DNA from: Pseudomonadota bacterium
Lineage (GTDB): Bacteria > Campylobacterota > Campylobacteria > Campylobacterales > Sulfurimonadaceae
Assembly: GCA_043797085.1 (NCBI GenBank)
Contig: JAZDQA010000006.1
Coordinates: forward strand, 128,001-192,000
DNA: 64,000 nt
Direction: 5' to 3'
Below the pieces are notes generated by a model. The model had not been told where the DNA came from, made no database searches, and saw only the letters and a list, made by a program, of their open reading frames with translations. Shown piece after piece: positions 1 through 64,000 of this stretch. Position 1 is the first letter of the stretch. Each line of letters starts with the position of its first letter. The position numbers and the translations under genes were made by a program.

Positions 1-336
1 GCCGGTATCGCTTTTGGGCGTATTGAAAGTGCTCTTTTTAGTTTGATTGTCGTCTACGCAACAGGACAAGCTTTGAATGCCATAATATCAGGCAGACCTT
101 CCAAAAAAGTGGTTCATATTTTTTCCAACAATCTAAAGCTTTTAAGTCATCATATTGTCGAAGTTCTAGGAAGAGATGGAGTTATTTTAGAGGGAGTTAG
201 TGGCGAGCCGCACGAAAAACAAAAAGTTCTTATGATTATCGTCGAAAATAATAAAATACGCGTCGTACAGGAGATTGTCAAAGAACATGACAATGACGGT
301 TATATGGTCGTTATAGAAGCATCAGAGTTACACTGA
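1..336 (+). CDS. YitT-family membrane protein, C-terminal part (runs off the window edge)
   Basis: Frame 1 is open from base 1 (AGIAFGRIESALFSLIV...). The hydrophobic segment followed by LGRDGVILEG...KVLMIIV...IVKEHD resembles the YitT C-terminal domain. Confidence 0.6.
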   Translation, partial: AGIAFGRIESALFSLIVVYATGQALNAIISGRPSKKVVHIFSNNLKLLSHHIVEVLGRDGVILEGVSGEPHEKQKVLMIIVENNKIRVVQEIVKEHDNDGYMVVIEASELH

Positions 337-879
337 TTTAAAGGTGAATTTCATTATTTCTGTGCTGTTCATTTTATTCAAAACTTCCAGTGTTTTCGTA
401 ACATCATAAACCGCGCTATGATACTGTTCTTCATCAAATTCGATGCGGTAATGCCGGCAAGTTTCCAGTAGTTTCGGATTCTTGAGACTTCCTCTGACAT
501 TGAGAGCTCCGACAATCTTTTTATTGGATTTCATCGTGCAGAAGTGTTTTTCGAAGCTAGTCAGCTCACCGATATGACGCAGTTCAAACGCTATATTGTG
601 GGCAACAAGTGTTTTAGCACCCTGACAAAACTCTACAAACTCTTGATCTTCTGAAAAATACTCTGCATAATCAACATTCGCTCGTAATCGTTCTATTCGT
701 TGTGGAGAGAGTTTGTGAACAGCAAGCGCATAAGGATTAACCTCATATTCGGAAAAATAGTAGCGATGGAAGGTATCGGCGATAACATAAACCCCCTCCT
801 CTCTTTTAATCCGAAACGCCGCAACTTCGATCACGTCATGGACATTTGCGGAGTTGGTTTCAAAGTCCAGTATGATCAA
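328..879 (-). CDS. DEDDh 3'-5' exonuclease (DnaQ-like)
   Basis: ExoI LDFET, ExoII AHNIAFE and ExoIII HSAVYD motifs. Confidence 0.85.
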   Translation of the reverse strand: MIILDFETNSANVHDVIEVAAFRIKREEGVYVIADTFHRYYFSEYEVNPYALAVHKLSPQRIERLRANVDYAEYFSEDQEFVEFCQGAKTLVAHNIAFELRHIGELTSFEKHFCTMKSNKKIVGALNVRGSLKNPKLLETCRHYRIEFDEEQYHSAVYDVTKTLEVLNKMNSTEIMKFTFKSV

Positions 880-980
880 TAGTGCTCCATTGGTATATGA
901 ATTAATTTTATTTGATATTTTACCCAGAAGGTAATGTCGATTGGTTTATAATGTCAAAACACACTTTCTAAAGGTCATCC

Positions 981-1397
981 ATGATTCAAACACCCTTCTT
1001 AGCCGTGGACGGTATAGTTGAAATTTACAATGATGTTGGTATATTTGAAGGGATTGTGCTCATTGAGAGATTGAACAATCCTAAAGGACTAGCATTGCCA
1101 GGCGGATTCGTCGATATCGGCGAAACGGTAGAAACTGCGGTTGTACGGGAGATGAAAGAAGAGATATCTCTTGATGTTACGACTAAATCGTTACTTGGTG
1201 TCTATTCAGATCCTACACGGGATCCGAGGTTTCACTGTGTATCGATTGTATACGTTTGTAAAGCTTTGGGAGTACCAGAAGGTGCCGATGATGCGAAAGA
1301 GGCATTCGTGTATCCTCTGAATGATATTCCCTATGACAAGCTTGTGTTTGATCATGCCAAGATCATACGAGACTATTGCGCAGCTAAGAAAGATTAA
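981..1397 (+). CDS. NUDIX hydrolase (ADP-ribose pyrophosphatase-like)
   Basis: Nudix box GGFVDIGETVETAVVREMKEEISL, plus RDPR and FDH motifs. Confidence 0.9.
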   Translation: MIQTPFLAVDGIVEIYNDVGIFEGIVLIERLNNPKGLALPGGFVDIGETVETAVVREMKEEISLDVTTKSLLGVYSDPTRDPRFHCVSIVYVCKALGVPEGADDAKEAFVYPLNDIPYDKLVFDHAKIIRDYCAAKKD

Positions 1398-1402
1398 TTC
1401 AC

Positions 1403-2347
1403 ATGCACAACAAAAATACTCTCAAATTTCTCTACCAAGATTTAGATGAACTCATCGCCCAATACAGCAATAATAAGATTGACCGATTCTCTTTTGTATC
1501 CGAGGTTGAGAGATTAAAACAAGCGAACGAAGTTATCCTAAATGGCAATGAAGATTTTGCAGAACTTGTAGAGAATGCACTTCTTGAAAAACAATATGAA
1601 AGCTTGAAGCAAATGACCAAAGCAGCGCTCGAAAATATCAAAGTACCCTCCTCTGCTGTTAAAGTACTGATACTAAGTGGTGCAGGGATCAGTGCTGAAA
1701 GCGGTGTTCGTACCTTTAGAGACAGTGACGGCTTATGGGAAGAGTACGATGTCATGGAAGCATGCTCCGTTGAAGGGTTTGAGCGGAACCCAAAACTGGT
1801 CGCTGATTTTTACGATGCAAGACGGCGTGATCTAGAAAGCAAACAACCTAATCTTGCCCATGACATGGTCGCTCGTCTCAAACGCAAATATCCCGCACAG
1901 ATCGATGTTCTCACTCAAAACGTTGATGATCTATTTGAGCGTGCCGGGTGTCCTGATGTCGTCCATCTGCACGGCACTCTAACTGATTTACGTTGCGAAG
2001 AATGCAAAACTGTATTTGAAATCGGATACAAGAGCCAAATCGATGTGATCTGCCCGAAATGCCAAAGCAGCAACATTCGCCACAACGTCGTCATGTTTGG
2101 CGAAGAAGCACCGATGTATCAGGAGCTTCAACAATCGATCGATGAATGTGATGTGTTTGTCGTTATTGGAACCAGCGGAAATGTCATCAATGTCGCATGG
2201 TATGCACAATGGTTCGAACATTCACTTTTGAATAATCTAGATCCGGATGAGAAATTGGATCCTTATTTCAAAGTCGTGTATCATGAAAAAGCAACCCAAG
2301 CTGCAGAAAAGATTGAAGTGTATATTGAAACGTTTTTATCCAATTGA
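1403..2347 (+). CDS. cobB: NAD-dependent protein deacylase (sirtuin) with ~85-aa N-terminal extension
   Basis: GAGISAESG, TFRD, YDARR, TQNVDDL, HLHG, CxxC...CxxC and GTSG motifs. Confidence 0.88.
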   Translation: MHNKNTLKFLYQDLDELIAQYSNNKIDRFSFVSEVERLKQANEVILNGNEDFAELVENALLEKQYESLKQMTKAALENIKVPSSAVKVLILSGAGISAESGVRTFRDSDGLWEEYDVMEACSVEGFERNPKLVADFYDARRRDLESKQPNLAHDMVARLKRKYPAQIDVLTQNVDDLFERAGCPDVVHLHGTLTDLRCEECKTVFEIGYKSQIDVICPKCQSSNIRHNVVMFGEEAPMYQELQQSIDECDVFVVIGTSGNVINVAWYAQWFEHSLLNNLDPDEKLDPYFKVVYHEKATQAAEKIEVYIETFLSN

Positions 2348-2502
2348 TATTCGAATTTCCTATGTTTACAGAAAGTACATTAAAAGGATGGATGTAGGTG
2401 GATTAGTATGGAACATTATGGACAAGGAGATGGCTAAATATGCCTAAATAAGGTATTTAGAAGGTTTTTTTGGATTGATTTGGACTGTCTTGGATTAGAT
2501 TG

Positions 2503-2558
2503 TGGTACCAGTGGCCGGACTTGAACCGGCACATATTGCTATACCGGATTTTGAATCC
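2503..2558 (-). repeat. att site: displaced 3' half of tRNA-Leu(CAA)
   Basis: TGGTACCAGTGGCCGGACTTGAACCGGCACATATTGCTATACCGGATTTTGAATCC matches 34585-34640 with 3 substitutions. Confidence 0.93.
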
Positions 2559-2668
2559 AATTTATATTCAAGCTACACCAAGCTATAACTACCTATAGGC
2601 ACCCTTTCTAAACCCCTATTACAAGGGCTTCTTTATACAATTATTAGTTACAACTAGCTACAATTAAC

Positions 2669-2742
2669 GATACCTCAATATTGTTAAATTGATACCCGTT
2701 TCCAATAAATTGATACCCGTTTTAACTAAAAATGATACCCGT
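2669..2742 (+). repeat. Probable integrase arm-type binding sites (left end)
   Basis: TGATACCCGT at 2690, 2711 and 2733, plus a degenerate GATACC at 2669; spacing is 21-22 bp. Confidence 0.7.
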
Positions 2743-2751
2743 GGAGTCCAC

Positions 2752-4038
2752 ATGAATTTTAATTTGAAGAATCGTAGAACTGCTGGTTTAATCTATAAAG
2801 ATGATGGGCAAATTCCATCTAGCAAAATTGTAGATGGTCAAATAGTTAATACAAATATCACTTTTACAAAGCCATATAAAATTCAAGTCAGAGCATCAAA
2901 AGTTCTTAATGGTAAAAGATCTATCAACAAAGAAACAATGACTTTTGATAAAAATAAAACTTTACTAGACGCAATAAAAGAAGCCACCAAAAGATATGAA
3001 GAGTTGATGGATGAACTCAATAACGATATATACAAGAAAAAATCTTCTGAAGTCATCAAGCCAGATATGACATTTGAAAGTGCGTGGCTACTTATTCGTA
3101 ATAAAGAAACAAAAAATGGGAAAGATAACTCGACTGAAATACAGTTCTATAATAACTGGTTGCAACCAATATATACCAAGCCGTTAAACAAAATCGCGCC
3201 TAATGATATAAGAGATATTGCTAATACGTTAAAAAACGCAAATAGATCAGACCGGACGCAAAGAAGAACCTATCAAGTCGTGAACTATATTTATAGTGAA
3301 ATCAATAAGTCAACGACAGAATTTGTTCTGATATCGCCAGCATCGATGAAGGGATTGCCTCCTTTAAGAAATAAGTCCAACTTGGATTTACCATTGGAAA
3401 AATCAAAAGCTGTCGCGCAAGCATTAAGGAATTATCCAGTGTCGCCGTATAGAGAAGTTTTTATGTGGTTGTTACATGGAAGAAGAAGAGGAGAAGTTCT
3501 TGCCCTCAAATGGGAAGATATAAATTTTGAAGATCGCACATACACCATCAAAGAGATTTCGAATAAAGCAGGCATCAATATGACCTATAAGCTATCAAAT
3601 CGATTATTTGCCACTCTCGAAGTTCTAGCAGGCATGAAAAAGATAGATAAGATGAAAGGATTCGTTTTTAAAAGCTCAGATAACACAAAACCTCTTTGTG
3701 AAGCCACATTGAGAAACCATTGGAAGCGCTTGAGTGATGATAAATTCCCATTTACGAGAATGCATGATTTAAGAAAGCTACTAGGTGAATATCTTATGAA
3801 TCAGATGTTGCAGAGTGATAATATCGTCGATACCGTTTTAGGGCATATACCTAGCGGTATTGCATCAAGATACGCAACTATGAAAAATACAACAGTCGGT
3901 CCAATCGTAGATGCTGCACTTGATGGACTCTTGGACGAAAATAAAGCCATTGAAGTTGATGATGAGAAATTAAAACAGTTACAAGCGATGTTTCCTGAAA
4001 AATCATTAGAGCAATTAAAAGTATTTTTGAATGATTAA
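2752..4038 (+). CDS. int: Tyrosine recombinase / integrase
   Basis: HGRRRGEVL (R), HDLRK (HxxR) and LGH...RY catalytic motifs. ATG 2752 follows GGAG; the gene abuts the att site. Confidence 0.93.
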   Translation: MNFNLKNRRTAGLIYKDDGQIPSSKIVDGQIVNTNITFTKPYKIQVRASKVLNGKRSINKETMTFDKNKTLLDAIKEATKRYEELMDELNNDIYKKKSSEVIKPDMTFESAWLLIRNKETKNGKDNSTEIQFYNNWLQPIYTKPLNKIAPNDIRDIANTLKNANRSDRTQRRTYQVVNYIYSEINKSTTEFVLISPASMKGLPPLRNKSNLDLPLEKSKAVAQALRNYPVSPYREVFMWLLHGRRRGEVLALKWEDINFEDRTYTIKEISNKAGINMTYKLSNRLFATLEVLAGMKKIDKMKGFVFKSSDNTKPLCEATLRNHWKRLSDDKFPFTRMHDLRKLLGEYLMNQMLQSDNIVDTVLGHIPSGIASRYATMKNTTVGPIVDAALDGLLDENKAIEVDDEKLKQLQAMFPEKSLEQLKVFLND

Positions 4039-4114
4039 GAGAGGAGTAGATTACTTTATATAATTTCCGATATTCGGATATAATAACACTATAAATTTCG
4101 AAGAGGAGGAGAAT

Positions 4115-4723
4115 ATGACTACCACTGAAATCACTAAGATGTTTCAAATTGCTGATAGTACGCTCAGTGATTGGGAATCCAATCCGAAACGTCAAAAGCT
4201 CCTTACCCTCCTTCGTACGATTAGCCTTGATGAGGCAGAAAAATATTTACAGCCTAAAAATACACCGCCAAAATTTAGTCCTAAAACCCGTTTCGTCAAA
4301 CTTCGAAAAGAGTGGTTTAGTATTGATCTATTATGGTCACGACAAGATCATTCACTTATAGAGATTAATAGCCTCATTGGGATTTATCTCTCAACACCAA
4401 ATCAAGAGGATACCCAAACACTGATCCGTCTATTTGGAATCGAACGCGTCCGTTCGATCTTGATCAAACTCGAAAATACCATGCCGATTGAAGATTATAA
4501 TGAAGCTTCAGAGCAGATTGAATTTGCCATAGACTCGGAAAGCTATTTTCAAGATCATCCATTACCGTCAATAGAGGAGCTTCTACGTCATCCTAAAAAA
4601 CGGTATATTACCTATCTGAGGAAACAATACAGTGCCGATGAGTTGGTAAAAATGGCTCAAGAGAAAAATGTACCGTTTAACACCATCTTTCAAATCAAAA
4701 AGATGACAGGACTTAGCGTATGA
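4115..4723 (+). CDS. HTH-containing protein, probable antitoxin partner of a nucleotidyltransferase
   Basis: N-terminal HTH (EITKMFQIADSTLSDW), internal LLWS...LIRLFGIERVR pattern, ATGA coupling to the next ORF, and palindrome TCCGA-TAT-TCGGA at 4066-4078 beside TATAAT. Confidence 0.5.
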   Translation: MTTTEITKMFQIADSTLSDWESNPKRQKLLTLLRTISLDEAEKYLQPKNTPPKFSPKTRFVKLRKEWFSIDLLWSRQDHSLIEINSLIGIYLSTPNQEDTQTLIRLFGIERVRSILIKLENTMPIEDYNEASEQIEFAIDSESYFQDHPLPSIEELLRHPKKRYITYLRKQYSADELVKMAQEKNVPFNTIFQIKKMTGLSV

Positions 4724-4818
4724 CCGAAGCGATCAAACAGATTCTACCGATCATCCAAGATCACGAGATTTTTAGCAAACATAATTTCAGACTTAGGATC
4801 TGGTGCCGCAAGGTGTAG
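4720..4818 (+). pseudogene. Truncated gene, possibly the N-terminus of an AbiEii-like nucleotidyltransferase
   Basis: MTEAIKQILPIIQDHEIFSKHNF runs into tRNA-derived sequence at ~4788 and stops at 4818. The family assignment is inference. Confidence 0.45.
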
Positions 4819-4844
4819 GAGTTCAAGTCTCCTCATCCGCACCA
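4788..4844 (+). repeat. 3' half of tRNA-Leu(TAG): att fragment of a second element
   Basis: CAGA-CT-TAG-GA-TCTGG anticodon arm, variable arm, T-arm AGGAG-TTCAAGT-CTCCT and CATCCGC-ACCA end. No 5' half upstream. Confidence 0.88.
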
Positions 4845-4914
4845 CCCTTTTAAAGCCCTATAATAGGCACTTCTTGCTCAATCAATCAAAAATATTTTCT
4901 TCTCAAAATTTTCA

Positions 4915-4937
4915 AGGGTACACATTAGGGTACACAT
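4915..4937 (+). repeat. Tandem AGGGTACACAT repeat, probable arm-type site
   Basis: Exact 11-mers at 4915-4925 and 4927-4937, ~70 bp after the tRNA fragment. Confidence 0.6.
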
Positions 4938-5104
4938 ATAATTTTGCCTCGCCTATCAATTTAGCTCCTATGCATTTTTTGATGAAATCGTTAATCTTTA
5001 TGGTAGAATCTTTTTGTCATCCTTTTATAACTCCTCAGCTAACTGGATGACATCCTCGTGATCATCTATTATCCCGTTAGAAACAAAAAATTGAGGAAAC
5101 TATT

Positions 5105-5980
5105 ATGCCCTCCGACGATGATTACAAATCCCCTATCTTTGCAATATTAATCAAACTTTACAATGGTGAAAAATTTACAACTAGAGAACTCAGTACAGAA
5201 TTTGATACCGATATACGGAACATTCAAAGATATATGAAAAGACTTACATTTTTACCGATCAAAAAAGAAAAACATTACTATTTTTTAGAATCTTATGCAC
5301 TTGGTAAACTTTCTTTTGACGACATTAAAAATTTTGCTGCTATAAGCGGTGTTAAAAACCTCTTTCCAAGCCTCACCAATGAATTTATTATCGATTTACT
5401 CAATGCTAAAATCAATTCAGCTTATTTGGTCAAATCACCGCAGTATGAAGAGATCATACACAATAAAGAAAATTTTGACAATTTGAGCGTTGCCATCGTT
5501 AGCTATATGGCTGTTCAGTGTATATATAAAAAGAAACTACGCCTACTTTATCCTTACAAGCTGGTCAATCATCACGGCATTTGGTACCTCGTTGCTGATG
5601 ATGGTGGGGTATTAAAAAACTTCAGTTTCTCAAAAATCACCGATTTGCAGATAGTACATGATAAACAGTTCAAGCCGAACCGTGATTTTCTCGATACTCT
5701 GAAAAAGAATAATGCTGATTGGTTTTCTCAGAATGTGGTCAATGTTACCCTCAAAATTAATCCTCAGGTTGGCGAATACTTTTTAAAACGAAAACTCCTT
5801 TCGAATCAAACCGTCATAAAACAAACGCCTAATGAATTGATTATTAAAGCAACGGTTTCGTATGACGATGAAATTTTACGGATCGTACAGTACTGGCTTC
5901 CCCATATAGAGATTGTTTCTCCTGAACATTTACAAGAAAAATTAATCGAAACATTACAAGGATATTTAAAAGCGACATAA
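5105..5980 (+). CDS. wHTH-WYL-WCX transcriptional regulator
   Basis: N-terminal HTH (ELSTEFDTDIRNIQRYM), LYPYKLVNHHGIWYLVA, and a C-terminal WCX-like WLPHIEIVSPEHL. Confidence 0.92.
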   Translation: MPSDDDYKSPIFAILIKLYNGEKFTTRELSTEFDTDIRNIQRYMKRLTFLPIKKEKHYYFLESYALGKLSFDDIKNFAAISGVKNLFPSLTNEFIIDLLNAKINSAYLVKSPQYEEIIHNKENFDNLSVAIVSYMAVQCIYKKKLRLLYPYKLVNHHGIWYLVADDGGVLKNFSFSKITDLQIVHDKQFKPNRDFLDTLKKNNADWFSQNVVNVTLKINPQVGEYFLKRKLLSNQTVIKQTPNELIIKATVSYDDEILRIVQYWLPHIEIVSPEHLQEKLIETLQGYLKAT

Positions 5981-6005
5981 TCGGTCGCAGTACTAATGTT
6001 ATGCT
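5972..6005 (+). promoter_or_regulatory. Putative WYL binding palindrome plus extended -10
   Basis: GCGAC-N7-GTCGC at 5972-5988, then TGtTATGCT at 5997-6005, upstream of the AAGGAG RBS of 6036. Confidence 0.6.
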
Positions 6006-6035
6006 TCTCCTTAGATTTGACCCTAAGGAGATACC

Positions 6036-6644
6036 ATGATACCAATACTTTTAGGCGGAATTGCAGGAGTTGTAACAGGATACGCACTCAAAAAGTACTT
6101 AAACGAAGAGGAGTGCTATTGCCCTAACCATGAAGAGAGTGTATCTGATACCGTGCACATCAACGCCCTCGAACCGCTCAACACCATCAAACAAAAACTC
6201 AACAAATCCCTATTCCGTAAAACTGAAGCACTGATGAGTGCGATTGAAAACCTCGGTTCAAACACGCCACGAAGTGTTACCGAAGAACCAAACGCAATCC
6301 AAACACTCGAAAGCACCCCCGAAATCGAAGCAGAGATAACCGAATTTTGTCACATTCTCACTCGTGCCGAACAGGTTCAACACGCGCTGCTCGATGAACT
6401 CATCAAACCGTTTTTCGAAATCGATGATGCAAACCACCTCGGTGAGGAAGATAGGGCAAAAGCAACACGTTTTATCGAGATTGATACCCTAATGCGTGAA
6501 GCGTGTACAACTCCGATCACATTGGATGGTGCATCGGTTAGCACCATGGCGAAAATGGCATTTCATGCACTGTTTATGTGCATAGACGAGAATAATAATC
6601 CTGAAAGCAATGAGGCATTCGATGAAAACAATCTTAGCCATTAG
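6036..6644 (+). CDS. Hypothetical protein with N-terminal Gly-rich membrane anchor
   Basis: MIPILLGGIAGVVTGYALKK, then a helical body; good RBS. Confidence 0.7.
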   Translation: MIPILLGGIAGVVTGYALKKYLNEEECYCPNHEESVSDTVHINALEPLNTIKQKLNKSLFRKTEALMSAIENLGSNTPRSVTEEPNAIQTLESTPEIEAEITEFCHILTRAEQVQHALLDELIKPFFEIDDANHLGEEDRAKATRFIEIDTLMREACTTPITLDGASVSTMAKMAFHALFMCIDENNNPESNEAFDENNLSH

Positions 6645-7062
6645 TGGCAGAGGTTTAAACTTTGCCAACTATGTCAAAACACTTCAAAACGATGATCGCA
6701 TTTACACGATAGAATCGCTACGCCAAGCGGATGAGATACTCGATCAGCTCAGAGATAGCAACGTTCATCTTGTGGCAGGATTAGGGGGTACGAGAGGAAC
6801 GGGATTGATTGCAGATGTTGCAGCCAAACTCAAACAACACGAGATAGACTTTACGGTGTACGTTACGCTCCCTTTTAGTTTTGAAGGAAAAAAGAGAGGA
6901 GAGTCTGCCAAAAAAATGGTAGATCATCTCCTACAAAATGGATTTAAAGTATTGACCGAAGATAACAATACCATCCTAACAAATGGTATCGCTGCCGCCG
7001 ATTCTTTCAAAGTGGCTTTTTTCGAGATAGATAAAAAATTATACGAAAAAATGGAGGCTTGA
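6622..7062 (+). CDS. Small FtsZ/tubulin N-terminal-domain-only protein
   Basis: AGLGGTRGTG resembles the FtsZ signature AGMGGGTGTG; VYVTLPFSFEGKKR resembles VVTKPFNFEGKKR. The ORF ends before the T7 loop. Confidence 0.8.
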   Translation: MKTILAISGRGLNFANYVKTLQNDDRIYTIESLRQADEILDQLRDSNVHLVAGLGGTRGTGLIADVAAKLKQHEIDFTVYVTLPFSFEGKKRGESAKKMVDHLLQNGFKVLTEDNNTILTNGIAAADSFKVAFFEIDKKLYEKMEA

Positions 7063-7063
7063 G

Positions 7064-7273
7064 ATGATTATCTTAGAAGGACTCATTTCATGGGTGGTGT
7101 TATATGCTCTGTACTTCGCGGCTAAAGAGGGGCTTATATCGATTTTGGTGGCAATCGTCGGGGCGGTGATCTTTTTTGCTATTATCCCTGTCACCATAAA
7201 AGCTCTGGTTATGATGATAACAGTGGTTTATTTTGTGACTCGTTCACTATTTTCTCAACCTCAGGAGGCTTAA
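7064..7273 (+). CDS. Small integral membrane protein
   Basis: 69 aa, almost entirely hydrophobic; GGAGG RBS; 1-nt gap to both neighbours. Confidence 0.7.
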   Translation: MIILEGLISWVVLYALYFAAKEGLISILVAIVGAVIFFAIIPVTIKALVMMITVVYFVTRSLFSQPQEA

Positions 7274-7274
7274 A

Positions 7275-7457
7275 ATGATTGCGCAAAAACCGTTTAAATG
7301 GATTTGTCCCAAATGCGGATATTCCAAAACCGTAACCCCAAAGAGTGACGCAATAGATCCTCGTGACTTCATGAATCGTTGCCCGAAATGCGGTGGGGAG
7401 ATGGAGAAAAGAGATGTTGGAGCGCTTGATGTTATAAAAGGACTATTCACAAATTAA
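7275..7457 (+). CDS. Small zinc-ribbon protein
   Basis: CPKC...CPKC; GGAGG RBS. Confidence 0.75.
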   Translation: MIAQKPFKWICPKCGYSKTVTPKSDAIDPRDFMNRCPKCGGEMEKRDVGALDVIKGLFTN

Positions 7458-7690
7458 AATAGTGTTTCATTTAGGAACATTAATGTGACTTCGTGGTATA
7501 TCATTGTTTTCAGCGCCCTATAGGGAATTATATCTTAAACAAAGTTTATATACCATTGATAGTTTTAAAAAATATCGCATTGAAAAGGAAAATATTATGG
7601 ATGAAAAACCTCTAAGTTTACTGTTTTGATTAATACTAGCTCGAAAGAATAAAAAAGTATCATAATACATATTAGCATGGGAGATAAAAA

Positions 7691-8743
7691 ATGGGTATAG
7701 GTGATGTTGTCAGAGGTACTGTAAATTTTGTATCAGGTGGTTATCTTGACAGACAAAAAGCAAATGAAATCAAAGAGCATGCGGACTGGAAGAGAGAGTC
7801 TACAATAGATGAACTTGAAATTACGAAGGAAGAAACTAATCAAAATATACTTGAACTTGGCTCGTTAAAACAAAATGTATATCAACAGTCAATAAATGAT
7901 TTTGTAAAACATTATGAAATCATTGGAAAAGTTGATTTAAAACCACTAAAGGAAAGTAAATTTCTTGATTATGAGAACTTTCAAGCAGATCTTGTCGAAA
8001 TGAAAGTTGTTACTGCTACTCTTAAAGAGTTAGGAACTGTTGTTGGAGGGGGAGCATTAATTGGAGCTTCTGCTGCATTGGGTGCTATGGGAACAGTCGC
8101 TTTAATTGGTACAGCATCAACGGGCACTGCAATAGGGACTTTATCAGGTGTTGCAGCAACAAATGCAACTCTTGCTTGGCTTGGTGGTGGTACTATAAGC
8201 GCTGGAGGATTAGGAGTAACAGGAGGCATGGTTGTTTTAGGTGGAATTGCACTTGCTCCCGTGGCACTTTTTGGAATGTTTTTAGGAGCAAATAAGGGAA
8301 AAGAAATTTTAAATGAAGCATATAATTATCATGACGAAATTCAAGTAATGATTGAAAAAATGACGACTTTGATAGCGGAACTTTCCCAAATCAGAAGAGG
8401 ATGTGATTTAATGTCTAAAAGCATTCAAGGGCTAGATGCATTATTGAAAAGATATAATCTTGAAATGGGAAAAATAGTTTATAGGCTCGAACATAGATCA
8501 ATATTATCAAAAAAATTTATAGATCCTATCAAAAATAAAATTTTTAATATTTCCATTCTTACAAATAATGAAGCTATGATATTTGCAACAGCCGCAAATA
8601 TATCTGCCATGCTAAGTGAAATAATTAGGATGCCGTTAATGAATCAAGAAGGTGCATTTATCAACCAAAGCATCGAAGAATTAGAAAAAATGCAGCCTCA
8701 AGTAGAAGCTCTTAATTCAGCAACAAAAATGAGCGATTTATGA
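7691..8743 (+). CDS. Coiled-coil protein with long Gly/Ala hydrophobic (glycine-zipper) segment
   Basis: GTASTGTAIGTLSGVAATNATLAWLGGG...GGMVVLGGIALAP flanked by helical regions. Confidence 0.75.
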   Translation: MGIGDVVRGTVNFVSGGYLDRQKANEIKEHADWKRESTIDELEITKEETNQNILELGSLKQNVYQQSINDFVKHYEIIGKVDLKPLKESKFLDYENFQADLVEMKVVTATLKELGTVVGGGALIGASAALGAMGTVALIGTASTGTAIGTLSGVAATNATLAWLGGGTISAGGLGVTGGMVVLGGIALAPVALFGMFLGANKGKEILNEAYNYHDEIQVMIEKMTTLIAELSQIRRGCDLMSKSIQGLDALLKRYNLEMGKIVYRLEHRSILSKKFIDPIKNKIFNISILTNNEAMIFATAANISAMLSEIIRMPLMNQEGAFINQSIEELEKMQPQVEALNSATKMSDL

Positions 8744-10254
8744 TGTTTTTAGGAAATAGCAAAAAGCAAAAGGAGTTTAATACTGAAGTAAACTTAGCAA
8801 TATGCATAGAATTAGAACGATTCGGATTTGCAAATGCTGAACATTTTAAAAGTTATGCCGATCTGAGCAAAGTAGCAGAAAGTAAAATTAATCCTCAATA
8901 TGCTGACAATAATTATCATCAACAATCAGGTTTTTCTGCTGAAATTAAAACTGAAGCACGAATAAATGCTGAAAATATAATAAACGATAGTGACAAAAGA
9001 ATAAAGAGGACTGACAAGATAGGCAACGTAAATCATCCTAAATTTGATCATGTTGACGTGGATAAAAATGGAAATCCTATATTAAATAATGATGGTACTT
9101 TCAAAGGTGGTTCACAGCAAAAAGTACATATTAATATTGAAACATACGATAAGTATTCAAAGCCAGAATTGTATGAAAAATATCAAGGTGCACCGATTGA
9201 TGTTCCAACAAATCAACTTGAAGAAATCAAACAACGATATGCAAATACAATTGAAAACCTACAACAACAAGAGGCTAAATTAAGACAATCTGGTAAAATA
9301 GAATTAGCTAATGAAAAAAATGCAGAAATCACAAGGGCAAAAGATGTAAGAAATAGATTTAGAGATTCAAAGGTAAGTACGGATGAAGCTATGGAAGCGA
9401 GAAAAAATCCAGCGTTAAGTGTTGGCAAAGACATAGCTGACATATCTCACAAAGCTGGTGTTGAAGCATCTAAAATGGGCGCTAGTATTGGGGGTGGACT
9501 TAGTCTTTTGAAAAATATTTTTTTAGTTATAAAAGGCGAAAGTGATACATATAATGCAACAAAAAATGTTATTATTGACACTGGAAAATCCGCAGCAGTT
9601 AGTTATGCCACTGGTGCATCAAGTAGCGCGATTCAAGGTGCACTAAAAGCATCAGGTAGTCAAATCACTCAAAATCTAGCAAAAGGCAATACACCTACGC
9701 TGATTATACAAACTAGCATCATCATAGTTCAATACACTAAAAAATTAGTTGCTGGTAAAATTACGCCACTTGAATTTGCTAAGCATATGGGTCAAGAAAG
9801 TACAACTTTAGCTACATCTATTACTGGTGCAAATTTAGGCGCAATCGTAGGAACCTTAATAGTACCTGGAGTTGGTACAATTGTAGGTGGGGTAATAGGT
9901 GGAATGGTGGCTTCTATAATGAGTAGCGCCGTATATTCAGAATTACAAAAGTCTATTCATGATTTAGAATTATCTAATCAGCAAAGAGAAATGATTAGAC
10001 AATATTGTCAAAGTTTAATTAAGCAAGAAAAAGAATACAGAGAATATACCATGTCGATATTTGACAAATATTTTGATAATAAAGAATTTGAAATCAGAAA
10101 TGGTTTTGAAAATGTAAGTTTAGCCTTTCAAAATGGTACAGATATTAATCAAGGATTGTCAATGATAGGTCAAGCTTTTAATATTAACCTACAATTTGAT
10201 AATGCACAAGGGTTTAAAAATTTTGTGAAAAGTGATCAGGTATTACGATTATAA
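8740..10254 (+). CDS. Coiled-coil/glycine-zipper protein with possible N-terminal nuclease-like domain
   Basis: GAIVGTLIVPGVGTIVGGVIGGMVA zipper and N-terminal GFSAE...D...QQK; 4-bp overlap with the upstream gene. Confidence 0.7.
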   Translation: MMFLGNSKKQKEFNTEVNLAICIELERFGFANAEHFKSYADLSKVAESKINPQYADNNYHQQSGFSAEIKTEARINAENIINDSDKRIKRTDKIGNVNHPKFDHVDVDKNGNPILNNDGTFKGGSQQKVHINIETYDKYSKPELYEKYQGAPIDVPTNQLEEIKQRYANTIENLQQQEAKLRQSGKIELANEKNAEITRAKDVRNRFRDSKVSTDEAMEARKNPALSVGKDIADISHKAGVEASKMGASIGGGLSLLKNIFLVIKGESDTYNATKNVIIDTGKSAAVSYATGASSSAIQGALKASGSQITQNLAKGNTPTLIIQTSIIIVQYTKKLVAGKITPLEFAKHMGQESTTLATSITGANLGAIVGTLIVPGVGTIVGGVIGGMVASIMSSAVYSELQKSIHDLELSNQQREMIRQYCQSLIKQEKEYREYTMSIFDKYFDNKEFEIRNGFENVSLAFQNGTDINQGLSMIGQAFNINLQFDNAQGFKNFVKSDQVLRL

Positions 10255-10589
10255 ATATTTTACATCTAAATGAGTATGGAATATATTGTTAGTGTAGTCA
10301 TATTCAATTTGGGCGAATCAAAAAAAATACTTATCCCTCTTTTTATTCACTACTACATCTCTTAGAGCGATACTGATCACATTGGCACGGACGATCTCAC
10401 ACGCTCATAGCAGTGTGGGTTTGTCGTAAGCCGCTTCGCTTTGGATTTTTTTGGATCGCGTTAATTTGGGATACATCAGTACATCTGAACTGGGAATCAC
10501 CAGTGAATTCGTAAGATTATTGTGTGCTCTTATAGGAATTTATATCGGGTTATACATAGGAAAAATGACGTTGGATAGGGAAGATTAAA

Positions 10590-11828
10590 ATGAGCACAAT
10601 AAATATCGCAGTCGATAAAAATAAAGAGTTACAACGAATGAAAACTTTCGCATTAACAGTGCTTGCAATCGCTTTTGTGGGTTATGTGATGGGGATGTAC
10701 TTCCATATCGGAGCGCTAAAAGCATTTAGCGAAGCGGCAATGGTCGGGGGGATAGCCGATTGGTTTGCCGTAGTAGCACTTTTTCGTCATCCAATGGGAA
10801 TCAAGCAAATTCCACATACAGCCATTATTCCAAATAGCAAAAGTAAAATTGCTGACAATCTCGGACTCTTTATTCAAAACGAATTCATCAGTAAAATCGG
10901 GCTACGTGATTTAGTCGATCGACACGATCCTGCTCTCAAGATCGCTCATTATCTATCCAACGAATCAAATGCAAACATGATCGCTGACAAGATTACAAAA
11001 GCAATTCCTCCACTTTTAAAGCTTATCAACGACGAGAGTGTTAGTCGGTTTGTCTCGCATCAGCTATCCACGCATTTAGAAAAAACCGATTTATCTCCTA
11101 TATTGGCTCAAACTTTGGATATATTAACTAAAGATGGACGTCACCATGAAATCATAAATAATATGATCCCATCCTTGAAATCCTTGCTAAACGACTATAA
11201 ACCTACAATGCATAACATAATAAAAAGTGAAGTGGGAGTTTTTAAATATTTTGGTGCTGATACAATAATCTTGAATAAAATTTATAACGGAATTGAGTTG
11301 TTATTGCATGAGATTGAAAATCAACCTAATCATTCATTCTACCAAAAACTCGATGAAATAGTTGACCATTTAGTCCTCAATTTAAAAACATCTTCTGAAT
11401 TACAGGCAAAAGTAAACGCTATTAAATATGATCTTATGCATAATAAAACATTACAAAACTATTTAGGAGGTATAGGCGCTGAGATTAAAGCGATGATTAC
11501 TCATGACCTTTCTCAGCCTGATTCCCAAATAGCAAGCCACATCAAAAATGGAATTATTTCATTTGCAATACAACTTGAAGAAGATCAAGAACTGTCACGC
11601 AAATTCAATATCCTAATTAAAAAGGATATTGTCAATATTGTCGAACAGAATAAACATTTTATTGGCGACTTCATCCGAAATACGGTAGAAGAATGGGATG
11701 CGGAAGAGATGAGTCAGAAATTAGAGCTTGAAATTGGTCAAGATTTACAGTATATCCGCATCAACGGAGCGGTAGTCGGTGGGCTTGCAGGATTGGTCAT
11801 ATATTGGATAAGTCAGTTTGTATTTTAG
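10590..11828 (+). CDS. DUF445-family membrane protein
   Basis: EAAMVGGIADWFAVVALFRHP, PHTAIIP and DLQYIRINGAVVGG. Confidence 0.9.
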   Translation: MSTINIAVDKNKELQRMKTFALTVLAIAFVGYVMGMYFHIGALKAFSEAAMVGGIADWFAVVALFRHPMGIKQIPHTAIIPNSKSKIADNLGLFIQNEFISKIGLRDLVDRHDPALKIAHYLSNESNANMIADKITKAIPPLLKLINDESVSRFVSHQLSTHLEKTDLSPILAQTLDILTKDGRHHEIINNMIPSLKSLLNDYKPTMHNIIKSEVGVFKYFGADTIILNKIYNGIELLLHEIENQPNHSFYQKLDEIVDHLVLNLKTSSELQAKVNAIKYDLMHNKTLQNYLGGIGAEIKAMITHDLSQPDSQIASHIKNGIISFAIQLEEDQELSRKFNILIKKDIVNIVEQNKHFIGDFIRNTVEEWDAEEMSQKLELEIGQDLQYIRINGAVVGGLAGLVIYWISQFVF

Positions 11829-11887
11829 AAAAATATCAATTCAAAGGGGTGATTAAGCCCTCTTGGGAGGGAAAGGAGAAAACTTCT

Positions 11888-12061
11888 CTAGTCTTCTCTC
11901 CCTTTCGTTTTTATCCTCACACTGTATCCTCTATTTTCTAGCAATACTTCAATCCGTTTAGTGGTTTCTTTTTGATCACTACTCTCTATATGAAAATTTT
12001 CACGGTTATTGATACACTTGATAACCTCTTCATCAGACAGATCTATAAATAATATTGGCAT
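11888..12061 (-). CDS. Small hypothetical protein, possibly truncated
   Basis: MPILFIDL... follows a GAAGG RBS; divergent from the XRE gene; ends at a repeated backbone motif. Confidence 0.4.
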   Translation of the reverse strand: MPILFIDLSDEEVIKCINNRENFHIESSDQKETTKRIEVLLENRGYSVRIKTKGRED

Positions 12062-12160
12062 GCTATAACCTTCTCTGTAGCAATAGCTCCCCATAGGGTG
12101 TTGGTCAAAAAATCATATACCACTACAATTTAACACAACCTTATAGGGTGTTAAATAAAT

Positions 12161-12409
12161 ATGAAAATAATTGATTTTGAGAATGGCAATTTAGAAAGCT
12201 TCTATAAATTAGTAAGCACAAACGTCGTTCGGATTAGACAAGAAAAAAAGATTTCACAGCTTAAATTGGCTAATGCTATTGGACACCAAAACTCTACTTT
12301 CGTTGGCAAAGCAGAGTTATTGGCTGATAATAAGCATTTTAATTTAGAGCATCTGTATAAAATATCAGAAGTATTAGATGTCGATATTGCTGAGTTTTTT
12401 AAAAAGTAA
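12161..12409 (+). CDS. XRE-family HTH regulator
   Basis: RIRQEKKISQLKLANAIGH...NLEHLYKISEVLDV. Confidence 0.85.
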   Translation: MKIIDFENGNLESFYKLVSTNVVRIRQEKKISQLKLANAIGHQNSTFVGKAELLADNKHFNLEHLYKISEVLDVDIAEFFKK

Positions 12410-12492
12410 ATATTCTTGGCAGAGCTTATGAGATTACATCACGCCGCCTGTTGTCCCAATTATATTACTGATTTGTACCATTTGCCAATTCT

Positions 12493-13152
12493 TTATTTTT
12501 TATCGGTTATCGCATCAAGTCCACGAATTGTAAATTTTCGAGAATACAATGGTGATTTATAGTGAACTTTTGTAACTTTTTCTGCTGAATCAATTAAATC
12601 TTTGATTGCATTGATAAGTCCTTCTTCTTTGTAGGCAATGGATTTCTCATTATTAAAAGAAATATCAGGGTTTTGTGTTACACACTCAACTTTGGAATGA
12701 TTAATTTCATCTAAATATGAGTAAAAAGCATCTTTAGGGATAATCAATCCAAATTCTCTCCAAGCATATTTTTTACCCCAATAATATCCATCATGTGCAG
12801 CATGAATAACTCTTTCATCGTTTTTTGCTTTGTTCACATCATGCTTTTCTTTAGCCAGTTGCAGAGAATAATGATAACTTAACGTTGGATTCACTTCAGA
12901 ATTTTTCGATAGACAAGATGGTTCAATTATTTTATTTCCAACTTCATCTTCATAATATCCAATATTATAACGTTCACCTTCCGTAACTTCAGGGATGCCA
13001 TTGGCTACAAATTGATAAATTGTTTCGGTAGTTGCAGGCTTAAAACTATGGTGAAACTTGCCGCCCCCAATAGGTTCAATTTTATAATCGCGAACTATAA
13101 GATCGTGAATTGTTTTTAACTCTCTTGATTTCATCTGATACCTTGCTGACAA
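12493..13152 (-). CDS. Hypothetical protein
   Basis: 219-aa ORF; no motif recognised. Confidence 0.65.
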   Translation of the reverse strand: MSARYQMKSRELKTIHDLIVRDYKIEPIGGGKFHHSFKPATTETIYQFVANGIPEVTEGERYNIGYYEDEVGNKIIEPSCLSKNSEVNPTLSYHYSLQLAKEKHDVNKAKNDERVIHAAHDGYYWGKKYAWREFGLIIPKDAFYSYLDEINHSKVECVTQNPDISFNNEKSIAYKEEGLINAIKDLIDSAEKVTKVHYKSPLYSRKFTIRGLDAITDKK

Positions 13153-13265
13153 TAATATAACGCTTATTATATATAATAAATCAATAGTTGAATAGAATTA
13201 AAGAAATATTTTATGTCTAAATTTTTTTCTTTTCATTCTCATGTTATATGGACTTCTTTAACAAA

Positions 13266-15176
13266 TTATTTTTCTGTTAGTATAAAGTTTTTTTCTTTTT
13301 TATTAAATTTCAATTTAACAAACTCTTTATACTTATCTGGATATTTATTAATAGCTGTAGTCAAAATAAATTGGTAGTTGCCTATATTATCAGTTGGAGA
13401 ATTTTTTGAAAGCTCAAGTGCTTTATCTAATAAAATAATATTTTCAGTAATATCATCAATTCCAGCTTCTTCAGGTGTATCCATTAATAAAAAGTGAGGA
13501 TGTTTTATATTTTTATATTTTAGCCCCATTGCTAGTAGAGTAAAATAGTACATCATTCTTCTTGGCACACTAGCACTTTTTTCTCTATAGTCACCTCCAT
13601 CAACATAAGGGACGTAATCTTCATCAATTACAGCAATTTGAGCTTTTGCGGATGATAATTGCATCAATTTATTATAAATACTATTAAAGTTTTCAGTCAT
13701 TTTGGCATTGTTTTCATTGTATTTACTTTTCAATAAATTAAATGATTTAAAGATACTCTTATATGATGTGTCCGTACTGTTAAACTTCACCTCACGTTTT
13801 TCTTTTTCTCTATAGAGGTTAATTAACTGTTGAGATTTAAAGATATTTTCTTTTACCTTTGATATTTCAGCATTGATTCTGTCAATCAATTGTGTATTGC
13901 CGGAATATTCTATTGATTCAATTGCTGATTTAATCATAGAAGTTAATTCAAGTATTTGCTTGTCAATTTTATCTATATCTTCAGCCAGGGCTTCAATTTG
14001 AGTGTCATATGATGTTAAAGACAATTTAGTACTTTCTAAACTTTTGTATTTATGTTTTAGAATCTCTTGGTACTCATTTGAATTATATAAGAATTTTTCA
14101 TAATTTGTTTCGACTATTGTAGAACCACATAAACATTTTTTAGCTTCTTTTTCTATGCTGGATGCGCAGAATGGACAATATTCAAAGTCGAAAAGATTGA
14201 GTTTATCATTGGTAAATATACTTTTATTTATTGAATCAATTTCATTTTCTTGTATTGATAATAACCTTTGAATAGAGTCTCTTTCAATTTGAAGATTTTT
14301 TTTATATATTTTTTTCTGAGAGTTGTCTATCTCTAATTTGATTAGTTTTGCTTTTGTATCTTCTATATCTTTAAATTTATCACCTATGTGTGTATGTTCT
14401 TTTTGATAATCATTTCTATTCTTGACCAATTTTTCCATTTGTTGGAGTAAACTTGTTTCTTCTATTTCAACGTCTTTTAAGCTTGAGTTTAAATTTGGAT
14501 TTAATTTATTAAATTCATCTAGAGAAAATTGGGCTTCTTTTTTTTGTAATTTGGCTTCATTGAGCTCATTCATTTTTAGAAAATATTCGTCGGAAGAGGT
14601 TCCCATAAGGGTTTCAAAAATTGATTTTCTTATTATTGCAGAATCGGTAACAAAGTTGTCATTATTGGGTGTTTTAAATATTTTTCTAGGTTCAGTGTTT
14701 TGATCATAATTCAATAATCTAAAAAGGTCGTTAAAAGAGAAAAACCAATTTATTTCACCTAAACTCAATTCAAATCTTTTAATATCCAATTTGTCTAAAA
14801 GCCAATCTGAGAAGACAGTTTCTGCGCAATGTAGTCTTTTAATGCAAAATTTTTTTATTTTTCCATCTTTTAGTTCGAGGAAAATATCATTTTTACCAAT
14901 AAATCTTTTTAATTTATATTCAATATCATTTATTAATATAGTTAATTCAACAAAATTATTTTTATCATTTATGATTTTTTTATACTTTTCATGTTTATTA
15001 TTTGCATTAAAAACTGTTATCTCTCCACCCAATCCAAACTCTATAAAATAACTTAATGTACTCTTGCCAGAGCCGTTATCTCCTTCTATTATATTGATGC
15101 CATCTGTGAACAATGGGGATTCAAAAAAATATTTTTCTCCGCTATATTTGACTTGTTTTATTCTCAAATTTCCCAT
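13266..15176 (-). CDS. lmuB: SMC/Rad50-like ABC ATPase (Lamassu LmuB / ABC-3C type)
   Basis: Walker A GDNGSGKS, coiled coils around a CPFC...CLC zinc hook, Walker B FLLMDTP. Confidence 0.8.
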   Translation of the reverse strand: MGNLRIKQVKYSGEKYFFESPLFTDGINIIEGDNGSGKSTLSYFIEFGLGGEITVFNANNKHEKYKKIINDKNNFVELTILINDIEYKLKRFIGKNDIFLELKDGKIKKFCIKRLHCAETVFSDWLLDKLDIKRFELSLGEINWFFSFNDLFRLLNYDQNTEPRKIFKTPNNDNFVTDSAIIRKSIFETLMGTSSDEYFLKMNELNEAKLQKKEAQFSLDEFNKLNPNLNSSLKDVEIEETSLLQQMEKLVKNRNDYQKEHTHIGDKFKDIEDTKAKLIKLEIDNSQKKIYKKNLQIERDSIQRLLSIQENEIDSINKSIFTNDKLNLFDFEYCPFCASSIEKEAKKCLCGSTIVETNYEKFLYNSNEYQEILKHKYKSLESTKLSLTSYDTQIEALAEDIDKIDKQILELTSMIKSAIESIEYSGNTQLIDRINAEISKVKENIFKSQQLINLYREKEKREVKFNSTDTSYKSIFKSFNLLKSKYNENNAKMTENFNSIYNKLMQLSSAKAQIAVIDEDYVPYVDGGDYREKSASVPRRMMYYFTLLAMGLKYKNIKHPHFLLMDTPEEAGIDDITENIILLDKALELSKNSPTDNIGNYQFILTTAINKYPDKYKEFVKLKFNKKEKNFILTEK

Positions 15177-15667
15177 GTTAAGACTCCTCTGTCTGTAAAC
15201 AACTTATCTACCATTGTTTTAAGCTTTTGCTGTTTTTGTATACTGGCAAACTTCTTAATTTTTTTAATATTTTTAATTTCTTTTTTAAAATATTCTATGT
15301 CAAAAAAATCATTAGGTATTTTTTCTTTATAAATCCATATATCTAATGTTCTATGGACTGTATTTAACGATGCGTCTAAATAACCTTTATTTTTTAGTGT
15401 AATTATTAAATGTGATAACAATTTTTTTTTCAATTGAGCTCTTAAATATATATTACTTAATTCAATAGTTTGATAATCTTCTATATCAGTCATATTACTG
15501 ATAAATTCAATTAAATATGCTATTCGTCTAAAATCATGAAATCTATTAGTTTCACTGTTACAATCGAGCTCATTTAGAAGAAGTAAAAAATTATATGTTA
15601 AAAAGTTATAATCTTCTTTCTGAATGAACATCATTCTTTTTTTTGCTAATTGTTTGTCTTTACTCAT
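15164..15667 (-). CDS. ABC-3C middle component (LmuC-like)
   Basis: Small basic ORF overlapping both the protease and ATPase genes; called by position. Confidence 0.6.
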   Translation of the reverse strand: MSKDKQLAKKRMMFIQKEDYNFLTYNFLLLLNELDCNSETNRFHDFRRIAYLIEFISNMTDIEDYQTIELSNIYLRAQLKKKLLSHLIITLKNKGYLDASLNTVHRTLDIWIYKEKIPNDFFDIEYFKKEIKNIKKIKKFASIQKQQKLKTMVDKLFTDRGVLTWEI

Positions 15668-16727
15668 ATATGCCCTCTTTGTCAAATGCTAGGTAACATT
15701 CGTCAATTAAGTCTAAAATGATTTTATATATTAAATCATCGCTAATTGAGGGATAGTAATTATCTTTTCTTTTATCTTCAATAATTTTCTTTGCTCTATT
15801 TGAATATTTTTCTAAAAATTCTTTTATTTCAGATAGTGATAATTCGACTTTGTTGCTATATGTTTCGTAAAACTCCATAAGTTCATCTTGGCAAGCTTCA
15901 AATATAATATATTTGATAGATGTAATTTCTCTTTCATTATAGACTGAAAGACTGACTCGACCTAAATTAAGTTCTCTGGAATATTTTTCTATTCTATAAT
16001 CGGGTATATTCTGGCAGACTGCTTTTAATTTATCTTTTAAATTCCTCAATCCGTCTGAAGGACTGATATTCATCCATGCTTCCGACGAATGAAAATCAAT
16101 TTTGTTATTTGAAGTGTCACTATCTAATGTTTTCACATTTATATTTATAGACTTTAATAAGTCCTGAAAATACTTTATAGATAGTCCATTTAATTCTTTA
16201 GCTGTTCCGGCTTCTGTTAGCTGAGAATTTATTATCCCCACAATATTTTCATCTACAATCAGTGGTGCTCCCGATAATCCTTCATAGCTACTTAATTTTT
16301 GTTCAATATGTAAATCTAGATCTATTTTACCTTTTTTTAAATTTTCAAATTGGTCGTTAATATAATTGTCCATATCAATAAGATTATCGCCAGTGTCTTG
16401 CTTACCTATAGGATATCCTCTTGAGATCCATTTCGTGTTTGCTGTAAGATCGTGATTTACGATATCAATTTTTTCATAAGGTATTGATTCTGGTAATTTT
16501 AAAAGTGCAATATCTAATTCTTTATACTTGTCATCAATAAGCTCATGCAATTCAGCATCATGTATCTTATTATTTAAACAGGTCACTTTTATTTCATTAC
16601 AATTATCTACAATATGATATACGGTAAGAATTAGGTTGTCGCTAATTAAGAAGCCTGTACCATGTTTATCATTGCCTGTTACTTTGCATACATTATTTTT
16701 TAATTTTGTTAAAAAAGTTCTGCTCAT
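15660..16727 (-). CDS. Trypsin-like serine protease with helical C-terminal domain (LmuA-type effector)
   Basis: GTGFLI, LTVYHIV (His), DIALL (Asp) and GLSGAPL (Ser). Confidence 0.88.
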   Translation of the reverse strand: MSRTFLTKLKNNVCKVTGNDKHGTGFLISDNLILTVYHIVDNCNEIKVTCLNNKIHDAELHELIDDKYKELDIALLKLPESIPYEKIDIVNHDLTANTKWISRGYPIGKQDTGDNLIDMDNYINDQFENLKKGKIDLDLHIEQKLSSYEGLSGAPLIVDENIVGIINSQLTEAGTAKELNGLSIKYFQDLLKSININVKTLDSDTSNNKIDFHSSEAWMNISPSDGLRNLKDKLKAVCQNIPDYRIEKYSRELNLGRVSLSVYNEREITSIKYIIFEACQDELMEFYETYSNKVELSLSEIKEFLEKYSNRAKKIIEDKRKDNYYPSISDDLIYKIILDLIDECYLAFDKEGIYE

Positions 16728-17917
16728 TATATTTCAATCTCATTTAGATGCTTGATATCATAGTTGTATTTACTTTTGTATTCTTCATTATTTAATTCTT
16801 GCGAGATATCCAAATCATAATTGAATATTATTTCCTTCTTAGCATCTGTATTGCTAACAATAATTTTTGCCAAAGCTTCTATATTTGGATGTTTATGTTT
16901 AGTACCATTTGTTGAAATTAAAAATTTATCTGACCTTATTAAAGCCATTAAACGATTTGATATATTCTTATTACTTCCATGGTGGGGTATTTTAACCAAG
17001 TTAAAAAGCAATTCGTAGCCAACATCTTGCAGCTTTAATAAATTATCATATATTATATCTTCATGGGCATCGCCTAGAAATAACAGTTTTTTATCTTTAT
17101 ATTCAATTATAAATGATATTGATGAGCCGTTTGTAGCTGATTTGTCTTTTTCGCTTAAAGTAGACAATTCTTCAAAATCATATATGTTAGAAGCTGCAAT
17201 ATCTGATGTCAAAGAAGAATTGTCTTGTTCATACTTCATGTGAAATTCAAAAGCATCATCAAAAATTTCCTCATCACTTATTTCAAAATTATACTTTTCC
17301 TTTTGTAACTCATATAGCCATTCTGTAGATAGCTTTGTTAACTTTTCTTTATTTGGAGACAAAAGGATAAATTTAATATCACCTACGGTTACTTCCGTTT
17401 TAGTCGTACCATCTTTAGTGCATATGACAGTATGATTAAATGAAGAATTCCAATTATAGTTATATTTGTGAATTAGAGAAGCGAGAGACGAACCATGTTC
17501 ACATGTTATATCTTGAATACCATTAATATTATTTGACATATTTTTCATTATAAAAGATTCCAAAATGCTTTTAGTCTCTTGCTTAATATTTTTCACTTTT
17601 TCTTTGTCAAATTGAATATGTTTATAGCTATTATGCCAAATTTCTTTTATCTGTATGATCTCACCATTTTGGTTGTCTTGAATAAATTTTATGGCGCCAC
17701 CAATGTGATCTTCATCTATGTGACTTATAATTAACAGATCAATAGATTCATTTTTATTTTTTAGTTTTAATAGGTCATCTTTAATTTCAATTTGATAAGT
17801 TTCTGGCATTCCCATATCTATTAAAATATTTTGCCCATTCTCAAAATTTAGTAAAAATGCGTCTCCATTTTTTGCTTTAAAAGCTTTTATGTTAACTTTA
17901 ATAATAAATATTTCCAC
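16727..17917 (-). CDS. Metallo-beta-lactamase-fold hydrolase (ComEC-like)
   Basis: GDAFLL, LIDMG, SHIDEDHIGG (HxDxDH), NGSSI, LGDAH, KIPHHGS and HKHP. Confidence 0.9.
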   Translation of the reverse strand: MEIFIIKVNIKAFKAKNGDAFLLNFENGQNILIDMGMPETYQIEIKDDLLKLKNKNESIDLLIISHIDEDHIGGAIKFIQDNQNGEIIQIKEIWHNSYKHIQFDKEKVKNIKQETKSILESFIMKNMSNNINGIQDITCEHGSSLASLIHKYNYNWNSSFNHTVICTKDGTTKTEVTVGDIKFILLSPNKEKLTKLSTEWLYELQKEKYNFEISDEEIFDDAFEFHMKYEQDNSSLTSDIAASNIYDFEELSTLSEKDKSATNGSSISFIIEYKDKKLLFLGDAHEDIIYDNLLKLQDVGYELLFNLVKIPHHGSNKNISNRLMALIRSDKFLISTNGTKHKHPNIEALAKIIVSNTDAKKEIIFNYDLDISQELNNEEYKSKYNYDIKHLNEIEI

Positions 17918-18091
17918 CTTTTATAAAATATACCAAAATTTATTTTGTTTGATGACAATTTTTCATGCGTATTAATATATTCATCATGTTGCTATATTAC
18001 AACATTTTGTATTTTAAAGTATTTTATCACAATAATAGCCTCGTGGCGCTTGAACGATATACCAATCAGATAGACAAAAAAGCGATGGTTA

Positions 18092-18509
18092 ACAACAACA
18101 AAAGAAGAAGCTGCACTGGAACTCGACAAACTGGAGGGGAAATGGGGCAAAAGCTACTCCATCGTATTCAAATCTTGGCGCAGTAAATGGGAGAATTTGA
18201 CCATCTACTTTCAGTATCAAGAGGACATTAGACGAGTTATTTATACGACCAATATCGTTGAATCGGTACACCGTCAGTTCAGGACGCTGACGAAGACAAA
18301 AGCAGCTTTCCCTAACGATGACAGCTTGTTAAAATTACTCTTTATGGGAATTCAAAATGCGCAGAAAAAATGGACAATGCCAATACGGAACTGGAGCTTG
18401 ACAATCTCTCAACTCAGCATCCATTTCGAGGGACGACTCGATAAAGCTTTAAATCTATGATACAATTTTAGGAACTGCTAGATGCTGACACAGAATTCTG
18501 AACAGTCCC
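18092..18509 (+). mobile_element. IS256-family remnant (3' part of transposase plus right end)
   Basis: IRRVIYTTNIVESVHRQFR...KAAFPNDDSLLKLL; terminal GACACAGAATTCTGAACAGTCCC at 18487-18509; 5' part missing. Confidence 0.85.
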
Positions 18510-18514
18510 CTGTC

Positions 18515-18569
18515 GGCTTGTACCAACACTTTGAAACACCATCCCATCAAAACCCATGCTGTCCTTCTT
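18515..18569 (-). pseudogene. Degenerate copy of the 3' end of the Rad52-like gene
   Basis: Minus strand encodes KKDS..WDGVSKCWYKP, as at 26858-26922. Confidence 0.75.
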
Positions 18570-18576
18570 TTCTGTT

Positions 18577-21522
18577 TTACCTCACACTCAACGCTCTCGC
18601 AAAACTATCAAGCATTCCAGTTTTAAATGCTTCATCCCCTGCAAACAGTTTATACAACTCTAACTCTTTTTTTCTTTCTCTATTCATGATCTCAGCAACA
18701 ATTTTTTCCAATGCCAACCGTCTCGTATGTTCATCAAGATTTTCTGCATATTTGGCTTTATAATCTTGGTGTGTTTTTACCTTATCCATTAACGAAATGA
18801 ATTTTATCCGCTGTTCCTCCGGCGTTGCATCCCATCCTTGGAACCATCGTTCGTTAAACGTTTTGATAATCTCATCAAGAGGATTTTTTTCTTCTTCATC
18901 ACCGTGCGTGCCTCTAGGATTAGGGTTTTGAGGGTCAAACTGTGTTTCGCTCTCATCCAGACCTATTTTGGCACTCAGCTTCACTCTCTCTAGTCCATAG
19001 GTCGAGAGATCAACCGAATTTAAAAGTTCATCCAGTGCATCTTTGTCTTTATCTTTGATAATCATCTTGGGTATTAAAAATTTCAAGAACCAAAACAACT
19101 TCTCCCATGCCACTACCTCGTAAGGCATAATCGAACTCATCTGTGCGTAGATTTTGACGTATTGTTTTGCTTTGATTTTGTAATCGGCTTTTTGATCATC
19201 ATCGAGTTCCACTTCAATGTTAAATCGTGCAGCAGCCGTGTCAATGATAGGGGATAGCTCGCTTGCCTCTACTCCTCTAAAATATTTTTCAAAAAATGCA
19301 TCTACTTCACTTTGCTCATATACTCCGAACTCGTCAAGACTCTCTTTTAAATCATTGAGTACATTAATATCAGTAGCTTGGCTCAGTGTGGTAGAGGTGT
19401 AAAACGGATCAAATGAAGTTTTAATATCTTCAGTTTTGTTATAAAAATCCAATACAAAAAGGTCTTCCGTCTTTTTACCATATTTCGGAGCGGAACGGTT
19501 TAATCTGGAAAGTGCTTGCACCGCTAATACGCCTTGCAATTTTTTGTCCACATACATAGCACATAGTTTTGGCTGATCAAACCCCGTCAAAAACTTATTG
19601 GCTACGATGAGCAATTTGTACTCATCGCTATCAAATTTATCACTTATATCTTTAGAAGCAAACCCATTGATAATATCTTCAGTGTACTCGATACCGCCTA
19701 CCTCTTTTTGCCCTGAAAAAGCAATGATTACTTTAAATGGATTACCCAGCTCTCGCAATTTATTTACTACTGCTTTATGATAGACAATCGCTCTTTCGAT
19801 ATCCACAGTGACAATCATCCCCTTGGCGTTACCTTTGAGCTTTTTAGTCTTGAATATTTTTTCTACAAAATGATCGAGCATAATTTCCACTTTAGTCGCT
19901 ATGGTCGATGGATCTTTCTCGACAAAACCTCGAAGCCTTTTTTGCGCTTTTTTGGTATCAAACAACGGATTGTCTTCGATAGATTTTTCTATCTCGTAGT
20001 AGCTTTTGTACGTTGTGTAGTTTGAGAGTACATCGAGGATAAAGCCCTCTTCTATCGCTTGTTTCATAGAGTACAGATGAAACGGTTTATAGCTTCCGTC
20101 TTCTTGCTTGGTTCCAAACTTTTCAAGTGTTGTATTTTTTGGAGTGGCTGTAAATGCCAGATAGGAAGCGTTACCTTTCATTTTGCGGCTTTTCATGATT
20201 TCAAGAACTATATCTTGTGCATCCATCTCATCTTCGTACTCTTTTTTACCCATTGCTTCATTCATTTTTCCATGTGCTGTTCCGCTTTGGGAAGAGTGGG
20301 CTTCGTCAATAATGACAGCAAATCGTTTATCGCTAAGGTCACTTATTCCATCCACGATAAAAGGGAACTTTTGAATGGTCGTTAGAATGATCTTTTTTCC
20401 TTTTTCAAGATTACTTTTGAGATCACTAGAGCTATACGCAGGAGCAACGATATTTTTTTGTTCGCTAAACGCTTTGACGTTATCTCTCAGCTGTTTATCC
20501 AGTATCTTTCTATCGGTAACGATGATAACACTGTTGAATAGAGGATAATCCAATCCCTTGCTTCCGCTAACATCCTCACTTGCAGGATACGCTTCAATCA
20601 GCCCGTACGCACTCCATGCAATGGAGTTTGACTTTCCACTTCCTGCACTGTGTTGGATAAGATAGGTTTGCCCTGTTCCATTGTCACTCACATGCTTTAA
20701 AAGCTTTCGTACCACATCAAGCTGATGATAGCGTGGGAAATAAAGTGTATCACCATCGAGTCTTACGAAGTGTTGGACGATATTGGCTAAAGAGTGCTTG
20801 GTAAATATTTCTTCCCAGATATAAGCTGTTTTATGTCCGTTTTCATTAACAGGATTACCTGCCCCATGGTTGCTATTCCCTTTGTTAAACGGTAAAAAGA
20901 ACGTTTTAGTTCCCTCTAACTTGGTTGTCATATATGCTTCATCGGTATCAACCGCAAAATGAACCAGACATCGGGAAAAATTGAGGAGTGTTTCTTTTGG
21001 ATCGCGATCTTCTTTGTATTGCTTGATCCCATGGAATCTGGCATTTTGACCTGTCCATGCGTTTTTGAGTTCCATAGTGACGATAGGCAAGCCGTTGATA
21101 AACAATACCATGTCCATCTCAAGCATGGGATTTGTACGCGAATGAGTCACTTGTCTTGTTACGCTGAAGATATTAGAGTCAAACCGTTTTTTGAGTTCAT
21201 CACCGCTGGAAGCGAGAGGGGCTATAAAAAGAAACGTAAAATGGGCATCATCTACAGCAAGCCCTTTTTTTAGTATCTTGAGTACCCCGTATTTTTTGAT
21301 CATCTTATCAAGGCGTTGGATGGTTTTGAGTTTGTATTGCGGATCACGGCTGATCTTGTTTAGCTCATCAGCTTGGGTATCTTCCAAAAACTCCCAAAAC
21401 AGCTTCTCATCGATTGCGTATTCTTTGTTGAAATCTCTGTTTTCACCTTTGACGAAACCTTGCGCTAAAAGAGACTTTTCAATACTCGTTTCAAGTGCCA
21501 ATTCATTGGTTTGACTGCTCAT
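18577..21522 (-). CDS. hsdR: Type I restriction endonuclease subunit R
   Basis: DMVLFINGLPIVTMELK, QHSAGSGKS, DEAHSSQ, FTATP, LTGFDQP and QALSRLNR. Confidence 0.95.
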   Translation of the reverse strand: MSSQTNELALETSIEKSLLAQGFVKGENRDFNKEYAIDEKLFWEFLEDTQADELNKISRDPQYKLKTIQRLDKMIKKYGVLKILKKGLAVDDAHFTFLFIAPLASSGDELKKRFDSNIFSVTRQVTHSRTNPMLEMDMVLFINGLPIVTMELKNAWTGQNARFHGIKQYKEDRDPKETLLNFSRCLVHFAVDTDEAYMTTKLEGTKTFFLPFNKGNSNHGAGNPVNENGHKTAYIWEEIFTKHSLANIVQHFVRLDGDTLYFPRYHQLDVVRKLLKHVSDNGTGQTYLIQHSAGSGKSNSIAWSAYGLIEAYPASEDVSGSKGLDYPLFNSVIIVTDRKILDKQLRDNVKAFSEQKNIVAPAYSSSDLKSNLEKGKKIILTTIQKFPFIVDGISDLSDKRFAVIIDEAHSSQSGTAHGKMNEAMGKKEYEDEMDAQDIVLEIMKSRKMKGNASYLAFTATPKNTTLEKFGTKQEDGSYKPFHLYSMKQAIEEGFILDVLSNYTTYKSYYEIEKSIEDNPLFDTKKAQKRLRGFVEKDPSTIATKVEIMLDHFVEKIFKTKKLKGNAKGMIVTVDIERAIVYHKAVVNKLRELGNPFKVIIAFSGQKEVGGIEYTEDIINGFASKDISDKFDSDEYKLLIVANKFLTGFDQPKLCAMYVDKKLQGVLAVQALSRLNRSAPKYGKKTEDLFVLDFYNKTEDIKTSFDPFYTSTTLSQATDINVLNDLKESLDEFGVYEQSEVDAFFEKYFRGVEASELSPIIDTAAARFNIEVELDDDQKADYKIKAKQYVKIYAQMSSIMPYEVVAWEKLFWFLKFLIPKMIIKDKDKDALDELLNSVDLSTYGLERVKLSAKIGLDESETQFDPQNPNPRGTHGDEEEKNPLDEIIKTFNERWFQGWDATPEEQRIKFISLMDKVKTHQDYKAKYAENLDEHTRRLALEKIVAEIMNRERKKELELYKLFAGDEAFKTGMLDSFARALSVR

Positions 21523-22499
21523 TTTAACCTCTTTATATCTTCTTCAAGCTCTTTGATACTTTGTATTTTTTCTTGCTCTTTTTGAGTCTCTTTGTATTTT
21601 TGATACTCTAACTCACTTTTTGCTTTTGCCATATCATGAGAGATTTTTCCTGCATGGGTCAAGAGTTCTCGACCATTGAGAGAAATAACTGCATCAAGCC
21701 TCGCTATCCAGTCTTTCATGTACATTGGAGTGCGCTGCATCGCCATCGTCTCTGCAAATGCCAAATACTGCTCTACCAAAAGACCGAGAAGTTTTATCTC
21801 ATCTTCACCCAGATAGTTTTTAGCGATGCTGACATCTTTTTTAGTGACGTTTTTATTCTCTTTATCAAACGAACTCATCCCCAAAAGGGGCTTAGAAATA
21901 TCGACCCTGTTGTGTATCAGTTCAGCTGCCGTTTGCGTTGATACCGCCCATAAAAGCTTATTTTGGACGATTTTAAAAAACTCTACCGTTTTTTCATCTT
22001 TTGGGTTGTAGTCGATACTTGTCATATAGATGTCTTTGATCTTTTGATAAAAAAACTTCTCACTAAGACGAATATCACGAAGTCTGTTTTGCAATTCGTC
22101 AAAATAGCTCATAGAGGTGCCGCTTTTAAATCGATCGTCGTTGAGAACAAAGCCCTTCGTGATGTACTCTTTTAATCTTTCTTTTGCCCAAATGCGAAAT
22201 TTCGTCCCCGTAGATGAGCGCACCCTAAAGCCGATGGCGATAAACATATCGAGATTGTAGTGAGCCACATCGTAGTTTTTGCCATCACTTGCAGTTGTTC
22301 GGTAATTCCGAACAACTGCTATCTCGTCCAATTCTTCTTCTTCAAATATCGCTGTGATATGCTCGCTTATTGTCGATTTTGCTTTGCCGAATACGTCACA
22401 TATTTGTGCCTGCGTTAGCCAAAGCGAACCCTCTTCAAATCTCACATCAACTTTGATATTGCCATTATCGTTTTGGTAAATCAGTATCTCACTCATCAT
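21519..22499 (-). CDS. rhuM: RhuM-family protein
   Basis: WLTQAQI...TISEHI...YNLD..IAIGFRVRS..GTKFRIWA...QNKLLWAV. Confidence 0.85.
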   Translation of the reverse strand: MMSEILIYQNDNGNIKVDVRFEEGSLWLTQAQICDVFGKAKSTISEHITAIFEEEELDEIAVVRNYRTTASDGKNYDVAHYNLDMFIAIGFRVRSSTGTKFRIWAKERLKEYITKGFVLNDDRFKSGTSMSYFDELQNRLRDIRLSEKFFYQKIKDIYMTSIDYNPKDEKTVEFFKIVQNKLLWAVSTQTAAELIHNRVDISKPLLGMSSFDKENKNVTKKDVSIAKNYLGEDEIKLLGLLVEQYLAFAETMAMQRTPMYMKDWIARLDAVISLNGRELLTHAGKISHDMAKAKSELEYQKYKETQKEQEKIQSIKELEEDIKRLK

Positions 22500-23770
22500 G
22501 CCACCCTCACTTTCCCCGTTACTACACTGTCGATGAGTGTCGCTTTGTACTCTTTGAGCTTGGTTATATAGTTTTGTTGCAGTTCGATAGCGGCATCAAT
22601 TTTAGATGTATGCTCTTCGATGTAAGTGATGATTTTGAATTGCTCATCAATAGACGGAAAGCCTATTTTCATACTCATAAACATGTGCGAATAAAATCTT
22701 AATCGTGATGAATGTAATCCAGTTGAAACTCGATTGTAGTGCTCTATATATTTAACACTTTTTAAAAGATGCTCAATATAAGTCGAACTCAATATTATCT
22801 TATGCTGTCGATAAACAGCATAAGAAGAACTCACAATACCTTCTTGAGGAGAAATACCAAGCGCTCCCATCCATGCCCACATAATATTCATAACCAAATC
22901 ATCTTTTTGACATGTTTTAGAACCCGTATAATCTTCAGACATGAACATTGAAACGTTCTTTTCCGATCTTGGCGTTACACCAGTCATATGGGATACCGAA
23001 AGCAACTCTTCATTACCTGTACCTGAACGCTCATTTATCTCTTTAAAGATATATTTTCCTCGTTTAACCGTCCAATGCTCTGGTATCTCCCCGATCCACT
23101 CCACACCGCTATCTTTCATCGATGTATTTGGATTTAATCCTCTCGTCACTGCTTCGTTAATGACAATCTGACGACGCTCTTTGAGAAGTTCAATAAGTTG
23201 CTCTTTTTGGCGGATAGCTTGGTCGATTTGATCTGATTTTTTATTTAGAAAATTCACAATTGAATATTGTTCATCTACAGGTGGAAAAACTATTGCCAAT
23301 CGTTTAAAATCGATAAAACTCAAATTTTGTCTCAGCCCAGTTCCAAACTTATAGATCACTTTAGTTAGATCAAGAGCATGTAAATAGTAATACAAATATT
23401 CAGCATGACCATTTAATACATTCAAATTCAAATAAGCACTTGTAATAATGCCATGATTTCTGGAAAAGCCTGTCCTGAGACTTGTTTTATCATTTTGTAA
23501 ATCCATACATCGGATGATAATATCACCTGTTTGCACAATCTGATAAGTCTCAAATGACTCAGGCACAAGTCCCACCAACTTTTCGATTGGCTTTACAATA
23601 ATATTCCCATAACTAAGAGACAAGACTCTGTCTTCAATCATGCCAATATTTTTTCGCTTATTTTCTCTGTAAACTTTCATCCCTGGCACTATTTCCCAAT
23701 GTTCAGGAATTTCCCCCAACCACTCTACCCCGCTCTCTTTATACGATGAATATCTTTGTAACGTACTCAT
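22496..23770 (-). CDS. hsdS: Type I R-M specificity subunit
   Basis: Two repeats of K(E/D)SGVEW(L/I)GEIPEHW, P..DEQ segments, and C-terminal LIDSVVTGK. Confidence 0.95.
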   Translation of the reverse strand: MSTLQRYSSYKESGVEWLGEIPEHWEIVPGMKVYRENKRKNIGMIEDRVLSLSYGNIIVKPIEKLVGLVPESFETYQIVQTGDIIIRCMDLQNDKTSLRTGFSRNHGIITSAYLNLNVLNGHAEYLYYYLHALDLTKVIYKFGTGLRQNLSFIDFKRLAIVFPPVDEQYSIVNFLNKKSDQIDQAIRQKEQLIELLKERRQIVINEAVTRGLNPNTSMKDSGVEWIGEIPEHWTVKRGKYIFKEINERSGTGNEELLSVSHMTGVTPRSEKNVSMFMSEDYTGSKTCQKDDLVMNIMWAWMGALGISPQEGIVSSSYAVYRQHKIILSSTYIEHLLKSVKYIEHYNRVSTGLHSSRLRFYSHMFMSMKIGFPSIDEQFKIITYIEEHTSKIDAAIELQQNYITKLKEYKATLIDSVVTGKVRVA

Positions 23771-23771
23771 C

Positions 23772-26120
23772 TCATAGCCCCAAAATCTCTTTGATCAATC
23801 CGTCACTCGCTTCTTCGAGTTCCACGATCTCTTTCGCCACCGCTTCAAGGCTTCGTAGTGGTTTATGGGTATAGAAATATTTGTTAAAGCTGATCTCATA
23901 GCCGATTTTAACGCTGTCGAGATTGATCCACGCCTCACTCACATGCGGTTGTACCTCTCTGAGATAATACTCTAAAATATTCTCTTCCCTAGGAATGCTC
24001 TCACTATCTCGCAGATCGGTATCACTCTCATACTCGACAAATTCATATTTGCTTGCTGTCTTGTAGTAACCAAAATGCTCTAGCTCAACTTCACTACATC
24101 CCAAATGATCCAAAAGCTTATCGAGCTTGTCAGCGTTGATCTTGGATACCTTTTTGATCACTTTTTCAGCACTCTCATCGTACCAACTGATGGCGTTTAA
24201 AATAGCGTTTTTCTCTGGAGCCGTAAGCTTGATCTTCTCTTTTTTAATCACTCCATCCACTAACTCTCTAAAGAGATTAAAATCGTTGTATTCATCGGTG
24301 CCAATTTTTTCTTTGAGCAGATTTGCTGTCTCTAAAAGAGCTTTGTGTTTTGCCCACAGCTCTTTAGATAGCAAAGCTTTTTTCTGTTTGGCGTTTAGGT
24401 TGATTTCTTCTTTATCGAGATAGTGTTCGATCTCTTTTTGGTGCTTCATGATGTCAATATAACAATCCTCTTTAAACGCTTCAAGGCACCATCGCATAGG
24501 CTCCTCAAGAGCTTTATCAAATCGGAGAGTTTCTATCAGCTCATCTTTAAATTGTGCTTTGAGTCGTTTAGGGCGTTCGATATTGACTTTGTAATATCCA
24601 AAATCGCTGTTTTGGAAGATTTTAGACGCTATTTTTTTGCCGTCGAGTTCTTCATTGCACACGTTAAAGGCTTTATACACGTCCATAATTTTGGCAATGT
24701 GTTTGGATTCAAACTCACAGTTTTTATCACCAAGATTTTTTCGCAGTTTGCTGTAGAAGTCATTCGCATCGATGAGCTGAACTTGACCTTTTCGGCGTTC
24801 ATCCTTCTTGTTGCTCAGTATCCAAATATAGGTTGTGATCCCCGTATTGTAAAAGAGGTTGTTTGGAAGTTGGATGATACAATCGAGCATATCATTTTCA
24901 ATAATGAAACGGCGGATATTGCTCTCCCCCCCACCTGCATCACCCGTAAAGAGAGAACTGCCATTGTGTACCGAAGCGATACGACTCCCTATGAGATTTG
25001 AGGAAGCGGGCTTCATCTTGCCAACCATCTCCATTAAAAAAAGAAGCTGTCCATCACTGCTTCGTGGCGTTGCATCAGCATCAGCTTCCACTCCCCAATA
25101 ATCTTTTAGTTTGACAATAAAGCGTGTATCGATAACGTCGTTACCGTCTTTGATATACTTTTGTTCACTTGCCCATGATTTGCCGTAAGGAGGATTTGAG
25201 AGCATAAAATCGAACTTGATCCCTGCGAAATCATCGACACTCAACGTTGAGCCGTTTTTGATATTTTCAGGGTTGTTGCCTTTGATCATCATATCCGATT
25301 TACAGATAGCATAGGTTTCATCATTGATCTCTTTACCATAGAGGATGACATCTGCACTCGATTTGATATTCCCATCGGGATCTAAAATAAAGTTTTGCGA
25401 TTCGGTAAGCATCCCTCCACTACCGCACGCTGGGTCATAGATGGTCATAACAGGAGGTAAAACATCTTTAATCGGATCAAATACGATGTGTGTCATTAGA
25501 TCGATCACTTCTCGCGGGGTAAAGTGCTCTCCCGCTTCTTCATTGTTATCTTCGTTGAACTTTCGTATCAGTTCCTCAAAGACATATCCCATACCAAGGT
25601 TGGTAAGAGGTGGGAGTTTTTTACCCTCGGGGTCAAGGGCTTCTTTATCGGTGAGGTTGATGTACGGAGAGGTAAACTTTTCGAGAACCGATAAAAGGAC
25701 ATCTTTATCCGCCATATGTTTCATTTGGGCTTTGAGTTTGAATTTCTCTACGATCTCTTGTACGTTTGCGCTAAAACCGTTTAGATACTCTGTGAAATTT
25801 GCTTCTAGCATCTGGCTTGAGTTTGTTGCGGTGTCATAGAGCTTTTGAAGCGTCCAACGACTCGTATTGTAAAACACATAACCGCTTGCATCTTGAAGTC
25901 CCATATTATCAAGCTCTGTAAATTTAGCTTCTTCTGTTTGAAATCTAAGCTCTTCAAGAACCGCTTCTTTTGTAGGCTCTAAAAGTGCATCTAAACGTCG
26001 TAAAACGACCATCGGCAATATCACATCTCTGTATTTACCACGGACATAGACATCTCGTAAACAATCGTCTGCAATTGTCCATATAAAACTTACTAATTTG
26101 TTGTGTACTGCTTGATTCAT
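23772..26120 (-). CDS. hsdM: Type I R-M N6-adenine methyltransferase
   Basis: GEHFTPREV, YDPACGSGGML, NPPY and FYNTGI. Confidence 0.95.
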   Translation of the reverse strand: MNQAVHNKLVSFIWTIADDCLRDVYVRGKYRDVILPMVVLRRLDALLEPTKEAVLEELRFQTEEAKFTELDNMGLQDASGYVFYNTSRWTLQKLYDTATNSSQMLEANFTEYLNGFSANVQEIVEKFKLKAQMKHMADKDVLLSVLEKFTSPYINLTDKEALDPEGKKLPPLTNLGMGYVFEELIRKFNEDNNEEAGEHFTPREVIDLMTHIVFDPIKDVLPPVMTIYDPACGSGGMLTESQNFILDPDGNIKSSADVILYGKEINDETYAICKSDMMIKGNNPENIKNGSTLSVDDFAGIKFDFMLSNPPYGKSWASEQKYIKDGNDVIDTRFIVKLKDYWGVEADADATPRSSDGQLLFLMEMVGKMKPASSNLIGSRIASVHNGSSLFTGDAGGGESNIRRFIIENDMLDCIIQLPNNLFYNTGITTYIWILSNKKDERRKGQVQLIDANDFYSKLRKNLGDKNCEFESKHIAKIMDVYKAFNVCNEELDGKKIASKIFQNSDFGYYKVNIERPKRLKAQFKDELIETLRFDKALEEPMRWCLEAFKEDCYIDIMKHQKEIEHYLDKEEINLNAKQKKALLSKELWAKHKALLETANLLKEKIGTDEYNDFNLFRELVDGVIKKEKIKLTAPEKNAILNAISWYDESAEKVIKKVSKINADKLDKLLDHLGCSEVELEHFGYYKTASKYEFVEYESDTDLRDSESIPREENILEYYLREVQPHVSEAWINLDSVKIGYEISFNKYFYTHKPLRSLEAVAKEIVELEEASDGLIKEILGL

Positions 26121-26323
26121 CCGTCTGCCTCTAAAAAATCTTCATGATTACAATTGATTTTATTATTTTAGTATCTTGTCTTTATTATACATTTTGTATC
26201 TAATGTCGAAGCTTGATTGATAAATATTTTTTTTAATTACTATTACATGATACAAATATATTTAACAATTTAATTTCAAATAGTTATAGATATTGGTATT
26301 GGTCATTTGGATACTTAATCGGG

Positions 26324-26448
26324 TTCAGTTGTCGGTTTCATGCACATCACTAACACTACTTTGAGCCTAGCGAGATCTAGGCGTAGGATAGGGAAAGCAA
26401 GAGAGAACGAAGTGAGCGAAGAATCGGTGCATGAAATTGATAATTGAA
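26324..26448 (+). other. Long strand-specific stem-loop (possible single-strand origin or structured RNA)
   Basis: 26324-26345 pairs with 26427-26448 over 22 bp including 4 G-T pairs; inner hairpin GCCTAG-CGAGAT-CTAGGC. Confidence 0.55.
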
Positions 26449-26528
26449 AAAAATAAACTCTATTCCAAATGGGATAGGGGGGAGAGGGCTTTAGCCCTCT
26501 GGGGGGAAAGGGGGAAACTTCTTAGTTT

Positions 26529-26831
26529 TCACCCTCTTTTAATCTTGGATAATAGCGTAGGCTTAAACGATAAATCTCGCTCAATTGGAAGCCCTAGAGA
26601 ACCACGGAGTAATTCTAATTCATCAAGCGAGAAATATCCCAATTCACTCTCCATGCCTTGAACGAAGCCAAAGCACGTTTTTGAATCTTCTTTTGAAAAC
26701 TCTATGACATACCACGTCCAATTGCTATCTGGTGTGAACAGTTTGATATAACATATTGGATCGGATATTTCTTCCGTTGCGTATAAATCGGGAATTGCCT
26801 CTAGCAACTCTTGCGGTATCAGTATGCTCAT
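26529..26831 (-). CDS. DUF2958-family protein
   Basis: KLFTPDSNWTWYVIE...FGFVQGMESELGYFSLDEL...IERDLSF. Confidence 0.8.
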   Translation of the reverse strand: MSILIPQELLEAIPDLYATEEISDPICYIKLFTPDSNWTWYVIEFSKEDSKTCFGFVQGMESELGYFSLDELELLRGSLGLPIERDLSFKPTLLSKIKRG

Positions 26832-26832
26832 C

Positions 26833-27528
26833 TTATGCTGCCTGTTGATCTATTATAGGTTTGTACCAACACTTGGACACTCCATCCCATCGAAAACCAA
26901 ACGCCTTAATGCTATCCTTCTTGGCAAAGATGTCTTCACCAACAACAATAAGATGATTACCTTGGTTCACCACGGATAAACCGATTTTGTAAAGAGAAGC
27001 GTAATCTTGCGGTATATTGTTTTGCGCTTGCTCTTTTGGTTGTTGATTCTGATGTTGTTTTGCTGGTTCTAGCTGTTGTGCAGGTTGTTGATTGTGATGG
27101 ACACGGCTCTTATCATAGAGCGAATTTCCGAATTGGTTTCCAAACGAACGAAAACATCGTTTAATCGCATCAGTTACGGCTTCTTTTGACCCTCCTTCGT
27201 GCGAATCGGCTAAGCTTTTTGCAATGCCAGTACCAAAGCCAACATCTTCACGGCTGATATGTTTTGAGTGTGCTAGGTCGTGGACGACAACATTTACTAT
27301 GGCTTTATAGCAGATAACGATATTCGAATTTTGATTCGTCTCTTGGGAGACGTGTTCTAGCTTTGATATGCTGTAGCTCCAATTACCGTAACCGAAGATT
27401 TTATTTGCAGTTTCAATAATGTCATGCCCCTCGACATACGAGAGGTTGATATTATTTTTAGAACGGGTTTTAATTCTGCTACTATCGAGTTCATAGGATA
27501 GTGCCTGATTTTGCTTGTCGTTAAACAT
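26833..27528 (-). CDS. Rad52/Rad22-family single-strand annealing protein
   Basis: LSYVEGHDIIETANKIFGYGNWS, REDVGFG and KEAVTDAIKRCFRSFGNQFGNSLYDK. Confidence 0.88.
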   Translation of the reverse strand: MFNDKQNQALSYELDSSRIKTRSKNNINLSYVEGHDIIETANKIFGYGNWSYSISKLEHVSQETNQNSNIVICYKAIVNVVVHDLAHSKHISREDVGFGTGIAKSLADSHEGGSKEAVTDAIKRCFRSFGNQFGNSLYDKSRVHHNQQPAQQLEPAKQHQNQQPKEQAQNNIPQDYASLYKIGLSVVNQGNHLIVVGEDIFAKKDSIKAFGFRWDGVSKCWYKPIIDQQAA

Positions 27529-27541
27529 AATGTGTATCTCC

Positions 27542-28126
27542 TTATGCGACTTGTGCATCGACTAAACTGAGCAGTTCAGTAGCTTGATTGTTGGCGCTGC
27601 TTCGTTTTGCATTGACTTTGATACGAGATGGTATATGCTCTTCGGTAGAAATAATTTCAACATATTGGTCAACCTCTTCCATTCCCTCTATGGTACACAT
27701 CGCTTCCATTATCGATTTTTCATCAATGGTGACATTGACGTACCCTAATGAGATGAGCGCATTGGCATCGAGGATGGTGAGAGTGTTTTTGATCTTGGTC
27801 TTAGAGGGGGTGATGGTTATTGAGCTAATCATTGTTCCATCAATACGATCGACCCCATACTCCCCCAATACAGAGGCGACGGCTTCAAGTGCTATGCTCT
27901 TCGCACTCTCTAACGACTTTTTCATGGATTGAATCTCTTTGATCTCCAATGCAAGGTATTCAACCTTTTCATCTATCTCTTGGAATGAGAGTCCGATGTA
28001 GTCCGCTTTCACATGGAATGGCTTCTCCGATTCCAGTATGCCACGAATATGATGCTTGAACCAATCGAGGTTCGTAGGGTTAATGTGTTCCATCTCTTTG
28101 ACGAGTCTGTAACTTTCTGTCTTCAT
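27542..28126 (-). CDS. Hypothetical coiled-coil protein (possibly Gp157-like)
   Basis: ATG 28126 after AAGGA; coiled coil followed by a beta-rich part; next to the annealing protein. Family is a guess. Confidence 0.55.
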   Translation of the reverse strand: MKTESYRLVKEMEHINPTNLDWFKHHIRGILESEKPFHVKADYIGLSFQEIDEKVEYLALEIKEIQSMKKSLESAKSIALEAVASVLGEYGVDRIDGTMISSITITPSKTKIKNTLTILDANALISLGYVNVTIDEKSIMEAMCTIEGMEEVDQYVEIISTEEHIPSRIKVNAKRSSANNQATELLSLVDAQVA

Positions 28127-28158
28127 AATGATGTTCCTTTGTGGTGTAAGTGTAATTG

Positions 28159-28977
28159 CTAGGCTGCAATAGCCATAGTTGACTCGGGTGCTTTGATAGA
28201 GGCGATACGTTCGGCAATGTCCCATAGCCCCCGATTAACATCAACATCTTTGGAAATGGAAGTGATCTCACGAGATGTGAAATTGCGTCCTGTTTGAGTA
28301 TTAACCCCTTTGACGTTTCCACGTAATAGATTTTCCTGAATAATGTTCAAAGTTGTGTAAAGATCTGATCTCTCATCTTCTACTCTATGGGGGATCAGCA
28401 AGTCACGATGATTAACTTGAAGCTGTTCATCGAACCGTAGCGGTATTGCTGCTCTTGCAAATGACTCTTGTTCAATAGGAGTGAGGATAATAGCTTCAAA
28501 GGTATCGATCTTCTTTTGAAGAAGTGGTTTGAATGTACCAATATTAGCGATAGCAGTAGTGACATCGTTCTCACGATCTCCGATGTGTTTGATTTTATAG
28601 CTTTGAAAAACACTGTCAGCTACTACAAGACCGTTTGCACACACAAATCGATATATCCCGATGCTAATAGAAAATGCGGTACTACGATCATGGGAATTGA
28701 AGAGTAACAGCTCTACAGCATTTTCTTTTGGATTAACAAGGTCATCGAAATGACGGAAGCGCACTAGGTGACGCTGAAATCCTTCCTTGTTCTCATCTCG
28801 TACGGAGGCTTCTTGGACAGACACAGGGAACCAACTGTGTTGACGGATCTCATCGATGACTTCAACAGTGCTGACGAAGTGATAGGCATCGGATGCACTG
28901 GAATGGGGAGCACTGGTAAAGAGTGCGGGACATTGCTCTAGGAGCTGGGCTTGGGTTAGTGGGTGTAATGCAGACAT
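28159..28977 (-). CDS. DUF932/DUF945-family protein
   Basis: GFQRHLVRFRH, LLLFNSHDRS, YRFVCANGLV and IQENLLRG. Confidence 0.88.
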   Translation of the reverse strand: MSALHPLTQAQLLEQCPALFTSAPHSSASDAYHFVSTVEVIDEIRQHSWFPVSVQEASVRDENKEGFQRHLVRFRHFDDLVNPKENAVELLLFNSHDRSTAFSISIGIYRFVCANGLVVADSVFQSYKIKHIGDRENDVTTAIANIGTFKPLLQKKIDTFEAIILTPIEQESFARAAIPLRFDEQLQVNHRDLLIPHRVEDERSDLYTTLNIIQENLLRGNVKGVNTQTGRNFTSREITSISKDVDVNRGLWDIAERIASIKAPESTMAIAA

Positions 28978-29258
28978 GGGTTATCCTTTTGTATAGTTGA
29001 AATATCAAAAGTCTGATTTTTTTATCGGACTTTGATCATTTAGACTTTTAACTACGATAGTAGCGACTGCGATCATAATGGCTAAACAGTGCGAAATGGG
29101 AAACATTTTCGATCCTTTTTATGGATTAGTAGGTTGGATACAGTTTAATAATATGGGAGTGTAAAAAGATGGGAGTAAAATTTTTGAGGATAGAAAGCAG
29201 AAGTAAGAAGTGGTAAAGTGGATTGAAATTCTCGACAATGCGCGTAAAAGTTTTGGTT

Positions 29259-29282
29259 TGAGACCCTTTTTTCAGGGTCTCA
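29259..29282. other. Perfect 9-bp inverted repeat downstream of the helicase
   Basis: TGAGACCCT-N6-AGGGTCTCA; no clear U-tract. Confidence 0.45.
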
Positions 29283-29292
29283 TGGAGGGGCT

Positions 29293-30663
29293 TTAGTAGG
29301 TAAGTCGGTAGAATTTTTCACCATTGCTCTTAAATAGGTTAGGCTCTCCAAATACATACGGATTAGTAAGCTCCAAATGCTTAATCAGCACCTTAGCTGT
29401 CTTAATAGTTTTATCCAATGGATGAAGAATGTGATATACAATAATTAGAAACTTTTGCCTAACTACATTGTTTTGAAGATCGCTCGTAAAATTATTAAAA
29501 AGTGCTATATCAATATTTTGTAAATGCTGAAAATAGAGAAAATTTCTCGATATTATTGCATTAACAAAATTACCAAGAGTGTTGGCAGTCATATTCATCA
29601 TAGCCACTTTTTCCGGTGTAGAAAGAGCCATATTTGCTTGTTCAAAATCAACATTAAAAGACTTCAAAAATATAGCAAAATCCTCCAGTTCACTATAAAT
29701 CGTATCTTCGAGTTTCTGATAACCCCCATAACCAAGATGATTAGTTTGATTGAGGTTGCAACCCGTTGTAAAAACGGTAAATCTTCTGTCGCTCGGCTCT
29801 ATTTCAATCGGATGTTCATCGTTGGAAAACAATATGGTCTGCGCATGTAGTTTTGTAGGACGAACAAGATCCACATTCTTCTTCTCAGCCGTAATGGAAT
29901 CATTGGTAATCAATGCTTTCAGAAAACTGTTAAAACTGCTTTTGCCTATCGTTGAATACGATATTTCATCAAAATTTATAAACAGCGTATTTTCGATGAT
30001 AGCACCTAAATAATTGGATTTTAAGCTATCCCCATTGATCTCCTTGCAATATTCCTCTCCAAAAAGCAACCGAATAATCTTGAAGAAAGTACCTTTACCT
30101 CCACCTTGAACGCCTTTAAACAAGATAGATACTTGTGATTTATTCAAAGTTTGAAAAAATGCAGCAAGCCAGTTCAAAAAATACCAAGCTCTTTGGCTAT
30201 CATAATTTACTAGATGTTCAACGAGCTTCAACGTTGCGGTCGGGTAATTATAATGCCCTGCCGACAGCATTAAATACTTGGAGGGCTTAAAAAGATTTAT
30301 ATGCCAAGAACCGTCTTTTTCGTAAAATTCTTGGAGTTCATTTGCATTAAACTCTTCACATACTACAAGCAGCAGCTCTGAGATATGGATCGTATTATCT
30401 CTATCTTTTATCTCGTCAATACTTTTTTTTGTTTCAATTTTAATTGGCATTTCCAATAAAATTGTCAAAATATTTTCTGCTTTTGTCACCGTTAACTCTT
30501 GATAAGGAGCAGATGCTGAAGTGCGAATACAAATATTACCCTTGACATTCACCCATATTGCGCCACCTTTTTCTCCAAATTTATTGAGGACCTTATTTTC
30601 CTCCGTTTTTTTAGAGTTGTTGTCTTTAAAATTCGTGAAATCTTTTTGTATTGGTGCGTTCAT
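29293..30663 (-). CDS. SF3/D5-like helicase (DUF5906 type)
   Basis: Walker A GVQGGGKGT, Walker B FINFDEI, LFSN and DRRF. Confidence 0.85.
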   Translation of the reverse strand: MNAPIQKDFTNFKDNNSKKTEENKVLNKFGEKGGAIWVNVKGNICIRTSASAPYQELTVTKAENILTILLEMPIKIETKKSIDEIKDRDNTIHISELLLVVCEEFNANELQEFYEKDGSWHINLFKPSKYLMLSAGHYNYPTATLKLVEHLVNYDSQRAWYFLNWLAAFFQTLNKSQVSILFKGVQGGGKGTFFKIIRLLFGEEYCKEINGDSLKSNYLGAIIENTLFINFDEISYSTIGKSSFNSFLKALITNDSITAEKKNVDLVRPTKLHAQTILFSNDEHPIEIEPSDRRFTVFTTGCNLNQTNHLGYGGYQKLEDTIYSELEDFAIFLKSFNVDFEQANMALSTPEKVAMMNMTANTLGNFVNAIISRNFLYFQHLQNIDIALFNNFTSDLQNNVVRQKFLIIVYHILHPLDKTIKTAKVLIKHLELTNPYVFGEPNLFKSNGEKFYRLTY

Positions 30664-31133
30664 AACAATTTCCCCTTGTTGTTTTCATTTTGAAGTTTTT
30701 TTGCCTCTTGCACTGCTTTCGCATTGCAGAGTTCGTTATACTTATCTCCGCTGTGTCCTTTTACCCATTCAGCTTTAACTTGATGTGGTTGCGATACGGT
30801 TAAATACGCTTCCCATAAAGCCTTGTTCGCCACTGTTTTTTTATCACTAGTTTTCCAATTATTCTTTCTCCATCCTTTTATCCAGACGTTTATCCCATCT
30901 ACAGTGATTTTACTATCACTATGAATAGTAATTTCACACTTGCTCGGTATTGCTTTTATGGATTCTATAATTGCCATTAATTCCATCTTATTGTTCGTTG
31001 TATTGATTTCACCTCCAACAACTACTTGTTCGTTTTTATTAAGATATTTGACAATGCCGCAATATCCACCAAAATTATTTTCATTACCGTTGCCGAGACA
31101 ACTTCCATCTGTATAAATTTCAACTTTTTCCAT
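30660..31133 (-). CDS. rnhA: Ribonuclease HI (island-borne)
   Basis: YTDGSCLGN, TTNNKMEL, HSDS, WVKGHSG..YNE. The last conserved Asp appears to be Asn (LCN). Confidence 0.9.
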   Translation of the reverse strand: MEKVEIYTDGSCLGNGNENNFGGYCGIVKYLNKNEQVVVGGEINTTNNKMELMAIIESIKAIPSKCEITIHSDSKITVDGINVWIKGWRKNNWKTSDKKTVANKALWEAYLTVSQPHQVKAEWVKGHSGDKYNELCNAKAVQEAKKLQNENNKGKLL

Positions 31134-31142
31134 GTAGCTCCT

Positions 31143-31352
31143 TTAGCTTGCTACAGCAAAAGTATTGGCTTCAAGATAACGTATCAATTCGTTACGTGCG
31201 ATATGAAACTTATTCCCAATACGTATATAGGCGATTTCACCCTTAGCAAGAATTTTCTTGATTGTTGCAATCTTAATTAAGCCAAGATTTTCGATTTCTC
31301 GTAGATTGAATAAGACTTTTGGTGGTAATAAGTCTTCGTAGTTATATGTCAT
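31143..31352 (-). CDS. Excisionase-like HTH protein
   Basis: 69 aa; GEIAYIRIGNKFHIARNELIRYL. Confidence 0.8.
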   Translation of the reverse strand: MTYNYEDLLPPKVLFNLREIENLGLIKIATIKKILAKGEIAYIRIGNKFHIARNELIRYLEANTFAVAS

Positions 31353-31439
31353 ATGATAAGCTCCTATATGTAAATATAAGCGCTATTGTAATGGATTAAG
31401 GAGGGGGGTTATACTGTAGAAAAAAAGAAGCTTCTCACC

Positions 31440-32594
31440 CTAATAAGATGAAATGTTTTTAGGTTTTGCTCCTGTGATAAGTTCTAAATATTTTTTGTTT
31501 TTTATATATTCCGTTGCTATTAGAAGATATTTGGAATATGTATCTGGATGAAAAGATTTTTTCCTATTATTGTCAGGGTCGTGATATTTATCCAAACTAC
31601 TTAAGATGGCTGATTTTTTCATTCCAGCATTTACGGCATCATAGATAAAAAACATGTCAGCAAATTTTTGTTGCAGTTTAGCCCCCGTTCTACTTTCAAA
31701 AGTTTTTATAGTCCCCTTTGTATTTTTTGCACTTAAATGTATGATGTCATCAGCTTTTTCTAATTCTTCTCCCCTTAATTCTCTCGACAGTTTTAGAATT
31801 CGGTTACCTAAAGTCTCTTTTTTTATATGTGATATATAAGCTTTGATTTCTTCTATGGGACGTGAAAGATCTAATGCAATCAAGATTTCTTCAGCATTCA
31901 CTTTTCTCTCAAAATTTGGAACAATATGATTAATTGCATAAGTGTTACCGTTTTGATTTATTTCTTGCAAGATACAAAAACTTTTTTGAATACTTTCATT
32001 TGTTCTACCGTCAAATGTTGTCCCAATGTTGTCAAATTTCTTGTTATTCACTTCATGGAGATAGTCTTCGTCCGCACCTTGATAATTCATTACATACCCA
32101 TCTGGATATACTCGGTAATTGCTTACTAAATCATTCTGAAGCTCAGTAACAATTATTCTTAAATAGTCGTCACAAAGCTGTGTTTCATCATCTTTAATAT
32201 TTAAATCACCATAGATATACTTATTAAGTTGAGCATCGTTCATTTTCTTTCCGTCAATGCTGTTTTCAAACTTATCATACCAATCGGGACAATACTTGTT
32301 TGTTTTTTCTTTATCTATCTCTTTTTCAAGTATTTCCTTTAACTCGTTTAAGTTTTTTAGAGCTAGTTCTTTGTATTTGTTGGATAGTTCAACAGATATC
32401 GATAAAAATTTACCCATGAATATAGTTAAGTATGGATGTCTCTCTTGCAGCTCTTTAATGTAATCCAATTTTTCCAAAATATTTATGACTTCTTGATTGC
32501 GTATAGCCATTTCATATGCTATACAGGGTGTCAATTCATAATCTTCAAAACTTTCTATCTCTTGATAGTCTTCTCTTTTTAGTAGTTCCACCAT
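31440..32594 (-). CDS. Hypothetical protein
   Basis: 384-aa ORF upstream of the excisionase-like gene; no motif recognised. Confidence 0.7.
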   Translation of the reverse strand: MVELLKREDYQEIESFEDYELTPCIAYEMAIRNQEVINILEKLDYIKELQERHPYLTIFMGKFLSISVELSNKYKELALKNLNELKEILEKEIDKEKTNKYCPDWYDKFENSIDGKKMNDAQLNKYIYGDLNIKDDETQLCDDYLRIIVTELQNDLVSNYRVYPDGYVMNYQGADEDYLHEVNNKKFDNIGTTFDGRTNESIQKSFCILQEINQNGNTYAINHIVPNFERKVNAEEILIALDLSRPIEEIKAYISHIKKETLGNRILKLSRELRGEELEKADDIIHLSAKNTKGTIKTFESRTGAKLQQKFADMFFIYDAVNAGMKKSAILSSLDKYHDPDNNRKKSFHPDTYSKYLLIATEYIKNKKYLELITGAKPKNISSY

Positions 32595-32626
32595 TTTATA
32601 TCCCTACAGTTTACATAAATTGATTA

Positions 32627-33466
32627 TTAATGGTTACGGTCTATCAAACCTGCCTCAGTGACCGCTATTGCAAATTCTGCCTGTATTGCACCGTCAAGTG
32701 ATACGATCAGTTGTTTATGCTCAGCAACAAGTCTTTCTCTGTATTCTGGATCAGCATCTTTAAATACACTGTCAAAACATTCTGCATACCTATCAAATTC
32801 ATTAAGTATTTTATCCATTTGTCGGTGATAATCGATCCCGCCAATGGACTTGATCTCAATATGATTGGCTTCAATCTTTTCAAGATTCCAGATCGTCCCT
32901 TTTTTTGTTTTAACGACTCTTGCTTCAGATTTTGATTTGGTAGCTAAAATATCCATCACATTATGACTATAGCCTACACGAGGTTGCCATGATCCCAGCA
33001 ACTGTTTGTCATGACACATAAGCATATAAACGTAAAATGCAAAATTTCTACCATCCTTTTGGATAGTAGAAATATGAAAGTGTAATCCTGTATCTTGATT
33101 CGTGTAGCCAAACTCTTCGATGAGTGGCAAAATGTGGTTGATATAGTGCTTTACGCCTGTTTGAGATGTGATCGGGATAGATATTTCTATCCCATGACTT
33201 TCTAACGACTGGTCAGGCTTGATTTGAACACAATGGTTTTTATCTTCATCCGTCGGTAAGCTGATCAAATCCACTAAAATATCGGCATTACTAAATGTTT
33301 GTATTTTATTTCTGATTCTCTCTACAGCATCCGCAAAATCGTATGTTTCGATGTCGATATAAAATTCAAATTCACACCCATATTGATATTCATCTTCGTC
33401 TGTTATATTGTGACTATCTACCGCACGATTAGGAATAGCTTTGTATCTTAGTGTTGTATTCGACAT
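32627..33466 (-). CDS. Putative amidoligase (COOH-NH2 ligase, glutamine-synthetase-like fold)
   Basis: YGCEFEF, IKPDQSL, GIEISIP, DTGLHFHIS and HIEIK follow the GxExE / DxSl / E / GxHxH / ExR pattern. Confidence 0.8.
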   Translation of the reverse strand: MSNTTLRYKAIPNRAVDSHNITDEDEYQYGCEFEFYIDIETYDFADAVERIRNKIQTFSNADILVDLISLPTDEDKNHCVQIKPDQSLESHGIEISIPITSQTGVKHYINHILPLIEEFGYTNQDTGLHFHISTIQKDGRNFAFYVYMLMCHDKQLLGSWQPRVGYSHNVMDILATKSKSEARVVKTKKGTIWNLEKIEANHIEIKSIGGIDYHRQMDKILNEFDRYAECFDSVFKDADPEYRERLVAEHKQLIVSLDGAIQAEFAIAVTEAGLIDRNH

Positions 33467-33469
33467 GCG

Positions 33470-34072
33470 TTAGTGCAACTTTTCTAAAAAGTTTTTCAAT
33501 TGTCCAACTTTATACTCTGTATTGTTTTCCCAAACTTTTAATGGCTTTTGATCATCGGGGATATACGTATCTTCTCTGATGTAAACGTAGGCAAAATTGA
33601 CACCATCGTGGGTTTTTACTTTGATTCTTTTTCGTTTATAGTAATCAGGCGCACCTTCAAATTCATCGATTTGGTCTAAAAGTTCTTTACGCTGAATTTC
33701 GTAAAGTTCTCCAGATATTTTGTTGATCGGCTTATTTACCAGATAAGGGTAGTTGCCAAAACTATCTTCAAACATTCCAAATTTACCAACGGTAAAAGCT
33801 TTGCCTATTCTTCTCGTCGATTTTGCTAAAAGTTTGTTGTTGTCAAACCCTTTTTTTAGCGATCCATAAACAAATAAAAGTTCATGGAATGGCTCTATAC
33901 GCTTAAAATACCCTCTTTGTACAATAGAGATGATTCCGCGTTCATGCAGTCTATGCAAATATTTTCTGATGGTATCTTTGGAAATACCTTCAATATCCAC
34001 TTGAGAAAAAGGAACTACTACATCTATGAGCAAAGCATTTATTTTACGCTCAAGCTTGTCGATTGTTTGCAT
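33470..34072 (-). CDS. Winged-HTH + gamma-glutamylcyclotransferase (AIG2/GGCT) fusion
   Basis: N-terminal SKDTIRKYLHRLHERGIISIVQRGYF; C-terminal LFVYGSLKKG, GELYEI, DEFEG..YYKR and AYVY. Confidence 0.85.
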   Translation of the reverse strand: MQTIDKLERKINALLIDVVVPFSQVDIEGISKDTIRKYLHRLHERGIISIVQRGYFKRIEPFHELLFVYGSLKKGFDNNKLLAKSTRRIGKAFTVGKFGMFEDSFGNYPYLVNKPINKISGELYEIQRKELLDQIDEFEGAPDYYKRKRIKVKTHDGVNFAYVYIREDTYIPDDQKPLKVWENNTEYKVGQLKNFLEKLH

Positions 34073-34091
34073 TGTATTCCTCCTTGTTTAT

Positions 34092-34131
34092 CGTGACACA
34101 ATTGTAGCATTAATTTTATAAAAGTGTCACG
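34092..34131 (-). promoter_or_regulatory. Inverted-repeat operator flanking an extended -10
   Basis: CGTGACAC-N24-GTGTCACG enclosing minus-strand TGcTACAAT (34101-34109); AAGGAGG RBS follows. Confidence 0.65.
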
Positions 34132-34206
34132 TTTTATTTTATATTAAATCCCTATTAATAGAGATATTACAGCTATTGTTTTACCAATTAAATAGATTTT
34201 TAAAAA

Positions 34207-34299
34207 TCATCTTACTCTACTAAAGAAGTCTTCTAATGATTCAGCGGCTACTTCTTGACGCATTTGAGAATAGCGCGTGGTAATACTTGTCGATGTATG
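34207..34299 (-). pseudogene. C-terminal relic of a second tyrosine integrase
   Basis: Minus strand reads HTSTSITTRYSQMRQEVAAESLEDFFSRVR*, with the H-x8-Y catalytic spacing. Confidence 0.65.
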
Positions 34300-34478
34300 C
34301 AGGAAAAAATAAAATGAATAGCTGGTTCTTTATGAAATGATAAATAAAAGCGTCATATCACTACAGAAACTATGAGAGTAAAAAGAAGAATCGTAGATTA
34401 AATTATTTGAAAGCATAAGCATTCTTTTTCAAAGTAAATACAAATGTAGATAAGTCGATATATCTATTGATAGTAAAT

Positions 34479-34501
34479 TGATACCCGTTTTTGGCACCCG
34501 T
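34479..34501 (+). repeat. Probable integrase arm-type sites (right end)
   Basis: TGATACCCGT at 34479 and TGGCACCCGT at 34492; same motif as 2690-2742. Confidence 0.7.
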
Positions 34502-34584
34502 TGTATTTTTCATAAAAAAATAATATAATTTTTTATAATTTCAAAACCTGTTTAAAGTGCTTGTCTATGGGGATTTTAAAGGGG

Positions 34585-34668
34585 TGGTACCAGTGGGCGG
34601 ACTCGAACCGCCACATATTGCTATACCGGATTTTGAATCCGGCGTGTCTACCATTTCACCACACTGGC
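34585..34668 (-). tRNA. tRNA-Leu(CAA)
   Basis: Cloverleaf GCCAGTG...CCGGA-TT-CAA-AA-TCCGG...GGCGG-TTCGAGT-CCGCC-CACTGGT-ACCA with long variable arm. Confidence 0.96.
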
Positions 34669-34763
34669 ATGTGTTTGGAAATGGGATTATAAACATCTTT
34701 TGCTTAAAGATTCGTAAAATCTTTAGATATTAACTTTTTGCATCTTTTGTCGATATAGAGAGA

Positions 34764-34778
34764 TGGAACTTTTCTTGC
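34764..34778 (+). promoter_or_regulatory. Sigma54 -24/-12 promoter of flgL
   Basis: TGGAACTTTTCTTGC = GG-N10-GC, upstream of a flagellar gene. Confidence 0.7.
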
Positions 34779-34812
34779 TTTATACAGTTCAATTCGACTA
34801 CTAAAGGATTTC

Positions 34813-36894
34813 GTGATGAGAGTTACTTCTACATCCTATTTCAATAATATTTACGGCGAAAATAACAAACTTAATCAACAACTTTTTGATGTCAATAAAC
34901 AAATTGCATCTGGTCAAAAAATTCAATATGCGCATGAAGATCCAGGTGTTTTCATCGATACACTTCGCCTTGATAACGAAATCACTACACTCTCTCAGAT
35001 CAAAGATAGTGCCCAAAATGCTTATAAAATTAGTACTCAAACCGATACCACAATTGGTTCAATCGTTAAAACCATTGAGTCAATGAAAGTCAAATTAATC
35101 AATGCTGCCAACAGTTCCAATTCAGATACGAGTACTCAAGCCATTGCGAAAGAGTTGCGCGGTTTAAAAAATAATTTACTGACTCTAGCCAATACTTCTA
35201 TCGGAGGAGAATATCTTTTTTCTGGTACGGCAACTTCACAAATACCCATTGGAGCAGACGGAACATATCAAGGTAATGATAAAAATTTAAATGCTTTTTT
35301 AGGTTCAGGCGTCAAACAAAAATACAATATTACTGGAACGCAGCTCTTTTTAGGTAATGAAGGCAACGTTAATCGTACAATCACAACCAACGTACCGCAA
35401 CTCAGTCTATCAGAACAATTTCCTGACATCATGAAAGATTCAAGTTTGACACGCGATTTAGGTGTACCAACATATATCAGCGCTTCAAGTACAATACGTG
35501 ATTTGATGGGAGATACAGATATTGACACAACCAATGATGCCGCACGAATTTCTCATTTTTATATTCAAGGGACAAAAACAGACGGTACAACATTTAAACA
35601 ACAAATTTCCCTCAATACTACGGATACGGTTGATAATTTGCTCCAAAATATAGCTTCCCAATACGGCACAAATCAGGTTAATGTCAGTATCAATACTCAT
35701 GGTCAAATTGAGATTCAAGACAAACAAACCGGTTCAAGCAAGCTTGATTTTCACATGGTTGGGGCGGTTGATTTTAACTCTGCCGGAATCGATGCGGCAG
35801 ATGTCCCTGCTAATATTGACTTACTTCAAGCAGGGACTACTAATTTTGAAGATGTTATTGCTTCGCCAATTATTAATTCATTGTACGTTAAAGAGTTTAC
35901 GAAGAGTGGTCTTGATTCTTCGAATGCTGCTAACACAATTGACGGAATCGATTATGATCGTACCAATTTTACGCAAAATGGGGCACAACTAACTTCTAAT
36001 ATTTCACAAATCGATAAAAATACGAATGCTTATGTTTCTTCTTCTAGTAAACTTATCGATGTGGCAGGAGTTTCCAATTTGGATGGAAAACAGCTTCTGC
36101 TTACAGGGTCAAATATTACAGGAGCAGCATTTACGGCACAAATCAACCTTGCAACCGCTGGTTCGACATTCTCTCTCGATAACGGGGTAACCAATTATAA
36201 TATTTTCACCGCAACCGCCCCTCGAGCTGCTGTTGATGCTAATAAGATGACGTATCAACAACTCTTAGATGTGGTCAATATGGCGATGAGCGGAACACTG
36301 CCCGCAAGTAATACCAGTGCCGGCTATGATACAGCAATTACTACTGCAAATACCCTCTCTTCGACAACCCTCGATAATGCCGGAAAAATAGTATTCGAAG
36401 ACAAAAGTACGCCGGTAACACAAGCCACAATGTCATTATATGACGCCTCATCATCAAATTATAGTGGAGTGACAGGCAGTGCCTTAACCTTTAATGCCAA
36501 TAGTGCTTTAACGGTACGCGATCCAAAAAATGATTTTTTTGCTCAAATCGAAGAGGTAATACAATCCGTAGAACAAGGGAAAATACGTTCAGATGGCTTG
36601 GATAGTGAAGATCCGCGTAATGTCGGTATCCAAAATTCAATACAAATCATGGATGACTTAAGTGATCATGTCACTCGATTACAAACCGAATCCGGTTCTT
36701 ATTCTCAAGTTTTACAATCCTCATCGGATCGCAGTAATTTGCTCATCGTAACTACTAAAATGCTACAATCCGATATCATTGATACCGATATAGCCGAAGC
36801 AACCTTACAATTACAGCAATTAAGCCTCAGTTACCAAGCGATGTTATCAACCATATCCAAAGTTTCAAAACTCTCTCTTGTCAATTATTTATAG
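34813..36894 (+). CDS. flgL: Flagellar hook-associated protein 3
   Basis: Flagellin-like termini: MRVTSTSY...QIASGQKI, ANTSIGGEYLFSG, and DTDIAEA...LSLVNYL. Confidence 0.9.
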   Translation: MMRVTSTSYFNNIYGENNKLNQQLFDVNKQIASGQKIQYAHEDPGVFIDTLRLDNEITTLSQIKDSAQNAYKISTQTDTTIGSIVKTIESMKVKLINAANSSNSDTSTQAIAKELRGLKNNLLTLANTSIGGEYLFSGTATSQIPIGADGTYQGNDKNLNAFLGSGVKQKYNITGTQLFLGNEGNVNRTITTNVPQLSLSEQFPDIMKDSSLTRDLGVPTYISASSTIRDLMGDTDIDTTNDAARISHFYIQGTKTDGTTFKQQISLNTTDTVDNLLQNIASQYGTNQVNVSINTHGQIEIQDKQTGSSKLDFHMVGAVDFNSAGIDAADVPANIDLLQAGTTNFEDVIASPIINSLYVKEFTKSGLDSSNAANTIDGIDYDRTNFTQNGAQLTSNISQIDKNTNAYVSSSSKLIDVAGVSNLDGKQLLLTGSNITGAAFTAQINLATAGSTFSLDNGVTNYNIFTATAPRAAVDANKMTYQQLLDVVNMAMSGTLPASNTSAGYDTAITTANTLSSTTLDNAGKIVFEDKSTPVTQATMSLYDASSSNYSGVTGSALTFNANSALTVRDPKNDFFAQIEEVIQSVEQGKIRSDGLDSEDPRNVGIQNSIQIMDDLSDHVTRLQTESGSYSQVLQSSSDRSNLLIVTTKMLQSDIIDTDIAEATLQLQQLSLSYQAMLSTISKVSKLSLVNYL

Positions 36895-36905
36895 CAAAAT
36901 GACAT

Positions 36906-36932
36906 AAAAGAGAGTTCAGTCTCTTTTTTTTT
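36906..36932 (+). terminator. Intrinsic terminator after flgL
   Basis: AAAAGAGA-GTTCAG-TCTCTTTT followed by a T run. Confidence 0.55.
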
Positions 36933-36972
36933 GCTATAATCCAACCACTTTGCAATATTTCAAGGATTCACC

Positions 36973-39234
36973 ATTTTACGCGATACACTTTTCATCGGAA
37001 GCTTTGGCATTCTTTTTTATCTAGGGCTCGCTACAATCATTGGCGACTCTTCCATTATTGGTGCATACGGAGCAAGTTTCTCTGCCGGCAACATAGAACT
37101 GTTTGGATACGTAGCCTATATGTATCTCTTGCTGTTTATGGTTCCGCTGATGTATTTTTATAAATCCAAGTCTGACACAAAACGTCATCTTGAAATGGGA
37201 AGCATCTTTTTACTCTTATTTTTTATACTCATAATTTTTCAAGCATTAGTCGTAAATGGCTCTTATCGAGGGGCTTTTGGTAGTAGTATTGTTGACTTTT
37301 TAAGCCTTTATATCGGAAGCTTCGGGCTTTGGATAATATGGTTTATGATTGTTGCAGTTTCAATGATTATTATATTGGAGCAGTCACTCGGTGATCTGGC
37401 ACGTCCTTTTAAAAATTATATGGAAAAACCACTGACTACACTCAAAAAATCACCTCTAAATACAACGTTTAATCCTGCATACAAAACACCCGATTCCAGT
37501 ACACCTGAAGATCATAGTTTTGTCCCTACTTATGAGTATAATGAACCGCAGTTTGAGCCTGAAACCATAGTGCCGATCCATACCCCCACACCCATGAATA
37601 TTACAAATATTACAGAAAAAAATGACGATTTATTCCCCTCACAACAAGAACCGATACGAGATAATACTCCACTTCCTGTAATACCTGAACAGCTAAAAGA
37701 ATCTACTATTTTGAGTATGGCAAAAAAAGTCAAAGAGAGTAAACAGCACGCTGTCGTCGTCGAAGAATTGGAAGAAAATAAAATCCTCTTAGAACAAATA
37801 GACCGTGGTGTTAGTGAAAAACCTAAAAATTTCAAACTCCCGCCTACTAGCTTTTTACAATATCCACCCAAGAAACAAACGGTTGTTGATGAGAGTGAAT
37901 TGGATGATAAAATTCGTGATTTGATCGAAAAACTTGCTCATTTTAATATTGATGGTGATGTCGTTCGTACCTATGCAGGTCCTGTCGTATCAACCTTTGA
38001 ATTTAAACCCGCAGCAAACATTAAAGTCTCTAAAATTTTAGGCCTGCAAGATGACCTTGCCATGGCGTTAAAAGCGCAAACAATTCGTATTCAAGCCCCT
38101 ATTCCCGGTAAAGATGTTGTAGGGATAGAAATACCAAACAAAACCGTAGATACTATTTATTTACGTGATATTTTTGAAAGTAAGCTCTTCCAAGAAGCTT
38201 CATCTCCGCTCACGCTTGTTTTAGGTAAAGACATCGTAGGCAAACCTTTTATAACCGATCTCAAAAAACTTCCACATCTGCTTATCGCAGGGACAACGGG
38301 AAGCGGTAAGAGTGTCGGAATCAATGCCATGATTTTGAGTTTATTGTACAAAAACTCGCCCGATCAGCTCAGACTGCTGATGATTGACCCGAAAATGCTT
38401 GAATTTTCAATTTATAATGACATTCCGCATCTCCTAACACCAGTTATTACGAAACCAAAAGAAGCCATTGCAGCTTTGAACAATATGGTTTATGAGATGG
38501 AACGACGTTATCAAATGATGAGCGAGACACGAACCAAAAATATCGAAAACTTCAACGAAAAGATGAAAGCAGAGGGAGGCACACCACTTCCTTACATCGT
38601 TGTTATTATTGACGAACTTGCTGACTTGATGATGACCAGCGGTAAAGATGTTGAGTATTCCATCGCCAGACTTGCCCAAATGGCCAGAGCAAGCGGAATC
38701 CATCTCATTGTAGCCACCCAACGACCCAGCGTAGATGTTGTAACAGGACTTATCAAAGCCAATCTTCCCTCACGGATCAGTTATAAAGTAGGACAAAAAA
38801 TCGATAGTAAAATCATCCTTGACGGGATGGGGGCAGAATCACTTCTAGGTCGAGGAGACATGCTCTTCACACCTCCAGGAATGAGCGGATTAGTACGACT
38901 CCATGCACCTTGGAGCACTGAAACTGAAATTGAAAAAGTAGTCGATTTTCTCAAAGCGCAACGCGAGCCTGAATACGATCGACGTTTTTTACGGGATAAA
39001 GAAGAGATTATACGAGACGGTGGCGGCGAAAGAGGAGAAGGAAAACCATTGGATGAACTCTATGAAGAGGCTAAACACATTGTTTTGTCTGAGCAGAAAA
39101 CTTCTATCAGCTATTTACAGCGACGTCTTCAAATCGGCTATAACCGTTCGGCCAGCCTCATCGAACAACTTGAGCAAAACGGTATCCTCTCAGCACCTAA
39201 TGCAAAAGGAAATCGCGAACTTATGAATGAATAA
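36973..39234 (+). CDS. ftsK: DNA translocase FtsK (start uncertain; first in-frame ATG is 37120)
   Basis: N-terminal TM helices, PHLLIAGTTGSGKS, IIDELADLMM and gamma domain SISYLQRRLQIGYNR. Confidence 0.93.
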   Translation: MLRDTLFIGSFGILFYLGLATIIGDSSIIGAYGASFSAGNIELFGYVAYMYLLLFMVPLMYFYKSKSDTKRHLEMGSIFLLLFFILIIFQALVVNGSYRGAFGSSIVDFLSLYIGSFGLWIIWFMIVAVSMIIILEQSLGDLARPFKNYMEKPLTTLKKSPLNTTFNPAYKTPDSSTPEDHSFVPTYEYNEPQFEPETIVPIHTPTPMNITNITEKNDDLFPSQQEPIRDNTPLPVIPEQLKESTILSMAKKVKESKQHAVVVEELEENKILLEQIDRGVSEKPKNFKLPPTSFLQYPPKKQTVVDESELDDKIRDLIEKLAHFNIDGDVVRTYAGPVVSTFEFKPAANIKVSKILGLQDDLAMALKAQTIRIQAPIPGKDVVGIEIPNKTVDTIYLRDIFESKLFQEASSPLTLVLGKDIVGKPFITDLKKLPHLLIAGTTGSGKSVGINAMILSLLYKNSPDQLRLLMIDPKMLEFSIYNDIPHLLTPVITKPKEAIAALNNMVYEMERRYQMMSETRTKNIENFNEKMKAEGGTPLPYIVVIIDELADLMMTSGKDVEYSIARLAQMARASGIHLIVATQRPSVDVVTGLIKANLPSRISYKVGQKIDSKIILDGMGAESLLGRGDMLFTPPGMSGLVRLHAPWSTETEIEKVVDFLKAQREPEYDRRFLRDKEEIIRDGGGERGEGKPLDELYEEAKHIVLSEQKTSISYLQRRLQIGYNRSASLIEQLEQNGILSAPNAKGNRELMNE

Positions 39235-39358
39235 GGAATGCCATAGTGTTTCGATATTACACATTACTATTTAAATAAGTGTTTACTTTTGTAACACTAT
39301 GAAAAAATACTTCGTCTCTTCTGCTATACTTTCTATATTAAATTTAGCAGGAGTTCCC

Positions 39359-41968
39359 ATGGCATTTATGGACGAATACACAGCACACGTAGCACAGCGC
39401 ACAGCGCAAGGAATCCCTCCTCTCCCCCTTACAAAAGAACAAGTAACTGATTTAGTAGAGCTTATCAAAGCAGAAAAATCTAAAAATTCTGACCTCACAG
39501 AGATGTTAGCCTCACGTGTCAACCCAGGTGTCGATGATGGCGCTCACGTCAAAGCAGCATTTTTACACCAAATCATTCAAGGTGAAGTAAAAGCATTTTT
39601 AGCTGACAAAAGTGATATCAATAGCGACGATCACAAAAAAGCGGCCATTAAAATTCTTGGTAAAATGGTTGGCGGTTACAACGTCAAACCTCTTATTGAT
39701 GCACTAAGCAACGATGCGATCGCAAACGAAGCGGCACATGAACTCAAACATACCCTATTAGTATATGATGCCTTCAATGATATCGTTGAGCTTTCAAAAA
39801 CGAATACCTATGCAAAAGATGTACTTCAGTCATGGGCTGATGCCGAATGGTTTACTTCTAAAAAACCTCTTGATGAAAAATTCAGCGTTGTTGTCTTCAA
39901 ATTCCCGGGTGAAACCAATACCGATGACCTCTCTCCTGCAAGCGCAGCATTTACCCGTTCAGATATCCCTCTTCACGCAACAACCATGCTTGCAGCAAAA
40001 ATGCCAGAAGGTCTCGCAAAAATTACTGAACTCAAAAAACTTGGGATGCAAATCGCTTATGTCGGTGATGTTGTAGGGACGGGTTCAAGCCGTAAATCTG
40101 CTGCAAACTCTGTCCAATGGCACATGGGTGACGATATTCCTGGAATTCCTAATAAACGTACTGGCGGTGTTGTTATCGGCAGTATCATCGCACCAATTTT
40201 CTTTGCAACCTGTGAAGATTCAGGCGCACTTCCTATCGAAGCAAATGTTGAGCAAATGGAAACAGGCGATGTTCTTGACATTGATACTAAAGCGGGAACC
40301 ATTACCAAAAATGGCTCTGTAATTGCGACTTTCAGCCTTCGCCCAAATACCATCGAAGACGAAGTACGCGCAGGCGGACGTATCCCTCTCATCATTGGTC
40401 GTGGATTAACGGCTAAAGCACGTACGGCTCTTGGACTAGAACCTGCTACCTTCTTCGCTTTACCTATTCAGCCAGCTGATACAGGTAAAGGCTACACCCT
40501 TGCACAAAAAATGGTCGGTAAGGCATGTGGCATGGAAGGTGTACGCCCAGGTATGTACTGCGAGCCACACACTTCTACTGTAGGAAGCCAAGATACAACC
40601 GGACCAATGACACGTGATGAGATCAAAGAGCTCTCTGCACTTGGTTTCTCAGCGGATTTCGTTCTTCAGTCTTTTTGTCATACGGCAGCGTATCCAAAAC
40701 CATCTGACGTGATTTTGCATGCAACACTTCCTGCCTTTATCTCTACACGCAGCGGTGTTGCACTTCGTCCTGCTGATGGAGTAATCCACTCATGGCTTAA
40801 CCGTATGGTTTTACCAGACACTGTAGGAACAGGCGGAGACAGTCATACACGTTTCCCAATCGGTATTAGTTTCCCAGCGGGTTCTGGTCTTGTTGCATTC
40901 GCAGGTGTTACAGGGGCAATGCCTCTTGAGATGCCAGAGTCTGTTTTAGTACGTTTCAAAGGCGAAATGCAACCGGGTATCACACTTCGTGACCTTGTTA
41001 ATGCGATCCCTTATTATGCAATCAAACAGGGTCTTTTGACTGTTGAGAAAAAAGGTAAGAAAAACATCTTTAACGGACGTGTTTTAGAGATTGAAGGTCT
41101 TCCAAACATGAAAGTTGAACAAGCATTTGAGCTTAGCGATGCATCGGCTGAACGTTCAGCAGCTGCGTGTTCTGTTCACCTTAACAAAGAACCGGTCATC
41201 GAATACCTAAAATCAAACGTTGCTCTTATCGAAGCGATGATTGCAGATGGATATGAAGATGCACGTACATTGCAACGCCGTGCTGACAAAATGAAAGAGT
41301 GGTTAGCTGCTCCTTCATTGATGTCTGCAGATGCAGATGCCGAATACGCAGCGATTATTGAAATTGATTTGAACGACATCAAAGAGCCTATTTTGGCGTG
41401 TCCTAATGATCCTGATAACGTTAAATTATTGAGCGATGTTGCAGGAACTGAAATTAATGAAGTATTCTTGGGAAGCTGTATGACGAATATCGGTCACTAC
41501 CGTGCAGCAGGTGAAGTAATGCGCGGTGAAGGTAAAATCGCCGTTGAAAAATTCTGGATTGTTCCACCAACACGTATGGATGAGCAGCAACTTATCAATG
41601 AGGGCTACTATGACGTCTATAACGCGATAGAAGCACAAACGGAAGTTCCGGGATGTTCACTGTGCATGGGTAACCAAGCAAGCTCACGTGAAGGTTCAAC
41701 CGTATTCTCAACTTCTACTCGTAACTTTGACAACCGTTTAGGGAAAGGAACGCAAGTTTATCTTGGTTCTGCTGAGCTAGCTTCCGTATGTGCTAAACTC
41801 GGACGCATCCCAACAGTAGCAGAATACATGAGTATCGTTCCGGAAAAATTAGCTGGAAAAGAGAGTGTTGTTTACAAATATCTCAACTTTAATGAGATTT
41901 CTAACTATAAACTCGAAGCTCGTGATATTGCGCAAGATAAATATGGCGTGACAATCAAAGCGGTTTAA
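39359..41968 (+). CDS. acnB: Aconitate hydratase B
   Basis: [42 protein letters not shown] and [13 protein letters not shown] 39359 after GGAG. Confidence 0.97.
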
Positions 41969-41987
41969 TCCGCTCCTTCTCTTGGAA

Positions 41988-42012
41988 GTGGGACTTTTGT
42001 CCCGCCTTTACT
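41988..42012 (+). terminator. Probable terminator after acnB
   Basis: GTGGGAC-TTTT-GTCCCGC followed by a T-rich tail. Confidence 0.5.
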
Positions 42013-42109
42013 TTCCGACACTAAAGTGTCAGTTCCAGTTTTTACCCTTGCAACTTCAAGATAGTAGCAACTACGCTATAATTGCGTATCTACATACTAA
42101 AGCAACACT

Positions 42110-43462
42110 ATGTCCTCTTTTGAAACATTACTACTTCACACACCATTGCAAACGGCACTTAAACGTTTAAACTTTAACACTATGACTCCTATTCAAGCCC
42201 AATCACTCCCTGTGATTTTAAAAGGCTCTGACGTTGTAGCCCAAGCTTCTACGGGAAGCGGTAAAACATTAGCGTTTGCGTTGGGAATTTTACAAAATGT
42301 TAATCCACGATATTTTGCAGCCCAAGCATTGGTTCTTTGCCCGACACGCGAGCTTGCTGAACAAGTAGCAAAAGTCATCCGTTCATGTGCCTCTGAAATC
42401 GGAAATATTAAACTTCTCACGTTGTGCGGCGGTGTTCCCATGAAAGCTCAACGACATTCATTGACCCATGGGGCACATATTATCGTTGGAACTCCAGGCC
42501 GTGTTCTCAAACTTTTAAGCCTGGATAACCTTGATCTCAAATCATGTTCTATGAGCGTTTTAGATGAAGCGGATCAAATGGTAGATATGGGATTTATCGA
42601 GGATATTGAAGCTATTTTCGGTTATTTACCCTCACCCAAACAAACGCTATTGTTTTCAGCAACCTATCCAGAATCCATCAAAGAACTTTCATCAAAACTT
42701 ACTAATAATCCCGTCTTTATCAAAACACAAATCAGCGAAAAAGCTCCAGCCATTACCGAAATAGCCTACATTGTAAACGACAAGACTTCAGCACTAAACA
42801 GTGTTCTTCGTCATCACTCTATTACTAATGCGATTATTTTTTGCAATACCAAAGTAGTAGCAGCCGAATTGTGCGAAACACTTAATTATGCTGGTATACA
42901 CGCCTTGACACTTCATGGGGATATGGAACAATTTGATCGCAATGAGGCAATAATCCAGTTTAGAAACGGAAGCGCACCCTTCCTCGTAGCCACAGATGTT
43001 GCCGGTCGCGGTATTGATATTGCAGAGCTTGACGCTATTATCAATTACGATGTTCCGCAACAACTCGATCGCTACATTCACCGAATCGGTCGAACAGGTC
43101 GTGCAGGGATGGATGGAACGGCTATAACCTTGGTGAGCTCTCACCAAATCGAATCATTTAAAGCGCTTGATCGTAATATAGAAATTCAAGACCTTCCATC
43201 AAGCCGAAATAATCATGATGTGTCTACATTAATGCAAACTATTTGTATTGATGCCGGGAAAAAAGATAAACTTCGCGCAGGAGATATCGTCGGTGCATTG
43301 ATACACGAAGGCGGTCTTACAAAAGAGCAAATAGGTAAGATTGACCAACAAGATCATCTAAGCTATGTTGCGATTGAACGTTCTATGGCTGCTTTGGTTC
43401 ATCAAAAAATTCAAAAACGTCCGATCAAAGGGAAAGTTTTTAGGATATGGCTGTTAGACTAA
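42110..43462 (+). CDS. dbpA: DEAD-box RNA helicase DbpA
   Basis: TGSGKT, PTRELA, DEAD, SAT, HRIGRTGR, and C-terminal GKKDKLRAGDIVGAL. Confidence 0.93.
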   Translation: MSSFETLLLHTPLQTALKRLNFNTMTPIQAQSLPVILKGSDVVAQASTGSGKTLAFALGILQNVNPRYFAAQALVLCPTRELAEQVAKVIRSCASEIGNIKLLTLCGGVPMKAQRHSLTHGAHIIVGTPGRVLKLLSLDNLDLKSCSMSVLDEADQMVDMGFIEDIEAIFGYLPSPKQTLLFSATYPESIKELSSKLTNNPVFIKTQISEKAPAITEIAYIVNDKTSALNSVLRHHSITNAIIFCNTKVVAAELCETLNYAGIHALTLHGDMEQFDRNEAIIQFRNGSAPFLVATDVAGRGIDIAELDAIINYDVPQQLDRYIHRIGRTGRAGMDGTAITLVSSHQIESFKALDRNIEIQDLPSSRNNHDVSTLMQTICIDAGKKDKLRAGDIVGALIHEGGLTKEQIGKIDQQDHLSYVAIERSMAALVHQKIQKRPIKGKVFRIWLLD

Positions 43463-43493
43463 CAATAACTTTCTATAAATAGGAGTAGTTTTT

Positions 43494-43982
43494 ATGGCCA
43501 ATCAAGAATTAACCTTTGGAGAAGAAGAATTTATTGTCTCCAAAACGGATTTAAAAGGGAAAATTACGTATGGTAATGCCCTATTTATTAAAATATCAGG
43601 GTATGATGAAACCGAACTGATCGATCAGCCCCATAATATTCTCCGACATAGTGATATGCCAGCCGTCGTTTTTAAACTTTTATGGAAAGAGATCCAAGCG
43701 GGTAGAGAGATATTTGCCTATGTAAAAAATAAAAATAAAAATGGTGACTTTTATTGGGTATTTGCCCACGTAACCCCCTCTTTTACTGCTAATCGCACTA
43801 TCTCTAATTATCATTCTGTACGTCGTAAGCCATCCAAAAATGCAATCAATGTGATCAAACCTCTGTATGAAATGTTATTGCAAAAAGAGAAAAGCGAAGG
43901 CATCAAAGCATCGGAAGAATTGCTGCTTAAAATATTAAAAGACAAAGGTGTCTCGTATGAACAATTTATCCTCTCTCTCTAA
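43494..43982 (+). CDS. Stand-alone PAS sensor (CetB/Aer-like)
   Basis: [26 protein letters not shown] and [12 protein letters not shown]. Confidence 0.9.
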
Positions 43983-45402
43983 AGTACAATATGCCAATAT
44001 AGTGTCCATCTTACTTTTTGTGATTGGATTAACTATCGAAACATTTTTAGATGGATGGAATTGGATCCGCATTTTAACATTACTTAATTTTGCGTTGGCA
44101 TGGTATGTTTTTATCAATATTCGTCGTACGCAAGAAATAATTCGTGGTGTTAGTGTTGTTATTAATGGAGCAGAAAAGGGGTACCTTGAAAATCGGATTA
44201 CCCATATCAGTGATTTTGGCGAATTAAAAGATCTTTGCTGGAATACCAATAATATGCTTGATCAAATTGAAGTGGTTATGCGTGAAATACAAGCAAGTGT
44301 TAATGCAGCCAGTCGTGATGAGTATCATCGTATTATCCTCATTCAAGGGCTTCATGGTGAATTCAAAGAAGCAAGTACTTATGTTAACAAAGCAATTTCT
44401 TCAATGCTAGCTAACCATACGCACATTCAAAAATCAGTCTTGAGTGGAGAATTGGGTCAAATCGGCGCAGGGGTTAGCGGAGGGTTAAAAGTTATTCAAG
44501 GGGATTTGCAAAATACAATTGCAAGACTTGACAATATTACCACAATTTCACACTCCACCTCTACGCGCTCATCTGAAACAGTCGATGAACTCGAAGCGAT
44601 TATTGCACGTCTCAATCATTTGATTGAATTGGTTCAAATATCGGCTGATTCTATACAATCACTGAATGACAAAACGGGCGAGATCACCTCTGTCGTCAAT
44701 CTGATCAAAGACATTGCCGATCAAACCAATCTATTGGCTCTCAACGCTGCTATTGAAGCGGCACGGGCGGGTGAGCATGGACGAGGATTTGCCGTTGTAG
44801 CAGATGAAGTGCGTAAACTGGCTGAGCGTACCCAAAAAGCAACCGGTGAAATTGCGATTGCCGTTCAAACACTCCAACAAGAGACCACAGAGATTCACTC
44901 TAATTCTGAGTCAATGAATGCCATTGCCTCTGAGTCAAGTCAATCAATCGAATCCTTTCACTCAACACTCCAAAATTTCAATAGAGATGCCATATCAACC
45001 TCACAACAAGCAAAAATAATCGAGAATACTACCTTTATTACCCTCGCAAAAATTGATCATATTATGTTTAAATCCAACTCGTATATTTCCATTATCAATG
45101 CCAATACTAGCAAGTGGAAACCTGTCGATCATCACCAATGCCGATTGGGACAATGGTATGAGAGCGGTGCAGGAAGAGCGCGTTTTTCACATCTTGCGAA
45201 CTACAAATTAATTGATGCACCACACAGTATGGTTCACAAATATTCTATGGATAATTTCAAATTTATTGAAAATGGCGATAAAACAGTAGAGAATAAAAAA
45301 GAGATTATCGAAAACTTTGCGGCAATGGAAGCGTCAAGTGAAAAACTATTCGTGATTATGGATGATCTTATCCGAGAGTCTGAAGCTGAGAATAACCACT
45401 AA
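43957..45402 (+). CDS. Methyl-accepting chemotaxis protein with C-terminal CZB domain
   Basis: Two TM segments, [38 protein letters not shown], then [11 protein letters not shown]...PHSMVH. Confidence 0.92.
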
Positions 45403-45413
45403 AAATAGGCTAT

Positions 45414-45443
45414 ATCTTTAGTATCAAATACGATACTAAAGAT
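45414..45443. terminator. Hairpin between convergent genes
   Basis: ATCTTTAGTATC-N6-GATACTAAAGAT, a perfect 12-bp stem. Confidence 0.6.
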
Positions 45444-45450
45444 TCAATAA

Positions 45451-46449
45451 TTATTTGTGATTCCCAACTAAAACCGTCATGTCGACAAGGCGGCTGCTGT
45501 ATCCCCACTCATTGTCATACCATGCTAATACTTTAACCGTATTACCATTCACTACACTTGTCATATCAGGTACATACGTCGCACTGTAGGTAGAACCAAT
45601 AAAGTCACAAGAAACACGCATATCATTGTCTACTTCAATCAACCCTTTGAATGCGCCGTTGCTAGCTGTAGTAAATGCCTCATAAATCTCTTCTTTAGTA
45701 ACACTTCTAGAAAGGTTTGCGGTCAAATCGACTACAGAGACATCGGGAGTCGGAACACGCATCGCATAGCCGTTAAGTTTACCCTGCAAATGAGGCATAA
45801 CTTTACCGATTGCTTTTGCAGCACCCGTTGATGTAGGAATCATATTCAAAGCAGCCGCACGTGCGCGGCGAGGATCTTTGGCGTGTTTAACATCTAAAAT
45901 ATTTTGATCATTCGTATAAGAATGAATCGTTGTCATAAGAGCATTCTCGATCCCAAATGCATCGTCAAGCACTTTACAAATCGGTCCCAAGCAGTTAGTA
46001 GTGCAGCTCGCATTTGAAATGATTGCCTCACCTTTATACTCACTCGAATTTACCCCGATTACATACATCGGAGTATCATCTTTTGCAGGTGCCGAAATTA
46101 CTACTTTTCGCACACCGTTTTTAAGATGTTTTTGACAACTCTCTTGATCTAAAAAAACACCCGTACATTCGATAACAACTTCAGCGCCAACACTTCCGAA
46201 GTCAACCTTATCGGCATCACGCTCACGGAACATACGTACATTTTTTCCACCGATAGAAATTGTATTCTCATTGATCACTTTGGCATCAATCCCACGATGA
46301 ACACTGTCGAATTTCAATAAATATTCAAGCATTTCTGGTTTTGAAGTCGTATTGAGTGCTACCAACTCTATATCACTACGTTCTGTAATAATTTTAGCAA
46401 CGATAATTCCGATTCGCCCAGTTCCATTAATTGCTACTTTAAGTGCCAT
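45451..46449 (-). CDS. gap: Glyceraldehyde-3-phosphate dehydrogenase
   Basis: INGTGRIG, SNASCTTNCL and WYDNEWGYS. Confidence 0.97.
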   Translation of the reverse strand: MALKVAINGTGRIGIIVAKIITERSDIELVALNTTSKPEMLEYLLKFDSVHRGIDAKVINENTISIGGKNVRMFRERDADKVDFGSVGAEVVIECTGVFLDQESCQKHLKNGVRKVVISAPAKDDTPMYVIGVNSSEYKGEAIISNASCTTNCLGPICKVLDDAFGIENALMTTIHSYTNDQNILDVKHAKDPRRARAAALNMIPTSTGAAKAIGKVMPHLQGKLNGYAMRVPTPDVSVVDLTANLSRSVTKEEIYEAFTTASNGAFKGLIEVDNDMRVSCDFIGSTYSATYVPDMTSVVNGNTVKVLAWYDNEWGYSSRLVDMTVLVGNHK

Positions 46450-46569
46450 GAAGTCTCCTGAAAAATTTCAATATATATAATTATTGTAACAAAAAATGGC
46501 TAAAGATGGGATAAGGAAAGGAGAATGCCCCCGATGTTGAGGCATAAATAAAGTTAAAATATAGAAGAT

Positions 46570-47190
46570 TCAAGCTTTAGGGTAAAGTAGATTGTTTATT
46601 CTTTCGTAAATATCCAATATCTCACCCTTTTTTTCGAAAAAACTGTTTTTATTGGCAATAAGATGCGTCGTTGATTCCATAATCGTCTCAACCACCTCTA
46701 AACCATTTTGCTTCATCGTACTTCCTGTTTCGACCACATCCACAATCATATCGGCAAGCCCGACAAGAGGTGCTAATTCGATGGAACCATACAGTTTGAT
46801 AATATCCGCTGCAACTGCACGTTCTGCAAAATAGCGCTTGGTAATATTCACCATTTTCGTCGCAACTTTGATTTCACTTTTCGTAAAATCAGGTTTTTCA
46901 CCCGAGCGCATACCGATAGCAACACGGCATTTCCCTTTTTGTAAATCAAGCAGACGAATAACATCCAGCCCCTGCTCTTCAAGAGTATCAAGCCCTACAA
47001 CCCCTATATCGGCAGCTTGGTGATACACATACGTCGCAACGTCTTGATTACGTACGAGCAAAAATTTAAAATGTTCCGTTTCTAAAATCAGTTTTCGATC
47101 ATCAAATTTAAAACTGCTTCCGAAAATAGTCTCGAAAATTTCGAGCGTATCCTCTGCAATTCGTCCTTTTGGCAGTGCAACACTTAACAT
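46570..47190 (-). CDS. hisG: ATP phosphoribosyltransferase (short form)
   Basis: VALPKGR and GSIELAPLVGLADMIVDVVETGSTM. Confidence 0.95.
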   Translation of the reverse strand: MLSVALPKGRIAEDTLEIFETIFGSSFKFDDRKLILETEHFKFLLVRNQDVATYVYHQAADIGVVGLDTLEEQGLDVIRLLDLQKGKCRVAIGMRSGEKPDFTKSEIKVATKMVNITKRYFAERAVAADIIKLYGSIELAPLVGLADMIVDVVETGSTMKQNGLEVVETIMESTTHLIANKNSFFEKKGEILDIYERINNLLYPKA

Positions 47191-47801
47191 TGTGAACCTT
47201 TATTAATCAACTTTTGCATACCCTTGAAAACCAATATCTCATCGACGATTGCATCGGAAAAATAGCGTGCCAACATCTGAGCATCGCCTCCGGTCATATA
47301 AATAGGTTTTTCAAGACTTTCGATTTTATGGACAAGTGGAGCCAAAAAACCGACCGTAAGTGCATCAGGAGTATTTTTCGCCATTATAGTCAAATCAACC
47401 TCAAAGTTAAATGACGTGGCAAGCGCAGGTGATAATCTCGCGTATGCTTCTTGCGCCGCTCGAAGCCCAAGCGATATAAATCCACCCTGATACACACCAT
47501 CGAACATCACATCAACCGTAATCGCACTCCCAGCATCCACAACCACTCCATCCTCAATCGCTTCACACACCATAATCCGATCAATCCCCATCGTCGGATA
47601 ATATTTATCCCAGTCGATTAGAGGCACGATATTGTGCCAGTTAGATAAATCCCCTAGTATTTTAGAAATACTGCTATTAACACAGCAATACCACATTTCA
47701 CCCTCAAGTAATTCAGGCTGAAATTCTGTAAGTACGATTTTTTGACACACACCGTTTTCATAAATATCCGCCGTTGTATTTCCTATATCACACAAAATCA
47801 T
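47184..47801 (-). CDS. coaX: Type III pantothenate kinase
   Basis: CDIGNT, MGIDR, VDAGSAITVD and TGGD. Confidence 0.92.
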   Translation of the reverse strand: MILCDIGNTTADIYENGVCQKIVLTEFQPELLEGEMWYCCVNSSISKILGDLSNWHNIVPLIDWDKYYPTMGIDRIMVCEAIEDGVVVDAGSAITVDVMFDGVYQGGFISLGLRAAQEAYARLSPALATSFNFEVDLTIMAKNTPDALTVGFLAPLVHKIESLEKPIYMTGGDAQMLARYFSDAIVDEILVFKGMQKLINKGSQC

Positions 47802-48637
47802 CAATTTGTCTCCATTACTTTCGCCATCGGATGGCATTCTAAAACCGTTGCTTGTAAATTATGCTTTTGTACATGGGTATAAATCTGTGTCGTGAGTAAG
47901 GAAGCGTGTCCTAACAGCTCTTGCACAACACGCAAATCAGCACCACCTAAAATAAGTCCTGTTGCATAGGAATGACGGAGGGCATGGGGTGAGACTCCTA
48001 GATGTTTTTGGGTGATTTTAAAGGCAGAGATACGGCTTAACGGTTCATAGCGATAGTTCATCCATAGAGAGTGTTGTTTTACACACGGGCATGTATCTTG
48101 GTAAGCGCGTAGTGCTTTTAACGCCTCTTTTGCGATGGGAATGTAGCGCTCTTTTTCCCCTTTACCGTGACGAACTCGAAGCCACTCTCCCTCTATATCA
48201 TCTTCTTGCACCGCTAAACACTCACTAATCCTAGTCCCCGTCGCGTACAAAAAAAGGATCAATGCATAATCACGCTGCCCTAACCAATTGCTTTGATCTA
48301 TTTGTTCAAGAGCGATCATAATGGGTTCAAACGGTAAATATTTGGGGAGTGTTTTCGGGAGTTTTGAGAGTGAGAACTTGGAGGATTTTGAATCGAAACG
48401 TTGATTGTGGCAAAAATCTAAAAAGGAGTTAATGGCTGATAATTTTCGGTTGAGCGTACGTTTGTTCTCAATATTGGAAAGCGCTTTAAAAATAGAAGCG
48501 CTGTCTAATTCGACAAGAAATTTTGAAGTGACCGTCTCGATTTCTGTTAAATCATGATGATAGGCTTCAATGGTTTTAGGACTAAGCGCTTTTATAATCG
48601 TAATGTATTCTAAAAATGCCTCAATTCCGGATGACAT
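47801..48637 (-). CDS. Xer-like tyrosine recombinase
   Basis: LYATGTRISE, GKGEKER, SPHALRHSYAT and LLGHASLLTTQIYTH. Confidence 0.9.
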   Translation of the reverse strand: MSSGIEAFLEYITIIKALSPKTIEAYHHDLTEIETVTSKFLVELDSASIFKALSNIENKRTLNRKLSAINSFLDFCHNQRFDSKSSKFSLSKLPKTLPKYLPFEPIMIALEQIDQSNWLGQRDYALILFLYATGTRISECLAVQEDDIEGEWLRVRHGKGEKERYIPIAKEALKALRAYQDTCPCVKQHSLWMNYRYEPLSRISAFKITQKHLGVSPHALRHSYATGLILGGADLRVVQELLGHASLLTTQIYTHVQKHNLQATVLECHPMAKVMETN

Positions 48638-49635
48638 TATTTTATTTCAATGTACCGATCATCAAAATAAATTTTTCCGTCTCCAACAAAAACCGTATCA
48701 TGATCCATATCAATATCATAAACATCGTAAGAGAGCAAATTTTTACTCAAAGCAATCATGTACCCGCCCTGCTCCAAAACATAAACTCTGTCATTTTGGA
48801 CACTGATTCCGACAAAATGGGCAAAAGGGAATTTTTTCTTTGCTTTGTACTCCAATGCAGGAGTTAACGCGATCACTTCACCTTGCTTTGTCGTTAACCA
48901 AACACCGTCCTCGGTATAAGCAATATCACGTACTTCGTATTTCTCACGATTCTCTTTTTGTGATAACGATAATACTGTATTACCCGTGGATGCAACCATA
49001 TTATTTTCAATCACATTCAAGTAGGTAATATTGTTAAAATACTCTTCAGAACCAACAATAATCGAACGCAAGAGCTTCTTATCGGTCGTATTGACAATAA
49101 CAATTTTCCCGTCTAAACTCAAAAAGACAACCAAATCTTTCAAAAAGTACGGATTGGCTATTCGGGCATCAACAGCTATGGGCGCGTTAGAATTTTCTTT
49201 AAAGGTCATTTTTTTAGTTTGCAATGAATACAATGCCATCTCATTGTTTCCAAATAAAATAGCAAGAATATCACCCTGCACACTGGCAGAAGCAACAGTA
49301 CGCTTTAGATCAATGACAACATGTTCACTGACACCGTCTTCAGGAATCAACTCTAAATCATTGGTATTACTTTGGGTAATTATCCATCCATCACTAATAT
49401 TGAGCAAACGAAAATCAGCTGGAACTTTTTGCTTTTTTTCTCCTGCTTTAGTAAGAATATTTCCATTTGACAGTACTGCGCCTGATTGTGTCACTTGGGA
49501 GATAGGGGCACTTAAACGTCCGGCAGTACGCCAGTCACCTTTAATATTTTCCGGTTTATACACTTCTTTTTGGGAACATCCACTCAACATTAAGAGACCG
49601 GCAACACTCAAACTTACCCATAAATATTTCATCAT
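48637..49635 (-). CDS. Lipoprotein, beta-propeller-like
   Basis: Lipobox LSGC followed by beta-strand repeats. Confidence 0.7.
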   Translation of the reverse strand: MMKYLWVSLSVAGLLMLSGCSQKEVYKPENIKGDWRTAGRLSAPISQVTQSGAVLSNGNILTKAGEKKQKVPADFRLLNISDGWIITQSNTNDLELIPEDGVSEHVVIDLKRTVASASVQGDILAILFGNNEMALYSLQTKKMTFKENSNAPIAVDARIANPYFLKDLVVFLSLDGKIVIVNTTDKKLLRSIIVGSEEYFNNITYLNVIENNMVASTGNTVLSLSQKENREKYEVRDIAYTEDGVWLTTKQGEVIALTPALEYKAKKKFPFAHFVGISVQNDRVYVLEQGGYMIALSKNLLSYDVYDIDMDHDTVFVGDGKIYFDDRYIEIK

Positions 49636-50228
49636 TTCACTCCATAATGGCGTAACATTTGTGCCATCGGATAGACAACAGAATCTTCTTTTATCAATGC
49701 CAATGACGCATGCGCTGCTTTGCTGTCACCTTTTTGAATCGATAACACAGCTAACTCAATGACGGCTAACTCTTGATAAATTGAACCCTGTTTTTTCGTA
49801 TACGCATCCAACGCCTTATCATTATTTGACAATACTGCACTCTCGTACGAAGCGATATCAGCTACTTCAGAAGAACTGGCACCTTTAAGAGTCTCAAGTG
49901 TTTTAAGATCATTTTCGCGCAGTGCCTTGGACAAACTGTACAATTCATACAATGACCCGCCTTGGGATGAAAGTTCTTTCAATGCATTTTGATCCATAGG
50001 ATTCATCAACAACGTATTAAGTGCTGCATTGGCACGCTCTACTTTGGCATCATGCACCATTTGATAAGCGACACCTCCTCCCAGTCCCAAAAGCAATACA
50101 ATAACAGACACAACCATCGGTTTTTGATACTTCTTGACAAAACGCTCTGTTCTTACGGCACTTTCGAAAAATTTTTCTTCCGAACTTAGCTCTTCTTTGA
50201 GAGCTTGCATATTTTCTTTTAGGTTCAA
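49632..50228 (-). CDS. YfgM-like membrane-anchored helical protein
   Basis: Acidic N-terminus, one TM segment, TPR-like body; TTG start after AGGAG. Confidence 0.6.
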   Translation of the reverse strand: MNLKENMQALKEELSSEEKFFESAVRTERFVKKYQKPMVVSVIVLLLGLGGGVAYQMVHDAKVERANAALNTLLMNPMDQNALKELSSQGGSLYELYSLSKALRENDLKTLETLKGASSSEVADIASYESAVLSNNDKALDAYTKKQGSIYQELAVIELAVLSIQKGDSKAAHASLALIKEDSVVYPMAQMLRHYGVK

Positions 50229-50356
50229 AAGGACTCCTATGGCGTATCTATATTTAACTATTTTGCTACAATAATAACTCAAGTGTTGTTAAAATTCCGT
50301 AAAGCCCATTTTTTCGCTACAATAAGGGAATAAAATTCTCTGTAGGTTACTAAACT

Positions 50357-50647
50357 ATGAAAATCGATGAAAAACTTTTACAACGCCTAGAAAAACTCTC
50401 CTATCTTCAAATACCGGATGAAAATCGAGCTCAAATGATTGAACAAATGTCTGAAATAGTCTCTTTTGTTGATAATTTATCTGAATTAAATACAGATGGT
50501 ATTAACCCAACTTTTTCGATGGAGTCAACTGCCACACTGTTGCGTGAAGACATTGGTCATGTTGATCAAGCGATCAATGATGATATTCTAGCCCATTCGC
50601 CACATGCACAAGAACACTTCTTTATCGTTCCAAAAATCATTGAGTAA
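50357..50647 (+). CDS. gatC: Asp/Glu-tRNA amidotransferase subunit C
   Basis: LEKLSYL...LRED...FFIVPKIIE. Confidence 0.92.
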   Translation: MKIDEKLLQRLEKLSYLQIPDENRAQMIEQMSEIVSFVDNLSELNTDGINPTFSMESTATLLREDIGHVDQAINDDILAHSPHAQEHFFIVPKIIE

Positions 50648-50652
50648 TCCGA

Positions 50653-50997
50653 ATGATTACGATTTATGGTATAAAAAACTGCGGTTCCGTCAAAAAAGCA
50701 TTTCAATTTTGTAACAATCACTCTCTTGAGTATACTTTTATCGATTTCAAAACCTCGCCCGTTGACAAAGATAAGATTCTCCAATGGTCACAAAAAACTG
50801 AACTATCGGTTCTTCTTAATACCAAAGGGACTACTTACCGAACATTAGATCTTAAATCCCTTGCTCTTAGCGATAGTGATAAAATTGAGTGGATGGCGAA
50901 AGAAAATCGTCTTATCAAACGTCCTGTGATAGAATACAATACAAATGTTATCGTCGGTTATAATCTAACTCAATACGAAGGAATTTTTTTATCATGA
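50653..50997 (+). CDS. ArsC/Spx-family protein
   Basis: IYGIKNCGSVKKA, NTKGTTYR and LIKRPVI. Confidence 0.88.
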   Translation: MITIYGIKNCGSVKKAFQFCNNHSLEYTFIDFKTSPVDKDKILQWSQKTELSVLLNTKGTTYRTLDLKSLALSDSDKIEWMAKENRLIKRPVIEYNTNVIVGYNLTQYEGIFLS

Positions 50998-52064
50998 GCC
51001 AATCACTGGATATTCACAAACTTTTAAAAAGCGTTGTCGCTTACAAATCATCTGATTTACACCTCGTTAGTCGTTCTGAACCTCAAATTCGTATTGACGG
51101 ACGGCTTGTTGCCCTTAATTTACCTGTTATGGACGGTAAGCAAATCGAAGAAATGGCATATTCACTTTTAACTGAAAAGCAAAAAAAGGTATTTGAAGAA
51201 AATAATGAACTTGATTTTTCCATCGTTATTCCCGATGTAGGTCGTTTTCGTGCCAACTACTACAAAACAATGGATGATGTTGCCTGTGCGTTTCGTATTA
51301 TTCCTACTGTCATCCCCTCTCTCGATGATTTGAATGCCAAGAAAATCTTTAAAGAGCTGATTAAGCGTGAAAAAGGCCTGATATTGGTCACAGGCCCGAC
51401 AGGAAGCGGTAAATCCACGACGCTTGCTGCAATGCTCAATGAAGTCAATCTCAATGAAGCACGACACATTATTACCGTAGAAGATCCGGTCGAGTTTGTT
51501 CATACGAATAAAAAATGTCTTTTTTCACAACGAAATATTGGTAGTGATACCAAAAGTTTCTCTGCTGCCCTCAAATATGCTCTTCGCCAAGACCCCGATG
51601 TTATTTTAATCGGAGAGATGCGTGATCGTGAGACTATTTCTGCTGCACTTACCGCTGCTGAAACCGGTCACTTGGTTTTTGGAACGTTGCATACCAACTC
51701 AGCACCTAGTACCATTAACCGTATTATCGACGTTTTTGGCGGTGATGAACAACCTCAAGTTCGTGCTCAACTCTCAACTTCTCTTATTGCCGTTATTTCC
51801 CAAGCACTTCTGCCAAAAATAGGGGGAGGTCGTGTAGCGGCTCAAGAAGTTATGATTACCAATCCGGCGATCGCCAACTTGATACGTGAAGACAAAGTCC
51901 ATCAGCTTTATTCCCAAATGCAGCTCAATCAACAAGGTACGGGAATGACCACTCAAACCCAAGAAATTGTAGAATATTTGCGTAAAAAAATGATCAGCAA
52001 AGATATTGCGATGCAATATTCCAATAAACCCGATGAGCTCCAGAGAGTTATCGACTCACTGTAA
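50994..52064 (+). CDS. pilT: PilT-family ATPase
   Basis: SDLHL, GPTGSGKSTT, EDPVE, LRQDPD, GEMRD and AIANLIRE. Confidence 0.93.
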   Translation: MSQSLDIHKLLKSVVAYKSSDLHLVSRSEPQIRIDGRLVALNLPVMDGKQIEEMAYSLLTEKQKKVFEENNELDFSIVIPDVGRFRANYYKTMDDVACAFRIIPTVIPSLDDLNAKKIFKELIKREKGLILVTGPTGSGKSTTLAAMLNEVNLNEARHIITVEDPVEFVHTNKKCLFSQRNIGSDTKSFSAALKYALRQDPDVILIGEMRDRETISAALTAAETGHLVFGTLHTNSAPSTINRIIDVFGGDEQPQVRAQLSTSLIAVISQALLPKIGGGRVAAQEVMITNPAIANLIREDKVHQLYSQMQLNQQGTGMTTQTQEIVEYLRKKMISKDIAMQYSNKPDELQRVIDSL

Positions 52065-52157
52065 TAAAAAGGCAAGCATTAAATAAATATTAATTTATAC
52101 GATGCCATGCCTTGCTTTTAGGTAACTTCTTGGAATTTTTTCTTATAATTCCGGATT

Positions 52158-52556
52158 ATGAACAACAAACACTTATTACAGCATTATCAGCTCAAAGCAA
52201 CACCTCAGAGAATCGCTATTATTGAATTAATGGAGCATTCAGGTCATATTAGTATTGATGACCTCTTTAAACTAATTCGAGAAAAATTTTTCTCCATTTC
52301 ACTGGCTACACTCTACAAAAATATTCATATCATGATGAGCGTCAGCTTAATACGTGAAGTAAAAATACCGGGTCATAAAGCAAAATATGAAATCGAAAAA
52401 ATACCTCATGCACATGTGTTATGTAAAACGTGCGGCGAACTTAAAGATATCCCCTTTGATCCAACAAGTTTACTGGAAGATACGGTAAAAAGAAGTGATT
52501 ATCGTGCGGATGACGTATCGATTATGATTTCGGGCGTTTGCCCGAATTGCAAGTAG
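52158..52556 (+). CDS. Fur-family regulator (PerR-like)
   Basis: LKATPQR, SLATLYK, HAHVLCKTC and CPNC. Confidence 0.85.
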   Translation: MNNKHLLQHYQLKATPQRIAIIELMEHSGHISIDDLFKLIREKFFSISLATLYKNIHIMMSVSLIREVKIPGHKAKYEIEKIPHAHVLCKTCGELKDIPFDPTSLLEDTVKRSDYRADDVSIMISGVCPNCK

Positions 52557-52565
52557 CGTTTTATC

Positions 52566-53912
52566 TTAAGGATGCGCTTCTCTAAGCGTATCTGCTATTA
52601 AGAAAGCAAGTTCTAACGATTGGTCAGCATTCAATCTTGGATCGCAATGTGTATGATAACGGCTTTTTAGATTTTCAGAGGTAATCTCAAATGATCCTCC
52701 CAAACACTCGGTAACATTTTTACCGGTCATTTCCAAATGAACTCCACCTGCATAGGTTCCTTCGGATTTGTGTACTTGGAAGAACTGTTTCATCTCTTTG
52801 AGAACTGCATCTACAGGACGGGTTTTGTATCCATTACTGGTAATCGTATTTCCGTGCATCGGATCACAACTCCACAATACTTTTTTTCCTTCTCTTTCAA
52901 TTGCACGAATCAAAGCAGGCATTCCATCCGCAACCTTATCCGCACCCATTCGAACGATCACATTGAGCCGTCCTGCTTCATTTGTAGGATTTAAAACATC
53001 ACACAAACGAATCAAGTCTTCAGGATCCATCGAAGGACCCGCTTTAACGCCGATCGGATTTTGGATACCACGCATAAATTCAACGTGTGCACCATCGAGC
53101 TGTCTCGTACGATCTCCAATCCAAAGCATATGAGAAGAAACATCATACCATTCTCCCGTAAGAGAATCTTGACGGGTAAATGCCTCTTCATAATTAAGCA
53201 ATAATGCTTCATGAGAGGTATAAAAATCGGTTTCACGAAGAGTTCTGGATACATCCGATGTAATTCCGCATGCCGCCATAAAACGCAATGAATTATCAAT
53301 TTGACGTGAAATTTCATCGTATTTTTTGGTCAACTCATTTTGCCCTACAAAACCGAGATTCCACGCATGAACTTGGTTCAAATCTGCTAATCCGCCGGAT
53401 GCGAATGCACGAAGAAGGTTCAGCGTGGCTGCTGATTGATTGTACGCTTGAACCATACGATTAGGATCAGGAATACGAGCAGCTGTATTAAACTCTACTC
53501 CATTGATAATATCTCCACGATAACTCGGAAGAGTGACCCCATCGATGGTTTCCATATCGGATGATCTAGGTTTGGCAAATTGTCCGCCTAAACGTCCTAT
53601 TTTAACAACAGGAACACCGCCCGCAAAGGTCATAACGACAGCCATTTGCATCATTACTTTGAAAGTATCCCGAATATTGTGTGCGTGAAACTCTGAAAAA
53701 CTTTCAGCACAATCTCCACCTTGAAGTAAAAAGGCTTTCCCCTCACATACGTCCGCAAGATTTTTTTTCAAATTTCGGGCTTCTCCCGCAAAAACAAGAG
53801 GTGGATAATTTTTAAGTTGCTCTTCGATCTCTTTTAGCCGTACCTGATCTGGATAGGTAGGCTGCTGCATGATTGGTTTATCTCTCCAACTCGCTCGGCT
53901 CCATGTACTCAT
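52566..53912 (-). CDS. Class II DAHP synthase
   Basis: [32 protein letters not shown] and CDPRLN. Confidence 0.95.
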
Positions 53913-54091
53913 TTAATACGTATCTCCCATCTTACTAGATTGCCAAAAGGCTTATTTGTTATTTTTAAAGTAAGCAATTTTATCGTTTTATCCTAAAAAG
54001 CGACTGATTATGATGGCTGAAAGCTATATTTAGGTTTTAAAAAGTATAATTGCGTCATTTCAAAGAGAGATTATTTATCCTAAGAGAGTCA

Positions 54092-55018
54092 ATGAAATCA
54101 ACACAAATGAACATTTTTTTATCTCTTTTTTGCAAAGAGCTCTCCTTCCATTTAGAATCAGCAAGCGCACGGCAAGACAAAATTGCCCATGATGAATTTG
54201 CAGAGATTATTTCAATAGCAACCAAAGAAGTACTTGACCTCTATTTAAGTGGCGAACTTGATACGCATGAATACGCTGCTGACACAGAAAATGGATATAA
54301 AGATATCGCATTGTTAAGCATTAATTCTTATACCCAATCAAACCAAACGTTTGAAAAAATAACCGATGATCATGCAACTATTTTAAAAGAGCATGAAAAT
54401 TTGAATTTTATTAATTTCAACAATATAAGTGAAAAATTTGTAGATATTCAATCTCATTTGAGCCAAGAGGTTGAACGTGCTAATAAAATCATTCAAGACT
54501 TGCACGAACAAGTTAAAGTACTTGAAGTGACAACAACGCTTGATCCACTGACAAAAACATTTAATCGATATGCACTTCAAAATAATCTTACTGAACTTCT
54601 GACAAAGAAACGTCAAATACAAGAACTTTTTATTCTGATGATCGATATCGACAACTTTAAAACTATTAATGATCTTCATGGACATATTGCAGGGGATAAA
54701 GTTCTCATATTTCTTGCTAAATTGCTCAAAAAAACCCTCAGAGACGGTGATAAAGTGTACCGGTTTGGCGGAGAAGAGTTTGTCGTCATCCTTAACCGAA
54801 CCGATCTAGAGGGTGCAAAATTGGTTGCTAACCGTTTTTTAAATCTTTGTCGCCAAAACAAACCTCTCTTTCACAATGAACAAATTACTGTTACTTTGAG
54901 TGTTGGTCTGACTCAAACACGAGATAATGACACCATGGATGATGTAATTCATCGAGCAGATACAGCACTCTATCGTGCAAAAAATAATGGAAAAGACAGA
55001 ATGGAGATAGAATTATAA
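54092..55018 (+). CDS. Diguanylate cyclase
   Basis: DPLT, DIDNFK.IND.HGH.AGD, RDGD I-site and RFGGEEF. Confidence 0.92.
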   Translation: MKSTQMNIFLSLFCKELSFHLESASARQDKIAHDEFAEIISIATKEVLDLYLSGELDTHEYAADTENGYKDIALLSINSYTQSNQTFEKITDDHATILKEHENLNFINFNNISEKFVDIQSHLSQEVERANKIIQDLHEQVKVLEVTTTLDPLTKTFNRYALQNNLTELLTKKRQIQELFILMIDIDNFKTINDLHGHIAGDKVLIFLAKLLKKTLRDGDKVYRFGGEEFVVILNRTDLEGAKLVANRFLNLCRQNKPLFHNEQITVTLSVGLTQTRDNDTMDDVIHRADTALYRAKNNGKDRMEIEL

Positions 55019-55581
55019 TGGACTTGAATTATTTTGATATGGCAGTTGGCTCAATTGTATTATTACTAGGGCTTAAAGGACTGTTAAATGGTTTTTCAAA
55101 AGAACTTTTTGGACTCATCGGGATTGTAGGCGGGCTCTTTGTTGCTTCACATATTGGCGGAGCAATTGGAACATTTTTGAACGATCTTCTCTTTGATTTC
55201 GAAACGGCCACCGCTGTTAACCTTATGGGTTTTGTTTTTAGTGTTGGTATTTTTTGGCTTCTTATGGTGGCATTGGGTGCTGGCTTTAAACGTCTTAGTT
55301 CCCTTAGCGGACTTGGGAGTTTAGATCGGGTATTAGGGTTTGTAGTGGGAGCAAGTAAATTCTTTTTTATCCTCTCTGTCATTATTTATGCGCTCTTTAG
55401 TGTTACGGCTATCCGTGAAAACTTTGGTGAAAAAATGAAAGACAGTATCTTTTTTGAACCTATGTTTGCTACTGGTAATTTTATTTTGCATATTGAAACG
55501 AAGGACGTAACAAACCTGCTTGATTCCAATGAAAGTGATAAGAATGGTTCCCGTTCTTCATCCGATAAAAAGGAGAAATAA
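55018..55581 (+). CDS. cvpA: CvpA-family membrane protein
   Basis: KGLLNGFSKE and LDRVLGFVVG; four TM segments. Confidence 0.85.
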   Translation: MDLNYFDMAVGSIVLLLGLKGLLNGFSKELFGLIGIVGGLFVASHIGGAIGTFLNDLLFDFETATAVNLMGFVFSVGIFWLLMVALGAGFKRLSSLSGLGSLDRVLGFVVGASKFFFILSVIIYALFSVTAIRENFGEKMKDSIFFEPMFATGNFILHIETKDVTNLLDSNESDKNGSRSSSDKKEK

Positions 55582-55585
55582 TACT

Positions 55586-56062
55586 ATGGGCTCTTTAACT
55601 GATTTTACCAAACGTTCCGTTGAATATACAAAACTCTTGAATGATTTCAAACAGCTTCTCAAAGAAAACAGTTTGAAATTCACTATACAGCGTGAAGTAA
55701 TTTTAGAGATGTTATACAACTCTGACGAGCATCTCACGCCTGAAAGACTACATCATCTTATCCAAGAGAAGCACCCTGATTTAAATACCGGGATTGCAAC
55801 CGTGTACCGTACACTCTCACTTCTTGAAGATTCTGAAATGGTGACATCTCTCTCCTTTGGAGCTCAAGGCAAAAAATACGAGTTGGGTGCGAAGGATCAT
55901 CATGACCATATCATCTGTACAAAATGCGGCAGTATTAATGAGTTTGTGGATGAAGAGATTGAGTTGAGACAGAAAAAAATTGCTGAAGAGCTTGGCTTTA
56001 TAATGCAAGAACACTCGATGCAAATTTATGGCATTTGCAAAACATGCCAAACGAAAAATTAA
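55586..56062 (+). CDS. fur: Ferric uptake regulator
   Basis: GIATVYRTL, HHDHIICTKCG and CKTC; ATG after AGGAG. Confidence 0.88.
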   Translation: MGSLTDFTKRSVEYTKLLNDFKQLLKENSLKFTIQREVILEMLYNSDEHLTPERLHHLIQEKHPDLNTGIATVYRTLSLLEDSEMVTSLSFGAQGKKYELGAKDHHDHIICTKCGSINEFVDEEIELRQKKIAEELGFIMQEHSMQIYGICKTCQTKN

Positions 56063-56074
56063 AGGGAATTTATT

Positions 56075-57592
56075 GTGACATTCGATAATCAATATGTAGT
56101 TCAACGAATTGAAAAAGCCAACCAATTGCGAGAAGCAGGAATAGATCCTTACGCGAATAATTCCGCACGTAATACGACCATAGAAAAATTCAACAATGTG
56201 AATTCCGATCTTTTTCACAAAGAAGAAAAACGCGATGAACATCGTCACTATATCGTTGCAGGACGTATTAAGCTTTATCGTTTAATGGGTAAAGCCAGCT
56301 TTGTTAAAATCGAAGATGAGAGCGGAATACTCCAAATTTACGTTGCAAGAGATAATCTTCCTGAAAACTTTTACAATGACATCTTTAAAAAGCTTATTGA
56401 AGTGGGTGATATTATCGAGGTAAGCGGTTATCCGTTTGTTACTCAACAAGGGGAACTTTCTCTTCATGTCGATACCCTAAAAATTCTCACTAAGGCTATC
56501 TCGCCACTCCCTGAAAAATTTCACGGGATTACCGACAAAGAGATGCGATACCGCCAACGTTATCTTGATCTTATTATGAATTCAGAAGTACGAAAAACCT
56601 TTCATATTCGCTCGAAAGTCATCAGCTTAACCCGTCGTTTCTTTGAAGACAAAGGTTTTTTAGAGGTCGAAACACCTATGATGCACCCAATCGCTGGCGG
56701 TGCGAATGCCAAGCCGTTTGTTACCCATCATAATGCCTTAGGAATTGACCGTTTTTTACGTATTGCCCCGGAACTTTATCTCAAACGTCTCATAGTCGGC
56801 GGATTTGAAGCGGTATTTGAAATTAATCGTAACTTTCGTAATGAAGGGATGGATGCAACACACAATCCTGAATTCACTTCTATTGAATTTTATTGGGCAT
56901 ACAAAACCTATAAAGATCTCATTGAGATTACCAAAGAGTATTTTGAGTATCTGTTCGATCACCTCAATCTCCCTAAACGTCTTCCGTATGGTGATTTTGA
57001 AATTGATTTCGACCAATTCACTGAAATTGAACTTGTCAAAAGTCTCACTACTATCGGTGGTGTCCCTGAAGAAATAGTTAATGATAAAGAAGCTATTTTA
57101 GAGTTTTTGCGTTCTCATAAACTTGAAGCCAAAACTACTCTAAATCTTGGGCAGCTTCAAGGTGAATTATTTGATGAATTTGTTGAAGAAAAGCTAATTA
57201 ATCCGACCTTTATTACCCATTATCCGGTTGAAATTTCTCCGCTTGCTCGTCGTAATGATGAGCGTCCTGAGCTCACTGACCGTTTTGAACTCTTTATCGC
57301 TGGGCGCGAAATCGCTAATGCCTTTAGTGAGCTTAATGACCCCATCGATCAGCTGGAGCGTTTCAACGGGCAAATGGCTGCCAAAGATTGTGGTGATGAT
57401 GAAGCCCATGAGATGGACGAAGATTTCGTTATTGCTCTCAGTTACGGTATGGCACCGACAGCAGGTCAAGGAATCGGAATTGATCGTCTCGTCATGATGC
57501 TGACCAACCAACACTCGATCCGTGATGTATTGCTTTTCCCGGCAATGAAACCACACCAAACCAACCAAAACCACAATGGAGAAGAAGAATGA
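56075..57592 (+). CDS. lysS: Lysine-tRNA ligase
   Basis: [26 protein letters not shown] and GIGIDRL. Confidence 0.97.
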
Positions 57593-58836
57593 GTTTCCTC
57601 AAAGAATACGACAACGAAATTTACACCCTATGTGAGCAAGAGCTCGAACGTCAAACGGATCATTTAGAGATGATTGCCTCTGAAAACTTTACTCTTCCTG
57701 CGGTTATGGAAGCTATGGGAAGTGTATTTACTAACAAATATGCAGAAGGCTATCCGGCTAAACGTTATTACGGCGGATGCGAATACGCGGATGGTGTTGA
57801 GCAACTGGCAATTGACCGTGCATGTGAACTCTTCGGATGTAACTTTGCAAACGTACAGCCACACTCAGGTTCCTCTGCCAATGGTGCGGTGTATGCTGCA
57901 TTATTACAAGCAGGAGATAAATTATTAGGGATGGATCTCAGTCACGGCGGACACTTAACCCATGGTTCAAAGGTGAGTTTTTCAGGTAAAAACTACCACA
58001 GTTTTTCCTATGGTGTAGAACTTGACGGTCGTATTAATTATGAGCGTGTTATGGATATTGCTAAAATTGTTCAACCAAAAATCATCGTGTGCGGTGCTTC
58101 GGCGTATGCACGTGAAATTGATTTTGCTAAGTTCCGTGAAATCGCTGATGCGGTTGGAGCAATTTTGTTTGCCGACATTGCCCACATTGCAGGACTTGTA
58201 TGCGCAGGTGAGCACCCAAGCCCATTTCCTCATGCACACATTGTGACCACCACCACCCATAAAACACTTGCCGGTCCTCGCGGCGGTATGATTATGACTA
58301 ATGATGAAGAGATTGCCAAAAAAATAAATTCAGCTATCTTCCCTGCTCTTCAAGGCGGACCGTTGGTTCATGTTATCGCGGCTAAAGCGGTTGGATTCAA
58401 ATACAATCTCTCTCCTGAATGGAAAGTCTACGCCAAGCAAGTGAAAGCGAATGCTGCTGTTCTTGCTGATGTATTGATGAAGCGCGGATACGATATCGTC
58501 AGTGACGGAACTGATAACCACCTCGTTCTCGTCTCTTTCCTCAACAAGCCGTTCAGCGGTAAAGAAGCTGATGCGGCATTAGGTCGTGCAGGAATTACCG
58601 TCAATAAAAATACCGTACCGGGCGAAACACGTTCACCGTTCGTTACCTCAGGTGTACGTATCGGAAGTCCTGCACTCACATCACGCGGTATGAAAGAAAA
58701 AGAGTTCGAACTCATCGCAAATAAAATTGCCGATGTTTTGGATGATATTGAAAACGAAGAGAAGCAAAAAGTTATCAAAGAAGAATTAAAAGCGCTTGCA
58801 CGCGGGTTTATTATCTATACACAATCTACGTATTAA
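57589..58836 (+). CDS. glyA: Serine hydroxymethyltransferase
   Basis: [20 protein letters not shown] and [13 protein letters not shown]. Confidence 0.97.
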
Positions 58837-58886
58837 TCTATCCAAACTCTCACGATAATAGTGAGAGGATAAAAGGGGTTTAGCTT

Positions 58887-59429
58887 ATGACATCAATGGA
58901 CATGAAACTTATCAAAATGGTCTCGGATCATTATTGGCTTAAACACGATACTATGGTCGATAAGATTGAATTTAAAGGGCGTACTTTTTACAATAAATAC
59001 GAAAAAGTTCCAAAAACATTAACGCAAGCGCTTATCGATCAACACCTAAAAAAGCAAATTACTGTCGCTCATTCGCTTATAAATCAGTTTGGTAAAGTAG
59101 AAAACATTGTTATCGATTATAATGGCACGGATACCCAACGCTTCTATCATAAGGCACAATTGTTGCTTAGAGAAGAGGGATTTATTAATTTTACCGCTTT
59201 TGAAACAAAAACACCGGGACATTTGCATGTGTATATCCATAAAGGACATACAACATTGCAAGAAGCGATTCAATTGGGTAAGATGCTTTCAATGAAACTT
59301 GCTGCCAAACAGCCAAAGCAGTGGAGAATGTTCCCAGCGGATGATTTGCCACCGGAATACAACATTTTAAACCTACCCTACGAAGTCTACTCGAAAGAGC
59401 GTGGTGCTTCGTGGTCGAAACATCTATAG
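58887..59429 (+). CDS. DUF1882-like conserved Campylobacterota protein
   Basis: NIVIDYNG and KTPGHLHVYIHKGHT; position after glyA. Confidence 0.7.
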   Translation: MTSMDMKLIKMVSDHYWLKHDTMVDKIEFKGRTFYNKYEKVPKTLTQALIDQHLKKQITVAHSLINQFGKVENIVIDYNGTDTQRFYHKAQLLLREEGFINFTAFETKTPGHLHVYIHKGHTTLQEAIQLGKMLSMKLAAKQPKQWRMFPADDLPPEYNILNLPYEVYSKERGASWSKHL

Positions 59430-59547
59430 ACGCTATCGGAATAAAATCCCGATAGCTCCGTTAGCCACTTGGGCTACTAAAGCTTGCCTCTTATGAGGCA
59501 GAAATTTTCGATACTTTAAAATATCTACCACATAAGAGGTGACTAAA

Positions 59548-60423
59548 ATGGAAGAAAAAAACGAACTTAACGACATTATTCTCAATAAAGGCGGGTCAAG
59601 CTCAGGAAGTAAAAAGTTGCTATTGGCTATTGCTACTTTGACCCTTATCCTCATTATTGTTTTAGTTATTATGAACTCACTTAAAAATGATGAAGTTCAA
59701 AAAGCTCCTCAAGCAATTCTTCCGCCAGAACCCAGTGCACCAACTGAAATTATTAATGACCCGTTATTTGAACCCGTAGAAGTGATTCAAGAGGGTAATG
59801 AAAGTGCGGGCACTCAGACATTAGACCAAGTAGCACAGAAAATCAAAGAAGAATCACTGCAAAACTCACCATCCAATCAACCGGCTGTTGTTCAATCTGC
59901 ACCTGCTGTAGTCGTTCCTGTAAAAACTACGCTTCAGTCTGCTCCTATTGTGAAAAGTGTATCCGTACCAGCCGTTCAAAAAGCCGCTCCTGAGCCAAAA
60001 CCTGTTGTTCAAAAAGCGGTTGTGCAGCCTACTATTAAAAAAGCTGAAGCAAAAACATTGCAAGCGGCTTCTGTAAAACAAGAACCTAAAAAAGTGGTTC
60101 AACCAAAAACAGCTCCAAAATCAACTCAAACAGTAAAAGCACCCGAAACAGCCACCAAAGCGCCAAAAGGTGAAGTGAAAACGGCACTGGAAGTTAAAAA
60201 TACAACCACTATCTATTTTGTCCAAGTCGGTTCATTTGCCAAAGAGCCAAGTAAAACACTTATCGATCGTTTGAATGCCAGTGGGATGAAATACACGACT
60301 CAAAAAACAGGTGAAACGACCAAAATTTTAGTGGGACCATTCCAAGGGGATAAAGCCGTGCATGATGCTATGGGCAATATTCGCCAAAATATCGAAGCTA
60401 AAGCGTTCAAGATAAAGGGATAA
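59548..60423 (+). CDS. SPOR-domain cell division protein
   Basis: One TM segment, Pro/Lys/Ala linker, then YFVQVGSF...ILVGPF. Confidence 0.85.
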   Translation: MEEKNELNDIILNKGGSSSGSKKLLLAIATLTLILIIVLVIMNSLKNDEVQKAPQAILPPEPSAPTEIINDPLFEPVEVIQEGNESAGTQTLDQVAQKIKEESLQNSPSNQPAVVQSAPAVVVPVKTTLQSAPIVKSVSVPAVQKAAPEPKPVVQKAVVQPTIKKAEAKTLQAASVKQEPKKVVQPKTAPKSTQTVKAPETATKAPKGEVKTALEVKNTTTIYFVQVGSFAKEPSKTLIDRLNASGMKYTTQKTGETTKILVGPFQGDKAVHDAMGNIRQNIEAKAFKIKG

Positions 60424-60424
60424 T

Positions 60425-61837
60425 GTGATCCACTCTCACCGTTTCTCTCTGGACCAATTTGCCCCTATCGCGGTCTATGAAAAGTTAAAAGGTCTTTTCG
60501 CAGGAGAAATCTCTTTTCTCCTCGAAAGTGCAGGCAACAGTAATGGAAACTATACGATTATCGCATTGGGTGCACGAGAACGTCTGCGCTATATTGATGG
60601 TCAGACGCACTATACCAATGCCGACAACGAAATCATCATCTCTGGCGAGTCTCCTTTTGAATTTTTAAAACGCTATTACAGTGCCATTGATTACGATTTT
60701 TATCGCTCAAAAGCCAAAGAACTCGATATTGGATATATTGATGGATTTATCGGCTATATCGGCTACGATATGGTTCAAGTTTTTGAACCCACTCTAAAAG
60801 CTCACATGTCTGCTCTTGAAGATCAGACTCATATTCCTGATATGGATTTGATTTTACCGAAATTGGTAGCGGTTGTCTCCCATAAACACTCTACAATTAC
60901 CCTTATCAGTGCCCTAGCAGAGTTTCAAGACCAATTTTTAACGTTAGAGAATACCCTAAAATCACTCTACCACTATACTCCCCTTGTACCCATAAAAAAT
61001 GATCTTGGTGGGGATTTTATCCATACGAAATCACACTTTTTTGAAATGATTGATGCTTCAAAAGAGATGATTCGAAGCGGTGATGTTTTCCAAATTTTAA
61101 TGACCAACCGTTATATCCGTAATGCCACCGTTGATCCCTACAGCTTTTACCGTGTTTTACGGATTAAAAACCCTTCTCCTTACATGTATTTGATGGAGTA
61201 TGGTGATTTTAGCATCGTTGGAAGTTCTCCTGAGGTTATGGTGCGTTTGAGTGAGGGGGATATATTATTACGTCCTATCGCCGGAACACGTAAACGCGGC
61301 GGAAGTAAGCAGCGAGATACTCAACTCGAAGAAGAACTGCTATCGGATCCTAAAGAGCTGGCAGAACATTTGATGCTCATCGATTTGGGTCGAAATGATG
61401 TCGGGCGCGTTGCAGCGACTGGAACGGTACGGGTTGAAGAGATGATGCACGTGGAGCGTTATTCTCACGTAATGCATATCGTATCCGATGTTCACGCAAC
61501 GCTTCGTGACGATAAAGATATGTTTGATCTTCTTGCTGCCACCTTCACCGCCGGAACCATGACGGGTGCTCCTAAAATTCGTTCCATGGAGCTCATTGCA
61601 CAGCTTGAAGGGGTCAAAAGAGGTTTTTACAGCGGAACCATCGGCTATTTTGGTTTTGATGGCAATATGGACAGTGCCATTACGATTCGTACCGCACTTA
61701 TCAAAGACAATCAAATCATCCTCCAAGCAGGTGCGGGAATCGTTGCTGACTCCGTCCATGAGCTCGAATATCTCGAAGTGACCAACAAGCTCGGAGCTCT
61801 CACAAGTACCCTTGAAGATTTGATTGATCCTGCCTGA
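60425..61837 (+). CDS. trpE: Anthranilate synthase component I
   Basis: LLESA, NPSPYM, PIAGTR, EHLMLIDLGRND, GAPKIR and QAGAGIV. Confidence 0.92.
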   Translation: MIHSHRFSLDQFAPIAVYEKLKGLFAGEISFLLESAGNSNGNYTIIALGARERLRYIDGQTHYTNADNEIIISGESPFEFLKRYYSAIDYDFYRSKAKELDIGYIDGFIGYIGYDMVQVFEPTLKAHMSALEDQTHIPDMDLILPKLVAVVSHKHSTITLISALAEFQDQFLTLENTLKSLYHYTPLVPIKNDLGGDFIHTKSHFFEMIDASKEMIRSGDVFQILMTNRYIRNATVDPYSFYRVLRIKNPSPYMYLMEYGDFSIVGSSPEVMVRLSEGDILLRPIAGTRKRGGSKQRDTQLEEELLSDPKELAEHLMLIDLGRNDVGRVAATGTVRVEEMMHVERYSHVMHIVSDVHATLRDDKDMFDLLAATFTAGTMTGAPKIRSMELIAQLEGVKRGFYSGTIGYFGFDGNMDSAITIRTALIKDNQIILQAGAGIVADSVHELEYLEVTNKLGALTSTLEDLIDPA

Positions 61838-62628
61838 TGAACGTTTTTACCATCTTTGGTGATCCCGTAGGTCACTCTCGCTCACCACTTATGCACAACA
61901 CGGTTTTTAAAGCATTAGAGATAGATGCTTGCTATACCCGTACACATTTGTCTGATGGGGCAAAACTGCGTGATGTTTTTTTTGACAAAGCTCTCACTGG
62001 TGCGAATGTCACTGTCCCCCACAAAGAAACGGCATACGCCCAATGCGATGAAGTTCGCGGTATCGCTGGAGAAATCGGTACAGTCAATACCCTTATCCTA
62101 GAAAATGCTCGCTTAATCGGCTATAACACCGATGCTGATGGTTTTATTGCCGCTATCCAATCGTTTGGAGAACTCTCTACCGCATTGATTATCGGTGCAG
62201 GCGGAACGGCAAAAGCACTTGCTATCGCACTGCAACACCATGCCATCACCCCCACCATCCTCAATCGCTCATCAGGTCGGCTGGAGTATTTTAAAGAAAA
62301 AGAGTTTGAATCTTATGACTGGGAGACATTTATCCCCCGCTCTTTTGATCTCATCATCAACACAACCTCTGCGGGACTCACCGATAACGAGCTGCCCATT
62401 CCATTAGAACTTCTCACCGCATTGCTCGCAACGTCTAAAGGAGCTATCGACGTGATTTACGGCAAAGAAACTCCCTTTTTAGCCGAAGTCAAAAAAGGGA
62501 AGCTCCCCTATAAAGATGGTTCCGATATGTTGCTGGAACAAGGGGTGATTGCGAATGCTCTCTTTTTAAATAATAGTGTTTCAACCCAGCAGATTCGATC
62601 TATCATGCAACGAAGCTTTTTGTATTAA
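61837..62628 (+). CDS. aroE: Shikimate dehydrogenase
   Basis: HSRSPLMHN, GANVTVPHK, NTD and GAGGTA. Confidence 0.93.
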   Translation: MNVFTIFGDPVGHSRSPLMHNTVFKALEIDACYTRTHLSDGAKLRDVFFDKALTGANVTVPHKETAYAQCDEVRGIAGEIGTVNTLILENARLIGYNTDADGFIAAIQSFGELSTALIIGAGGTAKALAIALQHHAITPTILNRSSGRLEYFKEKEFESYDWETFIPRSFDLIINTTSAGLTDNELPIPLELLTALLATSKGAIDVIYGKETPFLAEVKKGKLPYKDGSDMLLEQGVIANALFLNNSVSTQQIRSIMQRSFLY

Positions 62629-62665
62629 CGCGTTATAATAACGAATCTTAATCAAAAGGCTCACA

Positions 62666-63199
62666 ATGTGCCGCTTCAATCAACTTAACAATGATGAAAA
62701 AATCCTTCTTCACAATCAACTATTGGCGTATGCTGCATCGGTTGGCGGAAAAAACTCTTTTTTAAAACTTTTAGAAACCATTAAAAAAACAACCCCGAAT
62801 CCGTTGCTTTCCAAAACATCCCTCTTGCGATTTCCAAAAGGGATACTCAAATGGAATAAAAACATCCACCGCGATAATCTTACACTTCTAAGTATACAAA
62901 TGAAGAACCGAAGCGAAGAGAATCAAAATCTTATGGCTCCAAAAGAGCATAGAACCTATAAAGATGTCACCAATATGCTTCGGGCATTAGGAACATTGAG
63001 TTTTACGGTTATTATGAACACGGAAGCAGACGGAAAAGGATTCGAAATCAAAGCCTTTGATATGCCGGACGGAGAAACGACGCTTATGAATCCTTTCTTT
63101 GAAATTCTTTTTTTCTGTCCTGTAAATACCACTAAAAAATTACTGAATTTTGAAGAAAAAGAAAATGCTGATAACGATGACAGTATCGAAGAAAATTAA
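62666..63199 (+). CDS. Hypothetical protein
   Basis: 177-aa ORF in operon orientation. Confidence 0.65.
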   Translation: MCRFNQLNNDEKILLHNQLLAYAASVGGKNSFLKLLETIKKTTPNPLLSKTSLLRFPKGILKWNKNIHRDNLTLLSIQMKNRSEENQNLMAPKEHRTYKDVTNMLRALGTLSFTVIMNTEADGKGFEIKAFDMPDGETTLMNPFFEILFFCPVNTTKKLLNFEEKENADNDDSIEEN

Positions 63200-63205
63200 A
63201 CAACG

Positions 63206-63982
63206 ATGAAAATTGACGGACGTTTTTGGCTCACTAAAGAGGGTCAAAGTTTTTTAGGTGCGGGGAGAATCGAACTTCTGGAGCGAATCGATCAAGTCGG
63301 CTCGATTAACGCTGCCGCCAAAGAGATGAAAATGAGCTATAAAGCGGCGTGGGAGCGAATCAACGGAATGAATGCCCTAGCCGACCAGCCACTCATAGAG
63401 CGCTCTACTGGTGGCCGTGGGGGCGGTGGAACAAAACTCACCCCTTACGCCCATGAACTCATCGCCACCTTTCATCGCTTGGGAGAACTCCATCGCCAGT
63501 TTATCGACCGTTTTTCCGAAGCAGGCAACGACCCCGAACGCCTCGCCCGCATCCTCAGCCGCACGTTTCTCACCACCAGTGCACGAAATCAGCTCCCATC
63601 TGTGCTCAAAGAGATAAATACCAGTGGTTTGCATTCTACATTGACGTTGGCACTACAAGGTGAAGATACACTCCGCTCAACCATCACCGCCAAATCGGTA
63701 GAGAATATGGGATTAACCCTCGGATGTGATACCTATGCGATTATCAAATCAAGTGACATCGCTATCGCATCATCGCGTCCAAAATCTGAAACAACCGATA
63801 ATATCCTCAGTGGGACTATCGAAACATTGGAAAGATCGGGAGAGAATATAGAGATTGCACTCCGATTAGACGGTGGAACACTCCTCATCGCCCTCGAAAA
63901 ACAAGATGCCCTGCAAAATTTGCAAGTGGGCATGAGTGCCTACGCTGTTATCTCACCGTTGCATATTATTATTGGGTTATAA
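63206..63982 (+). CDS. modE: Molybdate-responsive regulator ModE
   Basis: GSINAAAKEMKMSYKAAW, GGRGGGGTKLT, TSARNQL and two TOBE domains. Confidence 0.92.
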   Translation: MKIDGRFWLTKEGQSFLGAGRIELLERIDQVGSINAAAKEMKMSYKAAWERINGMNALADQPLIERSTGGRGGGGTKLTPYAHELIATFHRLGELHRQFIDRFSEAGNDPERLARILSRTFLTTSARNQLPSVLKEINTSGLHSTLTLALQGEDTLRSTITAKSVENMGLTLGCDTYAIIKSSDIAIASSRPKSETTDNILSGTIETLERSGENIEIALRLDGGTLLIALEKQDALQNLQVGMSAYAVISPLHIIIGL

Positions 63983-64000
63983 CTATACTTCCATTTCTAA

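Follow-up and report, generated by a model that had tools for sequence, protein, structure and literature searches.

A mobile two-gene unit of sulfur-oxidizing Campylobacterota pairs a winged-helix GGACT protein with a glutamine synthetase-like ligase and is predicted to be a gamma-glutamylation toxin–antitoxin pair

Genes encoding glutamine synthetase (GS)-like amidoligases lie beside genes encoding gamma-glutamyl cyclotransferases (GGCT) in the cassettes of phages phiEco32, LUZ24, and RIO-1 and in Firmicutes prophages (PMC5498523, PMC10580990, PMC11318856, PMC10945688). Where these reports discuss the phage genes, the functions put forward are alteration of the cell wall (PMC5498523, PMC10580990, PMC11318856) and an aid to nitrogen metabolism (PMC10945688). 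The pairing of the two enzymes is thus known already, from phage cassettes. Pfam describes AIG2-type neighbors of the amidoligase family in Firmicutes. The chemistry of removal is described for GGACT and BtrG, which release 5-oxoproline from gamma-glutamyl-lysine or glutamylated butirosin, and for GGACT a YGSL motif and a proposed catalytic role of Glu82 are given in the same source (bioRxiv 10.1101/2025.01.15.633182). Two toxin–antitoxin (TA) systems offer further points of comparison. In abiE, the winged helix-turn-helix (wHTH) antitoxin binds an operator made up of an 11-bp palindrome with 27-nt spacing (PMC3985639, Dy et al. 2014), and in DarTG, as described in PMC9967889, the toxin marks a cellular target covalently and the antitoxin is an enzyme that removes the mark.

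Here, we describe a two-gene unit found in a window of 64,000 nucleotides, the whole stretch of Sulfurimonadaceae DNA analyzed. Both genes are encoded on the minus strand, with a gap of 3 nt between the ORFs, approximately 450 nt from a tRNA-Leu(CAA) gene (Table 1). Repetition of the tRNA 3' end (57 nt) beside a tyrosine integrase delimits an island of approximately 32 kb with a GC content of 0.35, vs. 0.40 in the right flank. The module forms one end of this 32-kb tRNA-Leu defense island, which also carries Lamassu-type and type I restriction-modification (RM) genes. For both proteins the closest named relatives come from Sulfuricurvum, and a search of the host genome found no second GGACT gene. 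An earlier note, made from the letters of this DNA, had reported the two-gene unit with its short gap, a strong ribosome binding site (RBS), and a promoter bracketed by an inverted repeat; both ORFs were found as described, as was AAGGAGGA ahead of the gene 1 start codon and the repeat CGTGACAC-N24-GTGTCACG around the promoter. A contig from a related island skips positions 32568-34221. Two further candidates in this region were set aside: a metatranscriptome contig over 32922-33709 was too weak as RNA evidence, since contigs cannot show transcription, and a hairpin at 33044-33073 inside the ligase gene was at chance level (2 found vs. 1.1 expected).

Table 1. Features of the two-gene unit and of the island that carries it (positions within the window)
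Feature	Position	Strand	Description
Gene 1	33470-34072	-	200 aa; winged helix (~1-60) + GGACT (66-170; YGSL, E139); predicted antitoxin/repressor
Gene 2	32627-33466	-	279 aa; GS-like COOH-NH2 ligase related to Amidoligase_2; predicted toxin
RBS AAGGAGGA	34078-34085	-	5 nt before gene 1 ATG; from sequence
Predicted operator CGTGACAC-N24-GTGTCACG	34092-34131	.	Inverted repeat; conservation across loci and alignment
Predicted promoter GTGACA, 18-nt spacer, TG-C-TACAAT	34101-34130	-	Promoter scan and 12-locus alignment
tRNA-Leu(CAA)	34585-34668	-	Integration site; island end adjoining the module
tRNA 3' duplicate	2502-2558	-	57 nt, 95% identical; far end of the island
Tyrosine integrase of the island	2689-4038	+	Context

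Direct scans of the gene 2 product against Pfam, PHROGs, PADLOC, and NCBIfam returned no family match and sequence searches of the PDB found nothing, hence its affiliation was taken from its relatives and its fold. A profile search retrieved 249 representatives. The Amidoligase_2 (PF12224) cut-off was passed by 35 of 47 relatives scanned, which were chosen from the 150 matches listed, two of these 35 at 38% identity; the link to Amidoligase_2 scored 0.95 in Atlas. The structural model (pLDDT 88) aligned best with human GS (Z 10.6, rmsd 3.9, 172 aligned), the top 16 structural rows were all GS, GCL, Dop, or PafA, and Foldseek placed it in the GS-like fold with an E-value of 4.4e-5. Phage amidoligases were the closest predicted viral structures. 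Judged from these relatives, gene 2 is a divergent relative of Amidoligase_2 rather than a member, and its model has the catalytic fold of GS and glutamate–cysteine ligase. The amidoligase motifs claimed in the earlier note, with EIK in place of ExR, are present (GCEFEF, HFHIS, and EIK) and sit in a modeled GS-like fold. Among the residues marked in gene 2 (E32, E34, D85, E94, H129, H131, R163, E204, and K206), E32, E34, E94, H129, and E204 were invariant in 38 diverse aligned rows. ExE was retained in 65 and HxH in all 66 of 66 intact ligases, and the last position of ExR was K in 52 and R in 11, with three unparsed. Going by motif order rather than a residue-level superposition, these conserved residues presumably match those with which GS binds metal and glutamate. 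A basic segment preceding the EIK motif, beside the active site, carried a net charge of +3 to +7 in 59 of the 61 ligases that could be parsed; it may bind a polyanion, such as tRNA, and may partly serve ATP binding. Across 25 near pairs, the ligase had a median dN/dS of 0.13 and gene 1 a median of 0.09, indicating that both are under purifying selection and maintained as proteins.

In gene 1, residues 66-170 matched Pfam GGACT (PF06094) with an E-value of 8.6e-22 and 78.4 bits, vs. a gathering cut-off of 22.8, and the best solved relatives were mouse and human GGACT. E139, within DEFEG, corresponds in the alignment to Glu82 of human GGACT (3JUB). All 111 intact GGACT domains have YGSL and 110 have the catalytic Glu; E139 was also retained in 30/30 orphan GGACT genes. 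By score, YGSL, and catalytic Glu, gene 1 is assigned to the GGACT family, and 5-oxoproline release is its predicted activity. A winged helix was modeled for residues 1-60 (block pLDDT 69-85), and its structural matches were generic; the GGACT domain itself was modeled poorly (pLDDT <50 for 61-185), and the winged helix alone was interpreted. A conserved C-terminal helix lies past the enzyme domain, and the HTH is accompanied by no recognizable ligand-sensing domain apart from the enzyme. Apparent fusions of GGACT to a menaquinone-pathway domain (L007 and L194/L241) were rejected as artifacts of an assembly gap filled with N.

The earlier note had read gene 1 as a fusion of an AbiEi-like wHTH to a GGCT domain. 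The fusion and the DEFEG Glu stand, whereas the likeness to AbiEi is weak: AbiEi structures were absent among the top 50 structural matches of the winged helix, and neither Pfam nor PADLOC returned an AbiEi match for gene 1 itself. What likeness there is comes from a divergent homolog (L156) with three PADLOC AbiEi matches over its HTH (best E-value 2.4e-5) and an AbiEi_4 match below cut-off, and from the placement of gene 1 with DUF6088/AbiEi_4 clusters at 0.82 in Atlas, a language-model lead only. A low AbiEi score is compatible with kinship, since in another locus (L004) the gene upstream of an AbiEii gene likewise scores below cut-off.

The inverted repeat flanks a predicted promoter with a -35-like GTGACA and, as extended -10, TGCTACAAT, such that its left arm overlaps the -35-like hexamer and its right arm falls just past the extended -10. 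TGnTAnAAT was conserved in 12 aligned loci; the promoter scan alone proves nothing, since 7 promoter-like sites were found vs. 10.6 expected. The left arm could be conserved as the -35 element, whereas the position of the right arm past the -10 means its conservation needs a reason other than the promoter. We scrutinized the region upstream of gene 1 for the pattern CGTGAC-N27/28-GTCACG (N29 once), allowing two mismatches at most. It was present in 85/100 HTH-bearing loci vs. 0/5 HTH-less loci, after five further HTH-bearing loci at contig edges and, from the HTH-less group, L007 (assembly gap) were dropped, and in 41/3000 random genome windows by chance. Eleven of the 15 HTH-bearing loci that lack the operator belong to a divergent-HTH clade, in which some loci have a half site and a search for a replacement palindrome found none; the other four are main-clade loci, all of which also lack the ligase. 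Three loci (L029, L034, and L176) encode an intact ligase with an HTH-less GGACT and have no operator. Given this covariation of HTH and operator, together with the AbiE precedent, the winged helix of gene 1 likely represses its own operon.

Across GTDB, the GGACT gene was found directly upstream of the ligase gene in 40/43 ligase loci, and of the remaining three, L032 lies at a contig edge, L036 has a deletion at its 5' end, and L043 is a short remnant. In agreement with the earlier note, which had seen no adjacent amidotransferase or ATP-grasp genes, neither family was detected at E<=1e-6 in 178 neighboring ORFs, i.e., all but one antisense ORF of the 179 flanking ORFs picked. Nor did any transporter or catabolic gene among the flanking ORFs of these loci travel with the pair. 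No neighbor family followed it across the 43 loci, the next largest neighbor cluster being confined to eight loci and consisting largely of GGDEF signaling proteins; flanks varied from integrases, AbiEii, Fic, YoeB, and RES genes to plain housekeeping genes, and tRNA genes were near 9/43 loci. Gene 1 was found in 32/353 genomes of the family and 4/401 of the phylum. In pattern-limited scans, the pair was present on 2/72,556 plasmids and on one IMG/VR contig. Among more distant relatives, the ligase P0283 had no match in viral contigs, P0272 matched one unannotated phage record, and in L176 a small gene separates GGACT from the ligase. The pair is therefore a mobile, stand-alone two-gene unit of sulfur-oxidizing Campylobacterota. 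This is the outcome of the synteny survey the earlier note had proposed; residence of most homologs in larger biosynthetic clusters, which that note had named as a case against its idea, was rejected, as flanks vary and no family follows the pair.

Like AbiE (AbiEi/AbiEii), as far as that system is set out in PMC3985639, the unit is bicistronic with the repressor, here a predicted one, first, combines an N-terminal winged helix with a separate C-terminal domain, has a spaced palindrome over its promoter (11 bp-N27-11 bp in abiE vs. CGTGAC-N27/28-GTCACG here), and is found on mobile elements and plasmids. Unlike AbiE, whose toxin is a DUF1814 nucleotidyltransferase, its predicted toxin is a GS-fold amide ligase, its C-terminal domain is GGACT, and its operator differs in sequence and is approximately 10 bp shorter. 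No AbiEii/DUF1814 match to gene 2 was found in Pfam or PADLOC, and the pair is not an AbiE system. With DarTG, in the account of PMC9967889, it shares the predicted logic of a covalent mark on a cellular target that the antitoxin enzyme takes off; the mark, however, would be gamma-glutamylation and not ADP-ribosylation, the folds are unrelated, and the HTH is fused to the eraser. In its regulation the pair most likely follows AbiE, and in its logic DarTG; it is a member of neither.

The phage amidoligase cassettes, as reported in the papers cited above, differ from the unit in gene content and order, for here there are two genes, with the cyclotransferase first, fused to a wHTH, and preceded by a conserved operator of its own. 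They differ too in setting, the pair being found in integrative islands, islets, and plasmids and almost never on viral contigs, and in that the ligase is too divergent for a direct PF12224 match. Human GGACT (3JUB) and BtrG share the YGSL motif and catalytic Glu with gene 1; unlike gene 1, neither has an HTH fusion or a role opposite a toxin in the description given in the preprint above. The paper on Klebsiella CfmP deals with an ATP-grasp enzyme and has no bearing here.

A chromosomal Amidoligase_2 subfamily, present in 61/401 genomes of the order, provides a further comparison. It is common across whole genera, lies in housekeeping contexts, and was not detected by the profile of the gene 2 ligase clade. 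No GGCT was encoded within 1.5 kb in 30/30 of its loci, and a PuuD-like peptidase was next door in 3/3 tested. Here too, a ligase of the same superfamily adjoins an enzyme that removes gamma-glutamyl groups; unlike in the mobile unit, the ligase comes first and the remover has a different fold. This pairing supports gamma-glutamyl chemistry for the family, and its housekeeping setting means that a writer–eraser pair is not in itself a toxin signature.

Loss of the two genes was one-way. Loci, mostly metagenome-assembled genomes or metagenome contigs, were merged at 97% GGACT identity and counted without a control operon. Starting from the ligase, 72 loci reduced to 51 distinct ones, among which all 34 intact ligases were accompanied by an intact GGACT, while eight loci were cut by contig ends and nine had a broken ligase; three more ligase loci, from another query, had intact partners. 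Starting from GGACT, 113 loci (the metagenome part being the best 80 of 277) gave 92 distinct and 78 informative loci, and the ligase was broken or absent in 27 of the 78; 13 other loci were cut by contig ends and one had lost both genes. Partner loss differed between the two starting points (Fisher p 1.7e-5), in a comparison where the ligase is the longer and promoter-distal gene. A two-way survey of 353 genomes of the family, in which 37 places were found, recorded 22 with both genes intact, eight with GGACT only, and none with the ligase only, the rest being both broken (2) or at contig ends (5); allowing for gene length, this asymmetry had a p of 0.013. The lesions in the ligase differ, comprising IS insertions, stops, frameshifts, and deletions with different ends, and on a quick tree the losses are scattered (28 changes for 30 losses; shuffled mean 25.9). 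GGACT was broken or missing in three loci (L155, L181, and L036), and the ligase was lost each time; thus, GGACT was lost in 0/66 loci beside an intact ligase vs. 3/33 without one (p 0.035), and it is dispensable after ligase loss. Orphan GGACT genes had dN/dS values of 0.02-0.20 relative to their nearest intact relatives, with no relaxation, which resembles paired genes and fits recent loss as well as a use of their own. For type II and IV systems, antitoxins that were left as orphans when their pairs decayed are on record (PMC7192599, PMC7354431). We infer from the pattern of loss in genomes that the ligase is toxic; the same one-way loss would also be expected if the ligase were no more than a cost to the cell and GGACT had a use of its own.

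On balance, we consider the pair to be probably a type IV (target-level) TA system of DarTG-like logic that uses gamma-glutamylation, a prediction made from genomes alone. The chemistry is that expected of the two enzyme families. From ATP and free glutamate, the ligase would form gamma-glutamyl phosphate and then transfer the glutamyl group, linked via its gamma-carboxyl, to an amine that the cell requires, and the cyclotransferase would free the amine with release of 5-oxoproline. Meanwhile, the winged helix of gene 1 would bind the promoter palindrome and hold the operon low, and loss of the element or decay of the gene 1 protein would set the ligase free. Candidate targets include protein lysine (+129.04 Da), a small amine such as lysine, diaminopimelate, or a polyamine, and the alpha-amine of aminoacyl-tRNA. 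Cyclotransferases need a free alpha-amino group on the glutamyl, and this need of the eraser argues against both Pup-like protein–protein ligation and alpha-glutamylation. The module likely stabilizes islands and plasmids and possibly serves in abortive phage defense. The writer–eraser TA idea of the earlier note hence draws strength from the stand-alone synteny, an operator that tracks the HTH, and the one-way loss of the ligase, and is weakened by the occurrence of such enzyme pairing in non-mobile settings. More tentatively, and with considerable doubt, the pair could represent the first TA family with an ATP-dependent gamma-glutamyl ligase as its toxin, one that poisons the cell by reversible glutamylation of a macromolecule (protein lysine or the amine of aminoacyl-tRNA), with orphan erasers guarding against related incoming ligases on elements and phages. 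The basic segment beside the ligase active site is in line with a macromolecular target.

An unlikely alternative, yet one with several observations in its favor, is a metabolic pair without toxicity, in which gamma-glutamylation would mask a small amine and its removal unmask it in the manner of PuuA/PuuD or BtrG; the ligase would be only mildly costly and GGACT useful alone. The peptidase adjoining the chromosomal Amidoligase_2 genes best matches gamma-glutamyl-GABA hydrolase (3/3 tested, below cut-off), many copies of the mobile pair lie among housekeeping genes, and the catalytic E139 persists in every orphan GGACT gene noted above. Such a pathway sits poorly with a patchy and mobile distribution, with a transporter or catabolic gene never traveling with the pair, with an HTH that has no recognizable ligand-sensing domain besides the enzyme, and with the decay of GGACT once the ligase is lost. 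We give little credence to a non-toxic modification of the envelope or phage receptor, in which the unit would be a reduced phiEco32/RIO-1 cassette of the kind proposed to act against superinfection and GGACT would tune or recycle the mark. That proposal is in print, as far as the cassette reports discuss it (PMC5498523, PMC10580990, PMC11318856), it agrees with the structural proximity of phage amidoligases to the gene 2 model, and Lamassu and type I RM genes share the island; the unit nonetheless lacks three components of that cassette (an amidotransferase, an ATP-grasp enzyme, and another ligase), the pattern-limited scan placed the pair on a single IMG/VR contig, and the model gives no reason for a ligase that is never left without its remover. 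In a last alternative, the pair is a TA system in which gene 1 does not repair a cellular target but acts on the ligase, either by binding it directly (type II-like) or by taking off a glutamyl mark that the ligase itself carries. This would account for the same loss asymmetry and operator and give the conserved C-terminal helix of gene 1 a place, but is very improbable, since the complete retention of YGSL and the near-complete retention of the catalytic Glu point to catalysis by GGACT and since HTH-less and C-terminally different GGACT versions are still paired with intact ligases.

No TA system with amidoligase or gamma-glutamylation chemistry was found in the literature covered, which took in little of the subscription journals. 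The description of the pair as a new class, made in the earlier note, accordingly holds for its architecture and its predicted toxin chemistry and fails for the enzyme pair, which is known already and also occurs in non-mobile form. Neither this family nor the wHTH-GGACT-first architecture was found in print in that coverage, and the toxin chemistry would be new.

Phages and mobile elements commonly carry amidoligase-GGCT genes, and the functions given for them in the reports cited are proposals. The two-gene version described here brings its own predicted regulator, its loss pattern in genomes suggests that the ligase cannot persist by itself, and a readout of toxicity and rescue offers a minimal route to the substrate of the ligase. 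Since complete Aliarcobacter plasmids carry the pair, the module occurs in cultured bacteria too. If, as in the more tentative reading above, orphan erasers guard hosts against related incoming ligases, the many phage amidoligase-GGCT pairs would be recast as conflict systems rather than envelope or nitrogen-metabolism genes. If the proposed mechanism is true, gamma-glutamylation would join the chemistries of bacterial TA systems, and a reversible amine mark would be added to bacterial biology.

At the tRNA-Leu(CAA) end of the window's island, the pair of winged helix-GGACT gene and Amidoligase_2-related ligase shares the element with defence genes, other cargo and a backbone. One of the two uncharacterized proteins in the mixed gene group matched PADLOC PDC-M09A. 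The 384-aa protein beginning 32 nt past the ligase had no match in family scans and was not kept next to the pair at other loci.

Features of the island and of related loci elsewhere
Feature	Location	Strand	Content
Mixed gene group	window 4115-11828	+	HipB-like HTH protein, WYL-WCX regulator, small tubulin/FtsZ-like GTPase domain protein, two uncharacterized proteins, DUF445
Lamassu-type defence operon	window 13266-17917	-	MBL hydrolase, trypsin-like protease, LmuC-like, LmuB SMC-like ATPase
Type I restriction-modification system	window 18577-26120	-	RhuM-family gene between hsdS and hsdR
Island backbone	window 26529-31133	-	DUF2958, Rad52/22-like annealing protein, Gp157-like, DUF932, DUF5906 P-loop protein, additional RNase H
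384-aa protein	window 31440-32594	-	
Three-gene variant	L176 (G610) 684-2505	-	HTH-less GGACT, small gene, longer ligase
Pair and its operator	L187 (NZ_CP104379.1) 8189-9677		complete Aliarcobacter butzleri plasmid
HTH-less GGACT	L208 4986-5393		Aliarcobacter cibarius plasmid; follows type IV coupling-protein-like gene

The architecture of the pair varied among loci. Judged by eye, the middle gene of the three-gene variant looks putatively HTH-like. Loci L156, L157, and L179 represent a divergent clade in which the HTH-GGACT protein is longer, at about 250 aa, and is extended by an additional segment at its C-terminus; these loci lack the main operator, the palindrome over the pair's promoter. 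A distinct chromosomal Amidoligase_2 subfamily (L209-L238) was present in 61 of 401 Campylobacterales genomes; at the inspected loci its gene adjoins a PuuD-like peptidase, and in one family it is preceded by crcB and a small cysteine-containing protein.

The pair, and in another case an HTH-less GGACT, also occurred on Aliarcobacter plasmids. In A. butzleri, the surroundings of the pair include a couple of integrase genes (two), hicAB, and genes for resistance to tetracycline. No ligase was found near the HTH-less GGACT of A. cibarius. Window positions 32568 and 34221 were joined on one 1925-nt contig from a single run, X12, and since this contig has insufficient space for the pair, the cassette appears to be absent from a relative of the window's island.
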